Positions 1 through 64,000 of a DNA stretch of 64,000 bases are shown here, piece after piece. The stretch is taken from the NCBI GenBank assembly GCA_965544395.1, contig CBEUND010000001.1, positions 6,875-70,874 on the forward strand. The letters are read 5' to 3'. The notes under the pieces were generated by a model. It worked only from the letters and a program-made list of their open reading frames with translations. It made no database searches and had not been told where the DNA came from. Position 1 is the stretch's first letter; each line of letters begins with the position of its first letter. The translations under genes and the position numbers were made by a program. This stretch comes from an uncultured bacterium. Lineage in GTDB: Bacteria; Campylobacterota; Campylobacteria; Campylobacterales; Sulfurovaceae.

Positions 1-17
1 TGGATTTTGTCATTTTT

Positions 18-953
18 GTGGTAGCGATGGCTGCACTCATATTTGGAGCAGATATGCTCATACGAGAGAGTGAAAAGATAGCACTTCGGTTTCATATATC
101 TGAGTTTATCATAGGGGCTACACTCATAGCACTTGGCACTAGTCTTCCTGAGATGGCAGCAAGTGTAGCAGCAAACCTCGATGGAAAAGCAGAGATCGCG
201 ATAGCCAATGTCATCGGAAGTAATATATTTAATATCACTTTGGTACTAGGTATGATCTTTATTATCACGAAGGTTATCAATCCAGATAGAGACTTCTTTG
301 CCAAAGATAGTACTTGGGCTATGGTGCCTGTACTTGTTTTTATCTTGATGGTGTTTGATGGTGTTATCTCTCGATTTGATGCACTCCTTCTTCTCTTGTT
401 GATGGGGTCGTATATCCTATTTTTGCTTCGTGAAGCGAAAGGTATTATATCTGATCAATTAGAAGATGAAGGAGAAGATAGAGAGCAAGAACAACTATTT
501 TCTTGGATAAAAACACTTCCATTGATTGCCATAGCTCTTCTTATGGTTATAGCGGGTGCAAATTTTACCGTAGAGAGTGCTTCTAATATAGCAAAAAGTT
601 TTGGTATCTCGGAGTGGATTATAGGTATAGTCATGATCAGCCTTGGGACTTCTCTCCCTGAGCTTGTAGTAAGTATCTCTGCTTCTATGAAAGGCAAAGT
701 AGATATGGCTATAGGAAATATCATCGGTTCAAATATGGCAAACACGACTATAGTCTTGGCTATGGCGGCTCTTGTAAAACCTATGCATTTTGATGTGTCA
801 CTCTATCTTTTTGATATTACTACTATGATTATAGCAACACTGATGCTTGTATTTATCACTGCTAATAAACTCTATAGCAAACCTGCGGGGATCAGTCTCT
901 TTATAGTATTGGGTCTCTTTTTGGAACATATAGTAAATATGATGGCTCCTTGA
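18..953 (+). CDS. CaCA-family Na+/Ca2+ exchanger (YrbG-like) inner-membrane protein; true start may lie upstream of the window
   Basis: Polytopic 311-aa ORF with the two duplicated alpha-repeat signatures GTSLPEMAASV..GSNIFNI and GTSLPELVVSI..GSNMANT, separated by an acidic loop (EDEGEDREQE). Tracked start is GTG at 18, but the frame stays open back to base 3. Confidence 0.85.
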   Translation: MVAMAALIFGADMLIRESEKIALRFHISEFIIGATLIALGTSLPEMAASVAANLDGKAEIAIANVIGSNIFNITLVLGMIFIITKVINPDRDFFAKDSTWAMVPVLVFILMVFDGVISRFDALLLLLLMGSYILFLLREAKGIISDQLEDEGEDREQEQLFSWIKTLPLIAIALLMVIAGANFTVESASNIAKSFGISEWIIGIVMISLGTSLPELVVSISASMKGKVDMAIGNIIGSNMANTTIVLAMAALVKPMHFDVSLYLFDITTMIIATLMLVFITANKLYSKPAGISLFIVLGLFLEHIVNMMAP

Positions 954-1055
954 GTCATCCCCTATCTTTTTCTCAATAATTCTGCTATACTACGCTCAAT
1001 TTTCTACAAAATAAAAGTAATTCTTCAGATAACTCAGATTTATCCTCATAGACGA

Positions 1056-1061
1056 TATAAT
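1056..1061 (+). promoter_or_regulatory. Candidate -10 box (TATAAT) upstream of the DEAD-box helicase gene
   Basis: Exact TATAAT in an AT-rich intergenic region, about 65 nt upstream of ATG 1126. No experimental support. Confidence 0.25.
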
Positions 1062-1125
1062 AAAATTGTTTCTAGAATTGATACTATTTTGCATGAAAAT
1101 ATATCAACACGAAAGAAACATAGAT

Positions 1126-2577
1126 ATGAAATTTACAGATTTTAACTTAAAACCAACGATCCAAGAAGCGATAAACGAAGCAGGATTTAAAGAGCCTAGT
1201 CCCGTACAAAAAGAGGCGATACCACTCATACTAGAGGGCAATGATATTATCGCACAAGCACAGACAGGTACAGGAAAGACAGCTGCCTTTGGTCTGCCGA
1301 TGATGCATGGCATGAGAGCAGATGGGAGCGTAGAGGGACTCGTGATAGTCCCTACAAGAGAGTTGGCAATGCAAGTGAGTGATGAACTCTATAGATTTGG
1401 GAAACTCTCAGGTCTCAAGACAGCGACAGTCTATGGTGGTACAGCCTATGGCAAGCAGATAGAGCGGATCAAACAAGCCTCTATAGTAGTCGCAACTCCA
1501 GGAAGACTCCAAGACCTCTTAGAGAGTGGAAAAATCAAGATAAACCCAAGTGTAGTCGTACTCGATGAAGCTGATGAGATGCTTGATATGGGCTTTCTTG
1601 ATGAGATCAAAAATATCTTTACATTTATGCCAGATGAGCGACAGACGCTTATGTTTTCTGCTACGATGCCCAAGGCTATCCGTAGATTAGCAGAGGAGAT
1701 ACTCCAAAAACCCAAAACTATCTCTATCACCAAAGCAGAGAGTACCAATGTCAACATAACACAGCACTACTATGTCGTCCAAGAGCGTGAGAGAGATGAT
1801 GCTCTTGTGAGACTCATAGATTATAAAAACCCTACGAAATGTATCATATTTTGTCGTATGAAAAAAGAGGTTGATAGACTCGTATCACACCTCACCTCCC
1901 AAGGGTTTAAAGTGAGTGGACTCCATGGAGATATGGAGCAAAAACAGAGAGAAGTGACTATCCGTGGCTTCAAACAAGGCGGTATAGATATCTTTATCGC
2001 TACAGATGTAGCTGCGAGAGGTTTGGATGTCAATGATGTGACGCATGTATTCAACTACCATATCCCTTTTGATTCTGAGAGTTATGTCCACCGTATCGGA
2101 CGGACGGGAAGAGCAGGCAAGAGAGGTGAAGCGATCACACTCGTGACACCTAATGAGCTACGAACTATCAAACGAATAGAGAAAGATGTAGGCACAAAGA
2201 TGGTCACACAAGTGATACCTACAAGAGCTGAGGTACAAGATAGCAAATCCAATGAACTCATAGCTCAAATCGCAGCGACACAGATCACTGATGATGCTAT
2301 CAATCTCGTCAAAACTTTGCAACATGACCTAGACATCGTTACTATCGCTCATCTCTTGGCATCACGCCTTCAAAGCAACAATAGCATCAAAGGCAAAGAT
2401 AACATAGGTCTCGGTCTCGAAGAGGTAGAGCTACTCATCCAAAGAGCGATGCAAAATAGAGGCAATGGTAACAGTCGAAATAGACGCAGACGCTCAGGTA
2501 GTGGTGATAGAAATAGACGCAATAACCGAAGTAGCAGACACCGTAGTTCACGCAATAATAATTCCAGAAGAGATTAA
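1126..2577 (+). CDS. DEAD-box ATP-dependent RNA helicase with Arg/Ser/Asn-rich C-terminal tail
   Basis: Q-motif GFKEPSPVQ, motif I AQTGTGKT, motif II VLDEADEM, SAT, motif VI HRIGRTGRAG. The ORF opens at 1066, but the conserved N-terminus begins MKFTDFNL (ATG 1126). Confidence 0.93.
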   Translation: MKFTDFNLKPTIQEAINEAGFKEPSPVQKEAIPLILEGNDIIAQAQTGTGKTAAFGLPMMHGMRADGSVEGLVIVPTRELAMQVSDELYRFGKLSGLKTATVYGGTAYGKQIERIKQASIVVATPGRLQDLLESGKIKINPSVVVLDEADEMLDMGFLDEIKNIFTFMPDERQTLMFSATMPKAIRRLAEEILQKPKTISITKAESTNVNITQHYYVVQERERDDALVRLIDYKNPTKCIIFCRMKKEVDRLVSHLTSQGFKVSGLHGDMEQKQREVTIRGFKQGGIDIFIATDVAARGLDVNDVTHVFNYHIPFDSESYVHRIGRTGRAGKRGEAITLVTPNELRTIKRIEKDVGTKMVTQVIPTRAEVQDSKSNELIAQIAATQITDDAINLVKTLQHDLDIVTIAHLLASRLQSNNSIKGKDNIGLGLEEVELLIQRAMQNRGNGNSRNRRRRSGSGDRNRRNNRSSRHRSSRNNNSRRD

Positions 2578-2586
2578 GATATAACG

Positions 2587-3633
2587 ATGAAGCTTTTAGT
2601 ATCTGCACTAGAACCCTCATCAAACATCCATCTCAAAGAGGTACTCAAGCATACGCATGATGTAGAACTTCTGGGGATATTTGATAAATCCTTAGGAGAG
2701 CCACTCTATGATATCAGCCAGATGGCTATCATGGGAGTCGTAGACGCACTCAAAAAGCTGCGATGGTTTTTCAAAGTGGCAGATGAGATGGTTGAGCTAG
2801 CCCAAGATGCTGACAAAATATTGCTGATGGATAGCTCTGGATTTAACCTTCCCCTTGCCAAAAAACTCAAACATGCGTATCCTAGCAAAGAGATCATCTA
2901 CTATATCCTCCCACAAGTGTGGATCACACGACCCAAAAGAGTCAAAAAGATAGAGGCATATTGCGATAGATTGCTAGGGATTTTGCCTTTTGAGATAGAG
3001 TACTACCAATCCAAGGCAGAGTTCGTAGGGCATCCCCTCCTTGATGAGATAGAGACCAAGCCCCAAAAGCAGACTAAAGAAGAGATGAGAGAAGTTACTA
3101 TCGCTTATCTTCCAGGGAGTCGTAGGGGAGAGATCACGAAACTGATGCCAATCTATCGAGAGCTTAGAGCAAGATTGCTACCACATAGAGCCCTGCTTGT
3201 CATCCCTGCTTCCTTTTCCGATGAGTATATAGCCCAAACATATGGAGATAGAGATGGATTTGAAATCATTCGAGATACGCATGAAGCACTCCGAAAATCT
3301 AGCTTTGCCTATATATGCAGTGGTACAGCTACACTAGAGGCGGCTCTCATAGGCACACCCTTTACCCTCAACTATATAGCCAAAAAGATAGATTACTTCA
3401 TCGGCACCAAGATACTAGATCTCAAACAGATAGGCTTAGCAAATATCATACTAGACCGTCACAATGGCACAACCCTCCACAACGAAATCATCCAAGATGA
3501 AGTGACAGTAGAGAGGCTTGTATCAGAGTATCAAAACTTCGATAGAGAACTCTTTACTACCAAAGCCCAAGAACTCAGAGCGTACCTGCAACATGGAAGT
3601 AGTGCGAATGTCGCTCGGATAGTGGAAGAGTAG
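2587..3633 (+). CDS. lpxB: Lipid-A-disaccharide synthase (GT19)
   Basis: 348 aa. N-terminal LLVSALEPSSNIHLK and the later YLPGSRRGEI and GTATLEAAL segments resemble LpxB; short form as in Campylobacterota. Confidence 0.8.
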   Translation: MKLLVSALEPSSNIHLKEVLKHTHDVELLGIFDKSLGEPLYDISQMAIMGVVDALKKLRWFFKVADEMVELAQDADKILLMDSSGFNLPLAKKLKHAYPSKEIIYYILPQVWITRPKRVKKIEAYCDRLLGILPFEIEYYQSKAEFVGHPLLDEIETKPQKQTKEEMREVTIAYLPGSRRGEITKLMPIYRELRARLLPHRALLVIPASFSDEYIAQTYGDRDGFEIIRDTHEALRKSSFAYICSGTATLEAALIGTPFTLNYIAKKIDYFIGTKILDLKQIGLANIILDRHNGTTLHNEIIQDEVTVERLVSEYQNFDRELFTTKAQELRAYLQHGSSANVARIVEE

Positions 3634-3654
3634 AAATTATAGATGAGGATTAAA

Positions 3655-4311
3655 ATGAATAAAGAGATATTAACGATTGAACAATTGCAACACGAAGCCA
3701 AATATTTTTCAATAAAAGAGTCTGAGATTTATGATTCTAAATTATACGGTGTGACTGATGGCAAAGCTGTAGGTACATACCTTGAGCATAAGTTTCAAAA
3801 ATATCTTCATATAAAATACAGATATAATGAGGGGTCATCTGCGAAAGGATTAGATTTTCCAGAACTTAATGTTGACATGAAAGTAACAAGCATCAAACAA
3901 CCTCAATCTTCCTCACCGTTTCAATCAGCAAAACAGAAAGTATATGGCTTAGGCTACTCTTTACTCCTGTTTGTTTATGAAAAAACTGATAATGAAAAAG
4001 ATAAAACAGGATGTTTAAAAGTTCTTCATACTATATTTGTTGAAGATTATCGAACAGGCGATTTTCAAACTACTACAGGATTAATAAAAATAATTGAAAA
4101 TAGTGGAAATATTGATGATATTATTGCCTTTTTTCAGGAGAGAATGCTTCCACTTGACGAGATACAAGCTGAGTCTTTGGCTAGAGAAGTTTTAAATAAT
4201 ATTCCAAAAGTTGGTTATTTAACAATATCAAATGCTCTTCAATGGAGACTACAATATCGAAGAGTGATTGAAAAAGCAGATATTATTATGGGTATTCATA
4301 AGGTTTTATAA
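3655..4311 (+). CDS. Putative type II restriction endonuclease (PD-(D/E)xK-like), partner of the adjacent m6A methyltransferase
   Basis: About 218-aa ORF immediately upstream of, and overlapping or abutting, an N6-adenine MTase. Candidate catalytic segment GLDFPELNVDMKVTS (D...DxK). AGGA Shine-Dalgarno 5 nt before ATG 3655 (the ORF opens at 3643). Very AT-rich. No family recognised by eye. Confidence 0.55.
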   Translation: MNKEILTIEQLQHEAKYFSIKESEIYDSKLYGVTDGKAVGTYLEHKFQKYLHIKYRYNEGSSAKGLDFPELNVDMKVTSIKQPQSSSPFQSAKQKVYGLGYSLLLFVYEKTDNEKDKTGCLKVLHTIFVEDYRTGDFQTTTGLIKIIENSGNIDDIIAFFQERMLPLDEIQAESLAREVLNNIPKVGYLTISNALQWRLQYRRVIEKADIIMGIHKVL

Positions 4312-5803
4312 AGTGCAACAGATAGAATTTGGTGATTTTCAAACACCCCATAGTTTAGCCAAAGAGGTTATAGAACTCATATCAAATAAATTTTCTATAC
4401 CAGATATTATAATTGAGCCTACTTGTGGATTAGGTAATTTTATAGAAGAAGCATCTTCTAAATGGTCAAATCAATCTAACTATTTTGGGTTTGAGATAAA
4501 TGATGAGTATTATAAATTTACAAAAGAAAAATTTTCTAATTATAAAAATATTGAAATAAATCTGCAAAACTTTTTTACATTTGATTGGGATAGCTTTGTT
4601 TCAAATTTTCAAGATAAACAAATAACTATTATAGGTAATCCCCCTTGGGTGAATAGTGCTACAATTGGAGCAATAGGTGGTGATAATATTCCTGATAAAT
4701 CTAATTTTCAAAAGTTAAAAGGTTTTGATGCAAAAACAGGAAAATCTAATTTTGATATTGCTGAATGGATTATAATCAAGCTTATTGAATCTATGAAAAG
4801 TTCCAAAGGTAATTTAGCACTTCTTTGCAAAAATGCAACAGCTAGAAAAGTACTCAGTTATTTTTGGAAACAAGATAAACTTATAGGAGAATCCACACTT
4901 TACAATATAGATGCAAAAAAATATTTTAATGTTTGTGTTGATGCCTGTTTATTGGTTATAGATTTCTCAAAAAACAGCAATAAAGATGCTTGTGTATACT
5001 CGTCACTGATCCCTGATAAAGAGTTACTCTATAGATTTGGTTTTTATAATGGACAATTAGTATCAAATATAGATGATTATAAAAAGTATGCTGATTTAGA
5101 TGGTTTTTCCAATTATCAATGGCGTTCAGGAATGAAACATGATGCTTCTAAAATTATGGAGCTAACACTGAAACATAATAAACTAATAAATGGTTTTGGA
5201 GATATTGTGGATATTGAAGAGACTTATCTTTATCCTTTATTAAAATCTTCAGATATAAGAAATGGTCGCTTAGTTCCTAGAAAATTTGTAATTGTTACGC
5301 AAAAAAAAGTTGGTGAAGATACCAGTACAATAAAAAGCATTGCTCCAAAAACATGGAAATACTTACATCAACACTCCTCAAAACTAGATGGTCGAAAAAG
5401 CTCTATTTATAAAAACAGACCACCTTTTTCTATCTTTGGCATAGGAGAGTACAGTTTTTCAGATTGGAAAATAGCCATTTCTGCTTTGTATAAAAACTTT
5501 ATATTTCAAACAATTCCACCCTACCAAGATAAAGCTATGATGCTTGATGATACTTGCTATTTTATTCCTTGTAATTCGAAAGAAGAAGCACTCTACTGGA
5601 CACGCCTTTTAAATTCAAGTGAAATAAAAAAATTTTTAAACTCATTAGTATTTATGGATGCGAAAAGAGTGATAACTATTGATATTTTAAAGCGTATTGA
5701 TATGGCTTCTCTCTCTAAAAAATTAGATGAATTCAAAGTTGCTAATAGCTATTTGAAATTTGCATCAGAAAAGACAAAAGGTCAAGCCTCTTTTGTTTTT
5801 TAG
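4268..5803 (+). CDS. N6-adenine DNA methyltransferase, gamma-class (Eco57I/TaqI-like architecture) with C-terminal target-recognition region
   Basis: Motif X FGDFQTP, motif I IIEPTCGLGNF, motif IV IIGNPPWV, followed by about 350 aa of non-catalytic region. Start is ambiguous: TTG 4268 (44-nt overlap with the REase gene) or GTG 4313 (2 nt after the REase stop). Confidence 0.85.
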   Translation: MKKQILLWVFIRFYKVQQIEFGDFQTPHSLAKEVIELISNKFSIPDIIIEPTCGLGNFIEEASSKWSNQSNYFGFEINDEYYKFTKEKFSNYKNIEINLQNFFTFDWDSFVSNFQDKQITIIGNPPWVNSATIGAIGGDNIPDKSNFQKLKGFDAKTGKSNFDIAEWIIIKLIESMKSSKGNLALLCKNATARKVLSYFWKQDKLIGESTLYNIDAKKYFNVCVDACLLVIDFSKNSNKDACVYSSLIPDKELLYRFGFYNGQLVSNIDDYKKYADLDGFSNYQWRSGMKHDASKIMELTLKHNKLINGFGDIVDIEETYLYPLLKSSDIRNGRLVPRKFVIVTQKKVGEDTSTIKSIAPKTWKYLHQHSSKLDGRKSSIYKNRPPFSIFGIGEYSFSDWKIAISALYKNFIFQTIPPYQDKAMMLDDTCYFIPCNSKEEALYWTRLLNSSEIKKFLNSLVFMDAKRVITIDILKRIDMASLSKKLDEFKVANSYLKFASEKTKGQASFVF

Positions 5804-5862
5804 GTTTTTAAAATGAATATAATATCCCTATAAAAAAGCAAATAACAACCAAAAGGATACCC

Positions 5863-6942
5863 ATGCTCGTCCACATCTGTTGTGCCGTTGATAGTCACTA
5901 CTTTCTCCAAAAGCTTCAAGAAGAGTATCCTCATGAAAAGTTAGTAGGGTTTTTTTATGATCCCAATATCCACCCCTATAGTGAGTATAGGTTGCGTCTG
6001 CTTGATGTGGAACGATCGTGTAAAATATTGGGGATTGAGCTTTTGGAGGGTGCGTATGATACTACGGCTTGGCTAGAAGCGGTGAGAGGGTTGGAAAAAG
6101 AGCCAGAGAAAGGGGCTAGGTGTGCTGTCTGCTTTGATAGACGCTTTGAAGTCTCTGCCCAAAAAGCAGCAGAGTTAGGAGAAGAGAGCTTCACTTCTAC
6201 ACTGCTTACAAGTCCCAAAAAATCACTCAAACAGCTCCAAAAATCAGGAGATGCATTGGCTCTCAAATATGGTATAAAATTTGTAGCTCCAGACTATAGA
6301 AAAGCATCAGGGACGCAAGAGCAAAATATCTTAGCCAAAGAGGATAAACTCTATAGACAAGACTACTGTGGATGTATCTATGGCTTGACAATGCAAAGAG
6401 AGCAACAAGAGAAGCTCGCAGATGAACTCTTCGTGCCTCTATCTGGACAGATACAACCCGAATCCATTGAGGCAAGAGTAGCACTCTATGAACAACGGTT
6501 GGCATATGAAGATGAGGGTATAGCCTATAGAATAATAAAGCAGAGATTTCTCAACTGGAGACTACTCAGAGGGCAGCTGATCGTACGAAAAGTAGCTACG
6601 GCTGCTCATTTTTTGCCTTACTCTACCCTCAGAAGTGACTATAGCAGAGGGAAGATAGAGTATAGCATAGGAGATATACACTATATGAGTCGTGATGAGG
6701 TGCGGTTTATCACACTAGAGTACTACAACAAGCTCTGTGAGAGTAGTTATACTTCAGTCGAAGCGTTGATATACTCCCCTCCATCCTACGAAAAAGAGGT
6801 GATGATACGACAGCAGATAGAGGGTGGATTTTTCTCTCTTTCTACTATTTTGGTCGTAGAGACTATACCTGATAAGAAGATAGAGATACTCTGCCAAAGC
6901 AAGAGCTATGATGATGTACAAGAGGTTTTAATAAAACTATAA
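5863..6942 (+). CDS. queH: Epoxyqueuosine reductase QueH (DUF208) with an approximately 170-aa C-terminal extension
   Basis: N-terminal HICCAVD, internal ARCAVCFDRR and YCGCIYG Cys motifs typical of QueH. The remaining approximately 170 aa have no motif I recognise. Confidence 0.8.
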   Translation: MLVHICCAVDSHYFLQKLQEEYPHEKLVGFFYDPNIHPYSEYRLRLLDVERSCKILGIELLEGAYDTTAWLEAVRGLEKEPEKGARCAVCFDRRFEVSAQKAAELGEESFTSTLLTSPKKSLKQLQKSGDALALKYGIKFVAPDYRKASGTQEQNILAKEDKLYRQDYCGCIYGLTMQREQQEKLADELFVPLSGQIQPESIEARVALYEQRLAYEDEGIAYRIIKQRFLNWRLLRGQLIVRKVATAAHFLPYSTLRSDYSRGKIEYSIGDIHYMSRDEVRFITLEYYNKLCESSYTSVEALIYSPPSYEKEVMIRQQIEGGFFSLSTILVVETIPDKKIEILCQSKSYDDVQEVLIKL

Positions 6943-6969
6943 ACTCCTCACTGCACTTTTAGCTACTCT

Positions 6970-7458
6970 TTGGTAGAATATGCCTTAAATTTTTACAAAA
7001 GGTTACATTTGTTGTTTAATGTCGTTGAAATCCAAAAAATACTCCCACATCGTTACCCATTCTTGCTTGTAGATAGGATTACCGAACTCGTCCAAGGGGA
7101 ATCGATAGAGGGGTATAAAAATGTATCTATATCAGAACCTGTATTTCAGGGGCACTTCCCAGATCACCCTATCTATCCAGGTGTGATGATAATAGAAGGT
7201 ATGGCACAAGCTGGTGGGGTGTTGGCGTTCCAGAGTCTTCCCGAAGAGGAGCAAGCAGATGCAGAAGATAAAGTAGTCTACTTCATGAGCATAGACAAAG
7301 CGAAGTTTAGAACACCTGTCACTCCAGGGGATCAACTTGTATATAAGCTCTCTGTTATCAAAAACAAAGGTGCTGTTTGGCAACTAGATGGAAAAGCATT
7401 TGTAGATGGGAAAGTAGTTGCCCAAGCCGAACTCAAAGCGATGATAGTAGATAAGTAA
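6970..7458 (+). CDS. fabZ: 3-hydroxyacyl-ACP dehydratase FabZ
   Basis: [14 protein letters not shown] and [22 protein letters not shown] hot-dog motifs. The likely true start is TTG at about 7009-7012, preceded by AAAAGG. Confidence 0.92.
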
Positions 7459-7463
7459 GGGTT

Positions 7464-8261
7464 ATGATATTGAGCCAAAATATTCACTCGACTAGCATCA
7501 TAGAAGATGGTGCCACTATAGGAGATGATGTTACTATAGGTCCCTTTTGTTATATTACAAATAAGGTTCATATTGGTGATGGAACGATCATTGATTCTCA
7601 TGTCTCCATAGAAGGTGATACTCATATAGGGAAAAACAATCATATATTTGCTCACTGCTCTATAGGCTCCATTCCTCAAGATTTGAAGTATAATGGGGAA
7701 GATGTCAAACTTATCATAGGAGATAGGAATAGTATCAGAGAGTTCGCACAGATCAATCCTGGAACTCAAGGTGGAGGAGGCATTACGCGTATAGGTGATG
7801 ATAATCTGCTGATGGGATATGTGCATATAGGACATGATGTACAGATTGCAGATAGTTGTATCTTGGCAAATGGTGCTACACTTGCTGGACATGTAGTAGT
7901 AGAAAAGCGTGTTGTTATCGGTGGTCTTAGTGCCATCCATCAATTTTGTAAACTAGGAGAGTACTCTATGTTGGCAGGGGCGAGTGCCTTGGCTCAAGAT
8001 TTACCACCATACTGTATGGCAGAAGGGAATAGGGCTACCATAAGAGGTTTGAACTTGACAGGCTTGAGAAGAGTTATTGATAGGGAAAATATCAATAAAT
8101 TGAAGAGTTCATATAGAGATCTTTTTGAAAGAGGAAAACCACTTCAAGAGCAAGCAGAAAAGCTCTACAACAGTAGTGACTCCGATTATGTCAAAAAACT
8201 AAGCAATTTTATTAAAAAATCCAAACGGGGTATACCGTTTGTAAGGAAAACAAATGTCTAA
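7464..8261 (+). CDS. lpxA: UDP-N-acetylglucosamine O-acyltransferase LpxA
   Basis: Left-handed beta-helix hexapeptide repeats over about 190 aa plus a helical C-terminus; classical fabZ-lpxA adjacency. Confidence 0.9.
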
Positions 8262-9468
8262 AAAATTATGTAGCTTCTGTGGTGCTTCTGAGAGCAACGA
8301 CAATCAACTCATTGCAGGTGCTGATGCATATATATGCACAAACTGTGTAATCTCTGCATACAAAATTCTTTTTGGTGAAGAAGATATAGCTGAAACAGTA
8401 GAGTTTAACGAAGAACTCCTCTTGCCAAAAGAGATCAATAGTAAACTAAATGAGTATGTAATAGGACAACAAAATGCTAAAAAAACACTCAGTGTAGCAG
8501 TTTATAACCACTACAAACGAATCTTTAAAGATATTGAAGAGGATGATACTCAAATATCTAAATCCAATATATTACTTATAGGACCTACAGGAAGCGGTAA
8601 AACTCTCCTCGCTCAAACGATTGCACAATTTTTAAATGTTCCAATAGCTATAGCAGATGCTACAAACTTGACAGAAGCGGGCTATGTAGGTGAAGATGTG
8701 GAAAATATCTTGACAAAACTTCTTCAAGCAGCTGATGGCGAGGTAAAGAGAGCAGAGCAAGGCATAGTATTTATTGATGAGGTTGATAAAGTTGCTAGAA
8801 TGGGTGAAAATCGTTCTATTACTAGAGATGTATCAGGAGAGGGTGTACAGCAAGCTCTTCTCAAGATCATAGAGGGTTCTGTTGTCAATATACCACCAAA
8901 AGGTGGAAGAAAACATCCAAACCAAGATTTCCTTCAGATAGATACCTCTAACATTCTTTTCATCTGTGGTGGAGCATTTGATGGTCTCAACGATATCATC
9001 AAAAGAAGATTGGGAAGCAATACTCTAGGGTTTGGTCAAGAGAAAAGAACCAAAAAAGAGGAAGAGAATCTCCTGCATCTTGTAGAGTCAAGTGACTTAG
9101 TCTCATTTGGTCTCATTCCTGAGCTGATAGGAAGACTGCATGTCCATGCTTCACTCAACCAAATCACTAAAGAGGATATGGTTAAAATATTAGTAGAACC
9201 AAAAAACTCTCTTATCAAACAATATCAAAAACTCTTTGAGATAGATAATGCTACACTTTCGTTTGAGCAAGAGTCTCTTGAGATAATAGCACAAAAAGCT
9301 ATAGATCGAAAAACAGGTGCAAGAGGTTTACGATCTATTATGGAAGAGACTTTGTTGGATATCATGTATGAACTGCCTGAGTTAGAAGATTATGAAGTTG
9401 TAATCACTCCAGAAGTGATAGAAAATGGTGAAAAACCTCTCTATATTAAAAATAAAAAAAGTGCGTAA
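8254..9468 (+). CDS. clpX: ATP-dependent Clp protease ATP-binding subunit ClpX
   Basis: N-terminal zinc finger CSFCG..CTNC, Walker A GPTGSGKT, Walker [15 protein letters not shown] sensor motif. Confidence 0.97.
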
Positions 9469-9479
9469 GGAAAAGGTAA

Positions 9480-10514
9480 ATGTTTAAGAAATTAATGGGG
9501 TACTTCTCGAATGATCTTGCTATAGATTTAGGAACTGCAAATACACTCGTTTTGATCAAAGGTCAGGGCATTAGTATCAATGAACCATCGGTTGTGGCAA
9601 TCCAAGTTGAGAAAAGTGGACAAGAACGAATCTTGGCAGTAGGTCAAGAAGCGAAAGATATGGTAGGAAAAACACCAGGAAATATCAAAGCTATCAGACC
9701 GATGAAAGATGGTGTCATCGCTGATTTTAATGTCACAGAGATGATGATCCGTTATTTTATTGAGAAGTCACATAAAAGAAAAAAATTCTTTAGCCCTCGC
9801 ATTATTATCTGTGTACCTTATGGATTGACTCAGGTAGAGAGAAAAGCCGTCAAAGAGTCAGCACTCAATGCAGGTGCAAGATATGTTTACCTGATAGAAG
9901 AGCCTATGGCAGCTGCTATAGGTGCTGGTCTTCCTATCAGGGATCCTAATGGTAACTTAGTTGTTGATATAGGCGGCGGTACTACTGAGATAGGTGTTAT
10001 CTCTCTAGGTGGATTAGTATTGAGTCGCTCTATTCGCATAGCTGGAGATAAACTCGATGCTGCTATTACAAGTTATATCAAAAAGAATTTTAATCTTCTG
10101 ATTGGAGATAGAGTTGCAGAAGAACTCAAAATCAAAGTAGGTACAGCTATCCAACTTGAAGAGGAGTTGGTCACTATCGTAAGAGGTCGAGACCAAGTAG
10201 AAGGGACACTCACCTCTGTAGATATTACAAGTGAACACTTAAGAGAAGCGATGAAAGAAGCTATTTTTGAGATAGGGGAAGCACTCAAACGAGTCCTTGA
10301 AGAGACGCCACCAGAACTTGCAGGAGATATCGTAGACAATGGTATTGTTTTGACAGGAGGTGGTGCATTGATTAGAGGTTTGGATAAATATTTATCTGAT
10401 TTGGTAAAATTACCTGTTTATATCGCAGATGAGCCACTTCTTGCAGTTGCAAAAGGGACAGGGAAAGCTCTTGATGAGATAGATCTGCTACAACAAACCG
10501 CCTATGAAGACTAA
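9480..10514 (+). CDS. mreB: Rod-shape-determining actin homologue MreB
   Basis: DLGTANT, VVDIGGGTTE and LTGGGALIRGLD actin-fold motifs. Confidence 0.97.
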   Translation: MFKKLMGYFSNDLAIDLGTANTLVLIKGQGISINEPSVVAIQVEKSGQERILAVGQEAKDMVGKTPGNIKAIRPMKDGVIADFNVTEMMIRYFIEKSHKRKKFFSPRIIICVPYGLTQVERKAVKESALNAGARYVYLIEEPMAAAIGAGLPIRDPNGNLVVDIGGGTTEIGVISLGGLVLSRSIRIAGDKLDAAITSYIKKNFNLLIGDRVAEELKIKVGTAIQLEEELVTIVRGRDQVEGTLTSVDITSEHLREAMKEAIFEIGEALKRVLEETPPELAGDIVDNGIVLTGGGALIRGLDKYLSDLVKLPVYIADEPLLAVAKGTGKALDEIDLLQQTAYED

Positions 10515-11562
10515 GACTCTTGTAGTTATTTTAATTTTACTGTTTTTGACAATAGTCATGACAAAGCGAGATAATAAGATCATTGATCTCCTTCTCTCTC
10601 TTGTCAATCCCATCAAGCAGACTTATACTAATATTACAAGAGATATTGGAGACAAAAGCCAAAGCTATGTCTACCAAAAAGAGAATATTCAAAGATTAAC
10701 TATAGAGAATAAACTCTTACGAACAAGACTTTTAGAACAAAAACACTATATCCAACAAGTAAAAGATCTCTACAAAAGAGTCCCATCTTTAGAAAGAATT
10801 CCTAGACGCAATGTAGATATTGTCCAAACTATATCATATGTAAAACTCAATAGCTTTAGTCAAATCATTTTGACAAAACCAAATAATTTGGAAGATAATG
10901 ATAAAAAGCTTTATGGTCTTATCCAAGATGATGTTGTTGCGGGTGTTGCACAACTCCACAACAATAATCTCTATGCGTCTCTCATCTCCAACAAAAGATG
11001 CCGTTTTTCTGTTTTCGTCGGAGAGAAAAAGGCAGTAGGGATCGCTATTGGTCTCGATACCAATGAGATGTTTGTGAAGTTTATCCCAAAGTGGTCAGAG
11101 ATAAAAAAAGGAGACAAAGTAGTTACAAGTGGACTTGATACTATCTTCTTCTCCAATATACCTGTAGGAGTAGTAGAGAGAGTAAAAGTCGAGAGTAGTT
11201 ATAAGATAGCATATATCAAAGTCTATGCTGATGTCTTAAAGCCAGACTACTTTTATCTGATAAAAGATGCTGCACCTACACTTACATCCAAATATGATGG
11301 AGAGTATTTTTCAGACCATAATAGTAGTATAATAGATAGCAACAATAGTATCAATAGTATCAATAGTATGTATGACCCAAATATCTCTAGTATCCCTTCA
11401 GTGCTTCCAAATAAGCCAGAGAATATTAGCCAAACGAATGATGAAGAGGTGAGGGTAGAACATCCAGAACCTCCAGCAGAAATTCCTAAAAAAGTAGTCA
11501 AGAAGAGAAAGAAAAAGGTAAAAAAAATAAGACTTAGAGTAGACAATATAGCTGACTTCTAA
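10504..11562 (+). CDS. mreC: Rod-shape-determining protein MreC with long low-complexity Ser/Asn- and Lys-rich C-terminal tail
   Basis: Overlaps the mreB stop. N-terminal TM, coiled coil and beta-barrel core (VVTSGLDTIF..IPVGVV). The last approximately 90 aa are SNNSINSINS...KKVVKKRKKKVKK. Confidence 0.85.
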   Translation: MKTKTLVVILILLFLTIVMTKRDNKIIDLLLSLVNPIKQTYTNITRDIGDKSQSYVYQKENIQRLTIENKLLRTRLLEQKHYIQQVKDLYKRVPSLERIPRRNVDIVQTISYVKLNSFSQIILTKPNNLEDNDKKLYGLIQDDVVAGVAQLHNNNLYASLISNKRCRFSVFVGEKKAVGIAIGLDTNEMFVKFIPKWSEIKKGDKVVTSGLDTIFFSNIPVGVVERVKVESSYKIAYIKVYADVLKPDYFYLIKDAAPTLTSKYDGEYFSDHNSSIIDSNNSINSINSMYDPNISSIPSVLPNKPENISQTNDEEVRVEHPEPPAEIPKKVVKKRKKKVKKIRLRVDNIADF

Positions 11563-11624
11563 GTATATAGACTCTATGCATCTCTACTCTTTTTGCATGC
11601 AGAAGCTATTAACCTATGATTTAG

Positions 11625-11630
11625 TATAAT
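11625..11630 (+). promoter_or_regulatory. Candidate -10 box (TATAAT) upstream of carB
   Basis: Exact TATAAT 30 nt upstream of ATG 11660, with an AGGGG ribosome-binding site between them. Confidence 0.3.
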
Positions 11631-11659
11631 ATCGTACTAAAATTTAGGGGTACAAATCC

Positions 11660-14600
11660 ATGCCAAAACGCGAAGATATCAAAACCATTCTACTTATAGG
11701 ATCTGGTCCTATCGTCATAGGGCAAGCCTGTGAGTTTGACTACTCGGGTACTCAAGCAGCAAAAACACTCAAGGAACTAGGGTACAGGGTTGTACTTATC
11801 AACTCAAATCCAGCGACGATCATGACAGATCCAGAGTTTGCACATCGTACATATATTGAACCTATTACAGAGGATGTCATAGCCAAGATCATCAAAAAAG
11901 AGAAAGTTGATGCTATACTCCCTACAATGGGAGGACAGACTGCACTCAATGTCGCTATGGCTATGTATGAAAAAAACATGCTCGATGGTGTAGAGTTTCT
12001 AGGAGCCAAACCAGAAGCTATCAAAAAAGGTGAAGATAGACAAGAGTTCAAAGAGGCGATGCTCAAGATAGGGATGGATCTACCTATCTCTCAATATGCT
12101 TACACCATGGATGAAGCTCTCGAAGCTGCTAAAAATATAGGCTTCCCACTCATTATCCGTGCATCTTATACACTTGCAGGGGGTGGAAGTGGTGTCGCTT
12201 ATAACATGGATGAGTACAAAGAGATAGTCAAGGGCGGTCTCGAAGCGAGTCCTATCACAGAGATCCTCATAGAAGAGTCGCTCCTTGGGTGGAAAGAGTA
12301 TGAGATGGAGGTTATCCGTGATAGAGAAGATAACTGTATCATCGTATGTTCTATCGAAAACTTCGACCCTATGGGAGTGCATACTGGTGATAGCATCACT
12401 ATCGCACCAGCCCTCACACTCACAGACAAAGAGTACCAACGCATGCGAGATGCCTCATTCAAGATACTACGAGAAGTAGGAGTCGATACAGGTGGCTCCA
12501 ATGTACAGTTCTCTATCAACCCAGAAAATGGTAGGATGATTGTCATAGAGATGAACCCAAGAGTGAGCCGCTCTTCTGCATTAGCTTCCAAGGCTACAGG
12601 ATACCCAATAGCCAAAGTAGCCACACTCCTAGCAGTAGGCTACACACTCGATGAGATCACCAATGACATCACAGGAACAGCTGCTAGTTTCGAGCCAGTG
12701 ATCGATTATGTCGTGACGAAAGTACCTCGTTTTACTTTTGAAAAGTTTCCTATGGCAGACAGTACACTCACTACAGCGATGAAGAGTGTCGGTGAAGTGA
12801 TGAGTATCGGTAGAACATTCAAAGAGTCGTTTCAAAAGGCTCTCTGTTCACTTGAGACTGGACTCATAGGGTTTAACAACATAGAGTGCGATGATGAGAA
12901 GCTGATACGAGAGATTAGGCGTTCTCATGGCAGAAGAGTTCTCTATCTCTACGAAGGATTGCGTAGAGGGCTTGCTGTAGATACGATCTATGATACTTGC
13001 CGTATAGATAGATGGTTCCTCTATCAACTCGAAGAGCTTGTGCAGAGTGAACAATCTATGGATATCGCTATGCTTTCTGATGAAACAAGATTCAGAAAAG
13101 TCAAGAGTGAAGGCTTCAGTGATGCGATGATAGCTCAAGTGATCAATGAAAAAGAGGGACTCACCCTCAGTGAAAATGATATCTATAGAGCCAGAGAAAA
13201 ACTCTCTATACTTTTGGAGTATAATGAGGTCGATACTTGTGCAGCGGAGTTCAAAGCACTCACACCCTATCTCTACTCTAGCACCAATATCACCAAAGTA
13301 CCACAAGCCCAAATAGCCTCATCGGATGAGAAAAAAGTACTCGTCATAGGTGGCGGCCCAAACCGTATCGGACAGGGTATAGAGTTTGACTACTGCTGTG
13401 TGCATGCATCGTTTGCTCTCGAAGATATGGGTATCAAATCAATCATGTACAACTGTAACCCCGAGACAGTCTCTACAGACTATGATACCTCTGATATACT
13501 CTACTTTGAGCCGATAGATTTCGAGCATGTTCGTAATGTCATAGAGTTGGAGAAGCCTGATGGAGTCATCGTGCACTTTGGTGGACAGACACCACTTAAA
13601 CTAGCCAAAAATCTCACAGCTATTGGTGCTAATATATCAGGTACCACTGCCAAAGTGATAGACTTAGCAGAGGATCGAGAGAAGTTCTCAGAGTTTATCA
13701 ATAAGCTAGGTCTCAAACAGCCAGACAATGGCACAGCATTTGCCAAGGATGAAGCGATGACTATAGCAAATCGCATAGGATACCCTGTATTGGTGAGACC
13801 AAGTTTTGTGCTTGGTGGTAGAGGTATGCGTACAGTCTACAACGATAGTGAATTGAGACAATATATGGATGAAGCAGTGAGGGTCTCTAACGATGCCCCT
13901 GTCTTGATAGATAAGTTCTTGGATAATGCTATAGAGTTGGATGTAGATGCTATAAGTGATGGTAGCGTAGTCTATATAGGCTCAGTAATGCAGCATATCG
14001 AAGAGGCTGGTATACACTCTGGCGACTCTGCATGTTCACTCCCTCCTGTATCTATCGCACAAGAGCTCCAAGAAGAGGTCAAACGACAAACAACAGATAT
14101 CGCACTAGGATTGGGTGTGGTAGGGTTGCTCAATATCCAATATGCTATCCACAAAGGGGAGATATACCTCATCGAAGTCAACCCAAGAGCATCAAGGACA
14201 GTACCATTTGTCTCTAAAGCTACAGGAGTACCACTCGCCAAAGTTGCTACAAGAGTTATGATACAAGGCGATCTCAAAGAGGCACTCAAATTTTATGATA
14301 CATTTGGCGTAGTGAACTTTGATAAAGATATTATGGAACCAACACTCAAAAACCATATAGCAGTCAAAGAGGCTGTTTTCCCATTCAACAAACTTCCAGG
14401 CTCTGACCTCATACTCGGTCCAGAGATGAAGTCTACAGGTGAAGTGATGGGGATCTCTGACAATTTTGGTATGAGCTTTGCCAAGAGTCAAGCAGCGAGC
14501 AAAAATAATATACCACTCGAAGGCAAAGTATTTATATCTGTCACAGAGATAGATAAGCCTTCCATAGGTGAAGTTGCCAAGATGTTTTGTCAACAAGGTT

Positions 14601-14920
14601 TTGAAATAGTGGCTACAGAGGGTACACACAGAGTTCTCAAAGAGGCTAGAGTCAACTCCACAAAAGTACTCAAGATATCAGATGGTCGTCCAAATATAGA
14701 TGATATGATCAGAAATGAAGAGATAGCACTCGCTATCAATACTAGTGATAACAAATCGAGTAAAGATGATGCGAAGACGATGAGACAATCTGTGTTGAGT
14801 AATAATGTACCATACTTCACTACTTTAGCAGCAGCCAAAGCAACAGCACTCGCTATCAAAGAGCTCAAAGCAACCGATGGTACATTGGAGCCAAAAGCTC
14901 TCCAAGACTACCTCTCATAA
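11660..14920 (+). CDS. carB: Carbamoyl-phosphate synthase large subunit
   Basis: 1086 aa with two homologous ATP-grasp halves ([18 protein letters not shown] / [18 protein letters not shown]) and a C-terminal MGS-like domain. Confidence 0.98.
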
Positions 14921-14925
14921 TAGTT

Positions 14926-15378
14926 ATGCCAAATAAAGAGTGGAGAGATTTTGTCTTCTTGACTCAGACCGATACAACTATCGGTCTCCTCTCACAAAAT
15001 GCTCAAAGACTCAGTGACATTAAACAACGCCCCGCTCACAAACACTATATAAGAGCTATAGCTTCACTCAAACAACTCAAAGCATCGACACGAGTACCAC
15101 AGATACACAAAAATCGTATCAGAAGATCGAAAAAAACCACCTTTATCTTCCCAAATGGAGACTCTTATCGTCTCATCAAAGACAAACAACACCTTCTACT
15201 GATAGAAAAGTTTGGATGGCTCTACACTACCTCTGCCAATCTTAGTGGAAGAGAGTATGATGAAGCGTTTGCCAAAAGTGTGGCAAATGTCATTGTAAGG
15301 TCTCCTAAAGATTTTCATCCACACTCCCCTTCAAAAGTAATGAAACTCAATAATATTAATATAAAAAGAGTCCGATAA
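14926..15378 (+). CDS. Short Sua5/YciO/YrdC-family domain protein
   Basis: TDTTIGL and TSANLSG motifs of the YrdC fold. Same position after carB as I recall in Campylobacter. Confidence 0.7.
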   Translation: MPNKEWRDFVFLTQTDTTIGLLSQNAQRLSDIKQRPAHKHYIRAIASLKQLKASTRVPQIHKNRIRRSKKTTFIFPNGDSYRLIKDKQHLLLIEKFGWLYTTSANLSGREYDEAFAKSVANVIVRSPKDFHPHSPSKVMKLNNINIKRVR

Positions 15379-15379
15379 C

Positions 15380-15796
15380 TTATTGTCTATTACTACGAGA
15401 TCTGTTATAACTTCTATGGTTGTTGCGATAGTTGTGTCGATTGCTATATTGACTTCTATTGGTATAGTACCCATAGCGTCCTACATTGGCTCTATATCTT
15501 CGCCCTCTATAGTATCTATAGCCATTATTATAATAGTGTCCATTATAGTAGCGTCTTCCATGATAGTAGTAGTAGCCATTTCTATAATAGCCACCATAGT
15601 AGTATCTCCCACGATAGTAGTAGTATGGTCTATCGTAGTAATATGGGTAGCTATATGATGTAGCTGCAAGTGCTACACCTGCTCCTACTACTGCACCTGT
15701 TGCGAGTGCTTGCTCTTCAGGTGTACATCCAGTAAACATCAATGATGAAGAGAGTGCAATCACTACTGTAATTTTTTTGAAATGTTTTTCTAACAT
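15380..15796 (-). CDS. Lipoprotein with a Gly/Ala-rich hydrophobic segment and an extreme Tyr/Arg/Gly/Asn-rich C-terminal region
   Basis: Signal peptide plus lipobox LMFTGC. Glycine-zipper-like ATGAVVGAGVALAAT. I count 32 Tyr and 19 Arg in the last 92 aa. AAGGAG Shine-Dalgarno 6 nt before the ATG. Confidence 0.75.
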   Translation of the reverse strand: MLEKHFKKITVVIALSSSLMFTGCTPEEQALATGAVVGAGVALAATSYSYPYYYDRPYYYYRGRYYYGGYYRNGYYYYHGRRYYNGHYYNNGYRYYRGRRYRANVGRYGYYTNRSQYSNRHNYRNNHRSYNRSRSNRQ

Positions 15797-15845
15797 GAGA
15801 ACTCCTTTTGTCTATAGTATATCTAAAAACAAAGATATTGTCTAT

Positions 15846-16004
15846 CTATAGTCCAAATAGTCTCAGCTTAAGATGGTGGAACCAAGATCTCTTTTTCTCT
15901 ACTTGAGGCTCCAGCTCTTGTTGTTTTTCTTGAGCTATTTCTAAACCTTTTGTAAGCAACCATTTAGCTCTTTTGAGTTTCTCTGCTCTAAAATTACTCT
16001 GCAT
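15846..16004 (-). CDS. Untracked 52-aa helical, charged small ORF overlapping the 3' end of the MotB-like gene
   Basis: Hand translation: MQSNFRAEKLKRAKWLLTKGLEIAQEKQQELEPQVEKKRSWFHHLKLRLFGL*. The ATG lies 11 nt inside the upstream gene, and AGAAGG sits 6 nt upstream. Below the 60-aa cutoff of the ORF track. Confidence 0.45.
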   Translation of the reverse strand: MQSNFRAEKLKRAKWLLTKGLEIAQEKQQELEPQVEKKRSWFHHLKLRLFGL

Positions 16005-17085
16005 CTAATACCTTCTCTATTTCATGCATAGCATCTTCATTTTTGAGTCTAAATTTGATCTCTATTCTTCTAGAAGCATCTTTGTCTTCTACACCATTTA
16101 CTTTTATAGTATCAAGATAGGCTCGTCCACTTGCAACCATCAATGGCTTGATATTATATTTCTCTGTAAACTTAAGTGTCAAGAGATAATTCATCACGGC
16201 AAACGCTCTTTGCTGTGATAGATCAAGATTGTAAAGATAGGAACCATCACTATCCGTATGTCCTTCAATGATGACCTTATCCAAGTGAGGTCGTATAGTA
16301 GGATTGGTCACTAATGTACTGATATACTCTTCAAATGCCTCTTTGAGTGTACCTTTTGCCTCCTCTTTGAGCTCGGCACTCCCTTTATCAAAAAAGATAT
16401 TTGAAGATAATCGTAACGAACCATTTTTAGAATCTATTGAGATTTTATCCCCTAGCTCCTCTTTGAGTGCAGCAATCACTTTGACTTTCATCCCCGTCAA
16501 ATTTTTAATCTTCGCTTTTTGGCTTTGAAGACTTTGGAGAATTCTATTATAATTTGTCTCTTTCTCATCGAGAGCATTCATAAGTTTGAGCATCTTTTTG
16601 TCTTTGAGTTTGATACTCTTGTTGGCATCTGTCATTTGATTGGAGAGGATCACTACTTTGTCTCTATACTTCTTCAACTCAGCCTTACTTTTTTTCTCCT
16701 CAATCTTCTTTTTATCAAGTAAATTTTGCATAATTACAATTTTATTATTGAGTTCATCTCTCTGTGTATTTGTGATGAGGAGTAATTTATTCAATTTTTT
16801 TATCTCTTCATCTTTGAAGTTGATAACACTTTTTTGTTTTTTGATTGTATCGTTTTTGACTTTTATTTCAGTTTTTCGTGCATGTAAATTCTTTTTTTGT
16901 TCTTTGAGCTCTATCTCTATATTACTCAATCTTCTCTCTTTTTCAGTAAGATGACTTTTGAGTATGATCGACTTGGAGACGATAGTACCTATCAAAAGTA
17001 TAAAGACAAATAACAATCCAGCCATCAAATCTGCATAAGAGATCCAAAAATTGCTAGAGTCACTACTCTTCTCTTTTGTAAACAT
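15994..17085 (-). CDS. MotB-like protein: N-terminal TM with conserved Asp, approximately 190-aa coiled coil, C-terminal OmpA-type peptidoglycan-binding domain
   Basis: WISYADLMAGLLFVFILL (MotB/ZorB/PomB-type plug and TM with Asp19). K/E-rich heptad-like middle region. IIEGHTDSDGSYLYNLDLSQQRA...ASRRIEIKF OmpA_C motif. Confidence 0.85.
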   Translation of the reverse strand: MFTKEKSSDSSNFWISYADLMAGLLFVFILLIGTIVSKSIILKSHLTEKERRLSNIEIELKEQKKNLHARKTEIKVKNDTIKKQKSVINFKDEEIKKLNKLLLITNTQRDELNNKIVIMQNLLDKKKIEEKKSKAELKKYRDKVVILSNQMTDANKSIKLKDKKMLKLMNALDEKETNYNRILQSLQSQKAKIKNLTGMKVKVIAALKEELGDKISIDSKNGSLRLSSNIFFDKGSAELKEEAKGTLKEAFEEYISTLVTNPTIRPHLDKVIIEGHTDSDGSYLYNLDLSQQRAFAVMNYLLTLKFTEKYNIKPLMVASGRAYLDTIKVNGVEDKDASRRIEIKFRLKNEDAMHEIEKVLDAE

Positions 17086-18207
17086 CTACTTTTCTGCTCT
17101 TTTTTCTTTATTATATTTCTCAAGTTGTAGTTTTCTCTGTATATCTCTATTTTGTTCACTTAAAAGAAAAGCAAAATCACCCAATTTTTCAACGATCTGT
17201 CCCACTTCGGAGTCGATTTTCTCAAAAGTATGCTCTACTGTCCCATCAAAACGATCAAGCGATTTGTGTAATTTCTCACTACTTTTACTAAAATCTTCAA
17301 TATTGGTTTTGATATGGGCAACTGCATTGATACTCTCTTCTCGACTCTGTACCATCTCTAGTGTCTCTCTGAGCTCTTTTGATGCGACTTGCATATTGTT
17401 ACTCAAAAGTGTAAAACTACTTGTAGTATCATCAATAATGGTTTTATAATTTTTCATATATTGTTCGTTGAGATCTTTGATGAAATCCAGATTGAATGTC
17501 TCTTTGAGCGTTTCGATTATCTGCTGATCTTTTAATTCACTCTGTATATGTTGGTGTTTGATGAGTTCACTCTTTTTCCATATTCTCCTGTTGTATATTC
17601 GCTCAAGGTCATGGATGTTTTTCTCTATTTTAGAACTCCCTCTCTTCTCGAAATATATCCAAAGAAGTGATAAAAATATCCCATATATAGAGGCATAAAA
17701 TGCTGTACCAATTCCTGATAAAAGAAGACTAATTTCTTGATCAAGAGCATCTAAATCTTTGACTGTAAAGTCAGGCATCGAAAGAGCAATCGCGATAAAA
17801 GTCCCCAAGATACCCAACATAGGGAAGACACTTGGAGCCACCTTTGAAAAGTTATCATTTCTTAAATCTTTGTAATACTCTGCCATAAATTCATGAAGAT
17901 TGAGTGTCGATTTTGTCTCTCCCATAATCTTCAATGCATTATCCTCCATAGCTCTTTGAAGATCCACTTCCATATGTGCGAATGAACCTCTCATTTGGCA
18001 TACAGCATAGTTAGCATTATGTTTGATAAAAAATGTAAATATAAAAAATATAAAAAATATTATCAGGAGTGTATGCATCTCCACATGAAGTGGTACAAAT
18101 CCAAAATGAGCAACAAGCAATCCAAATATAAATAAGAATGGAAAAATAAATATTGCGAAAAATTGTGAAAAACAGTGTTGTTCATCCACTGTATCTGATG
18201 ATATCAT
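17086..18207 (-). CDS. MotA/ExbB/TolQ-family proton-channel protein with approximately 185-aa cytoplasmic coiled-coil tail
   Basis: Two N-terminal TM helices, a loop, then the channel signature MLGILGTFIAIALSM...LLLSGIGTAFYASIYGIFLSLLW. The C-terminal half is charged and helical. Its stop TAG directly abuts the ATG of the MotB-like gene. Confidence 0.8.
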   Translation of the reverse strand: MISSDTVDEQHCFSQFFAIFIFPFLFIFGLLVAHFGFVPLHVEMHTLLIIFFIFFIFTFFIKHNANYAVCQMRGSFAHMEVDLQRAMEDNALKIMGETKSTLNLHEFMAEYYKDLRNDNFSKVAPSVFPMLGILGTFIAIALSMPDFTVKDLDALDQEISLLLSGIGTAFYASIYGIFLSLLWIYFEKRGSSKIEKNIHDLERIYNRRIWKKSELIKHQHIQSELKDQQIIETLKETFNLDFIKDLNEQYMKNYKTIIDDTTSSFTLLSNNMQVASKELRETLEMVQSREESINAVAHIKTNIEDFSKSSEKLHKSLDRFDGTVEHTFEKIDSEVGQIVEKLGDFAFLLSEQNRDIQRKLQLEKYNKEKRAEK

Positions 18208-18385
18208 TTGGCTTCCTCGGAAATTCTATTGTAATATTTTTTAATTATAGGAGAATAAGATTAATAAAGGGTAAAATATCTCAAAAATTACACTATCAAA
18301 AATCAATAATAATAATTTTTCGATATAATACGCAACTTTATATGTTGCTAACATTAGAGATAAACTATTACATATCGGAGAAAGC

Positions 18386-19756
18386 TTGATGTTTGCTCTA
18401 CCTAAGATCATACTAGCACTACTCATCACAACAGGAGTCACGATGGCTAATTCATTGCCAAAATATTTCACAAAAACACTCAAAAACAAGATGCAAATAG
18501 TCGTTATCCCTATGGATAACGATTCAGGAGTCATCACTACGGATATATACTATCGTGTAGGGAGTCGCAACGAAATCATGGGTAAGAGTGGTATCGCTCA
18601 TATGCTCGAACATATGAATTTTAAATCTACCAAGAAGTATAAAGCAGGGGAGTTTGATACTATAGTCAAGAGCCACGGTGGAGTCAACAATGCGAGTACT
18701 GGCTTTGACATGACACACTACTTTATCAAGATAGCGAATAAAAATCTCGATATGACACTCGATCTTTTCAGCGAATTGATGCAGAACCTCTCACTCAAAG
18801 ATGAAGAGTTCCAAAAAGAGCGAAAAGTCGTAGCAGAAGAGCGAAGATGGAGAACAGACAACAACCCTATGGGATATCTCTATTTTCGTATCTTCAACAT
18901 GCAATATACTTATCACCCCTACCACTGGCTACCTATAGGATTTATGGAGGATATCCAATCATGGTCGATAGAGGATATCAGAGAGTTTCACCACAAATAC
19001 TATCAACCAGAGAATGCGATATTGATAGTGGCAGGGGATATCAAACCAGCAGAAGTATTTGATAGAGCCGAGCACTATTTCGGCTCTATCAAAAACGAAC
19101 ATCCTATCCCTCTAGTCAAAGCAGTAGAACCACCAAACGATGGGCAGAAGAGAGCTATCTTACACAAAGATAACAACAAAGTAGATACGCTAGCGATCAC
19201 TTATGCTATCCCCAACTATGAGCATAGCGATCAAGTAGCACTCTCAGCTATCAGTGAGATACTTAGTGCAGGCAAGAGTAGTCGTTTGGAGAAAAGTATC
19301 ATCCAAGAGAAGCATTTGGCAAATATGGTCACAGCTTACAATATGGAGCTTAGAGACCCAGGAGTCTTCCTCATCATGGCACTCTGCAACGATGGCGTAA
19401 GTGCTACGGAGGTAGAAAAAGAGATACTCGTCGAGCTAGAACGCCTCAAAAATGGAGATGTAACACAAGAGGAGTTAGAGAAACTCAAGATCAATGCCAA
19501 AGCAGACTTCATCTACTCACTAGAGAGCTCTAGCTCTGTAGCATCGCTCTTTGGACAATACCTCGCCAAAGGCAATATCAAACCTCTACTTGAGTATGAA
19601 GAGAGATTGGATAAGCTGACAGTAGATGAGATAAGTCGAGTTGCCAAGAAATATTTTGATAACAACAGCTCTACGACAGTGATACTCAAAAAAACTGAAG
19701 AGGAAAAGAGTGCGTCAGCAATCGACGATAGTAATGCAACCAAATCAAGTAAATAA
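18386..19756 (+). CDS. M16-family (pitrilysin/PqqL-like) zinc peptidase, secreted
   Basis: Inverted zinc motif HMLEHMNF (HxxEH), a signal-peptide-like N-terminus, and two M16 halves. Precedes dapA, as I recall in Campylobacter and Helicobacter. ATG at 18389 follows the tracked TTG. Confidence 0.88.
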   Translation: MMFALPKIILALLITTGVTMANSLPKYFTKTLKNKMQIVVIPMDNDSGVITTDIYYRVGSRNEIMGKSGIAHMLEHMNFKSTKKYKAGEFDTIVKSHGGVNNASTGFDMTHYFIKIANKNLDMTLDLFSELMQNLSLKDEEFQKERKVVAEERRWRTDNNPMGYLYFRIFNMQYTYHPYHWLPIGFMEDIQSWSIEDIREFHHKYYQPENAILIVAGDIKPAEVFDRAEHYFGSIKNEHPIPLVKAVEPPNDGQKRAILHKDNNKVDTLAITYAIPNYEHSDQVALSAISEILSAGKSSRLEKSIIQEKHLANMVTAYNMELRDPGVFLIMALCNDGVSATEVEKEILVELERLKNGDVTQEELEKLKINAKADFIYSLESSSSVASLFGQYLAKGNIKPLLEYEERLDKLTVDEISRVAKKYFDNNSSTTVILKKTEEEKSASAIDDSNATKSSK

Positions 19757-19768
19757 ATAGGATAGAGA

Positions 19769-20665
19769 ATGATGAATAACCCAATAACAGGTGCCACTAC
19801 GGCACTGATCACACCCTTTAAAAATGGTACACTAGATGAAGCAACTTTTGCTACTCTCATAAGAAGACAGATCAACAACGGCATCTCTGCTGTATGCCCA
19901 GTAGGCACAACAGGAGAGAGTGCGACACTCAGTCACGATGAACACAAAAGATGCATAGAGATAGCGGTAGAAGTTTGCAAAGGCACAGCGACCAAAGTCT
20001 TGGCAGGAGCAGGAAGTAACGCAACCCATGAAGCGATAGATATCGCTAAACATGCACAATCTTGTGGCGTAGATGCGATATTTTCTGTCAGCCCATACTA
20101 TAACAAACCGAGCCAAGAGGGTCTCTATCAACACTACAAAGCGATAGCGTCAGCAGTAGAGATACCATTTATGCTCTACAATGTACCAGGGCGAACGGGT
20201 GTAGATATATTGGCAAAGACAGTCTGTAGGCTCTATGATGATGTGCCAAATATCGTCGGTATCAAAGAGGCAACAGGATCTATAGAGCGGACAGTACAGC
20301 TTCTCTCTATGAGACCTGAACTCTCTCTCTTTTCTGGAGATGATGCAATAGATTATCCTATACTTGCCAATGGAGGCAAGGGTATCACCTCTGTGACATC
20401 AAACCTCTTACCTGATCTCAAAAGCCAGCTTGTAGATAGTGCATTGCAAGGTGATTTCAAAAGATCCAAACAGATAAACGATAGCTTGTACCCTATCAAT
20501 AAAGTGATGTTTTGTGAGAGCAACCCTATCCCTATCAAAGCAGCGATGTATATAGCAGGACTCACACCCACACTAGAGTATCGTCTCCCACTCGTAGCAC
20601 CGAGCAGTAGCAACATGAAAAAGATAGAAGAGGCGATACAAAATTATAAGATAGTAGGAGCATAA
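19769..20665 (+). CDS. dapA: 4-hydroxy-tetrahydrodipicolinate synthase
   Basis: ALITPF, GTTGES, YNVPGRTG and IVGIKEATG motifs. Confidence 0.96.
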   Translation: MMNNPITGATTALITPFKNGTLDEATFATLIRRQINNGISAVCPVGTTGESATLSHDEHKRCIEIAVEVCKGTATKVLAGAGSNATHEAIDIAKHAQSCGVDAIFSVSPYYNKPSQEGLYQHYKAIASAVEIPFMLYNVPGRTGVDILAKTVCRLYDDVPNIVGIKEATGSIERTVQLLSMRPELSLFSGDDAIDYPILANGGKGITSVTSNLLPDLKSQLVDSALQGDFKRSKQINDSLYPINKVMFCESNPIPIKAAMYIAGLTPTLEYRLPLVAPSSSNMKKIEEAIQNYKIVGA

Positions 20666-21444
20666 TGATGTCAGAGATGAAAGGCAAAGTAGTCGTAGTC
20701 ACAGGAGCAACTAGAGGTATAGGCAAAGCGATAGCTCAGAAGTTTGCAAGTGAGGGTGTCAATGTAGCGTTTACTTATAACAGTAACGAAGAGATAGCCA
20801 ATGAGATAGCGAGCAATTTTCAAGAGCAGTATGGTATCAAAGCCAAAGCTTATCGGCTCAATATCCTAGAGCCTGATGAGTTCAAGCCACTCTTTAAGGC
20901 GATAGATGAAGATTTCGATAGAGTAGATTTCTTTGTCTCCAATGCTATGATATATGGTCGCCCTGTTGTGGGTGGTTATGGGAAGTTTATGCGTCTCAAA
21001 CCACGAGGACTCAACAACATTTACACAGCAACCGTCAATGCCTTCGTCGTAGGGAGTCAAGAGGCTGCCAAGCGGATGGAAAAAGTAGGTGGTGGAGCTA
21101 TCGTCACTATGTCAAGTACAGGCAATCTCATCTATATAGACAACTATGCAGGACATGGCACAAACAAAGCAGCAGTAGAAGCCATGAGCCGTTATGCAGC
21201 AGTAGAGCTAGGAGAGATGGGTATCCGTGTCAACGCAGTATCAGGTGGCCCTATAGATACAGATGCTCTCAAAGCCTTCACTAACTACGAAGAGGTCAAA
21301 GCAGAGACTATCAAACGATCCGCAGTCAACAGGATGGGAAGCCCAGAAGATATAGCAGGCTCTGTCTACTTCCTCTGCACCCCTGAAGCGAGTTGGATCA
21401 CAGGACAGACACTGGTCGTAGACGGTGGGACAACTTTTAGATAA
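20665..21444 (+). CDS. SDR-family oxidoreductase (FabG/FabL-like)
   Basis: TGATRGIGKAIA cofactor motif and YxxxK (YAGHGTNKAA). Start codon overlaps the dapA stop. Confidence 0.85.
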   Translation: MMSEMKGKVVVVTGATRGIGKAIAQKFASEGVNVAFTYNSNEEIANEIASNFQEQYGIKAKAYRLNILEPDEFKPLFKAIDEDFDRVDFFVSNAMIYGRPVVGGYGKFMRLKPRGLNNIYTATVNAFVVGSQEAAKRMEKVGGGAIVTMSSTGNLIYIDNYAGHGTNKAAVEAMSRYAAVELGEMGIRVNAVSGGPIDTDALKAFTNYEEVKAETIKRSAVNRMGSPEDIAGSVYFLCTPEASWITGQTLVVDGGTTFR

Positions 21445-21469
21445 GTAGTAGAGGGTGGATTATATTCAC

Positions 21470-21485
21470 CCTAGGCTGTCGAAAA
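21470..21485. repeat. Copy of the dispersed intergenic motif CCTAGGCTGTCGAAAA
   Basis: The identical 16-mer recurs, reverse-complemented, at 34670-34685. Both copies lie just downstream of a gene's 3' end. Confidence 0.6.
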
Positions 21486-21595
21486 AGCACTCTCTATACT
21501 GCTTTAAATTTTCTGTTTTATGAATATCATTGTAATGCTACAGATAGGTAGGGTGGGAGTATTTTTATCCAACAATCTACACAAAAGGTCACACT

Positions 21596-22156
21596 ATGCA
21601 AAAATCCAAAATCGTTAATATCCCCAATATACTAGCATTTATCCGTCTGCTTCTCGCTCCATTGATGTTTTTTCTCCTTGTGGGTAGAGATAATGGACTC
21701 TTCGAGGGGATACACTACTCATGGTTAGACTATGCAGCCGCATTTCTCTTTGTGCTTGCGAGTGCTACGGACTTCTTTGATGGTTATATCGCGAGGAGAT
21801 TTGACCAGATCACTATGCTCGGCAAGATACTCGACCCTCTAGCGGACAAGATGCTCACACTCGCTGGATTTTTGGGGCTAATGATGCTCGATAGAGCAGA
21901 TGCTTGGGCGATCTATCTTATTATTACCAGAGAGCTTTTTATCACAGGTTTGCGTGTCTCAGCAGTAGACCAAGGCATAGACATAGCCGCTTCATGGATG
22001 GGCAAAGTCAAAACAGTAGTGCAGATGATCGCTATAGGGTTCTTGCTCATGGAGTGGCAAGGTGGAGAGATACTTTTATGGATAGCAGTGGGATTAACAC
22101 TCTACTCAGGCTATGAGTATGTGAGAGAATTCTTCTGTAAGGTTTCGGTAGAGTAG
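21596..22156 (+). CDS. pgsA: CDP-diacylglycerol--glycerol-3-phosphate 3-phosphatidyltransferase
   Basis: CDP-alcohol phosphatidyltransferase motif DGYIARRFDQITMLGKILDPLADK; 186-aa polytopic protein. Confidence 0.9.
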   Translation: MQKSKIVNIPNILAFIRLLLAPLMFFLLVGRDNGLFEGIHYSWLDYAAAFLFVLASATDFFDGYIARRFDQITMLGKILDPLADKMLTLAGFLGLMMLDRADAWAIYLIITRELFITGLRVSAVDQGIDIAASWMGKVKTVVQMIAIGFLLMEWQGGEILLWIAVGLTLYSGYEYVREFFCKVSVE

Positions 22157-22359
22157 GAAACTTTCCAAACAACTCTACCCATCTCTAAAATCTAATCTTC
22201 AAATATTAAAAAAAAGAGAAGTTGATAACAAAAGTATAACAGAATATTCCAAAAGTGTACTATTTAATATAATTGCTTAAAATTTAAACTTATTTACAGG
22301 ATAAACACTAAAAAAAAGTAGTATTATTACAGGTATATTACATAAATGAAGGATTAAAC

Positions 22360-23355
22360 ATGGCATTAAAAGTAGCGATCAACGGAACTGGTAGAATAGG
22401 TATGATAGTAGCGAAAATAATCATGGGTAGAGATGATATAGAGCTAGTAGCACTCAATACAACTTCAAAACCTGATATGCTGGAGTATCTCTTCAAGTAT
22501 GATAGTGTACATACAGGTATAGATGCGAAAGTGATAGATGATAGCACGATTGAGCTCAATGGAACTGCTGTAGCGATGTTCTCAGATAGAGACCCTGCAA
22601 ATATCGACTTCTCTTCAGTAGGAGCTGAGTTGGTCATTGAATGTACAGGTGTATTCTTGACAACAGAGCTTGCACAGAAGTATATCAAAGGCAGTGTCAA
22701 AAAAGTAGTCATGTCAGCACCAGCCAAAGATGATACACCTACATTTGTATACAATATCAATACAGATGCATATGCAGGTGAAGCGATCATCTCAAATGCA
22801 AGCTGTACTACCAACTGTCTTGCACCACTCTGTAAAGTACTTGATGATGCGTATGGTATCGAAAATGGTCTCATGACAACTATACATTCCTATACAAACG
22901 ATCAAAATGTTCTTGATGTCAAACACAAAAAAGACAAAAGAAGAGCAAGAGCAGCAGCAGTCAACATGATCCCTACGACTACAGGTGCAGCCAAAGCGAT
23001 TGCACTTGTAATGCCACAACTCAAAGGCAAACTCAATGGCTATGCTATGCGTGTACCTACTCCAGATGTATCTGTAGTTGACTTGACCCTCAATCTCAAA
23101 AAAGATACTACCAAAGAGGAGATCAATGCACTCTTTGAGAAAGCTTCAGAAGGGAACTTCGCAGGATTAATCGAAATAGACAATGATAAAAGAGTATCAA
23201 GTGATTTTATAGGCTCTACATATAGCTCTACATTTGTACCAGATATGACAAATGTTGTAGATGGTAATACAGTCAAAGTATTGGCTTGGTATGATAATGA
23301 GTGGGGATATAGTAGCAGACTTGTTGATATGTGTGTATTTGTTGGGAATAAATAA
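22360..23355 (+). CDS. gap: Glyceraldehyde-3-phosphate dehydrogenase
   Basis: INGTGRIG Rossmann motif, active site SNASCTTNCLAP, WYDNEWGYS. Confidence 0.96.
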   Translation: MALKVAINGTGRIGMIVAKIIMGRDDIELVALNTTSKPDMLEYLFKYDSVHTGIDAKVIDDSTIELNGTAVAMFSDRDPANIDFSSVGAELVIECTGVFLTTELAQKYIKGSVKKVVMSAPAKDDTPTFVYNINTDAYAGEAIISNASCTTNCLAPLCKVLDDAYGIENGLMTTIHSYTNDQNVLDVKHKKDKRRARAAAVNMIPTTTGAAKAIALVMPQLKGKLNGYAMRVPTPDVSVVDLTLNLKKDTTKEEINALFEKASEGNFAGLIEIDNDKRVSSDFIGSTYSSTFVPDMTNVVDGNTVKVLAWYDNEWGYSSRLVDMCVFVGNK

Positions 23356-24593
23356 TGCTCTCATTTAATAAACACTATACAGTTGACCAATCTGCTGTGT
23401 CACAATTGATGAGCGATGCTTTTGCAAGTGTCAAAGAGGAGATGGATAGTGGCAAAATAGGATACTATAAGCTTCCAACCCACTCTTTGGCTCATCTTGA
23501 ACGACTCAAGAGTATAGAGACGGGTAGTTTTGAGCAGATAGTAGTCATCGGTATCGGTGGCTCATCTCTAGGTATCAAAGCGATAGATGCTATCTTGCGT
23601 CCCTATACTCCCAATGCCAAAGAGATACTCTTTTTAGAAAACTCTGACCCTCTTACTATCTCTGAGACTATAGCGAAGATAGACAAAAGCAGAGCATGTT
23701 TCTTTATGATATCCAAATCAGGCTCGACTATAGAGACTACTTCAGTACTCAAGAGAGTTATTGCAAGTTTTGATATAGATCTTGATGGTGCAGATAACCA
23801 TAGAGTCTATGCTATTACAGATGCTGGCTCTGTGCTTTCAGATTTTGCACAGCACCACAAACTCACTGAGTTTACTATCCCTGATAATGTCGGAGGGAGA
23901 TTTTCTGTACTCTCTGCTGTAGGTGTCGTGCCATTAGCGATAGCTGGGTATGATATGGAGACTCTTTTGGGAGGTGCAGGGAGCTTTATAGAGAGCTTTT
24001 TTGCTCATGAGCAGGATCATCTCCTCGAAAAGGCAGCTTTCTATGCACTCAATAGCAAAGAGCAGCGTATCAATGTACTCTTCTCTTATGCAGATAGACT
24101 CCAAGAGCTTACTAAGTGGTATGTACAGCTCTGGGGTGAATCACTCGGCAAGATAGATGCAGATGGCAAGAGAGTAGGATTGACTCCTATCGGTCTCATT
24201 GGTGCAGTCGATCAACACTCATTTTTACAACTTATCATAGAGGGACCAAAAGATAAAACTTTGACATTTATCTCTATAGAAGATTTCCAAAATGATTTGA
24301 CTATCCCTGATGTGACACTCACTGGTATAGAGAAGACTAACTTCATCAATAACCAAAGCTTCAATAGACTCATCAATGCACAGTGCGAAGCGACGATGCA
24401 GAGTGTCATAGAGTCTGGTGTGGCTGCTGACTCTATCACATTTGATACAATAACTCCTGAAAATATAGGAGCTATCATAGCATACTATGAACTACTCACT
24501 TCACTTGTGGGGAGTATGCTCAGAGTCTCTACTTATGACCAACCTGGTGTAGAGCTAGGCAAACAGATACTCTACAAAAATTTACAAAAATAA
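23355..24593 (+). CDS. pgi: Glucose-6-phosphate isomerase (short form)
   Basis: IGIGGSSLG and SKSGSTIET SIS-domain motifs. ATG overlaps the gap stop (TAATG). Confidence 0.85.
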   Translation: MLSFNKHYTVDQSAVSQLMSDAFASVKEEMDSGKIGYYKLPTHSLAHLERLKSIETGSFEQIVVIGIGGSSLGIKAIDAILRPYTPNAKEILFLENSDPLTISETIAKIDKSRACFFMISKSGSTIETTSVLKRVIASFDIDLDGADNHRVYAITDAGSVLSDFAQHHKLTEFTIPDNVGGRFSVLSAVGVVPLAIAGYDMETLLGGAGSFIESFFAHEQDHLLEKAAFYALNSKEQRINVLFSYADRLQELTKWYVQLWGESLGKIDADGKRVGLTPIGLIGAVDQHSFLQLIIEGPKDKTLTFISIEDFQNDLTIPDVTLTGIEKTNFINNQSFNRLINAQCEATMQSVIESGVAADSITFDTITPENIGAIIAYYELLTSLVGSMLRVSTYDQPGVELGKQILYKNLQK

Positions 24594-24605
24594 TCAAGGA
24601 ACTCT

Positions 24606-26252
24606 ATGAAATTGCACAGTTATGATATCGACAAACGATACAGTAAAAGCGTAGCCTACTTCTCTATGGAGTTTGCTATAGATCAAGCACTCAAGATATA
24701 TTCAGGTGGATTGGGCTTTTTAGCTGGTTCACATATGAGAAGTGTCTATGATCTCAAACAAAATGTAGTAGGTATCGGGATGTTGTGGAGTTTTGGATAT
24801 TATGACCAAACACGAAACGAAAATAGAAGCCTTAGACCAGCATATACAAGAAAGTTTTACTACTTTCTCCAAGAGTTAGATGTGCATGTCACTGTCAATA
24901 TCGATGGTCAAGATGTTTGCGTCAAAGCTTTCTACCTCGCTCCTGATACTTTCGGTACAGCTCCTATGATACTGCTCTCTACAGATACAGCGGAAAATGA
25001 CTATCTTGCGAGAACTATCACACACAAGCTCTATGATGGCAACGAACGAACGAGAATTGCTCAAGAGATTGTACTCGGTATCGGTGGTACGAGAGTATTA
25101 GAGGCACTTAATCATCAAGTAGATATCTACCATATGAATGAGGGGCATGCCCTCCCACTCGTCTATGATCTCTATGGCAAACACTACCAAGATATAGATG
25201 AACTTCGCAAACATGTAGTATTTACGACACATACACCAGAAGCTGCTGGTAATGAGATACACAATATTCACTTCCTCCATGAGATGGGCTTTTTCAATGG
25301 TCACTCACTAGAGACTATCAGAGAGATCAGTGGGTATGAGCATGATGATAATTTCAGTCTTACTGTAGGAGCATTACGATCTGCTAAAATAGCCAATGCT
25401 GTATCCAAAATCCATGGAGATGTCTCCAACGATATGTGGAGAGGCGTAGATAATAGATGTGAAATCATCTCTATTACCAATGCACAAAACAAAAAATATT
25501 GGACAGACAAAACCCTTATAAGAGCACTCGATGAGCATGAAGATTATGAACTCCTTGCTAGAAAAAAACACCTCAAAAAGATACTCTTTGATACAGTGGC
25601 AGATCAAACAGGTAAAATGTTTGATCCTGAAGTGTTGACTATCGTGTGGGCAAGAAGGTTTGCAGAGTATAAGAGACCAGGATTGCTCAAGTATGATTTT
25701 GAGAGATTTCATAAATTGATTCAAAATAGTGATATGCCTATACAGATCATCTGGGCTGGGAAACCATACCCTACAGACCATGGTGCAATTGAGATATTTA
25801 ACGAATTGATACAGATCAGTCATCACTACAAAAATATCGCCGTATTGATAGGCTACGAACTCTCACTCTCAAAACTCCTCAAGCAAGGGAGTGATGTTTG
25901 GCTCAATACACCTCGTATCACAAGAGAAGCGAGCGGTACGAGCGGTATGACAGCGAGTATGAATGGCTCTATCCACTTCTCTATAGATGATGGATGGCAT
26001 CCAGAGTTCGCAAAAGATGGTAAAAATGCCTTTACAATACCAGCACTCGACCATACACTCCCTACTGATGAGCAAGATAGACTAGACAATCTCCATATGA
26101 TGGATATCTTAGAAAACGAGATACGCCCACTCTATTATGGTGACAGTGATCAATGGGTTACAATTATGAAAAATGCTATGTCTGATATAGAGATAGATTT
26201 CGACTCTGCTAGAATGGCTACAGAGTATTATGAAAAAATGTTTACAAAATAA
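24606..26252 (+). CDS. glgP: Alpha-glucan (glycogen/maltodextrin) phosphorylase family protein, GT35, short form
   Basis: YFSMEFAI, FTTHTPEAAGNE and WARRFAEYKRP...EASGTSGMTASMNG motifs. The Lys of the usual ..GMK.. motif reads Thr here. Confidence 0.8.
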   Translation: MKLHSYDIDKRYSKSVAYFSMEFAIDQALKIYSGGLGFLAGSHMRSVYDLKQNVVGIGMLWSFGYYDQTRNENRSLRPAYTRKFYYFLQELDVHVTVNIDGQDVCVKAFYLAPDTFGTAPMILLSTDTAENDYLARTITHKLYDGNERTRIAQEIVLGIGGTRVLEALNHQVDIYHMNEGHALPLVYDLYGKHYQDIDELRKHVVFTTHTPEAAGNEIHNIHFLHEMGFFNGHSLETIREISGYEHDDNFSLTVGALRSAKIANAVSKIHGDVSNDMWRGVDNRCEIISITNAQNKKYWTDKTLIRALDEHEDYELLARKKHLKKILFDTVADQTGKMFDPEVLTIVWARRFAEYKRPGLLKYDFERFHKLIQNSDMPIQIIWAGKPYPTDHGAIEIFNELIQISHHYKNIAVLIGYELSLSKLLKQGSDVWLNTPRITREASGTSGMTASMNGSIHFSIDDGWHPEFAKDGKNAFTIPALDHTLPTDEQDRLDNLHMMDILENEIRPLYYGDSDQWVTIMKNAMSDIEIDFDSARMATEYYEKMFTK

Positions 26253-26264
26253 GGTATTATAATT

Positions 26265-27485
26265 ATGACTTCTAATCTAACAACTATGCAGGGTGTCAAA
26301 ACCCTCAAAGATATTGATATAGAGGGCAAGAGGGTTTTGATCCGTGTAGACTTCAATGTCCCTGTCGACTCACACAACAATATATCAGATGATCGCCGTA
26401 TCCGTACAGCTTTGCCAACCATCAACTACTGTATTGACCACAACGCTTGCTCTATCACACTCGTGACACACTTCGGACGACCAAAGGGGAGTTATGATGA
26501 GAAGTATAGTCTCAAACATATTGTCAAGAGAGTAGAGAGATTGCTTCATAAAAAAGTAGAGTTTATCGAGGATTTTGAAGAGTCCAGAGATGAGATATCT
26601 ACTTGTTCATTAGAGCGAGTATTTCTACTAGAAAATATCCGTTTTCACGAGGGTGAAAAGAAAAATGATGCTGAACTCTCCAAACGATTAGCCTCCATCT
26701 GTGATGTCTATGTCAATGATGCTTTTGGTACTTCGCATCGTAAACATGCCTCTACTTACGGTGTGGCACAGTTTGTCGAGACTAAAGTAGCTGGTTTCTT
26801 GATGTCCAAAGAGATAGATGCCTTCTCCAAGGCTCTCGAAGTACCAGTACGACCCATAGCACTTGTAGTGGGTGGAGCCAAGATCTCTACGAAGATTACA
26901 CTGCTCAAGGCTGTTATGAAGAAAGTGGATAAACTTATCATCGGTGGGGCTATGAGTAATACCTTTCTCCAAGCCCAAGGCTACGATATGCAAAAATCCC
27001 TCTACGAAGAGGAGTATCTCGACACCGCACTCAATGTACTCAAAGAAGCAAGAGAGAATGGTGTCAAAGTCTATCTCCCTTTAGATCTTGTCACTACTGA
27101 CTCCATAGAGTCACCTGTAGATGTCAAGATCGTACCTGCACAAGATGTGTTGGAGAATTTCCAAGCTGTCGATATAGGACCAGCTACAGTCAAACTCTTT
27201 AGCGAAGCGATAGGACTCTCCAATACTATTATATGGAATGGTCCTATGGGTATCTATGAGATAGACAAATTCTCGAAAGGTACCTTCAAGATGGCTACCA
27301 CTATAGCAGACACTTATGCTTACACTATCGTAGGTGGTGGTGATACTGCTGACGCTGTAGACAAAGCAGGGGAGGCTACAAACTTCAGCTTCATCTCTAC
27401 AGGTGGTGGTGCGAGTCTTGAGCTACTAGAGGGCAAGATATTGCCAGGGTTTGAACTATTAGATAGAAAGAGCGAGGAGAAGTAA
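26265..27485 (+). CDS. pgk: Phosphoglycerate kinase
   Basis: RVDFNVP, HFGRPKG, NDAFGTSHR and STGGGASLE motifs. Confidence 0.97.
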   Translation: MTSNLTTMQGVKTLKDIDIEGKRVLIRVDFNVPVDSHNNISDDRRIRTALPTINYCIDHNACSITLVTHFGRPKGSYDEKYSLKHIVKRVERLLHKKVEFIEDFEESRDEISTCSLERVFLLENIRFHEGEKKNDAELSKRLASICDVYVNDAFGTSHRKHASTYGVAQFVETKVAGFLMSKEIDAFSKALEVPVRPIALVVGGAKISTKITLLKAVMKKVDKLIIGGAMSNTFLQAQGYDMQKSLYEEEYLDTALNVLKEARENGVKVYLPLDLVTTDSIESPVDVKIVPAQDVLENFQAVDIGPATVKLFSEAIGLSNTIIWNGPMGIYEIDKFSKGTFKMATTIADTYAYTIVGGGDTADAVDKAGEATNFSFISTGGGASLELLEGKILPGFELLDRKSEEK

Positions 27486-28444
27486 TGGCACTCGCTATCA
27501 TGTCCTCTGGTGGTGATGCACCAGGTATGAATCCTGCCATCAAAAAGTTTGTAGACTATGCCTACAAAAAAGGAGAGAAGACTTTTCTCATATATGATGG
27601 TTTGGAGGGTTTGATAGATAACCGTATCAAGGAAGCTCACCATCGTCATGTGGCAGGTATCCTCCATAGAGGAGGGGCAATCATCCGCTCTTCACGATCC
27701 AAACGATTTTTTGAGTATGAGCATAGAAAACAAGCGTATGAGAACCTCAAGGCACACGGTATCACAGGATTAGTCGTTCTCGGTGGTGATGGCTCTTTTC
27801 GTGCGATGGATCGTTTCAGTAGAGAATTTGATCTCAATTTTGTAGGGATACCCTCTACAATAGATAATGATATTCATGGTACAGAGTATTGTCTCGGTGC
27901 TGATACAGCACTTAATGTCATCCGTGATGCACTTGACAAGATACGAGACACAGCCTCTTCATTCAACCGTGCCTTTCTTGTGGAGGTAATGGGGCGTGAT
28001 TGTGGTTTTTTGGCTATAGTCTCTGCGATGATTAGCGGTGCAGAGGTGTGTGTCATACCCGAGGTAGAGTTTGATTATGAGAAGGTAGGCAAGAGACTGC
28101 GTGCTGAGGTAGAAGATGGACGCAATTATGCTCTCGCTATCGTAGCAGAGGGAACCAAGCAGACGAGCCAAGTGCATAAGTGGCTCCAAGAGACTATAGG
28201 GTTGGAGACGCGAGTGAGTATATTGGGACATATCCAAAGGGGCGGTAACCCTACAGTATATGATAGATTGATGGCATTTGACTTCACTATCACTGCTGTC
28301 GATCATCTTCTCTCACATAACAACTCAAACAAAGTAGTAGTCTATCAAAAGAGCGAATTTAAACTTATAGATATCAAAGAGGTAGTAGGGCATAAGTATC
28401 AACTGCCCCAGCACTATCTTGATGCGGTTAACTTGTTAGATTGA
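27485..28444 (+). CDS. pfkA: ATP-dependent 6-phosphofructokinase
   Basis: SGGDAPGMN, LGGDGS, PSTIDND, MGRDCG and GHIQRGG motifs. ATG overlaps the pgk stop. Confidence 0.93.
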   Translation: MALAIMSSGGDAPGMNPAIKKFVDYAYKKGEKTFLIYDGLEGLIDNRIKEAHHRHVAGILHRGGAIIRSSRSKRFFEYEHRKQAYENLKAHGITGLVVLGGDGSFRAMDRFSREFDLNFVGIPSTIDNDIHGTEYCLGADTALNVIRDALDKIRDTASSFNRAFLVEVMGRDCGFLAIVSAMISGAEVCVIPEVEFDYEKVGKRLRAEVEDGRNYALAIVAEGTKQTSQVHKWLQETIGLETRVSILGHIQRGGNPTVYDRLMAFDFTITAVDHLLSHNNSNKVVVYQKSEFKLIDIKEVVGHKYQLPQHYLDAVNLLD

Positions 28445-28465
28445 TAAAACAAAGGAGTTTATAAT

Positions 28466-28744
28466 ATGGTAAAGATAACAAAAAGAGGCAAAAAGGCTTG
28501 GGTGACATTTACTCTCGCTCCAGAAGGCGTGCAGAGTGCGATGCTTTCAGGTGCTTGGAATGATTGGCACAAAGAGCCTATGAAGATCAAAAAGAGTGGA
28601 GAGTTTTACTTGACCAAAGTTTTGGCTACAGGTGACTCATATGAGTTTGGTTATGTTGTTAATGACAAAGAGTGGAGATGTGATGATGATTTAAGCTGTG
28701 TGATCTCTCCATATGGGTCAGACAATTCACTATTGGTGCTTTGA
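28466..28744 (+). CDS. Stand-alone CBM48/AMPK-beta-like glycogen-binding module (92 aa)
   Basis: VTFTL...SGAWNDWHKEPMKIKKSGEFYLTKVLATGDSYEFGYVVNDKEWRCDDD...GSDNSLLVL matches the E-set/CBM48 pattern. AAAGGAG Shine-Dalgarno. Last gene of the glycolytic operon. Confidence 0.7.
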   Translation: MVKITKRGKKAWVTFTLAPEGVQSAMLSGAWNDWHKEPMKIKKSGEFYLTKVLATGDSYEFGYVVNDKEWRCDDDLSCVISPYGSDNSLLVL

Positions 28745-28763
28745 TCAATAGTTCTCTCGTACT

Positions 28764-29381
28764 ATGAAAGGGTTTATACTCTCTCTCAATAGAGCTAAAA
28801 ATGAAGATATGGTAGTCACCATACTCTCAGCAGAGCATGTGCGTGCTTATTATAGATTTTTTGGTGCTAGGCACTCTATCTTACAGCTAGGTAACCTCAT
28901 AGACTTTGAAGTAGAAGGTGAACAAGATAGATTTATGCCAAGACTAAGGAGTGTAAGTCACTTAGGTTTTCCTTGGCTCTATGATAACAACCTCCTACTC
29001 ATGTGGCACAACTATATCAAACTCTATCAAAAACATCTCAAAGATACAGAAGATATAGAGAGTTTCTATTTTGATCTTCTTTTGGGTGCTGCACAGAAGT
29101 GGCATTTACAAAATCCAAAAAGAGTGATTTGTGAAGATTATCTCAAGATACTCTCTTATGAAGGAAGATTACATGATACACAGAGGTGTTATGTGTGTGA
29201 AGAGCCTATAGAGGAGGAAGTATCGCTCATGCGAGCTTTTATCCCTGCCCATGCACACTGTATCTATAGTGCTTCACTCAAGAGAGAGAAGCTCAATACT
29301 CTCTTTGGTACGGGAAAAAGTATCTATCTAGAAGATAATGAAGTAGAGTATCTACATAGTATAGTCATGCAAGGTTTTTAG
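28764..29381 (+). CDS. recO: DNA repair protein RecO (short epsilonproteobacterial form)
   Basis: N-terminal OB-fold-like ILSLNRAKNEDMVVTIL..YYRFFGARHS, and a C-terminal CxxC...HxHC zinc motif (CYVCEEP...AHAHC). Confidence 0.75.
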   Translation: MKGFILSLNRAKNEDMVVTILSAEHVRAYYRFFGARHSILQLGNLIDFEVEGEQDRFMPRLRSVSHLGFPWLYDNNLLLMWHNYIKLYQKHLKDTEDIESFYFDLLLGAAQKWHLQNPKRVICEDYLKILSYEGRLHDTQRCYVCEEPIEEEVSLMRAFIPAHAHCIYSASLKREKLNTLFGTGKSIYLEDNEVEYLHSIVMQGF

Positions 29382-29388
29382 TTGGCTT

Positions 29389-30129
29389 TTATTTTGCACA
29401 TTTTGCTCCAAAATCTTTCATAGCATACTTGAGTACTGCTCCATCATCATCAGCAAAATATACATGTCCACTTGCATCAAATGCGATACCCTCTTGAGCA
29501 AATTTTTCTAAACCTAGCTTACATTGAATCTTCTCTTTTTTTATATCATAGCGTATCAGTAGATCTTTTTTATCACTGACAAGGTATAAAGAGTCGTTGT
29601 GGTATGCCAAACCTGCTGTATCGGCAACTTTGTGTTTGATAATATCCACTATTTTTGTATGGTATCTATCAAGCTTGACTACTGCGATAAACGAATCTTT
29701 TTTCTTTTTTGCCTGTTTTGCTAAGTAGTACTTTTTGCCTACTTTTGTGATCCCTTCTATTCCTGAAGATTTATCGAGTATTTTTATCTTCTTTCCTTGA
29801 TAGGTGGAGTCTAACTTCACAAGCTTTTTTTTGTTTGTACTCCTATCAACCAACAGAAAACCTCTATTTTCTGCAGCAAAAACGAACCGTTTCTTTTCAC
29901 AGACTACACCTTCAAGATCATATTTTCCTAGATGCTTTTTGTTAATAATCTCTCCATTGGTTTTTATCTCGTAGAGCCATCCTTCGTCATTGGTAACGAC
30001 AAGAGTATCACTCCCTTCACAGTAGTCAATACCTGATGCTTCGGGAATCTTGGCTATAGTATAACTCTCTATTTTACTAAAAAGTAGCGTTGTTCCGATA
30101 AAGAGTAGTATTAAAATATTTTTTATCAT
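29389..30129 (-). CDS. Secreted beta-propeller-like protein (SdiA-regulated/YjiK- or phytase-like family)
   Basis: Signal peptide. Repeated blade-like motifs PEASGIDY, DLEGVV, SGIEGIT, AGLAYH, EGIAFDASGHVYFADD. AGGAG Shine-Dalgarno 8 nt upstream; starts 15 nt after the KAP-FGE gene stop. Confidence 0.55.
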   Translation of the reverse strand: MIKNILILLFIGTTLLFSKIESYTIAKIPEASGIDYCEGSDTLVVTNDEGWLYEIKTNGEIINKKHLGKYDLEGVVCEKKRFVFAAENRGFLLVDRSTNKKKLVKLDSTYQGKKIKILDKSSGIEGITKVGKKYYLAKQAKKKKDSFIAVVKLDRYHTKIVDIIKHKVADTAGLAYHNDSLYLVSDKKDLLIRYDIKKEKIQCKLGLEKFAQEGIAFDASGHVYFADDDGAVLKYAMKDFGAKCAK

Positions 30130-30144
30130 GATAGATTCTCCTCT

Positions 30145-32505
30145 CTAATAAGGAACTTTTACAAGCCTAAACCCAACGATACCATAGCGATTGTTGTGTA
30201 CCATACAATCTATATCATTGGTATGTGTATCCGAAGCTACAAGATTCCAAGCACCACCACGAATAACCTTCTCCTCTTTGTTGTCACCACACCAGTCATC
30301 ACACCACTCCCAGACATTCCCATGCATATCATATAATCCCAAATCATTTGGTATTTTATTGCCTACGGGGTGTGTCTTTTTCCCACTATTATCTCTATAC
30401 CAAGCATAAGTACCTAGCTTTGAGATATCATCTCCAAAGTGCCATTCTAAATCTTTTCCTAAGTTACATGCGAGTGTCCACTCATCACTTGTAGGGAGTC
30501 TATATTTGACATTCTCTTTTTTGCTTCTCCATTCAGCATAGGAGACAGCATCATCCCAAGAGACATTGATCACGGGTCTCAATCCTCTACCCCATTCGTT
30601 GTCATCAGGTTTTTTCTTGCCTATATTTTCACAATATTTATCATATTGATTAAATGTAATCAAATGAGAACCCATTTCAAAATGGAAATATTTTGCAATT
30701 TCAGCAGACTTTGAGTGTTTTGCAACCAACGAGAACCATGCGACATTTTTGATAAAACCATTGCTTCTTGCTTTTTTCATTATCCTATCAAGCTGATTGA
30801 GTGATAAATACGCCTTATTTTCTGCAAAAAGATTATCTTCCTTGAATGCATCACTCCATGCTATAGGATCATTTGGAGCAAAAAGGAGTTTTTCAAAGTT
30901 TGGTGAGTAGATGACTTTACTCACTCTATCTTCAATATATTTGACATATCTACTATTTTCTAAGATATGTTTCAAACTCTTCTCTAAGTTGTTATCACTC
31001 AAATAGGTGCCATCAAAGACAGAGTCTAGCTCAAATCTATCTCTCGCTTCATAGTGTTCTTTGATATGTTTTAAGAGACTTCTATAGATTTTAGAAAATT
31101 TTTCTGTTTTAGCAATTTTTTTGATATATTTCTCTATAACTTCATAATCCTCTAGTGAGTTTTGTTCCTCTCGACTCCCTGCAATTCGAAAGGTTTCGAG
31201 GCGTTTCCAGAGTGATGCATGGTACTTAGTTTGGCTATGTATAAATTTCAAAAGTTTTGGCGAAAAGAGTTCAAGTAGCGTTACTTTTGCTAATAGCATC
31301 AGATCTATATCAAGCTCCAAATCATTGAGAAGTTTTAGTTTACTCTCAAACAAGCGTGCAACTCTCTTAATCTTCCTAGGTTTTGCTGGGATACTATGTG
31401 CAAAGAAATCAAGGAGATTTTTTGAAGGGAGCTCTATCTCCTCTCCATAGAGTTGTCTTTCTCTATAGTAGTTTTCATCGACTATATTGATCCACTCACT
31501 ACTATACTCTTCGAGAAACTCTCTGACATTTGTTGTATCTATACTAGGCAAATGAGTTGGTAGTTGTATCATCTTCTCTAAGTATTCATCACCAGTGATA
31601 GGAAGGTTGAGTGTAGAGTCATACAAAGCGTCTCCTACATTCTGATAATCTTTATAGTAGTGTGCTACTCCTCTCTCTATAATATCATCATTGAGTGAAA
31701 ATACAAACGCACAAGGTGGAACACGCAAAAAGAGTTCGATAGAGTTCAAGATGGTGAGTGTATGCTCAGGGAGACATCTATCTAAGTCATCAATGAGAAA
31801 AATAAAATTTACTTTCCCATAGAGAGCAATTTTTTCTATATATTGTGGGACACTTAGATAGATAGAGTCAAGTTTTTCTGGAGATACAATATGGGTTCTT
31901 ATATTAGCCATTGTACTCTCTTTGCTCAGGCTTTTTGTACTTTTTTGGTGATGTAATCCATAGTTGAGTGAACGCAAAATAATTTTTAGATTTGAAATAA
32001 TAAATTTCAACTCTATTTTTTTGTGTTCTCTAAGGTTTCTCTCATAATCCTCAATAGCTTGTATCAGTGTTTTTATGAGTGGAATAATGATATATTGTTC
32101 ATCTTCATAACGCCATGCATTAAATATGACAGGTATTGTTGTTGTCGGTAGTGCAGTTGTCTTTTTGATCAGATTATTTCTGATGAGATTGAGCTGATGC
32201 GTCTTGCCACTTCCTGACTCTCCAAAGATACCTACAGACAATGGCTCCAAACTCTTATACTCACCACAAACAAGATCATCTATAGCTTTTTGATACGATT
32301 TGATATCCTTTGCACTCTCTTGTAGTAAAAAAATGTCATCGTTGTTGGTAGTTGTGTCTTGTCGATAATCATATATCGCCTCCTTGAGAGTATCACAAGC
32401 TGTCACAGTATTATAGAGTGTTTGGAAATTACGCTCAATCTGTTCTGTTATCACATTTGCATAGCTATGTGTTTGTCTTGAAATATCTTTTTTATACATA
32501 TTCAA
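30145..32505 (-). CDS. KAP-family P-loop NTPase fused to a C-terminal FGE-sulfatase (SUMF1-like) domain
   Basis: Walker A GIFGESGSGKTH, FNAWRYE, FIFLIDDLDRCLPEH, MIQLPTHLP and PAKPRKIKRV (KAP signatures). The C-terminal approximately 170 aa carry VSWDDAVSYAEW, RLPTSDEW, YDMHGNVWEWCDDW, IRGGAW and GFRLV. Confidence 0.8.
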   Translation of the reverse strand: MNMYKKDISRQTHSYANVITEQIERNFQTLYNTVTACDTLKEAIYDYRQDTTTNNDDIFLLQESAKDIKSYQKAIDDLVCGEYKSLEPLSVGIFGESGSGKTHQLNLIRNNLIKKTTALPTTTIPVIFNAWRYEDEQYIIIPLIKTLIQAIEDYERNLREHKKIELKFIISNLKIILRSLNYGLHHQKSTKSLSKESTMANIRTHIVSPEKLDSIYLSVPQYIEKIALYGKVNFIFLIDDLDRCLPEHTLTILNSIELFLRVPPCAFVFSLNDDIIERGVAHYYKDYQNVGDALYDSTLNLPITGDEYLEKMIQLPTHLPSIDTTNVREFLEEYSSEWINIVDENYYRERQLYGEEIELPSKNLLDFFAHSIPAKPRKIKRVARLFESKLKLLNDLELDIDLMLLAKVTLLELFSPKLLKFIHSQTKYHASLWKRLETFRIAGSREEQNSLEDYEVIEKYIKKIAKTEKFSKIYRSLLKHIKEHYEARDRFELDSVFDGTYLSDNNLEKSLKHILENSRYVKYIEDRVSKVIYSPNFEKLLFAPNDPIAWSDAFKEDNLFAENKAYLSLNQLDRIMKKARSNGFIKNVAWFSLVAKHSKSAEIAKYFHFEMGSHLITFNQYDKYCENIGKKKPDDNEWGRGLRPVINVSWDDAVSYAEWRSKKENVKYRLPTSDEWTLACNLGKDLEWHFGDDISKLGTYAWYRDNSGKKTHPVGNKIPNDLGLYDMHGNVWEWCDDWCGDNKEEKVIRGGAWNLVASDTHTNDIDCMVHNNRYGIVGFRLVKVPY

Positions 32506-32550
32506 ATCCTCGTATCATAAATTTTATCTTAAACTTATAGGTTCAAGTGA

Positions 32551-33288
32551 TTAGGAGATATTAGTATATACCGCTTGTACATCCTCATCATCTTCAAGTT
32601 TGTCTATCAGCGTATCTACTTCATCCATCTGCTCATCTGTCAACTCTATAGGTGTATTGGCAATGCGTTGGAGTTCCGCTTTGTTTATGGCAATACCTCT
32701 CTCTTCAAGTGCATGGGAGAGTTCACCAAATGATGTAAACTCACCAAATACTCTCAAGATAGGTTTATCTTCACCATTGTCTTGAGGCTCTACATCCTCT
32801 TCTATCTCTTCTAAGCCAAAATCTATCAGCTCAAGCTCAAGCTCTTCGAGATCTATATCTTCTGTTTTATCAAAGACAAATACTGCTTTGCGAGTAAACA
32901 TAAAGTCAAGAGAGCCATTTTGTAGGATATCCCCACCATTTCTTGTCAATATAGCTTTGATATTGGCTACAGTTCTTGTATGATTGTCCGTTGCGGCATC
33001 TATAAAAAGAAGCACGCCATGGTGTGCTTTTGCCTCATAACTTAACTCTTTGATATCTGCCGCATCTTTACCACTCGCTCTTTTGATCGCTGCTTCGATA
33101 TTGTCTTTTGGCATATTTTGTGCTTTGGCATTGAGAATAGCTGTTCTAAGTTTTGGATTCATATCTGGATCAGCCCCACCATCTTTTGCAGCCATTGTGA
33201 TGATCTTTCCTAGTTTGGGAAATACTCTTGACATTGTACCCCATCTCTTCATTTTGGCTGCTTTTCGATACTCAAATGCTCTACCCAT
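32551..33288 (-). CDS. yebC: YebC/PmpR-family transcriptional regulator
   Basis: [35 protein letters not shown], the canonical YebC N-terminus. Confidence 0.95.
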
Positions 33289-33467
33289 ATTATCTTTCCT
33301 TCAAATTCATTTTTGCTATTATATCCCCAATGCACTTAAGGCTACCCTCTTGAAAATATGGCATAATTAGCCTAAGGAAGTGTACAAAAATAAATATACC
33401 AAAGTGACGCAAAACTTTTGTTTCTAGTTGCTAAGGGAGTCAGAATAGTAAGAAAAGGAATAAAATT

Positions 33468-34580
33468 ATGGAATATATGGCACTTTTTTTCAATGCTCTC
33501 ATAGAGTTGAGTAATGCTATGGCTCCTTACATCTTGTTTGGGCTTATTTTTGCAGGTATTTTACATGAGTTAGTACCTGATACTATTGTTAAAAATCATT
33601 TAGGAGAAGAGTCGATTTGGTCAGTGATAAAAGCGACTCTATTTGGTATCCCTCTTCCTGTTTGTTCTTGTGGGGTTATACCTCTTGCAACGAGTATAAA
33701 AAAGAGTGGAGCGAGCAATGGTTCTACTCTCTCTTTTCTTATCTCCACGCCTATAACTGGTGTTGATAGTATTTTGGCAACTTATGGAATGTTTGGTTGG
33801 GCTTTTACACTCTACCGTGTAGTGACATCTATGATTATCTCTATTGTTGCAGGAGTAGTTACAAACTTCTATGGTGATGCAGAGAGAGAGTCATCAAAAA
33901 AGGTACAATCCACATTTAGTGTACAAAAACCTACTCTTACTGTAGCTCATAGTATAAACTTCGCATTTGTGCAAAGAGCATCGGATGTATCTCCTAAAAA
34001 AAAGAGTATCATCAAGCAGACAAAAGATGCATTTGGCTATGCGTTTAATACACTTTTGGGTGATATAGCTTCACCACTTTTAGTAGGAGTTTTCTTGGGA
34101 GCATTTATAACAGTGGCTATTCCTCAAAACCTAAGTCTACTCCTTACAGAATACTCTTGGTTTTCATACCTTATAGTTCTCGCTATTGCTATACCTATGT
34201 ATGTTTGTGCGACGGCATCTCTACCGATAGCAGCTGGACTCATGCTAGCAGGTGTCAGCCCTGGTGCTGCATTTGTCTTTCTCTCTGCGGGACCAGCGAC
34301 AAATACGGTGACTTTAGGAGTAGTCAAAAAGATGCTAGGTATGCGTACACTCTACATCTACCTAGGCACTATCATCATAGGTTCTACTCTTTTTGGTTTT
34401 GGACTTGATTATATACTCCGTGATATTGCTATCACAGATTTAGTACATTTTCACGAAGAAGCAAGCCTTGTAGCAATGCTCTCAAGTGTAGTACTTTGGA
34501 TTTTTGTTTTTTATCATATACTCAAACCGTACTTTACCAAAAAAGATGCATGTGATGGTGGCAGTTGTTGCACTGATTAG
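33468..34580 (+). CDS. DUF318/ArsP-family permease (SO_0444-like putative metal or metalloid efflux transporter) with Cys-rich C-terminus
   Basis: Polytopic 370 aa. PVCSCGVIPLA motif in an early TM segment. C-terminal KKDACDGGSCCTD cluster. Confidence 0.7.
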   Translation: MEYMALFFNALIELSNAMAPYILFGLIFAGILHELVPDTIVKNHLGEESIWSVIKATLFGIPLPVCSCGVIPLATSIKKSGASNGSTLSFLISTPITGVDSILATYGMFGWAFTLYRVVTSMIISIVAGVVTNFYGDAERESSKKVQSTFSVQKPTLTVAHSINFAFVQRASDVSPKKKSIIKQTKDAFGYAFNTLLGDIASPLLVGVFLGAFITVAIPQNLSLLLTEYSWFSYLIVLAIAIPMYVCATASLPIAAGLMLAGVSPGAAFVFLSAGPATNTVTLGVVKKMLGMRTLYIYLGTIIIGSTLFGFGLDYILRDIAITDLVHFHEEASLVAMLSSVVLWIFVFYHILKPYFTKKDACDGGSCCTD

Positions 34581-34597
34581 CTCAAGAGTGGGAGTAA

Positions 34598-34685
34598 GCT
34601 GTCGAAAAACCCCTAAATCACTCACTGATTCATTATTTGAAAATGGATACAACTATAGAATATGATCTGTTTTCGACAGCCTAGG
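34598..34685. repeat. Inverted repeat (GCTGTCGAAAAAC / GTTTTCGACAGC) flanking a 58-nt spacer, including a copy of CCTAGGCTGTCGAAAA
   Basis: Arms at 34598-34610 and 34669-34680, located between the convergent permease and helicase genes. The 16-mer at 34670-34685 is the reverse complement of 21470-21485. Confidence 0.6.
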
Positions 34686-34723
34686 ATGGGAGTATACTAT
34701 ACTGCTCCAAAAAAAATGCACCG

Positions 34724-36445
34724 CTATGAAGAAAAGAGCAGAGCCAGCTTAATCTCATCATAACTCACTTCACCACCCAATACATCAAATATTGGCTTGA
34801 GTCTCATCTCTCCTTTGTCGGTGAAAAGCTCCTCATCTCCACTCTCTTTGAGACTGCTTACTGCTTCTATAATTTTGGGGGAGTAGGATTCGCTCTTTTG
34901 AAATTTGCTCAAATCCAAGCTCTCATCCTCTTTTTTGAGAGTGGCTAAGTGGCTTATGATAGTTGCTTTGCTCACACCTCTATATTTGGCGATATCTATG
35001 ATAGTATCACACTTCTCCAAGAGATTTTTTGTTTTGATATGTGTAGGGGTTTTGTAGCTATTTGCTGAGAGCGTACCACTCTCTATCTGTACTCTCCGCT
35101 CTTCTATCTCTGCTTTGTTAACTATGCCACCCATTCGCTCTATGTAGCTATCATATATACTATCTAACTGTTCGCTAGGGATAGACTCTATCTCTTCGGT
35201 TGCTTTTGCAGAGGCAGCTTTGATACGATCATCTATACGAAGTGTGAGTGGATCTACGGCGAGTGCCATATCGTTGAGTCCCATGAGTCTCAATCCATCT
35301 ATACTCTTGATACGGGAGAGGGCAACATAGCCTTGTCCTCTCTCAAATGTCTTAGAGAGATCGATCTGGGCTGCATCGAGTGTCATGCCCTGAGATTTGT
35401 GTATAGTGATAGCCCATGCTAGTCGTAGAGGTATCTGTGATACTTTTGCGGAGATCACACCGCTTTCGTTTTCTAGTGACCAATCCTCCATCTCTATCTT
35501 GATCTTCCTGCCTGAGGAGAGACGCACTATAGGGAGAGAGTCATGCCCATCAAAACCTGTGATGATACCTGTAGAGCCATTGACATATCCCTGTTCGGGA
35601 TTGTTTTTGATACATATCACTACGGCATTTTTCTTGAGTGCCAACTCCTCTACTACGAGAGAGGATTTGAATATCTTCTCTATATTACTCTTGCTTCCTT
35701 TGGTTTCTGCTGTGAAATATATAACTCTATTGGGTAATTTATCAAGCTCCTCTTGGTTGATCCTATCTACATCTACATTGTGTGTATAGAGCTTGGTATG
35801 TGTAAATTCTCCTGCCAACTCTTTGTGATAGCGAGACTCCAAGAGTGCGTGTGAAGTTGCAGTGATCTCTCCCCTACGGATATCATCAAGCAGAGAGATC
35901 AATCGCTCATCATCCTGCCTAAACTTCTCTGAAAGATAGCAACTCTTGAGTGCCAACTCTCTCCAAGCAGAAGCTTGCCAAGCAAAGCGTTTCTCTTGGT
36001 AGCCTTGGGTGACTGGAGGAAGCTGAAAGAAGTCACCAGAGAGTATCACCTGCACACCGCCAAAGGGCATAGTGTCGTTTTTGAACCCTCGCAGTATCAT
36101 ATCCATCGCAGAGAAGAGCTCAGGAGAGACCATAGATATCTCATCTATGATCAATATTTTGAGTTTGGCAAATCGTGATACTATATGTTTTTTGCTTCGT
36201 AAAAACTCCACATATTCCTCATCTATACTGTCGCGGATACCGAGCGAGAAGTAGGAGTGTATCGTCTGTCCTTTGAGGTGCGATGCGGCTATACCAGTAG
36301 GAGCCACCACTGTGGGATAGACTCTCCGCTCTTTGAGGTAGCGTATATAGCTGTTGAGTAGGTATGTTTTGCCTGTGCCAGCAGAACCAGTGATGAAAAT
36401 ATTTGCTCCTGATTTGAAAAGTTTTAGGGCTGTTTTTTGTTGCAA
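34724..36445 (-). CDS. Pif1/RecD-like SF1 helicase with C-terminal helix-turn-helix region
   Basis: Walker A ITGSAGTGKTYL, APTGIAA, Walker B LIIDEISMV, SGDFFQLPPV, ITIHKSQG. The C-terminal approximately 120 aa are HTH-like (IAKYRGVSKATIISHL). Confidence 0.85.
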   Translation of the reverse strand: MQQKTALKLFKSGANIFITGSAGTGKTYLLNSYIRYLKERRVYPTVVAPTGIAASHLKGQTIHSYFSLGIRDSIDEEYVEFLRSKKHIVSRFAKLKILIIDEISMVSPELFSAMDMILRGFKNDTMPFGGVQVILSGDFFQLPPVTQGYQEKRFAWQASAWRELALKSCYLSEKFRQDDERLISLLDDIRRGEITATSHALLESRYHKELAGEFTHTKLYTHNVDVDRINQEELDKLPNRVIYFTAETKGSKSNIEKIFKSSLVVEELALKKNAVVICIKNNPEQGYVNGSTGIITGFDGHDSLPIVRLSSGRKIKIEMEDWSLENESGVISAKVSQIPLRLAWAITIHKSQGMTLDAAQIDLSKTFERGQGYVALSRIKSIDGLRLMGLNDMALAVDPLTLRIDDRIKAASAKATEEIESIPSEQLDSIYDSYIERMGGIVNKAEIEERRVQIESGTLSANSYKTPTHIKTKNLLEKCDTIIDIAKYRGVSKATIISHLATLKKEDESLDLSKFQKSESYSPKIIEAVSSLKESGDEELFTDKGEMRLKPIFDVLGGEVSYDEIKLALLFSS

Positions 36446-36512
36446 GTTACTCTCCTATACCTATATTAGAAATCTCCCAAAACAAAAATCCTGCGTCATC
36501 TTGATAGAATTA

Positions 36513-37907
36513 TCAGGAGCTTCTCAAAGACTCCAGCCACTCCTTGATACTCTCTATCTGCTCTATTGTCCTCACTGTGGCTGTGCCTCCTTGTGATTGT
36601 CTAGCATTCATAGAGGCTCTGTTGTCCAAGAGTTCTATGACATCTTGACCTATCCTCTCATCTATGGATTGGAGTTGTTCGAGTGAAAGCTCCGAAATAT
36701 CGACCCCAAGCTCCTCTGCTAAGTTGACTACATTGCCAGTGATATGGTATGCATCTCTAAACGGCAACCCCTGCTCACGCACGAGATAGTCTGCCAAATC
36801 TGTAGCACTCAAGTGACCTATCATGCAAGCCTTTTGCATCTTCTCTCTATTGATGGACATATCGGCTATCATTTCGTTGAGGACTTGTAGTGAGAGTAGG
36901 GCTGTTTTGACAGAGTCAAATACCCCCTCTTTGTCCTCTTGCATATCTTTGTTGTAGGCAAGTGGGAGACCTTTCATTACGGTAAGCAAAGAGATGAGAT
37001 TGCCATTGACTCTGCCTGTTTTCCCTCGTAGAAGTTCTGGGATATCTGGATTTTTCTTTTGTGGCATGATAGAGGAGCCTGTAGCATGTCTATCGGAGAG
37101 TGTGACCCACCCAAACTCACTCGATGACCAGAGTATCAACTCTTCACTCAAACGGCTAATATGCATCATCATAGTAGAGATATTAAAGAGTATTTCAAGA
37201 GCAAAATCTCTATCACTCACCGTATCAAGACAGTTGAGGGTAGGAGCATCAAACCCCAATTTATCTGAAGTAATTTCACGAGAGATAGGATGTGGTGTCC
37301 CTGCAAGTGCAGCACACCCTATAGGAGAGTTATTGTTTCGCTCATAGGAGTTGATAAATCGTTCATAGTCTCGCTTGAACATACTCACATATGCCATCAT
37401 ATGGTATCCGAAGTTTATCGGCTGTGCATGCTGTAGATGGGTCATCCCTGGGAGCATCACTTCTGCATTCTCTTGTGCTTTGGTGAGCAGTGTTTGGATA
37501 TTTTCCAAGAGTAGTTGAGCTATTGCTCGATCATTTTTGAGTACAAAGAGTCGAAAGTCTAGGGCTATTTGGTCGTTGCGACTTCGAGCAGTATGGAGTC
37601 GTTTGCCTGCATCTCCTATCTTTTGAGTGAGCCGTCCCTCTATAGCCATATGGATATCTTCATCATCCCCATCGAGCAGAAACTCGCCTGACTCTATCTC
37701 ACGGAGTATTGCATCTAATCCAGCATCTATCTGCTGATAATCCTCTCTGTTGATAATCCCCTGTTCACTCAACATAAAAGCATGTGCTTTTGAACCCTCT
37801 ATATCTTCGTGGTAGAGTATTTTGTCAAATGGAAGCGAGTTGTTGAGCTCTTGCAGAAGCGAAGAGCTTTTTTGTGAAATCCGTGCTGATGCGATTTTGG
37901 TTGCCAT
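36513..37907 (-). CDS. argH: Argininosuccinate lyase
   Basis: Fumarate-lyase signature [20 protein letters not shown]-like TARSRNDQ; 464 aa. Confidence 0.97.
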
Positions 37908-38020
37908 GGTTATTATCCCTCATGTTTTGTTTAGAATTATGCCATATTAAATCTTTTTTTTTAAGTTATAGAGTATATAATGAGTAATAATCGAAATAAA
38001 ATTTGTAGGTATCAGATAGC

Positions 38021-39532
38021 ATGGGTAGTGATAAGCGAAGAACGATCTTTAATAGAGTATATGAATATAGACTCTCAATTATATTTTTTGTCATTTTATC
38101 TACTTCTAGTATGGCTCTATGGCTCTACTTGCAACCAGATATTTATGAGACATCTACGACTATTGAAGTGGGGATAGAGGGTAGCCACTCAAGAGATGCC
38201 TTCACTACTCAGACCAATGAGGGAACTTCTATCAATACGCAGATAGGTATAATAAAGTCTAGATTTTTAGCAACACAAGCATTACAAAAAGTTGATTTGA
38301 CACATCGCTACTTTGTAAAAAGAGGGATGAGAAAAAAAGAACTCTATAAAAATATCCCTTTTGAACTCAACTTAACAAAAGGGAAACAGATATTGTTTCA
38401 TCTCTATCCTATTGATGAAGAGTCATATAGATTGAGAGTTGATGATGGTTCTATAGATTATGATCAGGTTGTTGATTATGGTAAAGAGGTTAAAAATGAT
38501 ATCTTTCAATTGAAGATACAACGCAAGAAAAATATAAATATGTCTGAAAACTCTTATCAATTTATACTCCTTCCTAATAGTGTTGCTATAAAGTATGCAG
38601 TAGAAAATACAAGAGTATCGCAATGGATGCCCAATGCATCACTACTCAAAATCACATATCAAGATACAAACTCACTCAGAGCAAAGGAGTATGCAGATGC
38701 ATTGGCATCATCATATATAGAGCAGAGTATCTATCAAAAGAGAGAAGAGTCTTCCAAAACACTTAATTTTGTAGATAAGCAACTCTTAGAGATCAACAAT
38801 AGTCTCCAATCCTTTGCTCGAGAATTAGAAAACTTTAAACTCAAAACAAATACAGTAAGTTTGGATGAAAAGGCTAAGTCAATAGAAGAGATAATAGGAA
38901 ATAATAGAATGAATTTATCACAATTGAGTGTGCAAGAGGAGTTATTGCATGCACTTTATCAACAGATAAAGAGCGGGGAAAATTTAGAAATCCTCTCTTT
39001 GGTTGGTTTTGGAGGTGACAACGCTCATGAGAGTTCCATTCCAAGTTTGGTAAAAAATATGCAAACATCTGTACTAAAGATGAAGTTATTGCGTGCAGAT
39101 TATACAAAAGATTATCCAGAAGTAAAAAAACTTCAACAACAGATAAATCAATTGAAAAATATTATAATCAATACTATAAAGAGTATGAAGAAAAATATTA
39201 CCAATCGAAAATTACTCGTCGAAAAGTCTATAAAAAAAGAGGAAAAGATACTACAAAAGTTACCTAAAAATGAGAGAGAGTATGAACGAATTAAACAAAA
39301 ATTTGTTCTTAATGAGAAGATATACTCTTATCTCTTAGAACAGCGTTTTGCTATCGCTATCGCCAAAGAGTCTACAGTGCGTAAAAGTCGGATTCTGGAT
39401 AGAGCATTCCAACCAACAGATAAAGTCAATCCCTACAAACAAAAAACTCTTCTTATGGCTTTAATTTTTGGGTTGTTGTTGGGGATTTGCTATGCTTTTT
39501 TAAGAGCCTTTCTCAATAATAAAATTACATGA
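38021..39532 (+). CDS. Polysaccharide co-polymerase (Wzz/GumC-type chain-length determinant) without a kinase domain
   Basis: N-terminal TM followed by YETSTTIEV, a long periplasmic coiled-coil region, and a C-terminal TM (LLMALIFGLLLGICYAFL). No Walker motifs. Confidence 0.75.
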   Translation: MGSDKRRTIFNRVYEYRLSIIFFVILSTSSMALWLYLQPDIYETSTTIEVGIEGSHSRDAFTTQTNEGTSINTQIGIIKSRFLATQALQKVDLTHRYFVKRGMRKKELYKNIPFELNLTKGKQILFHLYPIDEESYRLRVDDGSIDYDQVVDYGKEVKNDIFQLKIQRKKNINMSENSYQFILLPNSVAIKYAVENTRVSQWMPNASLLKITYQDTNSLRAKEYADALASSYIEQSIYQKREESSKTLNFVDKQLLEINNSLQSFARELENFKLKTNTVSLDEKAKSIEEIIGNNRMNLSQLSVQEELLHALYQQIKSGENLEILSLVGFGGDNAHESSIPSLVKNMQTSVLKMKLLRADYTKDYPEVKKLQQQINQLKNIIINTIKSMKKNITNRKLLVEKSIKKEEKILQKLPKNEREYERIKQKFVLNEKIYSYLLEQRFAIAIAKESTVRKSRILDRAFQPTDKVNPYKQKTLLMALIFGLLLGICYAFLRAFLNNKIT

Positions 39533-40302
39533 GAACTCTATTAGACTTCTTGCAAAGGATAAAAAAAGAGATGAAGTTTTTTTCTAAAAAGCGAGAAGAT
39601 AAAGAGTCTCGTATATCCTTAGATATTGATATCCATTCGCATCTTATTCCAGCGATTGATGACGGCTCTCAAAGCTTACAAGAGAGTATAGAGATGATAG
39701 AGCTGATGTCTAGCTTGGGATACAAGAAGATGATTATGACTCCCCATGTGATGGCTGACTCATACCCAAATAGTACAGAGACGCTACAAAATGGTTTAGA
39801 ACAACTCAAAGAGGCGATAAAAGTTGATAAGATCGATATGATACTTGAAGTTGCTGCAGAGTATTATCTTGATGAACTCTTTGTCGAGAGAGTGCAGAAC
39901 GATGATATATTGACGATAGGAGATAGGTATCTACTTTTTGAAACTTCTTATATCTCTAAGCCTATGAATTTTGAAAATATAATATTTGATATGAAAGTCA
40001 AAGGCTATAAACCAATCTTGGCACATCCTGAGCGATATAGATATATTACTCAAGCAAAAGAGGAGTATAGGCAGATGAAGGAGTTGGGTCTCTATTTTCA
40101 GCTTGATATCAACTCTTTGGGTGGCTTTTATGGGAAGCAGGCACAAGAACAAGCGAAGGTTCTTACGGAGTTAGGCATGATAGATTTTTTGGGGAGTGAT
40201 ATCCACCACAAGAGACAAGTCTCTAATCTTGCAAAAGTTTTAAAGAGTAGAGCATATCAAAGTGTTTGGAGTAAGAATCAAATCAAAAATAGTAGATTGT
40301 AA
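39529..40302 (+). CDS. PHP-family Mn-dependent protein-tyrosine phosphatase (CpsB/YwqE-like)
   Basis: DIDIHSHLIPAIDDG, TPHV and LAHPERYRY motifs. ATGA overlap with the upstream stop; alternative ATG at 39571. Confidence 0.85.
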   Translation: MRTLLDFLQRIKKEMKFFSKKREDKESRISLDIDIHSHLIPAIDDGSQSLQESIEMIELMSSLGYKKMIMTPHVMADSYPNSTETLQNGLEQLKEAIKVDKIDMILEVAAEYYLDELFVERVQNDDILTIGDRYLLFETSYISKPMNFENIIFDMKVKGYKPILAHPERYRYITQAKEEYRQMKELGLYFQLDINSLGGFYGKQAQEQAKVLTELGMIDFLGSDIHHKRQVSNLAKVLKSRAYQSVWSKNQIKNSRL

Positions 40303-40353
40303 TTAATCTAATAATGCTATAATAATAATTAGTATTGAATGGAGAGATATGAT

Positions 40354-41091
40354 ATGAATAAACTATTTGCATTGATTAGTCTATCTCTATCTATCTTTTT
40401 CATAACAGGTTGTAGCATGGGACGATCTGATTTTGAATTGATGCAGTCACAAAAGCCTGTAAAGAGTGAGAAACGAGTAGCCATGAAAGATATAGAGTAT
40501 AAGATTATGCCACATGATAGGCTGGCTATAGTTATCTATCAATATCCAGAATTGACTCCTACAGAGATGAACCAAAAGGGTATTTTGATAGATGCAAAGG
40601 GGTATATCTCCCTTCCTCTCATACATAGAGTCAAAGTAGCAGGGTATACACAGTCCAATGCGGCAAGAATGCTCGAAGAGAAATATAAAAAATATTTGAC
40701 AGATCCCTCTTTGAATATTGAAGTTATGAATAAAAGAGTCTATGTATTAGGAGAAGTGAAAAATCCTGGTGTTGTAAAATTGGATAATGAGATGGGTACA
40801 GTAATGCAAGTGATTGCTCATGCAGGTGGTTTGAGAGATACAGCCCAGAGAGACGCAGTCTATATAGTCAGTAATAGTGGTGATAATATTATGCACATAA
40901 GGAGAGTTGATTTGACGAGTTTTGCATCATTGCAACAGACAAACATCATAGTCAAACCTAATGATATACTCTATGTACAACCAAATAAATGGAAATCATT
41001 TAGAGTAGCATCCAATGATTTGACTTCTCCTTTTGAGACGATTACAAAGATTGCAGCTCCATTTGTGACTTTGAAATATCTTGCAGATTGA
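40354..41091 (+). CDS. Polysaccharide export outer-membrane lipoprotein (Wza-like)
   Basis: Lipobox FITGCS, Poly_export motif YKIMPHDRLAIVIYQYPEL, SLBB-like VYVLGEVKNPG. GGAGAG Shine-Dalgarno before ATG 40354 (the ORF opens at 40339). Confidence 0.82.
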   Translation: MNKLFALISLSLSIFFITGCSMGRSDFELMQSQKPVKSEKRVAMKDIEYKIMPHDRLAIVIYQYPELTPTEMNQKGILIDAKGYISLPLIHRVKVAGYTQSNAARMLEEKYKKYLTDPSLNIEVMNKRVYVLGEVKNPGVVKLDNEMGTVMQVIAHAGGLRDTAQRDAVYIVSNSGDNIMHIRRVDLTSFASLQQTNIIVKPNDILYVQPNKWKSFRVASNDLTSPFETITKIAAPFVTLKYLAD

Positions 41092-42118
41092 TAACGCTAT
41101 GTATTGGGAATTTATAGCAACATTTATCATGGCAATGCTCTTGATATGGTTGGTATTGAAGTATGCACCTTTTTTGGGATTGGTCGATATACCAAACGAA
41201 AGAAGCACACATACAGAGCATACTCCTAGTGGAGCAGGTATAGGCTTCTCTTTGGCAGTATTCTCTATCATACCATTCTTTTATTTAGATGTATTTAGCA
41301 ACTATACACTACTCTTTTTTGCAATTTTTTTAGTTTTTATTGTAGGTTTTTTGGACGATTTGCACAATACATCTCCCAAAACTAAATTTATAGTTCTCAT
41401 AATCAGTACAGTTTTTATCATTATGAATAATTTTATTATCAACTATATTGGTATATTTTTTGGTTTTCAAATCTTCTTAGGGTGGTTCTCTTATCTCTTT
41501 ACTATATTTGCTGTTGTTGCTTTCACAAATGCACTCAATCTATTGGATGGTTTGGATGGCTTGGCAGGGAGTATTAGTATTGTCATATTTATCAGTTTTT
41601 TTACCATAGGGTATCAAAATAGTGATCTTATCTTGATGGTTATATCAGGTGCATTTATTGCAAGTCTTCTAGCATTTCTCTACTACAATTGGTTCCCTGC
41701 TTCGATATTTATGGGTGATAGCGGCTCTCTTGTATTGGGCTTTGTTATTTCACTTTTGGCTATACGATCACTGCTCTATATACAAGCTATTACGATACTC
41801 TTTCTGGCTGCTATTCCTATCTTGGATACAGTTATCATTGTAATTCGTCGCAAGCGTGCTAAAAAAAGTCTATTTACTGCGGACAAATGTCACTTGCATC
41901 ATATATTGCATCAGTTTTTCGCTTTTGATACACGAAAGACAGTGATATTTTTTGTTGTGATGCAAGCTGCATATTCGTTGACGGGATTACAATTTACAAG
42001 AGATCAGGATGGAGGCTATCTTTTGATTCTTTTCATCCTCAATATAGCGATGGTTTATCTCTTTACCAATGCTATGATACGAAGGCAAAAACGAGACTGT
42101 ATCAGAAACAAAAAATAG
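41081..42118 (+). CDS. GT4 polyprenyl-phosphate N-acetylhexosamine-1-phosphate transferase (WecA/WbpL-like)
   Basis: NALNLLDGLDGLAG and FMGDSGS motifs of the MraY/WecA family; 10-11 TM helices. Confidence 0.85.
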   Translation: MQIDNAMYWEFIATFIMAMLLIWLVLKYAPFLGLVDIPNERSTHTEHTPSGAGIGFSLAVFSIIPFFYLDVFSNYTLLFFAIFLVFIVGFLDDLHNTSPKTKFIVLIISTVFIIMNNFIINYIGIFFGFQIFLGWFSYLFTIFAVVAFTNALNLLDGLDGLAGSISIVIFISFFTIGYQNSDLILMVISGAFIASLLAFLYYNWFPASIFMGDSGSLVLGFVISLLAIRSLLYIQAITILFLAAIPILDTVIIVIRRKRAKKSLFTADKCHLHHILHQFFAFDTRKTVIFFVVMQAAYSLTGLQFTRDQDGGYLLILFILNIAMVYLFTNAMIRRQKRDCIRNKK

Positions 42119-42145
42119 AGTAATCTTAATGAAATATTACTATGA

Positions 42146-43084
42146 ATGGAGTTATTCACAATGAAAAAAGCTATATGGCTAATGTTGACTATTGTAGTCA
42201 CTATTACAATTATCTTATTTGTACAACAAAACAATAAAAATAAACAGAGCAAAGATCAAAGTACGATAGTGACAACTATCTATCCAATCTATTTTATCAC
42301 AAAAAGTATAGTGGGTGATAGTATCGTCGTTGAGCAGTTGATAAAACCTGGAAATGAGATACACTCTTTCTCTCCTACACCTAAAGATATGGTGCATATA
42401 GATAAATCTAAGCTCTTTATCTCATTGGGTGAGCGACTAGAGCCATGGGTATCCAAACTTCTATCCGCAACCAATATAGAGCATCTCTCTCTTGGAAAAG
42501 ATCTCACACTTTTGCATAACCATGGAAAAGAGCATTCCCATCATGGAGATCATATGAGTATCAATCCACATGTTTGGCTTGATTTTTCAAATGATATACG
42601 AATGGTGAAGATAATTAGTCAAAAGCTTATAGTACTCTATCCTCAACAAAAAGCTCTTTTTCTCAAAAATACAGAGCATCTACAAAAAAGATTTGAAGAG
42701 TTACAAGACTCTTATAGAAAGAGACTGCAAGGATGTAAAAAAGATACTATACTTGTAGGGCATGATGCCTTTGCTTATATGGAGAAAGAGTATGGGTTTA
42801 AAGCAGAGAGTATCACGGGAGTTTTTGCAAACTCAAAACCAAATGCCTCTAAGATATTTGAACTCTCTCAAATGATAGAGCATAAGGGCTTACAATTTTT
42901 GTTTGTAGATCCTATAGAGGAGAGTAAAAGTGCAACACAATTAGCATCAGATAATAAACTTAAAATATTGACACTCTACAGCTTAGGCAATATACCACAG
43001 CAAGATAAGTCTAAGGGTGAAAATATGATGACTCTTTTGGAGAAAAATTTAAAAAATTTGGCAAAAGGTTTAGAGTGTCTGTAA
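42146..43084 (+). CDS. znuA: Zinc ABC transporter substrate-binding protein with His-rich loop
   Basis: Cluster A-I SBP fold motifs (NPHVWLD) and loop HNHGKEHSHHGDH. The likely start is ATG 42161, 9 nt after GGAG. Confidence 0.85.
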   Translation: MELFTMKKAIWLMLTIVVTITIILFVQQNNKNKQSKDQSTIVTTIYPIYFITKSIVGDSIVVEQLIKPGNEIHSFSPTPKDMVHIDKSKLFISLGERLEPWVSKLLSATNIEHLSLGKDLTLLHNHGKEHSHHGDHMSINPHVWLDFSNDIRMVKIISQKLIVLYPQQKALFLKNTEHLQKRFEELQDSYRKRLQGCKKDTILVGHDAFAYMEKEYGFKAESITGVFANSKPNASKIFELSQMIEHKGLQFLFVDPIEESKSATQLASDNKLKILTLYSLGNIPQQDKSKGENMMTLLEKNLKNLAKGLECL

Positions 43085-43836
43085 TTGATGTCACAAATTT
43101 ACACTATAAGATAGCTGAACAATCTATATTGCATGATATTTCATTTTCTATACAAGAGGGGGAATATGTCGCACTTTTGGGTCCTAATGGTGGAGGTAAA
43201 AGTACTTTGGTGAAACTTATTTTAGGTTTGATTCAAGCTTCATCAGGTACTATCAAGATTTTTGGAAAAGATCAAAAAAATTTTAAAGATTGGAATAAAA
43301 TAGGGTATGTCCCACAAAATATCTCTCTATTTGATGATAATTTTCCTTTGAGTGTCTATGAGACAGTCTCTTTGGGATTGGCAAGCCAAAAGTCTTGGTT
43401 TAGCCTACGACTTACTCCAAAAGATAGAGAGCAGATAGAAGGGGTGATGCAGATAGCTTCTATCACAGAGTTTCGAGATAAAAATCTCTCTGATCTTTCA
43501 GGTGGACAGAGGCAACGAGTGATGATCGCTAGAGCATTAGTATCCAATCCTAGCGTATTGATACTTGATGAGCCAAGTACAGGAGTGGATATCGCTTCGC
43601 AACATAAATTTTATCAATTTCTCAAAAAACTCAACCGAGAAAATAATTTAACTATTATATTTATCACTCATGATTTAGGTGTCATAGCAGATGATGTGAC
43701 ACATGTACTTGTTGTAAATCAAAAACTATTTTTTGTAGGGAGTGCTGAGGAGATGTTACGGTGTGAAGCAGTGAGTGAAGTCTATGGTACCAAGAGCCAT
43801 GTCGTCCATCATAATCATGGAGAAGAGCAGTCATGA
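43075..43836 (+). CDS. znuC: Zinc ABC transporter ATP-binding protein
   Basis: Walker A GPNGGGKST, signature LSGGQRQR, Walker B LILDEP. Confidence 0.9.
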   Translation: MSVIDVTNLHYKIAEQSILHDISFSIQEGEYVALLGPNGGGKSTLVKLILGLIQASSGTIKIFGKDQKNFKDWNKIGYVPQNISLFDDNFPLSVYETVSLGLASQKSWFSLRLTPKDREQIEGVMQIASITEFRDKNLSDLSGGQRQRVMIARALVSNPSVLILDEPSTGVDIASQHKFYQFLKKLNRENNLTIIFITHDLGVIADDVTHVLVVNQKLFFVGSAEEMLRCEAVSEVYGTKSHVVHHNHGEEQS

Positions 43837-44630
43837 GTATAGAGATTTTTGATTATGAATTTATGCAGAGAGCTTTTGTGGTAGGTTTGTCTCTCTCTCT
43901 ATTGACAGCTATTTTGGGTAGTTTTATAGTATTGAAACGATATGCTATGTTGCCTGATGCTCTGTCGCATATCGCACTCCTTGGTGTAGGGATAGGATTG
44001 GTGACGCATACATCACCTCTCTATGTCCCTATCATCGTAGCAGTCATCTCTAGTGTAGCTATAGAGTATCTGCGATACAAGAAGCGTCTCTATTCAGATG
44101 CTATCTTATCTATCTTTCTCTCTGGAGCTTTGGCGATGGCGATTGTACTTATCAATCTCTCAGATGGATTTAATGCTTCGCTCTTTTCGTATCTTTTTGG
44201 GTCTATTAGTGCTGTGAGTGCAAGCGAAATGTATATTACACTAGGTTTTACTCTCTTTGCACTACTTCTTTTGATCGGTAGCTATAGAAAGCTACTCTTT
44301 GTAACACTTGATGAACAGAGTGCCAAGGCTAGTGGTATATCTGTATTTGGACTCAATCTCATGCTCGTTGTACTCAGTGCAGTCACAGTAGCACTCTCGA
44401 TGCGGATAGTAGGTATCTTACTCATAGGTGCTTTGATGGTACTTCCTATCTCTACAGCACTCCTCTATAGAGAGAATTTTCTCAAAACACTTTTGATGGC
44501 GATGTTGTTTTCGATTGTTAGCGTCATCTCTGGTCTCTTCATATCATTTTATCTAGGGGTATCATCAGGTGCAGCGATCGTATTGGTTGCATTAGGGTTT
44601 TTTATCTTGTCGCTTTTTCTCAATCTATGA
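43833..44630 (+). CDS. znuB: Zinc ABC transporter permease
   Basis: ABC-3 family polytopic 265-aa protein, overlapping the znuC stop. Confidence 0.88.
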   Translation: MSIEIFDYEFMQRAFVVGLSLSLLTAILGSFIVLKRYAMLPDALSHIALLGVGIGLVTHTSPLYVPIIVAVISSVAIEYLRYKKRLYSDAILSIFLSGALAMAIVLINLSDGFNASLFSYLFGSISAVSASEMYITLGFTLFALLLLIGSYRKLLFVTLDEQSAKASGISVFGLNLMLVVLSAVTVALSMRIVGILLIGALMVLPISTALLYRENFLKTLLMAMLFSIVSVISGLFISFYLGVSSGAAIVLVALGFFILSLFLNL

Positions 44631-44632
44631 TT

Positions 44633-44971
44633 TTATATCCTATCGATATCTGTTTGGATTTTGATCTTGATACAACCTATAGGGAGTGAACTCTTATCTC
44701 TATAGGGTGCATGACACTTCTCTTTGTGATATTTTGCTTGTTGTAAATCTGTAGGGAGTATATCTTTGAGTTGAGGCTCTTTTGTAACTCTCTGCTTTGC
44801 TTCTTTGATAAAGAGTAAGTTTTGAAAGATACTCTTTTCATTTTTGGAGATGGTATAGGATAGATAAGAATGTTTACTCTCATTATCGATCTTTGAACTC
44901 TCTTTTATTGCGTAGAGTTCGCTAAGGCTTATACAAGACAGAATGACTATCAGTGATATCTTTATTTCCAT
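44633..44971 (-). CDS. Hypothetical secreted protein (112 aa)
   Basis: N-terminal signal-like hydrophobic segment and an AAGGAG Shine-Dalgarno. No recognisable motif. Confidence 0.5.
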   Translation of the reverse strand: MEIKISLIVILSCISLSELYAIKESSKIDNESKHSYLSYTISKNEKSIFQNLLFIKEAKQRVTKEPQLKDILPTDLQQAKYHKEKCHAPYRDKSSLPIGCIKIKIQTDIDRI

Positions 44972-45077
44972 AATATACTCCTTACAATATTTTATTTTCT
45001 CTCATAAATTTATTGTACTATAGAAGTGTCATCGAAATGTTATATTTGATTTTGTTTTATTTTTCTAAAATATGGCG

Positions 45078-45173
45078 CTACTTTCTCTTTTTTGGCATTT
45101 TCATCACGACGATAAATACTACAACAATCGCTATATAGAGTATATAGGGTACGATAGATTCATTTTCTGGCAT
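45078..45173 (-). CDS. Untracked 31-aa single-TM peptide with basic C-terminus
   Basis: Hand translation: MPENESIVPYILYIAIVVVFIVVMKMPKKRK*. AAGGAG ends 6 nt before the ATG. Starts 3 nt after the stop of the 43-aa ORF. Confidence 0.45.
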   Translation of the reverse strand: MPENESIVPYILYIAIVVVFIVVMKMPKKRK

Positions 45174-45176
45174 TTT

Positions 45177-45308
45177 TTACTCCTTTGTATATTGTAATTT
45201 CCCAGCTATAAATACTTTTTCTATGGTGATATCTTCATCAAAGAGAAGATTGTATCCATAGAGTAACTCTTTGTTGTGTATGATTGTACCATTGATGATG
45301 GCTCTCAC
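45177..45308 (-). CDS. Untracked 43-aa ORF, GTGA-coupled to the amidase gene
   Basis: Hand translation: (V/M)RAIINGTIIHNKELLYGYNLLFDEDITIEKVFIAGKLQYTKE*. Its GTG overlaps the amidase TGA, and its TAA lies inside the Shine-Dalgarno region of the 31-aa ORF. Confidence 0.35.
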   Translation of the reverse strand: MRAIINGTIIHNKELLYGYNLLFDEDITIEKVFIAGKLQYTKE

Positions 45309-45967
45309 TTGGGTGATCTTTTGAGTCCTAGAGATTTGACTGCTGCTGCAACTTTGAACATAAAGTGTTTCCCTGGATCTCTTTTGGTTGTTCTATAGTT
45401 TTTGTCTCTCTCCAGCCATAGATTTGTCTTCTCCATATTTCGATACTCATAATGACCTATGAGATACTCTATATCTGGATACTTCTTTTTGAGATACTGC
45501 ACCAATGCAATATTGGATCGAAGCTGTGCTTGTGTGAGATCCTCTTTTTTATTATTATTCCCACCGACATTCTCTATACCTATAGCACTATAGTTGAGTC
45601 CTATCACATGACGAGCCATATAGTTATCAGGCATCAGTGCATAGATGGTACCATCTCTATCTACAAGATAGTGAGCAGAGACATTAAGTTGACTTGCTTT
45701 TTGAATATCTTTTCTATCACTAAGTAGTTTTTCTGGTTTGAGTCTCATAAATGACTTTTGAAAATTCATCTCAGCTGTCCAATGGAGGACGATGATTTTT
45801 GGTTGTATAGTGATATCTTTTACATTTTTTCCATAATGCTGTTGTATGTATTGTTTGGTCATCGCCACTCTCTGCCTACCAAAATCTATCGGTTTTTTGA
45901 TGATTTTTATTGTATTTGCATCCAAATAGAGTACGATAATACTCAACAATAGAACTATATTTTTCAT
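45305..45967 (-). CDS. Periplasmic N-acetylmuramoyl-L-alanine amidase (Amidase_2/AmpD-PGRP fold)
   Basis: Signal peptide. IIVLHWTAE, SAHYLVDRDGTIY and GLNYSAIGIENVG motifs. Confidence 0.85.
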   Translation of the reverse strand: MKNIVLLLSIIVLYLDANTIKIIKKPIDFGRQRVAMTKQYIQQHYGKNVKDITIQPKIIVLHWTAEMNFQKSFMRLKPEKLLSDRKDIQKASQLNVSAHYLVDRDGTIYALMPDNYMARHVIGLNYSAIGIENVGGNNNKKEDLTQAQLRSNIALVQYLKKKYPDIEYLIGHYEYRNMEKTNLWLERDKNYRTTKRDPGKHFMFKVAAAVKSLGLKRSPK

Positions 45968-46043
45968 ACATTTACCCCTTTTGTAATAGTTGTTATCTGA
46001 CCTTACTTATTTCTAATTTTTGGATTGTACAATCCTGCTTCAT

Positions 46044-47276
46044 CTACTCATTCCTCAAAACTTGCAATGGATCTGTCTGCGAAGCTTTGCTAGCTGGATA
46101 GAGAGAGGAGAGCAGTATGATAGTGATTGTTCCCAAGATGATCAATATAAAATCGCTCATCGTCAAATCTACAGGGAGTTTGCTCGAACCATATACATCA
46201 GCAGGCAAAGAGACAATATCGAATGTTTTCAATGCCCATATACCCATAGCACCCAAGAGTGTACCAGCTACTATACCAGCAGAACCTATGATAACTCCTA
46301 GTTTAAAAAATATCACTTTGATCTCTCGTTTGGTTGCTCCTAGTGTACGCATGAGAGCTATCTCACTGCGTCGGCTCATGACTGTCATCAGAAGTGACGA
46401 GATGATATTGAGTGAAGCTACGAGGATGATGAGCAGTAGCACCAAAAAGAGTGCCTTTTTCTCCATCTCCATCGCAGAAAAGAAGTTCCCATTTTGTTGC
46501 CACCACCCCTCTATCATGGTGGTTTCTGGGAGTGCTGTTCGTATCGCTTCTATCTCTTTTAGTGGTTTTTTGGCATAGATATGCACACCATCATAGATAC
46601 CCTCAGGTCGTTTGAGTAACTTTTCAAATGCCTCTAGGGTAGTATAGATAATCCCTTTGTCGTAGGCTTTGAGTCCTGAGTCAAAGAGTGCATCTATCAC
46701 AAACCGTTTCTGTAGAGGCATCGTACCAAAACCTATCGCTTGCTGTTCTGAGAAGTAGAGTGTCACTTTGTCATCTATATAAGCATTCATCTCATTGGCA
46801 AGTGTATCTCCTACAACTACTTTAAATTTCCCTCCTGCTTTGAGCCTCTGTGGTTGACTACTATAAGCTTTGGCAAAGACAGAGTTGATAGCCGCCTCTT
46901 TGGCGAAGTTAACTCCATAGACCAAAGAGCCTTGGACAAAGCCATCGTTTTTGCTGATCACTTGTGTCGTATAGTAAGGGCTGAACTTGAGCGTGGGAAA
47001 CTTCTCTTGGAGATTAGCTATGAGAGCATCATCAATAGCGTCATTGTCTAGGGGGAGTACAGTGAGGGGGTAATTCATCACAAAGAGTCTATCGGAGAAC
47101 TCCTTTTGAGTACCATTCATGATACCCATAGCGATCATCAATACCATCACCCCTACAGCTATACCCAAAAATGCCAAGAGTGCAGAGATGAAGATAAAAG
47201 GATTCTCTCCGTCATATTTGAGATAGTGACGGATGATAGTATGGATAAACTTTTTGTTGGTTGCTACCCTACACAT
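46044..47276 (-). CDS. Lipoprotein-release ABC transporter permease (LolC/E-like, FtsX/MacB fold)
   Basis: TM1, a large periplasmic domain and a 3-TM FtsX module (EIALMRTLGATKREI). Immediately downstream of secA, as I recall in Campylobacter. Confidence 0.85.
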   Translation of the reverse strand: MCRVATNKKFIHTIIRHYLKYDGENPFIFISALLAFLGIAVGVMVLMIAMGIMNGTQKEFSDRLFVMNYPLTVLPLDNDAIDDALIANLQEKFPTLKFSPYYTTQVISKNDGFVQGSLVYGVNFAKEAAINSVFAKAYSSQPQRLKAGGKFKVVVGDTLANEMNAYIDDKVTLYFSEQQAIGFGTMPLQKRFVIDALFDSGLKAYDKGIIYTTLEAFEKLLKRPEGIYDGVHIYAKKPLKEIEAIRTALPETTMIEGWWQQNGNFFSAMEMEKKALFLVLLLIILVASLNIISSLLMTVMSRRSEIALMRTLGATKREIKVIFFKLGVIIGSAGIVAGTLLGAMGIWALKTFDIVSLPADVYGSSKLPVDLTMSDFILIILGTITIILLSSLYPASKASQTDPLQVLRNE

Positions 47277-49925
47277 CTATGCTAAGATACCTTTTTTTGG
47301 CCCACTTTTGCCACAGCAGTTTTTGTATTTTTTCCCACTGCCACATGGGCATGGGTCATTTCTCTTTGGTTTTTTGGCAGCTCTGATAGGTTTGGTCACT
47401 TCGTTTTGAGGTTCACTCTCTTGAGTCAAGCTCTCTTCGTATGATTGGCTGAGTGTAGTATCTTCTATAGAACTCTCTAGCTCATTTTTGATCTCTTCTA
47501 CTGCTTGAAGCTCCTCTTCAGGAGTCCCGAAGTCAAATTGCACGAGGTGGAGTATCTTGATCGCTTCAAACTTGATACGAGTGATGAGCTCTTGGAAGAG
47601 ATTGTAGCTATCTTGTTTGTACTCTGTGAGCGGATCTTTTTGGTTATAGCCACGAAGACCTATACCTGTCTTGAGCACATCCATCTCATAGAGGTGATCT
47701 CTCCACTCAGGATCAAGCACTCGTAGGTAGAGGACGCTCTCTATCTCTGCTCTTTGGTCTGGGTCTATTACAGACATCTTCTCTTCATAGTGGCTCTCTA
47801 GGGATGCTGTGATAGCGTCAAATATTGCAGCAACTTCTAGATCTTTGAGTGGCTCGATATCTATATCGACATTGAGTTCCTCTTTGATAAGGGTTGCAAG
47901 CTTGGAGAGGTTGAACTCCTCTTTTGGGGCTCCATCTATGATGTCACACTCAAAAAGGTGGTTGTTGATATACTCTGCTCTATTCTCTTTGATCTTCGCA
48001 CCGATATCAAACTCTGGATCAAGGAGTTGATTACGAAATGCATAGATTGCTTTTCTTTGGTGGTTGGCGACATCATCATACTCTAGGATATTTTTTCTTG
48101 ACTCGTAGTGCATATTTTCGACTTTTTTCTGAGCCTTTTCGACACTTCGTGTGACGATCTTGGAGTCTATATACTCTCCATCCTCTACACCGAGTTTATT
48201 CATAATGTTTCTGATCTTTTCACCACCAAAAATACGCAAGAGATTATCATCGAGACTGAGATAAAACTGGCTCTCACCTGCATCACCCTGTCGTCCACTT
48301 CGCCCTCGTAGCTGGTTATCTATCCTCCTACTTTCATGTCTCTCTGTACCTAAGATATAGAGACCGCCCAACTCTCTCACTTCATCAGATATCTTGATAT
48401 CGACACCCCTTCCTGCCATATTGGTAGCGACTGTGACAGCTCCTTTGGCACCTGCATCCATGATGATCTGTGCCTCTTGCTCATGGTTTTTGGCATTGAG
48501 CATATTGTGTGGGATTTTCTCTTTTTTGAGGCGAGCATCTATCATTTCACTCTTTTCGATAGAGGCTGTACCGATGAGGACTGGTTGCCCTTTTTTGTGC
48601 AACTCTTTGACTTTTGCTACGACTGCATTGAGTTTCTCTCGTTCTGTATTGTAGATGAGATCGTTTTTATCTTTTCTAATAAGTGGGAGATTGGTGGGGA
48701 TAGAGATGACATCGAGGTTGTATATCTGTGCAAACTCAGTCGCCTCTGTCTGTGCTGTACCTGTCATCCCTGCGAGCTTCTCATACTGTCTGAAGTAGTT
48801 TTGATAAGTGATCTCTGCGAGGGTTTGTGACTCCTCTTGGATCTCTACACCCTCTTTGGCTTCGAGTGCTTGGTGCAATCCCTCACTATAGCGTCGCCCC
48901 TCAGAGAGTCGCCCTGTAAACTCATCGACTATCACTATCTCATTGTCACTCACGACATAATCTACATCTTTCTCGAAGAGATAGTGTGCTTTGAGTGCTT
49001 GGTCGAGGTGGTGTGCGAGTAGAGCATTTTCCAAACTATAGAGATTGTCCACCTCGAAGAGGTCTTGAGCTTTTTGCAATCCTTGTTCTGTCATAATGAT
49101 AGTTTTATCTTTCTCATCCACGACAAAGTCACCAGTGGTAATATCAGGCTCTCCAGGTTTTGTAGGCTCTTTGGTGCCTTTCTCCATCTTCATAGCGATG
49201 GCATTGGCTGTTGGATAGTGGTTGACATCTCTCTGTGTCGGTCCAGAGATGATGAGTGGCGTTCTAGCTTCATCTATGAGGATAGAGTCTACTTCATCGA
49301 CTATCGCGTAGTAGTGTTCTCTTTGTACCTTCTCATCTGCACGCACTTTCATATTGTCTCTGAGGTAGTCAAAACCATACTCATTGTTGGTTCCATAGGT
49401 GATATCTGCTTCATATTGAGCTTTTCGTGCCATCTCATCATGGATATCCGCAGTGATACATCCGACGCTATAACCTAAAAACTCATAGAGTACACCCATC
49501 TCCTGTGCATCACGACTTGCCAAATAGTCATTGACTGTGACGATATGCACCCCTTTGCCTCTCATAGCATTGAGGACTACAGCGAGTGTCGCTACAAGTG
49601 TTTTTCCTTCACCCGTCTTCATCTCCGCTATATTGCAGTCATTGAGTACTATACCCCCTACGAGCTGTACATCATAGTGACGCATGTTGAGTACTCTCTT
49701 GGATGCCTCTCTTGTGATAGCAAAGGAGTCGTTGAGTACTGCATCAAGGCTCTTTTCTTCACTATTGACCGATCTCTTGAGTGCATCAAAGGCGGCTCGA
49801 AGCTCTTCATCACTCATCTGTTCATATGCATCTTCCAACGCATTGATCATCTTGGCTCTTTTGAGATATTTTTTTACTATTCTATCATTGGCAGACCCAA
49901 AGACATTGGTAATTCGTTTTATCAT
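47277..49925 (-). CDS. secA: Preprotein translocase ATPase SecA
   Basis: MKTGEGKT Walker A, the DEVDS box, and a C-terminal zinc finger [14 protein letters not shown]. The ORF opens at 50003, but the conserved N-terminus [11 protein letters not shown] starts at 49925. Confidence 0.98.
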
Positions 49926-50193
49926 AATATTTAGTATCCTATCATATATTAAGGAGTTCTGCTCTTGCATGCTTCCTAAGAGATTTTGGGTATATTTTAC
50001 CAAAATCTTGTATAAATGTTGTTGACATACTCTATTTGTGATTTTTTACCACTCTGTTATAGATATTTGAGTAAAATTATTCTTCAGATACAACTATGGG
50101 ATATTTGACTTTAGACATTCATGATAAATGTATTCCTACCTATTTATAAAACATTGATGCTCATAGACTCTACACAATATAAGGTTTACAAAT

Positions 50194-50739
50194 TTGACAT
50201 ATTATATGCGATATATACTCTATTTTTTGCTTTTGACAAGTTTTGTGGTTTCGCTACAAGCACAAAGTGATATCACACTTCCTCGTAGTTTTCAAGCAAA
50301 CTTTGAACAATCTATCACAAACGATAAAGGTAAGAAGATATCCTATAGTGGTAAAGTAGCATACTCTTTGCCATATTTCAAGTGGAACTACACAACACCT
50401 ACAAAAAAAGATGTATGCACCGATACGCAAGAGCTGATAGTCGTAGATCATGATTTGGAGCAGGTTTCACTCTATCAGATGGATAATACTCTTGACTTAG
50501 TCGCTATAATCAAAAATGCAAAACCAAATAGAAAAAGTGTCTATATCGCTTCATACAAAAATAGAAGCTACACACTCCAAGTAGATAGCAACCAAAGACT
50601 CTCTCGTATAGCCTATAGAGATGATTTAGATAATAATGTGTTGATCATCTTTAAAAATATGCAATATAGCAATAAAAAAATTGCAGAGAAAAAAATGAGG
50701 TGTCCAATGCCTACAACTTATGATCAGATAGGAGGCTAA
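50194..50739 (+). CDS. lolA: Outer-membrane lipoprotein carrier LolA-like protein
   Basis: Signal peptide, a FxQ start to the mature protein (FQANFEQSI), a size of about 180 aa, and a position divergent from secA-lolC. Confidence 0.7.
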   Translation: MTYYMRYILYFLLLTSFVVSLQAQSDITLPRSFQANFEQSITNDKGKKISYSGKVAYSLPYFKWNYTTPTKKDVCTDTQELIVVDHDLEQVSLYQMDNTLDLVAIIKNAKPNRKSVYIASYKNRSYTLQVDSNQRLSRIAYRDDLDNNVLIIFKNMQYSNKKIAEKKMRCPMPTTYDQIGG

Positions 50740-50740
50740 G

Positions 50741-52123
50741 GTGGAAGAGCTATTGAACACCCTCTTTGCAGACAAATCTCAAGAGTTTTTTGTGATGAGT
50801 ATAACGACTGTAATTATCTTGGCGACGACTCTTTTACTTGTCATACCGCTGAGCAAGGTAAGAGCTATCAAAAATAAGCTTATAGATATGAAAGATATAG
50901 TAACCAAAAAAGATGAAGAGATTAGACAACTACAAAGAGAGAAGAGAGCGATCAAAACGAAAAATTCTCTCTTAGAAGAGAAGTTGATACATTTTGAGGA
51001 GCTGCTTTTAGAGTTGGATGGTTACAAAACAGAACTTGCCGAAAAACAAGAGTATATCATCACGCTCAATGAGCAAAATCAAGAGCATAAAGAGAGATAT
51101 CAAACTCTACTTCAAGAGTATAATGATATTCGTTTCAAATTCAAAAGTATACAGAAGAGAAACGAAGTCTTAGTCGAAGAGAATAGTCGATTTCGTACAG
51201 AGAATAAAAAAGTCCTTGCTGCAGTAGAGGAGCAATCTAATCGCATCTTTGATGCTATCCGTACCAATAGCACACTGAAGAGACGAACAGAGATGGAGCA
51301 GTTAGCGAATGAGTTTTTTGTGAGCAATCAAAATATATATGAAACTATAGAGAAGAGGAGTATCTATAGAGATCTCCTCCCTAGTGCAGAGAGAGTCATA
51401 AAGTCCCAAGAGGAGCTACTGCATCTCTATGAACAACATACTGATAGCAAGAGTGACCTCATAGCAAATATCAATCGCTATCAAAAGATAGACCAAGAGA
51501 TAGAGATATTTTATAATAGACTCTCCAAAGAGAAGCAGTTAGAAAATCTAGGAGAGAAAGCGACAGAGTATATACTCCAACTATCAAAAATAGCCAAAAG
51601 ATATATCAAAAGAGAGGATAAGAGTGTAGGCTATCGTATCTCTATGACCGAAGGAAGAGAGATAGAGATCGATGCAAATCTCTCACTTGTTTTATACCAA
51701 CACTATAGAGAGAAAGAGGGGCGTATAGAGAAAGAGCAGGCACTCAATGGCTATCTTGAGATGTGTGAGGAGCATTTGGCAGGAGTGATAGCAAGGCAGG
51801 ATGAAGAAGAGTACTCTTTACTATTTATCCCAAGTAAAACTGCTCTTGCTCTACTACTCAAACATAGAAGTGATCTCTTTGATGCCTCTTACCAAAAGAG
51901 AGTTCTCTTAGTCCATCCTACGACTCTACTCATGACACTCCAGAGCATTGTCGCTCTTTTAGAACATCAAGTAGAGTACAACCAAGCAAAATCGTTGCAA
52001 ATCACTTCTCAAGAGTTTTATCAAAGCGTAGAAGAGTACTATAAGGATATGCACAATGTATCGCAAGAGTTACAACGCATGCAGAGTAGACTATCTCCTA
52101 TAAATGAAGATCATACAAACTAA
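50741..52123 (+). CDS. rmuC: RmuC-family DNA recombination protein
   Basis: N-terminal TM, a long coiled coil, and a C-terminal RmuC-like core (LLFIPSKTALALLL...VLLVHPTTLLMTLQSI). GTG start directly after the lolA stop. Confidence 0.7.
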   Translation: MEELLNTLFADKSQEFFVMSITTVIILATTLLLVIPLSKVRAIKNKLIDMKDIVTKKDEEIRQLQREKRAIKTKNSLLEEKLIHFEELLLELDGYKTELAEKQEYIITLNEQNQEHKERYQTLLQEYNDIRFKFKSIQKRNEVLVEENSRFRTENKKVLAAVEEQSNRIFDAIRTNSTLKRRTEMEQLANEFFVSNQNIYETIEKRSIYRDLLPSAERVIKSQEELLHLYEQHTDSKSDLIANINRYQKIDQEIEIFYNRLSKEKQLENLGEKATEYILQLSKIAKRYIKREDKSVGYRISMTEGREIEIDANLSLVLYQHYREKEGRIEKEQALNGYLEMCEEHLAGVIARQDEEEYSLLFIPSKTALALLLKHRSDLFDASYQKRVLLVHPTTLLMTLQSIVALLEHQVEYNQAKSLQITSQEFYQSVEEYYKDMHNVSQELQRMQSRLSPINEDHTN

Positions 52124-52135
52124 AGAGTAGAAGAG

Positions 52136-52867
52136 CTATTGAAGATAAAAATCTAGCGTATATTTCATATCCTCATCAAGTGTGAGGGTATCTCTCATCC
52201 ACTCTATATATCTGTAGTCTCGTTGTGCTACTTCATCGATATATTCACCCTTATATTTACCAAATTGGAATTTTTTGATAACTATAGGGGTAGAGGAGAG
52301 TTCTATCAATCGCTCTATAGCATCCTCTTCTTCTATTTTTGATAGAAGCTTGAGTAGCAAGAGCCGCATCACGACTACATCACTCAGAGCATCATGTGCT
52401 TTGATCTCGATAGAGTATTGCTTAGATTGACTTGCTTCCTCTTTGTAAAGCCCCAGTTTATATCGGAGATATTGCAGTCTAAATGCATCGAGTTCTCCAT
52501 AGAGATGTCTGCTACATTTGAGCGTATCTATGAGACGCATTTGGTTGACAAATCCCTCTTTTTGCAAGAGTTTCAAATCTGAAGAGATATCATGTGTTAT
52601 CAATATGTTTTCGCTACTGTTGAGGTCATGAAGTCGTCTATATCCCTCTGTCTCTTTGAAAGGTTTTTCTTCTTTGAGCATATCAGGTGTGATGTGGTGT
52701 ACCTCCATAGCTTCACACATCATCTCTACTTCTGTAGAGTTGCGTTGCGTATAGAACTCTACACTATCTCTATAGAGTGAGTCATGACACACCATCATAC
52801 CCAGCTCGATAATCCTATCTTGTTCTCTGTTGCCTGTCGCTTCTAAATCACAAAGTATATACTCCAT
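52136..52867 (-). CDS. DEDDh 3'-5' exonuclease (ExoX/DnaQ-like) with ExoX-like C-terminal FGKYKG domain
   Basis: Exo I CDLEATG, Exo II region THDISSDL, Exo III HDALSDV. C-terminal KFQFGKYKGEYIDEV..YIEWM. Confidence 0.8.
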   Translation of the reverse strand: MEYILCDLEATGNREQDRIIELGMMVCHDSLYRDSVEFYTQRNSTEVEMMCEAMEVHHITPDMLKEEKPFKETEGYRRLHDLNSSENILITHDISSDLKLLQKEGFVNQMRLIDTLKCSRHLYGELDAFRLQYLRYKLGLYKEEASQSKQYSIEIKAHDALSDVVVMRLLLLKLLSKIEEEDAIERLIELSSTPIVIKKFQFGKYKGEYIDEVAQRDYRYIEWMRDTLTLDEDMKYTLDFYLQ

Positions 52868-53679
52868 TAGATACGACTCTGTACTATTTTATCAAGTGTA
52901 TAGAAGAGATCTTTATTGCATTTGGGATCTTGTGACTCGCACTGTTTCTTCTGCTCTCTATAGAGCCAATCAATCCACCCAGAGTCTATCTGCTCTATCT
53001 CTTGAAGCGTTTTGCCACTATGTTTTCCGAAGTTTATCATCTTAATCTCCACAGGAAGTGTCGTCAACTCTACCATTTTTGCCATAATATCACTATAACT
53101 CTTGAGATGAAATTTCTGCATAACTCGTTTGTATATCTCTCGAAAAAAGAGTTTGAGGATAATCACATCACCTATAGCATCATGTGCTTTGATCTGCACA
53201 GCGTACTTACCGGCTTCTCTCTGTTCATCTTCATGACTAAAGAGTATATAGCGAAAAGTTTGTAACTTATGATTGGGCAGTATATAGCCATGGATCTCTT
53301 CTCCAATTTCATAGAGATGTTTGGCACACTGTAGTGTATCTATGAGTTGCATTTTGTTCTCAAATCCCTCTTTGACAAGCATATCAAGATCAAAATTGAT
53401 ATTATGAGCGATGAGATAATTTTCAGGAATATTATGCCGATTGAGTGCTACGATGAACTGACCCTGCAAAAAAGCAGGCTTCTTATCTATATCTCTCTGG
53501 CGTATGCCATGAACTGCCATCGCTCCTATCTTGATGGGAATATCACTAGAGCATAGCTCATCATACACCTCTTTATACTCTCTATCATAAGGATCTACTA
53601 TGATAGCACCTATTTGAATGATGCGATCTTCTATATTTGTTCCTGTGGTCTCTGTATCAAATATTATTGATTTTGACAT
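52867..53679 (-). CDS. DEDDh 3'-5' exonuclease paralogue with the same C-terminal domain
   Basis: Exo I FDTETTG, Exo II AHNINFDL, Exo III HDAIGDV. C-terminal INFGKHSGKTLQEI..WIDWL. Its stop overlaps the start of the downstream paralogue. Confidence 0.82.
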   Translation of the reverse strand: MSKSIIFDTETTGTNIEDRIIQIGAIIVDPYDREYKEVYDELCSSDIPIKIGAMAVHGIRQRDIDKKPAFLQGQFIVALNRHNIPENYLIAHNINFDLDMLVKEGFENKMQLIDTLQCAKHLYEIGEEIHGYILPNHKLQTFRYILFSHEDEQREAGKYAVQIKAHDAIGDVIILKLFFREIYKRVMQKFHLKSYSDIMAKMVELTTLPVEIKMINFGKHSGKTLQEIEQIDSGWIDWLYREQKKQCESQDPKCNKDLFYTLDKIVQSRI

Positions 53680-53977
53680 ACTTTTCCTTCTCTTCCATAA
53701 TTTATGTTCACTATGGTTTATGGGATATTTTACCCCAAAAAGAGAAAAACTTCAACATAGGTTGATAGCTATATCAAAAAAATGGTAAAATATCGATATG
53801 AAGAGAGTATACAAACTAGGCAACAAAGATGAGACTCCTCTCAAGGTTGCTTCAACTATAACACACAAAGGAAACAGATGAATTACCCAAATCTCCCAAA
53901 AGAGTGAGGTAGAGGCTGTACAAGATATGTATGATGGTGTAGTAGCTTTGATAACTGCTGAAGAGGCACTCTAATAT

Positions 53978-55600
53978 TTATGCCCCTGTATAGATCCCTT
54001 CGACAGATATAAAACGATCCCTTCCATTGTTTTTGGCTTCGTAGAGGGCTGTATCACTCGATTTGATCAACTCAGAGAGTGTATAGTTACGACCTGCATC
54101 AGATGCAACACCGATACTCACAGTGACGTGTATGATCTCTTTACCTGAATCTATCTGTAACTCTCGAACAAGAGTGCAACATCGTTCTGCGATGATCTCT
54201 GCATCATGTTTCGTTGTATTGGGCATAAAGAGAGCAAACTCCTCTCCACCTAATCGCCCAAAAATATCATCAGCTCTTCTCTTCTCATTGATCGATTGTG
54301 TCACAGATTTTAGAACAATATCCCCTACATCATGCCCATAAGTATCATTGATATTTTTAAAGTGATCGAGATCAAGCATCATGACACTATATGGCTCAAA
54401 GCTGGTTTTTGCTCTAAAGATTGCTGATTCAGCTTGGTTGAAAAATTCGCGTCTATTGTAGAGTCCTGTCAAACTATCTGTCCCTGCTAACCTATTGAGT
54501 ACCTCTTGCTTTTTTTGTAACTGTTTTGCATTAAATTGTCTCTGTGACAACTTGTATTGACTCTCTTGTATACTCTTCTCTAAGTTCTTTTTCTCCTCTT
54601 GAAGAGTATTAATAGATGTAGATAAAGTTTTGATAGAGATTGAGATAAGTTCAAGGAAAAGAGTTGCTTTTAAGATACTCAAGCTCAAGAGATTATAAGG
54701 AAGATAACCAATAGACCTGAGGTACTCAACTATCAAAGCAAGACTCAGTGCCATCCAAGCGAGATGAAAATATCTCTGCTTCTTGTTGAGTCCCATAAAA
54801 AACCCATAAACTGTAGTGATGAGAATAACAATCGTGGTAAAGAGTGCAAAAAGAGAGATGAGTTCTAGTGTCACTACCAAAGGAGTTACAAAGAGAAACA
54901 AAAGAGAGAATATATTGAGTACAATCAGTACCATCAATGAGGTATTGAGTGCTTTTGCTTTGCTCTTTGTCGCAAAGAGTACTCTCGTAAATTGTGCCAT
55001 AAATGAGCTAGCAAGTACCATAGTGATAGAAGTAAAGATATAACTTATCAACGGATGATCAAACCAAAAGATCTTCTGTAGCCATCCATCACGATCCAAA
55101 AGTACCAGTATGATAAATAGATGAAAATAGAGATAGACACTCAAATCTATAGATGTCACAATAGATTTAAAATAGAAGATATAAAAGAGTAATATAAGTA
55201 TAACACCAAAGAAGAAGCTATTTGCACTGATCCAAGTTAGTAAGTGGGCTGTACTTTGATGTGCTGCAAGTTCTAGATTTATTAAGAGCATTATAGATGG
55301 ATTTTGGATGCGATAATACTTAAAGTTATTTTTGACAAAACGGGTTGTAGTATTTGCTGTAAATTGAGGATGATCAAAAGAGGGGTTCTTGACCCATAAT
55401 ATTGAGTTGGGGCTTATAGCACGGATGAGATCCATAGAGTTATCATGAAAATTTTCATGATTTTCCATGATAGTTTGCTCTGAGCTTTGATTTTCTAATT
55501 GGAGATAGTAGAGAGTCTTATCCTCATTAGACTTATAATCATTGGATAGTAGATCAATAGGAACTAGTATCAAAACCAAAAAAATAATCAAATGTTTCAT
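53978..55600 (-). CDS. Diguanylate cyclase with 7TMR-DISM-type periplasmic and 7-TM sensor region
   Basis: Signal peptide plus an approximately 110-aa periplasmic region, seven hydrophobic helices, a coiled coil, and a GGDEF domain (DSLTGLYNRREF, RLGGEEFALF). Confidence 0.85.
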   Translation of the reverse strand: MKHLIIFLVLILVPIDLLSNDYKSNEDKTLYYLQLENQSSEQTIMENHENFHDNSMDLIRAISPNSILWVKNPSFDHPQFTANTTTRFVKNNFKYYRIQNPSIMLLINLELAAHQSTAHLLTWISANSFFFGVILILLFYIFYFKSIVTSIDLSVYLYFHLFIILVLLDRDGWLQKIFWFDHPLISYIFTSITMVLASSFMAQFTRVLFATKSKAKALNTSLMVLIVLNIFSLLFLFVTPLVVTLELISLFALFTTIVILITTVYGFFMGLNKKQRYFHLAWMALSLALIVEYLRSIGYLPYNLLSLSILKATLFLELISISIKTLSTSINTLQEEKKNLEKSIQESQYKLSQRQFNAKQLQKKQEVLNRLAGTDSLTGLYNRREFFNQAESAIFRAKTSFEPYSVMMLDLDHFKNINDTYGHDVGDIVLKSVTQSINEKRRADDIFGRLGGEEFALFMPNTTKHDAEIIAERCCTLVRELQIDSGKEIIHVTVSIGVASDAGRNYTLSELIKSSDTALYEAKNNGRDRFISVEGIYTGA

Positions 55601-55664
55601 AATATAAACTCCTATAACTATATTTTATATCTTTTAAACTATATTTGACTTAATTTTATGAGAT

Positions 55665-56420
55665 TTAGGTGAGTTTTATTGGAATCCAATCAGCTTTTTT
55701 ATCTAAATCGGGAAAGCCATCAAGAAGTTCTTGCGGTTGGAACTTTGGTTTATAAGCAAAAGCTTTACACCCATCTACCCAATACCCTAGATAGATCCAT
55801 TGGAGATCAAGTATATTTGCCAAATTAATTTGATAGAGTAGAGAGTATGTACCTAATGAGAGTTTCATATAATCAGGATCATAATAGAAGTAGATAGAAG
55901 ATATGCCATCATCCACTATATCTATAAGATCAACGCCAATGAGTTTGTCATCTTTCATATAGAGAACCTCTTTGCCAAAATCCTCTGCACCATCAACAAA
56001 GTTTTCATGATACTCTTGTTGGGATATCTTTCTAAATTTCCAACCATCTTTTTGCTGTTTGAATGCATGGTATTTGTTGTATAGATCAATATGGGCCTTG
56101 GTGAGTGTTGGTTTTTGTACTACTATTTGTGTCTCTGCGTTGCGTTTGATGGATCGTTTTTGTGATTTGGTATAGTGGTAATTATCAACATCTATACGGA
56201 TACTTTTGCACTCTGTACAGCCTTGACAGATAGGATGAAAATAGTATTTCCCAAATCTCCTCCATCCTCTATGCACTACAGCAGAGACAAAAGTCTTCGA
56301 GGCTTTAGGTACATATTTATAATTCATGCGTACCTTTTTGTCAGGAAGATAAGCACACTCATAGTCAAGCATCGAAAAGTCTGTTGATGGTGGGTTGAGA
56401 GGATCATATTTTTTATTCAT
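55665..56420 (-). CDS. bpt: Arginyl/leucyl-tRNA--protein transferase Bpt (ATE family)
   Basis: CAYLPDK, HRGWRRFGKYYFHP.C..C..C and YLGYWV motifs. The ORF opens with TTG at 56438; the first ATG is at 56420. Confidence 0.85.
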   Translation of the reverse strand: MNKKYDPLNPPSTDFSMLDYECAYLPDKKVRMNYKYVPKASKTFVSAVVHRGWRRFGKYYFHPICQGCTECKSIRIDVDNYHYTKSQKRSIKRNAETQIVVQKPTLTKAHIDLYNKYHAFKQQKDGWKFRKISQQEYHENFVDGAEDFGKEVLYMKDDKLIGVDLIDIVDDGISSIYFYYDPDYMKLSLGTYSLLYQINLANILDLQWIYLGYWVDGCKAFAYKPKFQPQELLDGFPDLDKKADWIPIKLT

Positions 56421-56492
56421 AAACGCGATTTTATCCAAAAAAGATAAAATATCATTTTATTTTTGTCTAAAATTTTTATATTTTGAGGTAAT

Positions 56493-57206
56493 ATGTTTCT
56501 CTACCAACCTACAAATGGGTACTGTTATAACAGTGATTCCATATTTTTATATGATTTTATAGCAACTATTCGTCCCAAGGGAAGAGTCTTAGATGTAGGG
56601 TGTGGAGTAGGTATAGTTTCGCTTCTTTTGAGTCGTGATTTTGATATAGAGATGACGATTATTGATATTCAAGAGAAGATGCTCTCATATGCAAAACATA
56701 ATTTTCAAATCAACGATTTGGAAGTGGAAGCGATTTTGGGAGACTTCGTCTCTTTTAGAAGTGAGAGTAGTTTTGATCTTATCGTATCCAATCCACCATT
56801 TTATGATACTCAAGTGACACAGAGTGAAAATATACATATAAATATTGCTCGATATGCACAGCATCTCCCTTTTGAGCAATTTGTACAAAATGTTAAATTG
56901 TTATTAAAACCTAGGGGGAGATTTATATTTTGTTATGATGCAAAACAGATTGACCAGATTATTGTCATACTCAAACAGTATAAGCTCAATGTCGAAGTGA
57001 TTCGATTTGTCCATTCAAAAATAGAGAGAGAGTCCAAGCTTGTTATGATAATGGCTCGAAAAGGTTCCAAATCTATGACAAAGGTTTTAGCACCTTTGGT
57101 AGTTTTTGATGAAGAGAGTAACTATAAAACAGAGGCTATGGAGGCTTTTTTGCGAGCAGATACTCATAGTATAAAAGGTGATTTCGAGGAGATAGAGTGG
57201 AAGTGA
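56493..57206 (+). CDS. Class I SAM-dependent methyltransferase, tRNA1(Val) m6A37 (YfiC/TrmN6)-like
   Basis: VLDVGCGVGIVSLLL (motif I) and VSNPPFY (NPPF/Y motif IV). Confidence 0.7.
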   Translation: MFLYQPTNGYCYNSDSIFLYDFIATIRPKGRVLDVGCGVGIVSLLLSRDFDIEMTIIDIQEKMLSYAKHNFQINDLEVEAILGDFVSFRSESSFDLIVSNPPFYDTQVTQSENIHINIARYAQHLPFEQFVQNVKLLLKPRGRFIFCYDAKQIDQIIVILKQYKLNVEVIRFVHSKIERESKLVMIMARKGSKSMTKVLAPLVVFDEESNYKTEAMEAFLRADTHSIKGDFEEIEWK

Positions 57207-57574
57207 TAAAAAAAGATGGATATAAATATGGTTTTGACCCAAAAGCTTGTAGTTCTTGTGGAGGGCACTGCTGTACAGGAGAGAGTGGTTATATATGGCT
57301 TAAGAGGAGAGAAATAGAGGAGATTTCTGATTTTTTAGATATAAGTGTTGAAAATTTCGCTATAATGTACTTAAAAAGAGTGAAGCATAGATATACACTT
57401 ATAGAGTACAAAAGAGAAGAACAAAATGATTTTGCTTGTATATTTTTTGATAATAAAATCAAGGGTTGTTCTATCTATCCAGTGAGACCATTACAGTGTC
57501 GTACATTTCCTTTTTGGGATCATTTTAAAAATAGTAGAGAAGAGGTAGAAAAAGAGTGTCCAGGTATAGTGTAA
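57197..57574 (+). CDS. YkgJ-family (UPF0153) Cys-cluster zinc/iron-chelating protein
   Basis: CSSCGGHCC near the N-terminus and C.IY..RP.QCRTFPFW near the C-terminus. Confidence 0.8.
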   Translation: MEVIKKDGYKYGFDPKACSSCGGHCCTGESGYIWLKRREIEEISDFLDISVENFAIMYLKRVKHRYTLIEYKREEQNDFACIFFDNKIKGCSIYPVRPLQCRTFPFWDHFKNSREEVEKECPGIV

Positions 57575-58869
57575 TTATCATATCATTATTTGTAATATAT
57601 ACTATGCTCTTAGGGCAAGAACAGGTAGATACAAATGTGACAGGGGATGAGACTACATTGAGTATCGCTGATGATGTCAGTGAGGATGAGTGGATTGTTA
57701 GGGCTTTATGGTTTGAGTCGAATGGTTTTTTTGAGCAGAGTGCTTTGATATATAGTGGACTCTATGAAGCTACAGAGAAAAAAGAGTATCTTTTCAAAGA
57801 GGTGAGTAGTAGTATCTACGGCAAGAGTGGTGTCGGGGAGAGTTTGAGAAAACTCAAAGAGTGGAGCGAAAAAAACCCCGACGATCTTATCGGTAGGAGG
57901 TTGTTGATAGCACTCTATATGAATGAACAATCATTCCAAGAGGCAGAGAAGATCAGCACTTATCTTCTCAAACACTCCAATAAAGATTCGGATTTGGAAC
58001 TCGCCTCCAATCCATATCTCTTTTTAGGAAAATATGATAAAGCTGTAGCCTTGCTTGAAAAACTCTATAAAAAAACAAAAGATGAAACAATATTAATACG
58101 AATTGCTGTAATCGAGGCACAATATCTTAAAAATAGTAGAAAAGCAATCCAGCTTCTTGAAACGCATAGACGCATAGAAGATGCCTCTGAAGAGGTTTAT
58201 AAATTACTTATAGATCTCTATGTCAAGAAGCAAGATCTTGATAGTATACTAGAGATATACAAAGCACTCTACAGCAAGTTCCCAGAAAAAGAGTACCTCA
58301 ATAAAATTGTAGAGATCTATATCTATAATCAAAATTTTGATGGCTTGATAAAATTTTTGGAGTCCACCCATGCAGATGATTTAATCCTCTATGACTTATA
58401 CAAAAAAGAGCAACGATTTGAAAAAGCCAAAGCTCTAGCTGAAAAGTTTTATTTGAAGGATAAAGATCCTAAATGGTTGGCAGAGAAGGCTATTTTACTC
58501 TCTGAAGGGAGTAAAGAGAAAGAGAATAAGAAACTCTTAGAAAAGGTTGTAATACTTTTTGATGATGCTCTTGCTCAAGGTGTTGACGATAGCCTCTATC
58601 TCAACTACTATGGGTATACGCTAATAGATAAAGAGATAGATATAGATAAAGGTATAGCAATCATCAAAAAGGCATTGAAACAACAGCCAGACAATAGCTT
58701 CTATCTTGATTCCCTAGCTTGGGGCTATTATAAGAAACAAGAGTGCCTCAAAGCGTATAAGACTATGGAGAGAGCATTTCAAATAGAGATGACACAAGAG
58801 GAAGAGATCAAAGATCATTGGGAAAAGATACAAGAGTGTCAAAAACCAGTTATTGTTGGGGTAAGATAA
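57556..58869 (+). CDS. Secreted tetratricopeptide-repeat (TPR) protein
   Basis: GTG start, signal peptide, and repeated approximately 34-aa helical units with the A/Y/L pattern. No catalytic motif. Confidence 0.65.
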   Translation: MSRYSVIIISLFVIYTMLLGQEQVDTNVTGDETTLSIADDVSEDEWIVRALWFESNGFFEQSALIYSGLYEATEKKEYLFKEVSSSIYGKSGVGESLRKLKEWSEKNPDDLIGRRLLIALYMNEQSFQEAEKISTYLLKHSNKDSDLELASNPYLFLGKYDKAVALLEKLYKKTKDETILIRIAVIEAQYLKNSRKAIQLLETHRRIEDASEEVYKLLIDLYVKKQDLDSILEIYKALYSKFPEKEYLNKIVEIYIYNQNFDGLIKFLESTHADDLILYDLYKKEQRFEKAKALAEKFYLKDKDPKWLAEKAILLSEGSKEKENKKLLEKVVILFDDALAQGVDDSLYLNYYGYTLIDKEIDIDKGIAIIKKALKQQPDNSFYLDSLAWGYYKKQECLKAYKTMERAFQIEMTQEEEIKDHWEKIQECQKPVIVGVR

Positions 58870-58921
58870 GGCTATTTGGGTGTTTATTTCCATGGGATAG
58901 CCTAATACAAAGGAGAGAAGA

Positions 58922-59713
58922 GTGGCAAAAATTTTGGATGATATTATCAAAAAAACGAGAGAAGATTTAGAGAAAAGAAAAGTGGACTATCCTGTAGATT
59001 GGCTAGGCAGATCACTCAGCTTCAATCCATTTGTCCCCAAAGATGTACAGAGTGCTTTGCGTGCTAGCAAAGAGAATCCCTATCGTATCATTGCAGAAGT
59101 CAAAAAGGCAAGCCCGAGCAAAGGGATTATACGAGAAGATTTTGATCCAGTATTGATAGCACAACAGTATGCAAATGGTGGTGCGGATGCTCTCTCTGTT
59201 TTGACAGAGCCACACTTCTTCCAAGGAGACAAGGAGTATCTAGGCATGATCCGTCGCTATGTAGAGACTCCACTCTTAAGAAAAGATTTTATAATAGATA
59301 AGTATCAATTGGTTGAAGCACTTGCATATGGGGCAGACTTTGTATTGCTTATCGCAAAAGCACTCTCAAGAAAAGAGCTCAAAGAGTTGTATGACTATGC
59401 ACTCCATCTTGGTCTCGAAGTGCTTGTAGAGGTACATGATAAGTCTGATTTGGTCAAAGCGATGTTTGCAGGAGCCAATATCATTGGTATCAACCATAGA
59501 AATTTAGAAACATTTGAGATGGATATGCAGCTCAGTGAAAAGCTCATACCGCTCATTCCAAATGGCAAAATCATAGTTGCGGAGAGTGGGATCAATGATC
59601 ATGAAACCGTCGTAGAACTGAGTAAAATAGGTGCCGATGCCTTTTTGGTAGGAGAGCATTTTATGCGACAAAACGACATCACCTCTGCTATAAAAAAGCT
59701 CAAATTTGGGTAG
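58922..59713 (+). CDS. trpC: Indole-3-glycerol-phosphate synthase
   Basis: [31 protein letters not shown] and IGINHRNL motifs. Confidence 0.95.
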
Positions 59714-59715
59714 TC

Positions 59716-60291
59716 TTACTCTTTTGCATCAGCAAGGGTGAGTGCAAAGAGTACATTGACCCCTTTTTGTGTGAGGATTCTCTGTGCCTCTTGAAGTGTG
59801 ACTCCTGTGGTGATGATATCATCGACAAGGATTGCATCGATATCACTTGGCCCACTATAGTCGAAATCTCTAGGATTGTTGAGGCGGTAGGCTAAACTCT
59901 TTCCAGCATAAGTGACACTATTTTTGGCGAGTAGTGATGCATGCAAAATCTTTGATGAATGCCCCTTCATATGGTGCGTAAGGCAGGCGATGTGGGAGTA
60001 TCCGTTTTTTACCTTTTCATCAATACCTATGATATAGGTATCTTCTTGGTTATCTAAAAGGAAACTTTCTATAAAAGGCTGTAGTATGCTCTTTGAAAAG
60101 TAGTTGAAGATACGATAACCTTCTGCTTTATGTTTATGGAGTAGAAGAGGTTGGATAGTACTATATCTGTAGAAGCTGATGACATCCAAAGAGCCTATCT
60201 GCCTACTCTTGATCGTTGGCAAAAAAAGCTCTTCTTTGCACTTATCACAGAGAGGCTTGAATGAGAAGAGATGACAAGAAAAACAACGCAT
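59716..60291 (-). CDS. ComF-family phosphoribosyltransferase-domain protein
   Basis: N-terminal CFSC....CDKC zinc-ribbon-like motif and PRTase motif ILVDDIITTGVTL. The ATG at 60291 avoids overlap with the bactofilin gene (the ORF opens at 60390). Confidence 0.8.
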   Translation of the reverse strand: MRCFSCHLFSFKPLCDKCKEELFLPTIKSRQIGSLDVISFYRYSTIQPLLLHKHKAEGYRIFNYFSKSILQPFIESFLLDNQEDTYIIGIDEKVKNGYSHIACLTHHMKGHSSKILHASLLAKNSVTYAGKSLAYRLNNPRDFDYSGPSDIDAILVDDIITTGVTLQEAQRILTQKGVNVLFALTLADAKE

Positions 60292-60295
60292 CAAA

Positions 60296-60961
60296 TTATA
60301 TTTGATATGTGTTCTCTTCTGACTCTTCCTCCTCTTTGGAATCAAGTGTCGCTTGTGTAGTACTTGTTTTGATATTGTCTGAGGCTTCATATGTCAACAT
60401 CGTTCCTAGCATGAGTCCACCCTCTGTTACTTTGATCTTTTTGACGACCATTTTTCCTCTAACTTCACCATTTTTATTGATCTCAAGAAGCTCACTTGCT
60501 ATGACATTACCATCGATATTTCCATTGACAATGATGTGCTTACTCTGCATCTGCTCTGTTTCTACTTTTCCATTATCGGTGATATGGATAGAGTTTTCAG
60601 TCAAAATTACTGCTTCTAAGAGTCCATCAGAGACGATCTCTTTGGCATCAATTCTATCAGAGATGACACCGCTTTGCATCACTTCTAAACTATTACAGAG
60701 AATGCTACCTTCTAGTTTACCACTCACTATGACTTTTTTTGATTTGATATTTCCATAGACTATACCACTCTCACCTATAATCACACTCTCTTCTACATCA
60801 ATATCTCCATGGACAATACCATCTATGTGTATAGTACCACACCCCTTGATATCACCTTTGACTTCCATGCATTTCGTGATAATAGTGGTACTATATGCAC
60901 TGTTTTTATTACTTTGAATGACTTGAGTTTTGACTGGTTCACTCTGTTTTCTTCCAAACAT
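60296..60961 (-). CDS. Bactofilin (CcmA-like polymer-forming cytoskeletal protein) with acidic C-terminal tail
   Basis: Approximately 150 aa of beta-helical repeat pattern (V.G.I.G.......I...G.V.G.I), typical of DUF583. Confidence 0.85.
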   Translation of the reverse strand: MFGRKQSEPVKTQVIQSNKNSAYSTTIITKCMEVKGDIKGCGTIHIDGIVHGDIDVEESVIIGESGIVYGNIKSKKVIVSGKLEGSILCNSLEVMQSGVISDRIDAKEIVSDGLLEAVILTENSIHITDNGKVETEQMQSKHIIVNGNIDGNVIASELLEINKNGEVRGKMVVKKIKVTEGGLMLGTMLTYEASDNIKTSTTQATLDSKEEEESEENTYQI

Positions 60962-60973
60962 TTCACATCCTTT

Positions 60974-62035
60974 TTAATTTAAAATTCTTCGTCCCCACTT
61001 AAAACGGCTCGCGTAAAATGGTTTACCTAGACTCGTGATGACTACTTTCCTCTTCGCTGAACTGGCATGTATAAATTTATTATTACCTAGATACATACCC
61101 ACATGGTTGACAAAACCTCTTGAGCGTCTGGATGTATCAAAAAATATCAAATCTCCTGCTTTTAACTCCTTTCTTTTGACATATTCTCCATATTTTGATT
61201 GTTCTCTGGATGTTCTTGGTATTGAGATACCTTTTTTTCTATAGACATAGGATGTAAACCCAGAACAATCAAATGTACGAGGTCCTACAGCACCCCATAC
61301 ATAATGTTTGCCTAGATTTTTTTTTGCTATTTTTTTCAGTAATTTTGTTTTTGCTTTGAGTCTTTTTAATTGTGCTACTTTTTTCTTTCTCTTTTTGTGG
61401 GCTTTTTTCTTTTTGGCTTTTGCTTTCTCTCTTGCTAATTTTCTCTTTTTTTGGGCTTTTTTCTTTTTGGCTATTCGTGCTTTTTTCTCTTTCTCTCTTT
61501 TCTTTTTAGCCAAACGCTCTTTTTGGGCTTTTTTCTTTTTGGCTTTTGCTTTCTCTCTTGCTAATTTTCTCTTTTTTTGGGCTTTTTTCTTTTTGGCTAT
61601 TCGTGCTTTCTCTTCTCTCTCTCTCTTTTTCTTGGCTATTCGTGCTTTTCGTGCTTTCTCTTCTTTTGCTCTTTTTTTGGCTATGAGCATCTTTTGATAC
61701 TTCTCTTCTACTTGAGTATCAATCTTGGCATTGATATCTGCTAACTCTTTGAGATGGTTTTGTTGAAGTGCTTCTTTTGCTACTCTCTCTTGCTTTAATG
61801 AGAGTTGTAACTCTTTGACTTGACTCTCCAAAGATTGACTCTTCTTGAGACGGTCTGTTAAAAGCTGATTATTATTTTGTATCTGTTTGACCTTACTATC
61901 AAGAGAAAATATATAACCAAAAAGAGAGAAGATTACGAGTGTAATAACACCTAGAAGAGAGAGAGCGATTTTCTTTGCATTGCTAGGTAGATTGTACTGT
62001 TTGATCGCATTGTTATTACTGACTGTGATTACCAT
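60974..62035 (-). CDS. Membrane-anchored NlpC/P60 (C40) peptidoglycan endopeptidase with coiled coil and Lys/Ala/Arg-rich repeat spacer
   Basis: N-terminal TM. The C-terminal catalytic domain has FDCSGFTSYVY (Cys), VNHVGMYLG (His) and FIHAS. About 140 aa are KKKAQKKRKLAREKAKAKKKK-type repeats. Confidence 0.85.
   Translation of the reverse strand: MVITVSNNNAIKQYNLPSNAKKIALSLLGVITLVIFSLFGYIFSLDSKVKQIQNNNQLLTDRLKKSQSLESQVKELQLSLKQERVAKEALQQNHLKELADINAKIDTQVEEKYQKMLIAKKRAKEEKARKARIAKKKREREEKARIAKKKKAQKKRKLAREKAKAKKKKAQKERLAKKKREKEKKARIAKKKKAQKKRKLAREKAKAKKKKAHKKRKKKVAQLKRLKAKTKLLKKIAKKNLGKHYVWGAVGPRTFDCSGFTSYVYRKKGISIPRTSREQSKYGEYVKRKELKAGDLIFFDTSRRSRGFVNHVGMYLGNNKFIHASSAKRKVVITSLGKPFYASRFKWGRRILN
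61399..61610. repeat. Tandem direct repeat, 126-nt period (approximately 85 nt identical between copies), with an internal GGGCTTTTTTCTTTTTGGC sub-repeat
   Basis: By eye, 61399-61484 is identical to 61525-61610. The sub-repeat occurs at 61399, 61453, 61525 and 61579. The repeat lies inside the P60 coding region. Confidence 0.85.
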
Positions 62036-62130
62036 TGTATACTACATAAACCTTTCTAATAATTATATTCTATAACGACATTGATGATTATAACATAATT
62101 TATCTGTGGTCTCTAAATTACAAGCAACTA

Positions 62131-62580
62131 TTACAATATATCTCGAATCACCATCGCATAGTGCAACACTATGAAATTGAGAAAAAATATCCCCATAGAA
62201 GCTCCCCTTGAAAAAAACTTCTGAAGAGGGGTTTTCTCTATATGAAGGGTTTTAAATGCGATAATCGTGTGAATGACTGTCAAGAGTGCCAAGGCAGCTA
62301 CAAACAAAAGTTTAATACGAAGAGACTCTATCACTTCATTGTGCAGAGTCATATCAAAGAGTATATCCATCAAGCCATTGTTACTGATCATCAAATAGCC
62401 TGTAGTCAGGAGTATCAAGAGTGCACCTATTTCAAAGTATCCATAGATAGGTCCTATACGAGGGTAGACTGCTTTTTGATCCTCTTTGTCTCGCATAGTG
62501 ATACTTAACACAAAAAGAAATACAGAGCCACCTATCCAAGATACAGCAGCTATGAGATGCAGATGTATCGCCCAACCCAT
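62131..62580 (-). CDS. Four-TM integral membrane protein (CopD/DUF4149-like)
   Basis: The HLHLIAAVSWIGGSVF motif at TM1 resembles CopD-type proteins. The ATG at 62580 overlaps the lepA TAA by 1 nt (TAATG). The tracked ORF extension to 62715 overlaps lepA. Confidence 0.6.
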   Translation of the reverse strand: MGWAIHLHLIAAVSWIGGSVFLFVLSITMRDKEDQKAVYPRIGPIYGYFEIGALLILLTTGYLMISNNGLMDILFDMTLHNEVIESLRIKLLFVAALALLTVIHTIIAFKTLHIEKTPLQKFFSRGASMGIFFLNFIVLHYAMVIRDIL

Positions 62581-64000
62581 TAGTTGTCCAGTTTCAAGAC
62601 AGCCATGAAAGCCTCTTGAGGAACTTCTACACTTCCTATGGATTTCATCCGTTTTTTTCCTGCTTTTTGTTTCTCTAAGAGTTTTCTTTTTCGGGTGATA
62701 TCCCCACCATAACACTTGGCTGTGACATTTTTGCCCATAGATTTGACATTGGATCGTGCGATGACATTATTGCCTATGCTTGCTTGGATAGCTACTTCAA
62801 AGAGTTGTCTTGGTATGAGCTCTTTGAGTTGTGATACAAATGCCAATCCTCTTGTCCTTGCTTTATTTTCTGGTACGATGATAGAGAGAGCATCTACTAC
62901 CTCTCCTGCCACTTTGATATCAAGCTTGACGAGCTTGCCTTCTCTGAACCCTACAGGTTCATAATCAAAACTTGCATACCCTTTGGTGATGCTTTTGAGT
63001 TTATCATAGAAATCCATCACTATCTCATTCATAGGGATATCATACTCCATCAAAACTCTCGTCTCATTGAGATAATCCATCTTGATCTGTATCCCACGAC
63101 GGTCATTGAGGAGTTTGATGAGATTACCGACGAACTCATTGGGAGTTAAGATAGTTGCTTTGACATATGGCTCATAGATAGCCTCTATCTTTTGTGGTTC
63201 TGGGAGTTCACTGGGGTTTTGTATCTCCAACTCTTCACCATTCGTCTGTTTGACTTGATAGACGACGGTTGGTGCTGTAGCGATAAGATCGAGATTGAAC
63301 TCTCTTTCGAGTCGCTCTTTGACTACCTCCATATGCAACATACCTAAAAAACCTGTACGAAAGCCACTCCCAAGTGCCATAGAACTCTCTGGCTCAAAAC
63401 TGAGTGAACTATCATTGAGTTTCAGTTTGTTGAGTGCATCTCGTAGATCTTCAAACTTATCTGTCTCTATAGGATAGATCCCAGCAAATACAAATGGTTT
63501 AGCCGATTCAAAGCCATCTATCATCTTAGCTGTGGGGTTTTTAGCATCAGTGATAGTGTCGCCCACTTGTAGTGAATCAACTGTTTTGAGTCCCATGACA
63601 ACTATCCCTATCTCTCCTGTACGGATTTCGTCAGTTTTGATGGGTGCTATAGGGTTTGGATACATCATATTGAGTATTTGATGCTCGTTTTTTGTACCCA
63701 TTACTTTGGCTATTTGTCCCTTTTTGAGACTTCCCTCGAAGACACGCACGAGTGCCAATGCCCCTAAGTAGTTGTCAAACCAACTATCGTAGATGAGTGC
63801 TTTTGCTGGTGCATTCTCATCTCCTGTTGGTGCAGGGATACGATCTACTATAGAGTCTATGAGATCTTTGACTCCCAATCCTGTCTTGGCAGAGACGAGA
63901 TTGTGTTCTGTAGCATCTATACCTATCGCTTCTTCTAATTCTGTCAACACTCTATCGGGATCAGATGCAGGAAGATCTATCTTGTTGACTACGGGGAGGA
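62580..64000 (-). CDS. lepA: Elongation factor 4 (LepA), C-terminal approximately 470 aa; the 5' end lies beyond the window
   Basis: [12 protein letters not shown] at the window edge, then EF-G-like domains II-V and the LepA C-terminal domain ([17 protein letters not shown]). Confidence 0.95.

What the first reader, a model, noticed from the sequence alone, without database searches (positions are those of the whole stretch)
15380..18207. Four-gene cluster built around a MotA/MotB-type ion-driven stator with coiled-coil extensions on both subunits (Zorya-like architecture, no Zorya effectors)
Seen: four co-directional genes, each preceded by a Shine-Dalgarno sequence. (1) A 373-aa protein has 2+2 TM helices, the MotA/ExbB/TolQ channel signature in the last pair (MLGILGTFIAIALSM...LLLSGIGTAFYASIYGIFLSLLW) and an approximately 185-aa charged helical cytoplasmic tail (about 17089-17640). 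(2) Abutting it TAG-ATG is a 363-aa MotB-like protein. It has a single TM with the invariant Asp (WISYADLMAGLL, Asp19), approximately 190 aa of K/E-rich coiled coil, and an OmpA-type peptidoglycan-binding domain. (3) A 52-aa helical ORF overlaps it by 11 nt. (4) A Tyr/Arg-rich lipoprotein follows. Knowledge: 5:2 MotAB-type motors power flagella, Tol/Ton, gliding and the Zorya anti-phage system, where ZorA has this 'channel plus long cytoplasmic coiled-coil tail' layout. Differences: the tail is much shorter than I recall for ZorA, and the B subunit has an unusually long periplasmic coiled coil. No ZorC/D/E/F/G-like gene and no flagellar, Tol or TonB gene is adjacent. Inference: this may be a distinct envelope-spanning energised module, either a minimal Zorya-like sensor or a device acting on the outer-membrane lipoprotein. 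It sits at the junction of two synteny blocks (carB-sua5 | M16-dapA) that I recall as conserved.
Basis: partly seen in the sequence, partly recalled or inferred. Interest (0 to 1): 0.75.

Follow-up and report, generated by a model that had tools for sequence, protein, structure and literature searches.

The report
Stalked Zorya-type membrane motor without effectors
This is a conserved three-gene module of Campylobacterota that encodes a relative of the Zorya anti-phage membrane motor, but it has no nuclease partners and its cell-wall anchor sits on a long rigid stalk, so it is probably a permanently anchored housekeeping motor of unknown output rather than a phage sensor.

Summary
Four co-directional minus-strand genes lie at 15380-18207. 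Only three form a conserved module: A (373 aa), B (363 aa) and a 52-aa ORF that overlaps the B stop codon. The Tyr/Arg-rich lipoprotein is a neighbour in only a minority of relatives.

A and B are ZorA/ZorB relatives by HMM and by fold. They are not flagellar MotAB and not TolQR/ExbBD. They score below NCBI's Zorya cut-offs and no ZorC/D/E/F/G gene is adjacent.

The family is monophyletic and spans Campylobacterota (Sulfurovum, Sulfurimonas, Campylobacter). In Campylobacter it sits in fixed synteny (peb4-fba-A-B). It was absent from the plasmid and viral collections searched. One sub-lineage is a defence-island Zorya-like locus with a short 219-aa ZorB.

New result: B is a ZorB1-type protein with a coiled coil inserted between the TM Asp and the peptidoglycan-binding domain. 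Across 184 homologues this spacing takes 29 values (39-319 residues). All are 0 or +4 mod 7, so the stalk is continuous and keeps its register.

Canonical ZorB is thought to be unable to reach peptidoglycan until a phage deforms the envelope. A stalk of 14-42 nm should remove that gap. I infer a constitutively anchored ion-driven motor, but its function is untested.

The parts
17086..18207 (-). A subunit (373 aa): ZorA-type MotA/ExbB-family channel subunit
   Evidence: ORF. Pfam MotA_ExbB 39 bits. PADLOC ZorA2 PDLC00635 E = 1.1e-20. PDB sequence hits are to ZorA only. Foldseek top 7 matches are ZorA.
18025..18171 (-). A residues 13-61: N-terminal TM hairpin (TM1-TM2) with conserved P23, H45, and H63-N-A just after it
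   Evidence: AF2 helices 13-34 and 44-61. Conserved columns in alignments A1 and A2.
17857..18024 (-). A residues 62-117: membrane-proximal cytoplasmic insert with a beta-hairpin (91-100)
   Evidence: AF2 secondary structure. PMC12505986 describes a beta-sheet in this domain as unique to Zorya-type proteins.
17641..17856 (-). A residues 118-189: channel helices TM3-TM4 (FPMLGILGTF...GTAFYASIYGIF) with T136 and S173
   Evidence: Invariant or nearly invariant in A1 and A2. By my hand count on the alignment to EcZorA, they match T147 and S184, the ion-selectivity residues named.
17089..17640 (-). A residues 190-373: helical cytoplasmic tail of about 184 aa (31 K/R, 34 D/E)
   Evidence: AF2 helices 152-208, 212-237, 240-286, 291-318 and 325-372. 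Tail length varies across the family. Charge count.
15994..17085 (-). B subunit (363 aa): ZorB1-type protein with an inserted coiled-coil stalk
   Evidence: PADLOC ZorB1 PDLC00609 E = 3.8e-58 in two pieces. PDB 8qyd_F E. coli ZorB E = 2.4e-14. Collinear with the short 219-aa ZorB of L089 apart from the insert.
16975..17052 (-). B residues 12-37: single TM helix. The Asp19 codon is at 17029-17031.
   Evidence: FWISYADLMAGLL is invariant in A3. It aligns to the EcZorB Asp26 motif FWISYADLM. Codon read.
16465..16974 (-). B residues 38-207: periplasmic leucine-zipper-type coiled-coil stalk. It has a variable-length membrane-proximal part and a conserved distal part (LKD..LL.LLNALDEKET.Y...LQ.QKAKIK.LTG).
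   Evidence: One 100% L/I/V/M/F position in nearly every heptad from residue 39 to 207. Asp-to-PGBD spacing is quantised to 0 or +4 mod 7 in all 184 homologues. Conservation in A3.
15997..16464 (-). B residues 208-363: OmpA-type peptidoglycan-binding domain with GHTDSDGSYLYNLDLSQQR
   Evidence: Pfam OmpA E = 1.7e-13. The Y-N-x-x-L-x-x-x-R motif matches EcZorB Y151, N152, L155 and R159, which are required for PG binding.
15846..16004 (-). Small basic protein (52 aa), translationally coupled to B by an 11-nt overlap. Third conserved member of the module.
   Evidence: Positionally conserved in 66 of 70 loci, with motif M.SDF.P..L..A...L...SLW.KF..LF. Also present in L087, L088, L091 and L092. dN/dS 0.14-0.77. 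No family hit.
15380..15796 (-). Tyr/Arg-rich lipoprotein (138 aa). It is a neighbour, not a conserved part of the module.
   Evidence: Lipobox LMFTGC. Adjacent in only about 8-9 of about 80 loci. A promoter-like site lies at 15844..15816. Composition.

Best explanation
The locus encodes a ZorAB-type ion-driven membrane motor (presumably A5B2) that belongs to a Campylobacterota-wide, lineage-tracking family.

Shown:
- A is a ZorA homologue with the Thr/Ser ion-pathway residues, a Zorya-type cytoplasmic beta-hairpin and a tail of about 184 aa.
- B is a ZorB1 homologue with the essential TM Asp and an intact PG-binding motif.
- Between these two elements B carries a continuous coiled coil whose length varies only in units that preserve the register.
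- A small basic protein is translationally coupled to B and is under purifying selection.
- No Zorya effector gene is present.

Inferred:
- In canonical Zorya the PG-binding domain sits directly on the membrane and cannot reach the cell wall until a phage deforms the envelope. Here the rigid 14-42 nm stalk lets the domain bind peptidoglycan permanently.
- The motor would therefore be constitutively anchored and able to run on the ion gradient without a trigger, turning its short cytoplasmic tail.
- The tail, possibly together with the small protein, would be the output element for a housekeeping, envelope-linked function that is still unknown.
For: Homology:
- PADLOC gives ZorA E = 1.1e-20 and ZorB1 E = 3.8e-58.
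- The same ZorB1 model scores about 190 bits in every lineage tested.
- PDB sequence hits are to ZorA and ZorB.
- The Foldseek top 7 are ZorA, and no MotA appears in the top 50.
- The model contains the beta-hairpin insert.

Functional residues are conserved.

Stalk:
- It has an essentially unbroken heptad register.
- The Asp-to-PGBD spacing takes 29 distinct values from 39 to 319, all 0 or +4 mod 7. This includes the short ZorB of L089.

Lineage-tracking, housekeeping character:
- 522 species genomes encode a relative.
- A-B are linked in 81 of 83 loci.
- Synteny nth|peb4-fba-A-B is identical in four Campylobacter lineages.
- In L091 the module lies next to a complete Tol-Pal cluster.
- The window's flanks are housekeeping genes.
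- No members were found on plasmids or viral contigs.
- The family is monophyletic at 93.5% bootstrap.
Against: - No experiment or expression data exist. The only literature mention found lists Cj0598 as a hypothetical protein of unknown function.
- The stalk is longer than the 9 nm IM-PG gap quoted for E. coli and varies three-fold between relatives. The geometry of anchoring is therefore unclear.
- The B structure model is of low confidence (pLDDT 56).
- Within Sulfurovaceae the module sits in several different neighbourhoods. This could reflect mobility.
- A defence-island Zorya-like locus lies inside the family, so a defence role cannot be excluded.
- The 5:2 stoichiometry and rotation are assumed by homology.
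Confidence: 0.55

Rival explanations
1. It is a minimal or degenerate Zorya anti-phage system. ZorAB-like sensing would be retained, and defence would be executed by effectors encoded elsewhere, by the small protein, or by dissipating the membrane potential.
For: - The best HMM and fold matches are Zorya components.
- A defence-island Zorya-like locus (short ZorB, ZorC-like gene, nSTAND, FRG, SNF2 helicase) is nested in or sister to the family.
- The module lies in different neighbourhoods in different lineages.
- G+C content dips at the cluster.
Against: - No effector gene is adjacent in any of about 90 loci examined. The small ORF and the lipoprotein have no PADLOC hit.
- Synteny is fixed across Campylobacter species.
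- Divergence tracks taxonomy.
- The family is absent from PLSDB plasmids and IMG/VR contigs.
- Hu et al. report that all tail truncations abolished defence, and that ZorAB is not a depolarising abortive channel.
- The stalk removes the gap that is the proposed trigger.
- The G+C dip is expected for K/E/N/I-rich coiled-coil coding sequence.
Confidence: 0.2
2. It is a Tol/Ton-like energiser. The long B stalk would reach across the periplasm to act on an outer-membrane or cell-wall partner, such as the adjacent Tyr/Arg-rich lipoprotein.
For: - The stalk length of 14-42 nm is comparable to the periplasm width.
- In L091 the module follows tolQRAB-pal-ybgF directly.
- PG-related neighbours recur: MltG/YceG, MurA, L,D-transpeptidases and AMIN.
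- The distal stalk segment is strongly conserved.
Against: - The lipoprotein is adjacent in only about 8-9 of about 80 loci.
- The tip of B is an OmpA-type PG-binding domain with intact PG-binding residues. It is not a TonB/TolA-type C-terminal domain.
- The family coexists with a complete Tol-Pal system.
- No TolQ or ExbB model reaches E <= 1.
Confidence: 0.12
3. [quoted passage not shown] The channel part would be vestigial.
For: B has a long rigid coiled coil with a PG-binding tip. One distant A-like relative has no B partner at all.
Against: - The TM Asp, the Thr/Ser ring and the whole channel core are invariant or nearly invariant across the family.
- A and B are always translationally coupled.
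- A spacer would not need the phase between the Asp and the PG-binding domain to be conserved.
Confidence: 0.08
4. It is a flagellar or auxiliary flagellar stator (MotAB/MotCD-like).
For: The module has the MotA/MotB-like domain pair. FlhF-like and FliN-like genes lie two to three genes upstream in 11-14 Sulfurovum loci.
Against: - The NCBIfam MotA equivalog scores 15.7 bits against a cut-off of 340.
- MotB_plug scores below its cut-off.
- C. jejuni MotA (6YKM) is not matched at E <= 1, whereas ZorA is.
- No MotA appears among the top 50 fold matches.
- Campylobacter species carry this module, and from published knowledge they also have a canonical MotAB.
- mnmA separates the module from the FlhF-like genes.
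Confidence: 0.03

Closest known systems
Type I Zorya ZorA-ZorB motor (E. coli 8QYD, Shewanella 8VVN)
   Same: - Homologous A core, with the Thr/Ser ion filter and a cytoplasmic beta-hairpin domain.
- TM4 continues into a helical cytoplasmic tail.
- B has the same N-terminal FWISYADLM Asp motif.
- B has the same PG-binding domain with Y-N-L-R residues (GHTDxDGSYLYNLxLSxQR).
- The A and B genes are adjacent.

   Different: - The tail is about 184 aa against about 500 aa.
- There is an extra N-terminal TM helix.
- B carries a rigid coiled coil of 95-280 residues where ZorB has no linker.
- There are no ZorC or ZorD genes.
- Scores are below the NCBIfam cut-offs (46 against 100, and 78 against 400).
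- The family is chromosomal and lineage-tracking, not found in defence islands.

Type II Zorya ZorAB of Sulfuricurvum kujiense (8VVI), also from Campylobacterota
   Same: It is the best PDB sequence match for A (E = 3.5e-6). ZorA has a similar total length (378 aa). The best PADLOC model for the window's A is a ZorA2 model.
   Different: - Type II ZorA has no N-terminal TM pair or insert, and has a tail of about 280 aa.
- Type II ZorB is short.
- Type II needs the ZorE nickase, which is absent here.

Defence-island Zorya-like locus L089 (metagenomic Campylobacterota-like contig)
   Same: Its A core is 44-53% identical to stalked members and includes the N-terminal TM pair. Its B matches the same ZorB1 model and is collinear with ours outside the stalk. 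Its Asp-to-PGBD spacing of 39 is in the same heptad phase.
   Different: A has a tail of about 390 aa (581 aa in total). B has 219 aa and no stalk. A ZorC-like (EH-signature) gene follows, and the neighbours are an SNF2 helicase, nSTAND, FRG and PcfJ genes.
Flagellar stator MotAB (C. jejuni 6YKM)
   Same: It belongs to the same 5:2 superfamily. It has a TM Asp, an OmpA-like PG anchor and an A-B operon.
   Different: MotB has a plug and a flexible linker, not a rigid coiled coil. MotA has a FliG-binding loop and no tail. There is no significant A-level sequence or fold match.
NCBIfam PRK09039 'peptidoglycan-binding protein' family
   Same: It matches B end to end (residues 6-345 on model positions 8-340 of 343). 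This implies a similar length and possibly a similar TM, coiled-coil and OmpA layout.
   Different: The score is far below the cut-off (57.8 against 362) and could be inflated by coiled-coil composition. I could not examine its A partner or its spacing.

Membership tests
5:2 ion-driven motor superfamily (MotAB/ExbBD/TolQR/ZorAB) | A subunit with the MotA/ExbB/TolQ channel domain | tested here: met
   Pfam PF01618 scores 39 bits against a gathering cut-off of 22.9.
5:2 ion-driven motor superfamily (MotAB/ExbBD/TolQR/ZorAB) | B subunit with a single N-terminal TM helix carrying the conserved Asp, encoded directly after A | tested here: met
   Asp19 lies in FWISYADLMAGLL and is invariant in A3. 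TAG-ATG abutment is seen. A and B are adjacent in 81 of 83 loci.
5:2 ion-driven motor superfamily (MotAB/ExbBD/TolQR/ZorAB) | A5B2 stoichiometry and ion-driven rotation | not testable with these tools
   This needs a multimer prediction or cryo-EM, plus functional assays.
Zorya anti-phage system (types I-III) | ZorA and ZorB homologues | tested here: met
   PADLOC gives ZorA E = 1.1e-20 and ZorB1 E = 3.8e-58. The Foldseek top 7 are ZorA. However, NCBIfam scores are below the curated cut-offs (46 against 100, and 78 against 400).
Zorya anti-phage system (types I-III) | Long ZorA cytoplasmic tail (about 280 aa in type II, about 500 aa in type I), reported to be present in all subtypes and required for defence | tested here: not met
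   The tail is about 184 aa. Hu et al. report that every tail truncation they made abolished defence.
Zorya anti-phage system (types I-III) | ZorB PG-binding domain fused to the TM helix without a linker | tested here: not met
   A coiled coil of about 140 extra residues is inserted here. Asp-to-PGBD spacing is 179 against 39 in the short ZorB.
Zorya anti-phage system (types I-III) | Adjacent effector genes (ZorC+ZorD, ZorE, or ZorF+ZorG) | tested here: not met
   The small ORF and the lipoprotein have no PADLOC hit. The flanks are housekeeping genes. No recurrent effector-like neighbour appears in 78 loci. The downstream genes in Campylobacter, L087 and L088 have no PADLOC hit.
Zorya anti-phage system (types I-III) | Patchy, mobile, defence-island distribution | tested here: not met
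   Synteny is fixed in Campylobacter. No members are on PLSDB plasmids or IMG/VR contigs. Contexts within Sulfurovaceae do vary, so this is not fully clear-cut.
Zorya anti-phage system (types I-III) | Protection against phage | not testable with these tools
   This needs phage infection assays.
Flagellar stator MotAB/PomAB | MotA/MotB equivalog-level similarity and the MotB plug | tested here: not met
   NCBIfam MotA scores 15.7 bits against 340, and MotB-family models score below their cut-offs. MotB_plug scores 18 bits against 24. No MotA appears among the PDB or Foldseek hits.
TolQR / ExbBD | TolQ/ExbB-level similarity, a TolR/ExbD-type B subunit, and a TolA/TonB partner | tested here: not met
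   No TolQ or ExbB model reaches E <= 1. B has an OmpA domain, not an ExbD domain. The family coexists with a full tolQRAB-pal cluster in L091.

The most novel reading that the evidence does not exclude
This would be the first non-defence branch of the Zorya motor family. It would be a housekeeping rotary motor present across Campylobacterota, including the Campylobacter peb4-fba-linked genes that I believe correspond to Cj0598/Cj0599. It would have been made constitutive by a rigid, phase-locked periplasmic stalk.

Its relationship to a stalk-less defence-island sister would show that one structural change, the presence or absence of the stalk, switches a 5:2 motor between 'always anchored' and 'anchored only when a phage dents the envelope'. 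It would thus be a natural experiment that tests the gap-sensing model of Zorya. It might also indicate that the immune sensor arose from a housekeeping motor, or the reverse.
Probability: 0.35. Interest if true: 0.85.

Novelty: new variant of a known kind. Interest (0 to 1): 0.7.

Why it matters
Zorya is the only known bacterial immune system built on a rotary motor. Its proposed trigger is that ZorB cannot reach the cell wall until a phage deforms the envelope, and this has not been tested directly.

This family supplies a natural variant in which that gap is bridged by a rigid stalk. The phase of the stalk is conserved across at least 28 independent length changes.

The family is widespread, lineage-tracking and uncharacterised. 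It occurs in genetically tractable pathogens (Campylobacter spp.). The role of the stalk, the short tail and the small partner protein can therefore be tested by genetics and cryo-tomography.

It also warns that HMM-based defence finders will flag these loci as partial Zorya systems.

Tried and rejected
- **B structure.** The AlphaFold2 model of B had pLDDT 56 and left residues 117-153 unstructured. It was too unreliable to decide whether the stalk is continuous, so I used heptad and spacing analysis instead.
- **Tree.** The first tree script timed out. The NJ bootstrap could not resolve whether the defence-island Zorya is nested in the stalked family or sister to it (55%).
- **Literature.** Searches for ZorAB-like or Zorya-like terms, orphan ZorAB, Cj0598/Cj0599/Cj0600 and the 81-176 locus tags found no functional study.
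- **Supplementary data.** The held supplements of Mariano et al. do not list which Campylobacter loci were counted as Zorya II.
- **Mobile elements.** Plasmid tblastn searches with A and B found only true Zorya ZorA at about 25% identity and one Nostoc OmpA/MotB gene. The viral contig scan found none.
- **Distant short relatives.** Cluster look-ups returned no useful names. P0221 turned out to be an A-like gene without a B partner.
- **Small ORF as a Campylobacter fusion.** I considered that the small ORF might be the N-terminus of the Campylobacter third gene. I rejected this because that gene is a PALP-fold enzyme from its first residues.
- **G+C dip as horizontal transfer.** I rejected this because the dip fits K/E/N-rich coiled-coil coding sequence.
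- **Not verified.** The mapping to Cj0598/Cj0599 rests on my memory of the NCTC 11168 gene order plus the matching synteny. No accession was checked.

Full report
**1. Observation**

The window carries four co-directional minus-strand ORFs:
- A, 18207..17086, 373 aa.
- B, 17085..15994, 363 aa.
- A small ORF, 16004..15846, 52 aa.
- A lipoprotein, 15796..15380, 138 aa.

The A stop codon abuts the B start codon (TAG-ATG). The small ORF overlaps B by 11 nt. A has the Pfam MotA_ExbB domain above its cut-off, and B has an OmpA domain. B also has the motif FWISYADLMAGLL with Asp19.

The cluster is the only minus-strand block in a run of plus-strand housekeeping genes: clpX, mreB, mreC, carB and yrdC-like on one side, and M16 peptidase, dapA, fabI, pgsA, gap and pgi on the other. 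Its low G+C (0.31-0.37 against about 0.43) fits the Lys/Glu/Asn/Ile-rich coiled-coil coding sequence.

**2. What the proteins are**

Both subunits are Zorya-type by sequence.
- The best PADLOC hits are ZorA2 PDLC00635 (E = 1.1e-20) for A and ZorB1 PDLC00609 (E = 3.8e-58, in two pieces) for B.
- NCBIfam ranks ZorA and ZorB models first, but far below their curated cut-offs. The flagellar MotA equivalog scores 15.7 bits against 340, and no TolQ or ExbB model appears.
- Against solved structures, A matches only ZorA chains. The best is 8VVI, the type II ZorA of Sulfuricurvum kujiense, followed by E. coli 8QYD. B matches E. coli ZorB best. C. jejuni MotA is not matched.

The structure model of A agrees.
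- The AlphaFold2 model (pLDDT 72.6) shows four TM helices and a cytoplasmic insert with a beta-hairpin at residues 91-100.
- TM4 runs straight into a helical tail.
- The MotAB evolution paper describes a beta-sheet in this domain as unique to Zorya-type proteins.
- Foldseek returns ZorA structures as the top seven matches, then TolQ and ExbB, with no MotA in the top 50.

Functional residues are conserved.
- A T136 and S173 are invariant or nearly invariant. By my hand count on the alignment they match EcZorA T147 and S184.
- B Asp19 matches EcZorB Asp26.
- The B motif YLYNLDLSQQR keeps the four PG-binding residues Y151, N152, L155 and R159.

**3. The family and its linkage**

- The exact A protein is on a 72.5-kb contig, and its relatives are Sulfurovum-like.
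- An exhaustive search of 50%-identity representatives finds 52 clusters at E < 1e-30 with full-length matches. Below that there is a drop to long ZorA-like proteins at E = 1e-13 to 1e-9.
- Named members come from a Sulfurimonas autotrophica MAG and many Campylobacter species.
- A scan of one genome per species finds 522 genomes with a relative. The best 80 are all Sulfurovaceae or Nitratifractor.

Linkage across these loci:
- A and B are adjacent in 81 of 83 loci. The other two are cut by contig ends.
- A small ORF starts at the B stop in 66 of 70 loci where the stop is on the contig, nearly always with the same 11-nt overlap. It has a shared motif: M.SDF.P..L..A...L, then a basic linker, then SLW.KF..LF.
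- dN/dS of the small ORF is 0.14-0.77 where dS can be computed.
- The small ORF also follows B in Sulfurimonas (L087), L088, L091 and L092.
- The lipoprotein is adjacent in only about 8-9 loci, lies 4-5 kb away in three, and is absent from the rest.

The conserved unit is therefore A, B and the small ORF, not four genes.

**4. Context**

- In four Campylobacter lineages the order is identical: nth | peb4-type rotamase, fba, A, B, then a PALP-fold gene of about 290 aa that overlaps the B stop.
- From memory this corresponds to Cj0595c-Cj0600 of C. jejuni NCTC 11168. I could not verify this by accession. The only literature found lists Cj0598 as a hypothetical protein of unknown function.
- In L091 the trio follows atpC, tolQ, tolR, tolA, tolB, pal, ybgF and a slyD-like gene, and precedes fabD and lpxB. 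It therefore coexists with a full Tol-Pal system.
- In Sulfurovaceae the commonest neighbours are a DUF2201/VWA-like gene (27 loci), MltG/YceG (20), mnmA (16), MurA (8) and L,D-transpeptidases (10).
- No effector-like gene recurs. The downstream genes tested have no PADLOC hit.
- No family member was found on PLSDB plasmids or IMG/VR viral contigs.

**5. A true Zorya inside the family**

One sub-lineage (P0132, P0135, locus L089) differs from the rest.
- It has a 581-697-aa A with a long tail and a 219-aa B that matches the same ZorB1 model end to end.
- A downstream gene has a weak ZorC/EH-signature match.
- An SNF2 helicase lies upstream, and nSTAND, FRG and PcfJ genes are neighbours.

Its A core is 44-53% identical to stalked members and 20-24% identical to other ZorA-like proteins. 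The whole family is monophyletic in 93.5% of bootstrap replicates. Whether the defence locus is nested or sister is unresolved, at 55%.

Its B is collinear with ours except for the coiled coil.

**6. The stalk is quantised**

B lengths in 120 homologues fall into series spaced by 7 residues.

I then measured the spacing from the TM Asp to the conserved Gly of the NLTG motif at the start of the PG-binding domain. Over 184 homologues this gives 29 distinct values from 39 to 319 residues. All are congruent to 0 (21 values) or +4 (8 values) mod 7, and none falls in the other five classes. The short ZorB of L089 (spacing 39) is in class 0.

By my arithmetic, the chance of 29 values falling into any two of seven classes is about 21 x (2/7)^29, or about 3e-15.

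Laid out in heptads, nearly every heptad from residue 39 to 207 has one position that is 100% L/I/V/M/F across the alignment. Indels of 7 residues keep the heptad register. Indels of 4 residues are the classical 'stutter' that coiled coils tolerate.

The stalk is therefore a continuous parallel coiled coil that extends the ZorB helix. There is no flexible joint at either end, and it preserves the angular phase between the TM Asp and the PG-binding dimer.
- The membrane-proximal part varies in length.
- The distal 45 or so residues are conserved from Sulfurovum to Campylobacter.
- The extra length over the short ZorB is 95-280 residues. By my arithmetic at 0.1485 nm per residue, this is about 14-42 nm if straight.

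**7. Mechanism**

[quoted passage not shown] They quote an IM-PG distance of about 90 angstroms in E. coli. In their model, phage-induced envelope perturbation closes the gap, ZorB anchors, ions flow, and the ZorA tail rotates and recruits ZorC and ZorD.

In the present family a rigid stalk of 14 nm or more is inserted exactly where that gap is created. I infer three things:
- The PG-binding domain is engaged constitutively.
- The motor needs no trigger.
- The short tail, perhaps together with the small basic protein, is the output element for a housekeeping, envelope-linked function.

This fits the lack of effectors, the housekeeping contexts and the lineage-tracking distribution.

The following are inferred, not shown: the 5:2 stoichiometry, rotation, constitutive anchoring, and any cellular role. 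The excess and variability of stalk length relative to the expected gap remain unexplained.

**8. Rivals**

- A minimal Zorya defence system remains possible (about 0.2), because a defence-island relative lies in the family and contexts differ between lineages.
- A Tol/Ton-like action on a periplasmic or outer-membrane partner is possible (about 0.12). The lipoprotein is not a conserved partner.
- A passive tether is unlikely, given the invariant channel residues.
- A flagellar stator is effectively excluded.

**9. Novelty**

I found no description of this family in the searchable literature. The ZorAB group was excluded from the MotAB phylogeny paper.

One caveat: Mariano et al. state that Zorya II is abundant in Campylobacter. 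I could not check whether that count includes these effector-less loci.

I class this as a new variant of a known kind: a ZorAB-type 5:2 motor with a phase-locked periplasmic stalk, a short tail, a small partner protein and no effectors.

Noticed in passing
L031:1418-3453 and about 11-14 other Sulfurovum loci: folK, an FlhF-like SRP54-type GTPase and a FliN-like gene (FliMN_C 23.9 bits, just at the cut-off) lie upstream of mnmA-A-B. Sulfurovum is usually described as non-motile. They may be remnants or repurposed polar-landmark genes.
   Followed up: partly
L001:6482-7672 and 26 other Sulfurovaceae loci: A DUF2201/VWA-like gene lies directly upstream of A on the same strand in 27 loci. In L001 a MoxR-type AAA gene lies further upstream. 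This is the commonest neighbour, but the intergenic gap is about 330 nt. I do not know whether it is functionally linked.
   Followed up: partly
L084:9280-10179, L085:7623-8495, L086:9256-10119, L090:7287-8162: In Campylobacter the gene that overlaps the B stop codon is a PALP-fold protein of about 290 aa instead of the small ORF. In C. fetus it uses the same ATGCA.GGTAA-type overlap as the small ORF in the window.
   Followed up: partly
L089:1-13746: This is an apparent defence island. It contains nSTAND NTPases, an FRG-domain gene, a DrmD-like SNF2 helicase (E = 2.5e-214 to a DISARM DrmD model), ZorA, ZorB, a ZorC-like gene and PcfJ. The gene order (helicase, ZorA, ZorB, ZorC-like) differs from canonical type I Zorya.
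   Followed up: partly
window 15380-15796 (-): The lipoprotein has an unusual composition. The mature part is 28% Tyr, 17% Arg, 11% Gly and 10% Asn, with repeated YYY/RGR motifs after a Gly-zipper-like ATGAVVGAGVALAA segment. No family match was found. It is conserved at 46-72% identity in 11 loci.
   Followed up: partly
window 4268-28444: The A-B-small-lipoprotein block is the only minus-strand coding block in about 24 kb of plus-strand housekeeping genes. In the closest relatives the carB/yrdC side is conserved but the A side is not. This suggests a local rearrangement at the A-side boundary.
   Followed up: partly
Homologues listed: The precomputed Pfam accessions PF28082 (on A homologues), PF27881 and PF24161 (on B homologues) are attached to some family members. 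They did not appear in my Pfam scan of the window proteins at E <= 1. I could not find out what they describe.
   Followed up: no
L094:6001-7233: A distant A-like protein (P0221, 410 aa, no Pfam hit) has no B gene beside it. It lies between valS and a two-component system. It may be a decayed or repurposed relative.
   Followed up: no
window 15994-17085 (-): NCBIfam PRK09039 'peptidoglycan-binding protein' models align to B end to end (6-345 on 8-340 of 343) but score far below the cut-off. This hints that proteins of similar length and possibly similar TM, coiled-coil and OmpA layout exist in other phyla.
   Followed up: no

What the first reader, a model, noticed from the sequence alone, without database searches (positions are those of the whole stretch)
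29389..32505. KAP-family NTPase fused to an FGE-sulfatase-like domain and linked to a secreted beta-propeller: candidate undescribed sensor/conflict module between recO and yebC
Seen: the 786-aa ORF (32505->30145, minus strand) shows KAP P-loop hallmarks in order. These are Walker A GIFGESGSGKTH (aa 92-103), FNAWRYE, FIFLIDDLDRCLPEH, MIQLPTHLP and PAKPRKIKRV. I see no hydrophobic insertion within the NTPase, although many KAP members have one. After an approximately 200-aa helical region, the last approximately 170 aa carry FGE-sulfatase/SUMF1 motifs (INVSWDDAVSYAEW, YRLPTSDEW, LYDMHGNVWEWCDDW, IRGGAW, GFRLV). Only one Cys follows RGGAW, so the CxxxxC catalytic pair I recall from true formylglycine-generating enzymes is not evident. 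The TAG stop is followed by AGGAG and, 15 nt later, by the ATG of a 246-aa signal-peptide protein with propeller-blade motifs (PEASGI, DLEGV, EGIAFD). The pair sits between two housekeeping genes, and spot-checked lines are AT-rich (I counted 12/60 and 22/60 G+C in two of them). Knowledge: KAP NTPases are patchily distributed. Non-catalytic FGE-sulfatase domains recur as ligand-sensor modules fused to NTPases, kinases and caspase-like proteases in prokaryotic conflict systems, according to the comparative-genomics literature. Inference: this is a cytoplasmic NTPase switch with an FGE-type sensor coupled to a periplasmic partner. I know of no named system with this composition.
Basis: partly seen in the sequence, partly recalled or inferred. 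Interest (0 to 1): 0.8.

Follow-up and report, generated by a model that had tools for sequence, protein, structure and literature searches.

The report
KAP ATPase fused to lectin-type sensor
This is a soluble KAP-family ATPase joined to a non-catalytic, lectin-like "FGE" binding domain, a predicted intracellular invader sensor of a type already described from comparative genomics; its neighbouring secreted propeller gene is probably not a dedicated partner.

Summary
A 784-aa ORF (ATG at 32499; the 786-aa TTG start is less likely) carries a KAP P-loop NTPase (Pfam E 1.6e-29) and a C-terminal FGE-sulfatase/C-type-lectin domain (E 4.7e-31). It has no transmembrane insert and no catalytic Cys pair. 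A 246-aa signal-peptide five-bladed propeller (SdiA-regulated family) follows 15 nt later, between yebC and recO.

- **Not undescribed.** Kaur et al. 2021 list KAP ATPase as an alternative NTPase in "NTPase-FGS" conflict systems. Doré et al. 2023 list KAP-C-type-lectin proteins among targets of diversity-generating retroelements (DGRs).
- **Closest structure.** It is TvpA, a DGR variable protein.
- **Hypervariable sister clade.** In Sulfurovum relatives, the 24 residues between RGGSW and GFRL vary strongly, with an adenine-mutagenesis-type residue repertoire. In the window's subclade this segment is conserved, and the window has no template repeat or reverse transcriptase.
- **Propeller link is narrow.** It appears only in the closest relatives (76% identity or more). 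Relatives at 42-66% identity stand alone in different neighbourhoods. The propeller family is far commoner, with its own contexts.

Best reading: a single-gene, ATPase-gated cytoplasmic sensor, probably defensive, with no recognised effector. It is a new member of a known predicted kind, of moderate interest.

The parts
30145..32499 (-). KAP-FGS fusion gene, 784 aa from the ATG (786 aa if the TTG at 32505 is used)
   Evidence: ORF list. Homologues start MYKKD. The 784-aa form is in public collections. GAGGA lies 7 nt upstream of the ATG.
32248..32499 (-). N-terminal helical region (aa 1-84), two long helices, conserved, no known domain
   Evidence: The model has H3-34 and H36-51. Y13 and F25 are invariant, and V16, I17, Q20, I21, N24 and L28 are nearly so. 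No Pfam hit.
31345..32295 (-). KAP-family P-loop NTPase domain (aa 69-385), soluble, no TM insert
   Evidence: Pfam PF07693, E 1.6e-29. Maximum KD19 is 1.42. PADLOC hits: PDC-S20 1.7e-16, QatA 1.6e-24 (partial), PifA 2.5e-12.
32197..32232 (-). Walker A, GIFGESGSGKTH (aa 90-101)
   Evidence: Coordinates checked by translation. G90, F92, E94, G96, S97, G98 and K99 are invariant in 56 sequences.
31762..31806 (-). Walker B and KAP signature, FIFLIDDLDRCLPEH (aa 232-246)
   Evidence: F232, F234, L235, D237, D238, L239, R241, C242, L243, P244 and E245 are invariant.
30685..31344 (-). Middle helical region (aa 386-605), conserved, no known domain
   Evidence: Helices H400-594 with pLDDT mostly above 85. 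No Pfam hit for aa 384-600. PDC-S20 models extend to aa 514.
30157..30684 (-). FGE-sulfatase-type C-type-lectin (FGS) domain (aa 606-781), non-catalytic
   Evidence: Pfam PF03781, E 4.7e-31. The best PDB sequence match (E 1.5e-14) and the best fold match (E 1.4e-9, TMt 0.57) are both TvpA (2Y3C). No CxxxxC.
30175..30246 (-). Segment equivalent to a DGR variable region (aa 752-775, NLVASDTHTNDIDCMVHNNRYGIV), conserved ('frozen') in this subclade
   Evidence: VR identity is at least about that of the rest of the protein within the subclade (88/88, 92/75, 83/87%). In the sister clade it is 14-42% against 88-90%. Synonymous changes occur among subclade members. No template repeat in the window.
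30130..30144 (-). 15-nt intergenic spacer containing AGGAG
29389..30129 (-). Adjacent 246-aa secreted five-bladed beta-propeller (SdiA-regulated/YjiK family). It is a neighbour and membership of the system is doubtful.
   Evidence: Pfam PF06977, E 8.1e-11. N-terminal hydrophobic segment aa 2-20. Model pLDDT 89.8. Context data.
32551..33288 (-). yebC, upstream flank on the same strand, 51-nt gap
   Evidence: Pfam. L165 has the same yebC->fusion->propeller order, with YebC 93% identical.
28764..29381 (+). recO, convergent downstream flank
   Evidence: Pfam RecO_N_2, E 1.2e-26.

Best explanation
The 784-aa gene encodes a stand-alone, soluble cytoplasmic protein. An N-terminal conserved helical region and a KAP-family P-loop ATPase, apparently catalytically competent, are joined through a helical middle domain to a C-terminal FGE-type C-type-lectin ("FGS") domain. 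That domain is a binding module, not an enzyme.

It belongs to the predicted NTPase-FGS class of invader sensors.
- Inferred: the lectin-like domain binds a foreign (phage or plasmid) molecule in the cytoplasm.
- Inferred: binding is coupled to ATP-dependent switching or oligomerisation of the KAP module.
- Not identified: the output that limits the invader. It could act through the conserved N-terminal or middle helical regions, or through a partner encoded elsewhere.

The Sulfurovum family it belongs to is split.
- Most members carry a hypervariable ligand-binding segment with the residue signature of DGR adenine mutagenesis.
- The window's subclade has a fixed, ordinarily evolving version of that segment, so its specificity is germline-encoded.

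The gene behaves as an accessory single-gene unit that lands in different chromosomal places. Its adjacency to the secreted propeller is confined to one sublineage and is most likely positional rather than mechanistic.
For: Shown: architecture
- Both Pfam domains are well above cut-off.
- Walker A and B and other KAP motifs are invariant in 56 homologues.
- There is no TM segment.
- The AlphaFold model has pLDDT 80.3 and pTM 0.69, with the expected domain order.

Shown: binding rather than enzymatic domain
- There is no CxxxxC pair and no conserved Cys after RGGSW.
- The best sequence and fold match is the DGR variable protein TvpA.

Shown: hypervariability in the sister clade
- Near-identical pairs differ mostly in the 24-aa segment: P0046/P0051 90% against 38%, P0041/P0048 89% against 29%, P0036/P0047 88% against 14%.
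- At 15 high-entropy VR columns, K/E/Q/M make up 4.2% (31/732), against 33% (2557/7739) in other equally variable columns.
- Most VR columns fit AAC->NNC. One column is R21/W12/G7, which is what NGG codons encode.
- L004 VR codons end in C or T in 19 of 24 cases, against 48% gene-wide (p = 0.0016).

Shown: the window subclade is fixed
- VR identity is 83-92% among members that are 75-88% identical overall.
- There are synonymous differences in the VR.
- The window has no template repeat and no RT-like ORF.

Shown: accessory behaviour
Seven distinct contexts were read for the fusion.

Literature
- KAP ATPase is named as an alternative NTPase in NTPase-FGS systems, and FGS is proposed as an invader-binding lectin (PMC8195603).
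- KAP NTPase plus C-type-lectin proteins are among DGR clade 5D targets (bioRxiv 10.1101/2023.09.22.558884).
- FGE-sulfatase-like sensors occur in defence-associated STANDs (PMC13581612).
- Single-gene KAP NTPases fused to diverse C-terminal regions protect against phage, and protection needs the Walker B motif (PMC13552941).

Other hits
PADLOC hits to PDC-S20, QatA and PifA.
Against: - No NTPase-FGS protein has a demonstrated function, and none is tested here.
- No effector domain or effector-associated domain was recognised. Pfam finds nothing in aa 1-89 or aa 384-600.
- The window locus is not a defence island. The neighbours are glycolysis/glycogen genes, recO, yebC, a permease, a PIF1-like helicase and argH.
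- G+C is not atypical, and there are no flanking repeats or mobility genes.
- QatA and PifA hits are partial. The NCBIfam QatA score is 110 bits against a cut-off of 600.
- The DGR signature in the sister clade is seen in protein sequences plus the codons of a single gene (L004). No TR or RT was found in the three sister-clade loci whose DNA was available (L004, L085, L086), and two of those are short contigs.
- A fixed binding segment gives no direct sign of an arms race in the window's own subclade.
- The KAP-FGS->propeller adjacency recurs in two different outer contexts (yebC/recO and ABC/galU). That leaves some room for a real link.
Confidence: 0.6

Rival explanations
1. One reading: a dedicated two-gene module in which the cytoplasmic KAP-FGS switch works with the secreted beta-propeller, co-transcribed and functionally coupled.
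For: - The two genes are on the same strand with a 15-nt gap and an RBS.
- The same order and spacing is seen in L165 (88% identity) and L003 (76% identity).
- The outer flanks differ between the window/L165 (yebC ... recO) and L003 (ABC transporter ... galU-like gene). Adjacency therefore either survived rearrangement or arose twice.
- Contig-length matching suggests further co-located pairs on contigs of 12,591, 50,027 and 15,928 nt.
Against: - Fusion genes at 42-66% identity (L001/L002, L171/L172, L173, L004) have no propeller within 6 kb.
- The MNB_SV-6 assembly has the two genes on different contigs.
- There are 535 propeller homologues against about 55 fusion clusters.
- Propellers lie in at least four contexts without the fusion.
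- The window's propeller is closer to unpaired ones (73% and 67%) than to L003's paired one (61%), while the fusion proteins show the opposite order. The pairs do not co-diverge.
- L003's propeller keeps the galU neighbour typical of unpaired propellers.
- Predicted compartments differ: the fusion has no signal peptide or TM segment, and the propeller has a signal peptide.
- PADLOC has no hit for the propeller.
Confidence: 0.15
2. A non-defence cellular role: an ATP-gated receptor for an endogenous ligand (for example a glycan, peptide or metabolite), used in regulation or stress signalling and possibly co-expressed with yebC.
For: - The flanks are housekeeping genes. There is a 51-nt gap to yebC on the same strand, and no terminator-like site lies between them.
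- The binding segment is conserved in the subclade.
- No effector domain was recognised.
- FGE-fold domains also serve non-immune roles, such as PvdO and PorK/GldK.
Against: - The gene is patchy and sits in a different place in each lineage.
- The sister clade is hypervariable at the binding site, which is typical of conflict-driven receptors.
- The closest structural relative is a DGR variable protein.
- KAP fusions are experimentally defensive in other bacteria.
Confidence: 0.2
3. A catalytically active FGE-family enzyme (formylglycine generation, or EgtB/OvoA/PvdO-like chemistry) regulated by an ATPase, perhaps modifying the neighbouring propeller.
For: Pfam FGE-sulfatase hit, and weak NCBIfam hits to PvdO, EgtB, OvoA and GldK.
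Against: - There is no CxxxxC pair, and a single non-conserved Cys follows RGGAW.
- All NCBIfam scores are far below cut-off: 21-52 bits against 350-500 or more.
- Alignments to solved FGEs stop before the catalytic region.
- There is no DinB-like iron-binding domain as in EgtB. Pfam shows only KAP and FGE.
- The propeller has no CxPxR sulfatase-type motif (sequence) and is exported.
Confidence: 0.03

Closest known systems
NTPase-FGS conflict systems (Kaur, Iyer, Burroughs, Aravind, eLife 2021, PMC8195603)
   Same: An NTPase lies N-terminal to a C-terminal FGS (PF03781) lectin-fold domain proposed to bind invader molecules. The paper explicitly says the STAND NTPase can be replaced by the KAP ATPase.
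   Different: Described examples usually carry an N-terminal effector or effector-associated domain, have paralogous copies, and are often DGR-linked. Here no such domain was recognised and the window has no DGR. All of these systems are predictions without experiments.
DGR-diversified NTPase-C-type-lectin targets (Doré et al., bioRxiv 10.1101/2023.09.22.558884)
   Same: KAP NTPase plus C-type-lectin architecture is listed among targets of DGR clade 5D. The sister clade of this protein shows a DGR-type residue repertoire at the canonical VR.
   Different: The window's subclade has a conserved VR with residues that AAY mutagenesis cannot reach (M, and Q/E/K in relatives) and synonymous drift. 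No TR or RT is present.
TvpA, Treponema denticola variable protein 1 (PDB 2Y3C)
   Same: It is the best sequence match (E 1.5e-14) and the best fold match (E 1.4e-9, TMt 0.57, 28% identity) for the C-terminal domain.
   Different: TvpA is a DGR target, which I recall to be a lipoprotein, with no NTPase. Here the domain is cytoplasmic and fused to a KAP ATPase.
Single-gene KAP NTPase antiphage proteins such as EF_KAP (PLoS Biol 2026, PMC13552941)
   Same: A KAP NTPase is fused to a C-terminal region that is needed for defence, and protection depends on the Walker B motif.
   Different: EF_KAP has transmembrane helices, including one inside the KAP domain, and an unrelated C-terminal region. This protein is soluble and ends in an FGS domain.
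QatA (QatABCD), PifA (F plasmid) and PADLOC candidate PDC-S20
   Same: All share the KAP NTPase core: PADLOC E values of 1.6e-24, 2.5e-12 and 1.7e-16.
   Different: The QatA hit is partial, and NCBIfam gives 110 bits against a cut-off of 600. No QatBCD-type genes are among the annotated neighbours. The PifA hit is weak. PDC-S20 models are about 450-464 positions long; that they are unvalidated single-gene candidates is my recollection of PADLOC naming.
RdrA of RADAR and ORC/Cdc6 AAA+ ATPases
   Same: Weak fold similarity for the NTPase and helical part: Foldseek E 1.7e-6 to 1e-3, TM 0.2-0.27. This hints at a ring-forming ATPase.
   Different: TM scores are low, there is no RdrA hit in PADLOC, and there is no RdrB-like deaminase neighbour.
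Formylglycine-generating enzyme (SUMF1/FGE)
   Same: Same fold family (PF03781).
   Different: The catalytic Cys pair is absent. Alignments to FGE structures cover only the N-terminal two thirds of the domain.

Membership tests
KAP family P-loop NTPase (PF07693) | Profile match above the curated threshold | tested here: met
   103.5 bits against a cut-off of 20, E 1.6e-29, model positions 4-287 of 293.
KAP family P-loop NTPase (PF07693) | Intact Walker A (GxxGxGK[ST]) and Walker B (hhhhDD) motifs | tested here: met
   GESGSGKT and FLIDDLDR are present. K99, D237 and D238 are invariant in 56 sequences.
KAP family P-loop NTPase (PF07693) | Transmembrane helices inserted in the NTPase domain (common but not obligatory, by my recollection of Aravind et al. 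2004) | tested here: not met
   The maximum 19-residue hydropathy is 1.42, and the Walker A-B insert is made of amphipathic helices. This is a soluble variant.
NTPase-FGS conflict system (Kaur et al. 2021) | NTPase (STAND, KAP or AP-GTPase) followed by a C-terminal FGS domain in one polypeptide | tested here: met
   for the domains; for the definition.
NTPase-FGS conflict system (Kaur et al. 2021) | N-terminal effector or effector-associated domain, matched by the same domain on separate effector genes | tested here: inconclusive
   aa 1-84 are conserved and helical but have no Pfam hit. The EAD profiles of that paper are not available here, and only 64 kb of the genome is visible.
NTPase-FGS conflict system (Kaur et al. 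2021) | Frequent association with a DGR (RT, accessory protein, template repeat), in cis or in trans | tested here: not met
   The window has no repeat of the VR and no RT-like ORF. A DGR acting in trans elsewhere in the genome cannot be excluded, but the VR is conserved in the subclade.
DGR variable protein with FGE-type C-type-lectin fold (TvpA-like) | FGE-type C-type-lectin fold | tested here: met
   TvpA is the top hit by sequence and by fold.
DGR variable protein with FGE-type C-type-lectin fold (TvpA-like) | C-terminal variable region differing among close relatives at positions consistent with adenine mutagenesis | tested here: not met
   For the window's subclade the VR is 83-92% identical. 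For the sister clade (P0006-P0054) the feature is met at protein level.
DGR variable protein with FGE-type C-type-lectin fold (TvpA-like) | Cognate template repeat and reverse transcriptase | tested here: not met
   None in the window, and none in L001, L003, L004, L085, L086, L165, L171 or L173. The same scan finds VR/TR-like pairs in unrelated FGE loci such as L033 (126 nt, 88%).
Formylglycine-generating enzyme | Catalytic Cys pair (CxxxxC) after the RGGS motif | tested here: not met
QatABCD | QatA equivalog score, with QatB, QatC (QueC-like) and QatD (TatD) neighbours | tested here: not met
   NCBIfam QatA gives 110 bits against 600. The neighbours are yebC, the propeller and recO.
PADLOC PDC-S20 (candidate single-gene system) | Match to the PDC-S20 HMMs | tested here: inconclusive
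   E 1.7e-16 over aa 70-514 against model positions 25-440 of 464. No curated threshold is given, and the models lack an FGS domain.
SdiA-regulated/YjiK beta-propeller (partner gene) | PF06977 match above threshold and a propeller fold | tested here: met
   42 bits against a cut-off of 21. Five-bladed model with pLDDT 89.8. Profile hit to E. coli YjiK, 3QQZ, E 0.0018.

The most novel reading that the evidence does not exclude
A DGR-diversified family of cytoplasmic KAP-lectin receptors in vent Sulfurovum gave rise to a branch whose binding site became fixed, a hypermutating receptor 'hard-wired' into an innate one. In one sublineage this fixed receptor has become linked to a periplasmic five-bladed propeller as a real two-compartment module, for example by co-regulated envelope remodelling on detection of an invader.
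Probability: 0.12. Interest if true: 0.6.

Novelty: new member of a known kind. Interest (0 to 1): 0.35.

Why it matters
NTPase-FGS proteins are proposed to be bacterial counterparts of antigen receptors, but none has been tested experimentally. This Sulfurovum family offers a natural contrast within one protein family. One branch has a hypervariable, DGR-like binding segment. The other, which includes the window's gene, has a fixed segment. A fixed-specificity, soluble, single-gene member is a practical candidate for finding the ligand and the output of this class. The gain is incremental, however. The architecture and its sensor interpretation are already in the literature, and the proposed new feature (the propeller partner) is weakly supported.

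Tried and rejected
**Genome scan with the full-length alignment.** No Sulfurovum loci were returned. It did give three full-length KAP-FGE loci in other phyla (L006, L017, L032).

**Metagenome scan with a KAP-only alignment.** Only L085, L086 and L087 were close relatives.

**Exact look-ups of the window's YebC and of the identical partner P0121.** Both returned "not on record".

**recO|yebC occupancy by contig-length matching.**
- A 12,591-nt contig appears to share the window's arrangement.
- Thirteen other contigs with YebC in the same 90% cluster share no contig length with any member of the seven closest fusion clusters.
- Greedy clustering and the "longest contig only" reporting make this a hint rather than a test.

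**DGR components.**
- No template repeat in the window or in the Sulfurovum loci.
- No YxDD reverse-transcriptase-like ORF in the window.

**Insertion scars.** Only chance-level short repeats flank the pair.

**Promoter and terminator scan.** Not informative.

**Pfam on the N-terminal 89 aa and on aa 384-600.** No hits.

**RdrA as a KAP relative.** The literature search did not confirm it. Only weak fold similarity remains.

**Catalytic FGE reading.** Rejected because the Cys pair is absent.

**AT-richness as a sign of foreign origin.** Rejected: the pair falls at the 16th percentile of G+C.

Full report
**1. The observation**

The real start of the long ORF is more likely the ATG at 32499 (784 aa).
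- All close homologues begin MYKKD.
- The 784-aa form is the one held in public collections.
- GAGGA lies 7 nt upstream of that ATG.

Pfam supports both domains.
- KAP_NTPase covers aa 71-387 (E 1.6e-29, 103.5 bits, cut-off 20).
- FGE-sulfatase covers aa 608-783 (E 4.7e-31, 108.8 bits, cut-off 23.3).

Most of their residues are invariant in alignments of 15 and 56 homologues.

- **No membrane insert.** The most hydrophobic 19-residue window scores 1.42.
- **No catalytic Cys pair.** Only one Cys follows RGGAW, and no Cys is conserved there in the family. The catalytic pair of true formylglycine-generating enzymes is therefore absent.
- **Intergenic region.** The stop is followed by AGAGGAGAATCTATC and then the ATG of the second gene.
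- **Second gene.** It matches the SdiA-regulated family (PF06977, E 8.1e-11). It has an N-terminal hydrophobic signal-like segment. It models confidently as a five-bladed propeller (pLDDT 89.8).
- **Flanks.** They are recO and yebC. Further out are glycolysis/glycogen genes, a permease, a PIF1-like helicase and argininosuccinate lyase.
- **G+C.** The pair is 35.2% against 38.2% ± 2.8 for the window, the 16th percentile, so its AT-richness is not notable.

**2. The fusion protein**

A search of public proteins returned about 55 full-length relatives at 35-88% identity, all annotated with both domains. The few that carry names come from Sulfurovum or hydrothermal-vent metagenomes. More distant KAP+FGE proteins occur in other phyla (P0080-P0118, L006 Chloroflexota, L017 Brocadiia, L032 Thermodesulfobacteriota).

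The AlphaFold model (pLDDT 80.3, pTM 0.69) has four parts:
- two long N-terminal helices (aa 3-51);
- a P-loop core whose Walker A-B insert is helical and partly disordered rather than hydrophobic;
- a well-ordered helical middle domain (aa about 390-600);
- the C-terminal lectin-like domain.

By sequence and by fold, the closest solved structure to the C-terminal domain is TvpA, the Treponema denticola protein diversified by a diversity-generating retroelement (DGR). The sequence match has E 1.5e-14. The fold match has E 1.4e-9 and TMt 0.57. PvdO, PorK and FGE/EgtB follow.

The NTPase part resembles RdrA of RADAR and ORC/Cdc6 only weakly (TM 0.2-0.27).

PADLOC models hit the KAP part: QatA 1.6e-24 (partial), PDC-S20 1.7e-16 over aa 70-514, and PifA 2.5e-12. 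They do not hit the propeller. NCBIfam QatA scores 110 bits against a cut-off of 600. No known domain was found in aa 1-89 or aa 384-600.

**3. A variable-region signature in the family, but not in this gene**

The segment between RGGSW and GFRL is the position of the variable region (VR) in TvpA-type proteins. It behaves very differently in two branches of the family.

| Pair | Identity outside the 24-residue segment | Identity inside it |
|---|---|---|
| Sister clade: P0046/P0051 | 90% | 38% |
| Sister clade: P0041/P0048 | 89% | 29% |
| Sister clade: P0036/P0047 | 88% | 14% |
| Sister clade: P0020/P0034 | 88% | 42% |
| Window subclade: window/P0001 | 88% | 88% |
| Window subclade: window/P0002 | 75% | 92% |
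| Window subclade: P0003/P0004 | 87% | 83% |

The residue repertoire in the sister clade (P0006-P0054) fits adenine-specific mutagenesis of AAY-rich template codons.
- At 15 high-entropy VR columns, K/E/Q/M make up 4.2% (31/732). In 162 equally variable columns elsewhere they make up 33% (2557/7739).
- Most VR columns are fully explained by AAC->NNC.
- One column is R21/W12/G7, the set encoded by NGG.
- In L004 the VR codons end in C or T in 19 of 24 cases, against 48% in the rest of the gene (p = 0.0016).

Among the window's relatives the VR contains residues that route cannot reach (M, Q, E, K). They differ by synonymous changes, which is ordinary evolution under constraint.

The window has no second copy of the VR that could serve as a template and no reverse-transcriptase-like ORF. 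None of the Sulfurovum loci in hand has a template either. The same scan does detect VR/template-like pairs in unrelated FGE loci such as L033.

The DGR reading for the sister clade is therefore well supported at protein level but unconfirmed at DNA level. For the window's gene, the evidence is against current diversification.

**4. Genomic context**

| Locus (identity of fusion to window) | Arrangement |
|---|---|
| Window | yebC -> fusion -> propeller, then convergent recO |
| L165 (88%) | yebC -> fusion -> propeller (YebC 93% identical) |
| L003 (76%) | ABC transporter -> fusion -> propeller -> galU-like NTP_transferase |
| L001/L002 (65%) | between NlpC/P60 and YkuD genes, both on the opposite strand |
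| L171/L172 (66%) | between ftsW and an outer-membrane efflux gene |
| L173 (66%) | followed by a 150-aa unknown and an RNase T2 |
| L004 (46%) | between cvfB and dsbD |

None of the last four has a propeller within 6 kb.

The propeller family is much larger, with 535 hits, mostly 55-72% identical. It has its own contexts:
- dynamin-like GTPase -> propeller -> galU-like gene, in L166 and L174/L175;
- PFK -> propeller, in L167;
- TamB -> propeller, in L168/L169.

In the MNB_SV-6 assembly the fusion and the propeller are on different contigs.

The pairs do not co-diverge. The window's propeller is 73% and 67% identical to the unpaired ones of L174 and L166, but only 61% to the paired one of L003. 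The fusion proteins show the reverse order: 76% to L003 and 65% to L001.

L003's propeller keeps the galU neighbour of unpaired propellers. The fusion gene therefore looks like an accessory unit that has come to lie just upstream of a resident propeller gene in one sublineage. That this adjacency is seen with two different sets of outer flanks keeps a functional link possible, but it is not general.

Cluster listings suggest that a 12,591-nt contig repeats the window's arrangement. They also show that 13 other contigs with YebC in the same 90% cluster share no contig length with any close fusion gene. This is only a hint, because clustering is greedy and only the longest contig of each sequence is reported. 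Occupancy of the recO|yebC junction in relatives could not be tested directly.

**5. Comparison with the literature**

- Kaur et al. 2020 (PMC7159879) describe the FGS (PF03781) domain as a lectin-fold, often DGR-diversified, non-enzymatic binder of invader molecules in NTP-dependent conflict systems.
- Kaur et al. 2021 (PMC8195603) describe NTPase-FGS systems. [quoted passage not shown]
- Doré et al. [quoted passage not shown] They note that no STAND protein with such a domain has been examined experimentally.
- A 2026 Nature paper lists FGE-sulfatase-like sensors among defence-associated STANDs (PMC13581612).
- A 2026 PLoS Biology paper shows that single-gene KAP NTPases fused to diverse C-terminal regions protect against phage, and that protection depends on the Walker B motif (PMC13552941).

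The composition KAP + FGS is therefore already described, as a prediction.

**6. Mechanism**

- **Shown.** A soluble KAP ATPase with intact catalytic motifs is fused to a TvpA-type lectin-fold domain without enzyme residues. The gene is a patchy, relocating single-gene unit. The binding segment is hypervariable in the sister clade and fixed in the window's subclade.
- **Inferred from the named literature.** The FGS domain binds a foreign molecule in the cytoplasm, and binding gates ATP-dependent switching or assembly of the KAP module.
- **Unknown.** The output. The conserved N-terminal helices and the middle helical domain are the candidates. I put 0.6 on this reading overall.

Rivals:

| Rival | Confidence | Main point |
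|---|---|---|
| True two-gene module with the propeller | 0.15 | Adjacency persists across two outer contexts, but it is not general, the pairs do not co-diverge, and the compartments differ. |
| Non-defence ligand receptor | 0.2 | Housekeeping flanks, fixed binding site and no effector, but patchy and relocating. |
| Active FGE-type enzyme | 0.03 | No catalytic residues. |

**7. Verdict**

This is a new member of a known, computationally predicted kind. The main added value is the contrast between a DGR-like hypervariable branch and a fixed branch within one Sulfurovum family. The proposed propeller partnership is weakly supported. Interest is moderate to low (0.35).

Noticed in passing
Proteins P0006-P0054; DNA seen in L004:8365-8436 and L086:4028-4099: The sister clade of the window's protein has a 24-aa hypervariable segment with an NNY/NGG-type residue repertoire. 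K/E/Q/M make up 4.2% there against 33% in other equally variable columns, and one column is R/W/G. This looks like DGR adenine mutagenesis in Sulfurovum KAP-lectin proteins. No template repeat or RT was found in the available loci.
   Followed up: partly
window 29389-30129 (-): The propeller models as a compact five-bladed propeller. Its best solved-structure matches are bacterial and plant glutaminyl cyclases (TM 0.69-0.72, 12-15% identity). The sequence family is SdiA-regulated/YjiK rather than the cyclase family, so any enzymatic meaning is unknown.
   Followed up: partly
L166:4527-7544; L174:4445-7477; L003:8385-9926: There is a recurrent Sulfurovum arrangement of dynamin-like GTPase -> propeller -> galU-like NTP_transferase, preceded by ftsE/ftsX and an M23 peptidase gene. 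L003 keeps propeller -> galU, but upstream it has an ABC transporter and the KAP-FGS gene instead.
   Followed up: partly
L173:8389-11040: In this 66% relative the KAP-FGS gene is followed on the same strand by a 150-aa protein with no hits, an RNase T2 family protein and a 387-aa protein. This could be a candidate effector set for that lineage.
   Followed up: no
L171:7758-8254: A ParE-toxin gene and an upstream small ORF lie about 2.5 kb from the KAP-FGS gene, next to Sel1-repeat and Cdd1-like genes.
   Followed up: no
L167:7566-12599: One unpaired propeller sits beside defence-like genes: an ORF6N-domain protein, a PLD-helicase with DUF3427, and Fic.
   Followed up: no
window 32499-32505: The ORF list starts the long ORF at a TTG (786 aa). 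Homologues, public gene calls and the RBS spacing favour the ATG two codons downstream (784 aa).
   Followed up: yes
window 24606-28744 (+): A carbohydrate cluster lies upstream of recO: a phosphorylase-like protein, pgk, a PFK, and a 92-aa stand-alone glycogen-binding (AMPK1_CBM) domain protein. In L167 a PFK gene directly precedes a propeller gene and overlaps it.
   Followed up: no
window 38000-42000: G+C drops to 0.32-0.35 with a strong positive GC skew over capsule-type genes (Wzz/GNVR, CpsB/CapC). This stretch is more AT-rich than the finding itself.
   Followed up: no
window 34724-36445 (-): A PIF1-like helicase with a C-terminal HTH_40 domain lies two genes from yebC. It gives a spurious sub-threshold KAP_NTPase hit through its P-loop.
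   Followed up: no
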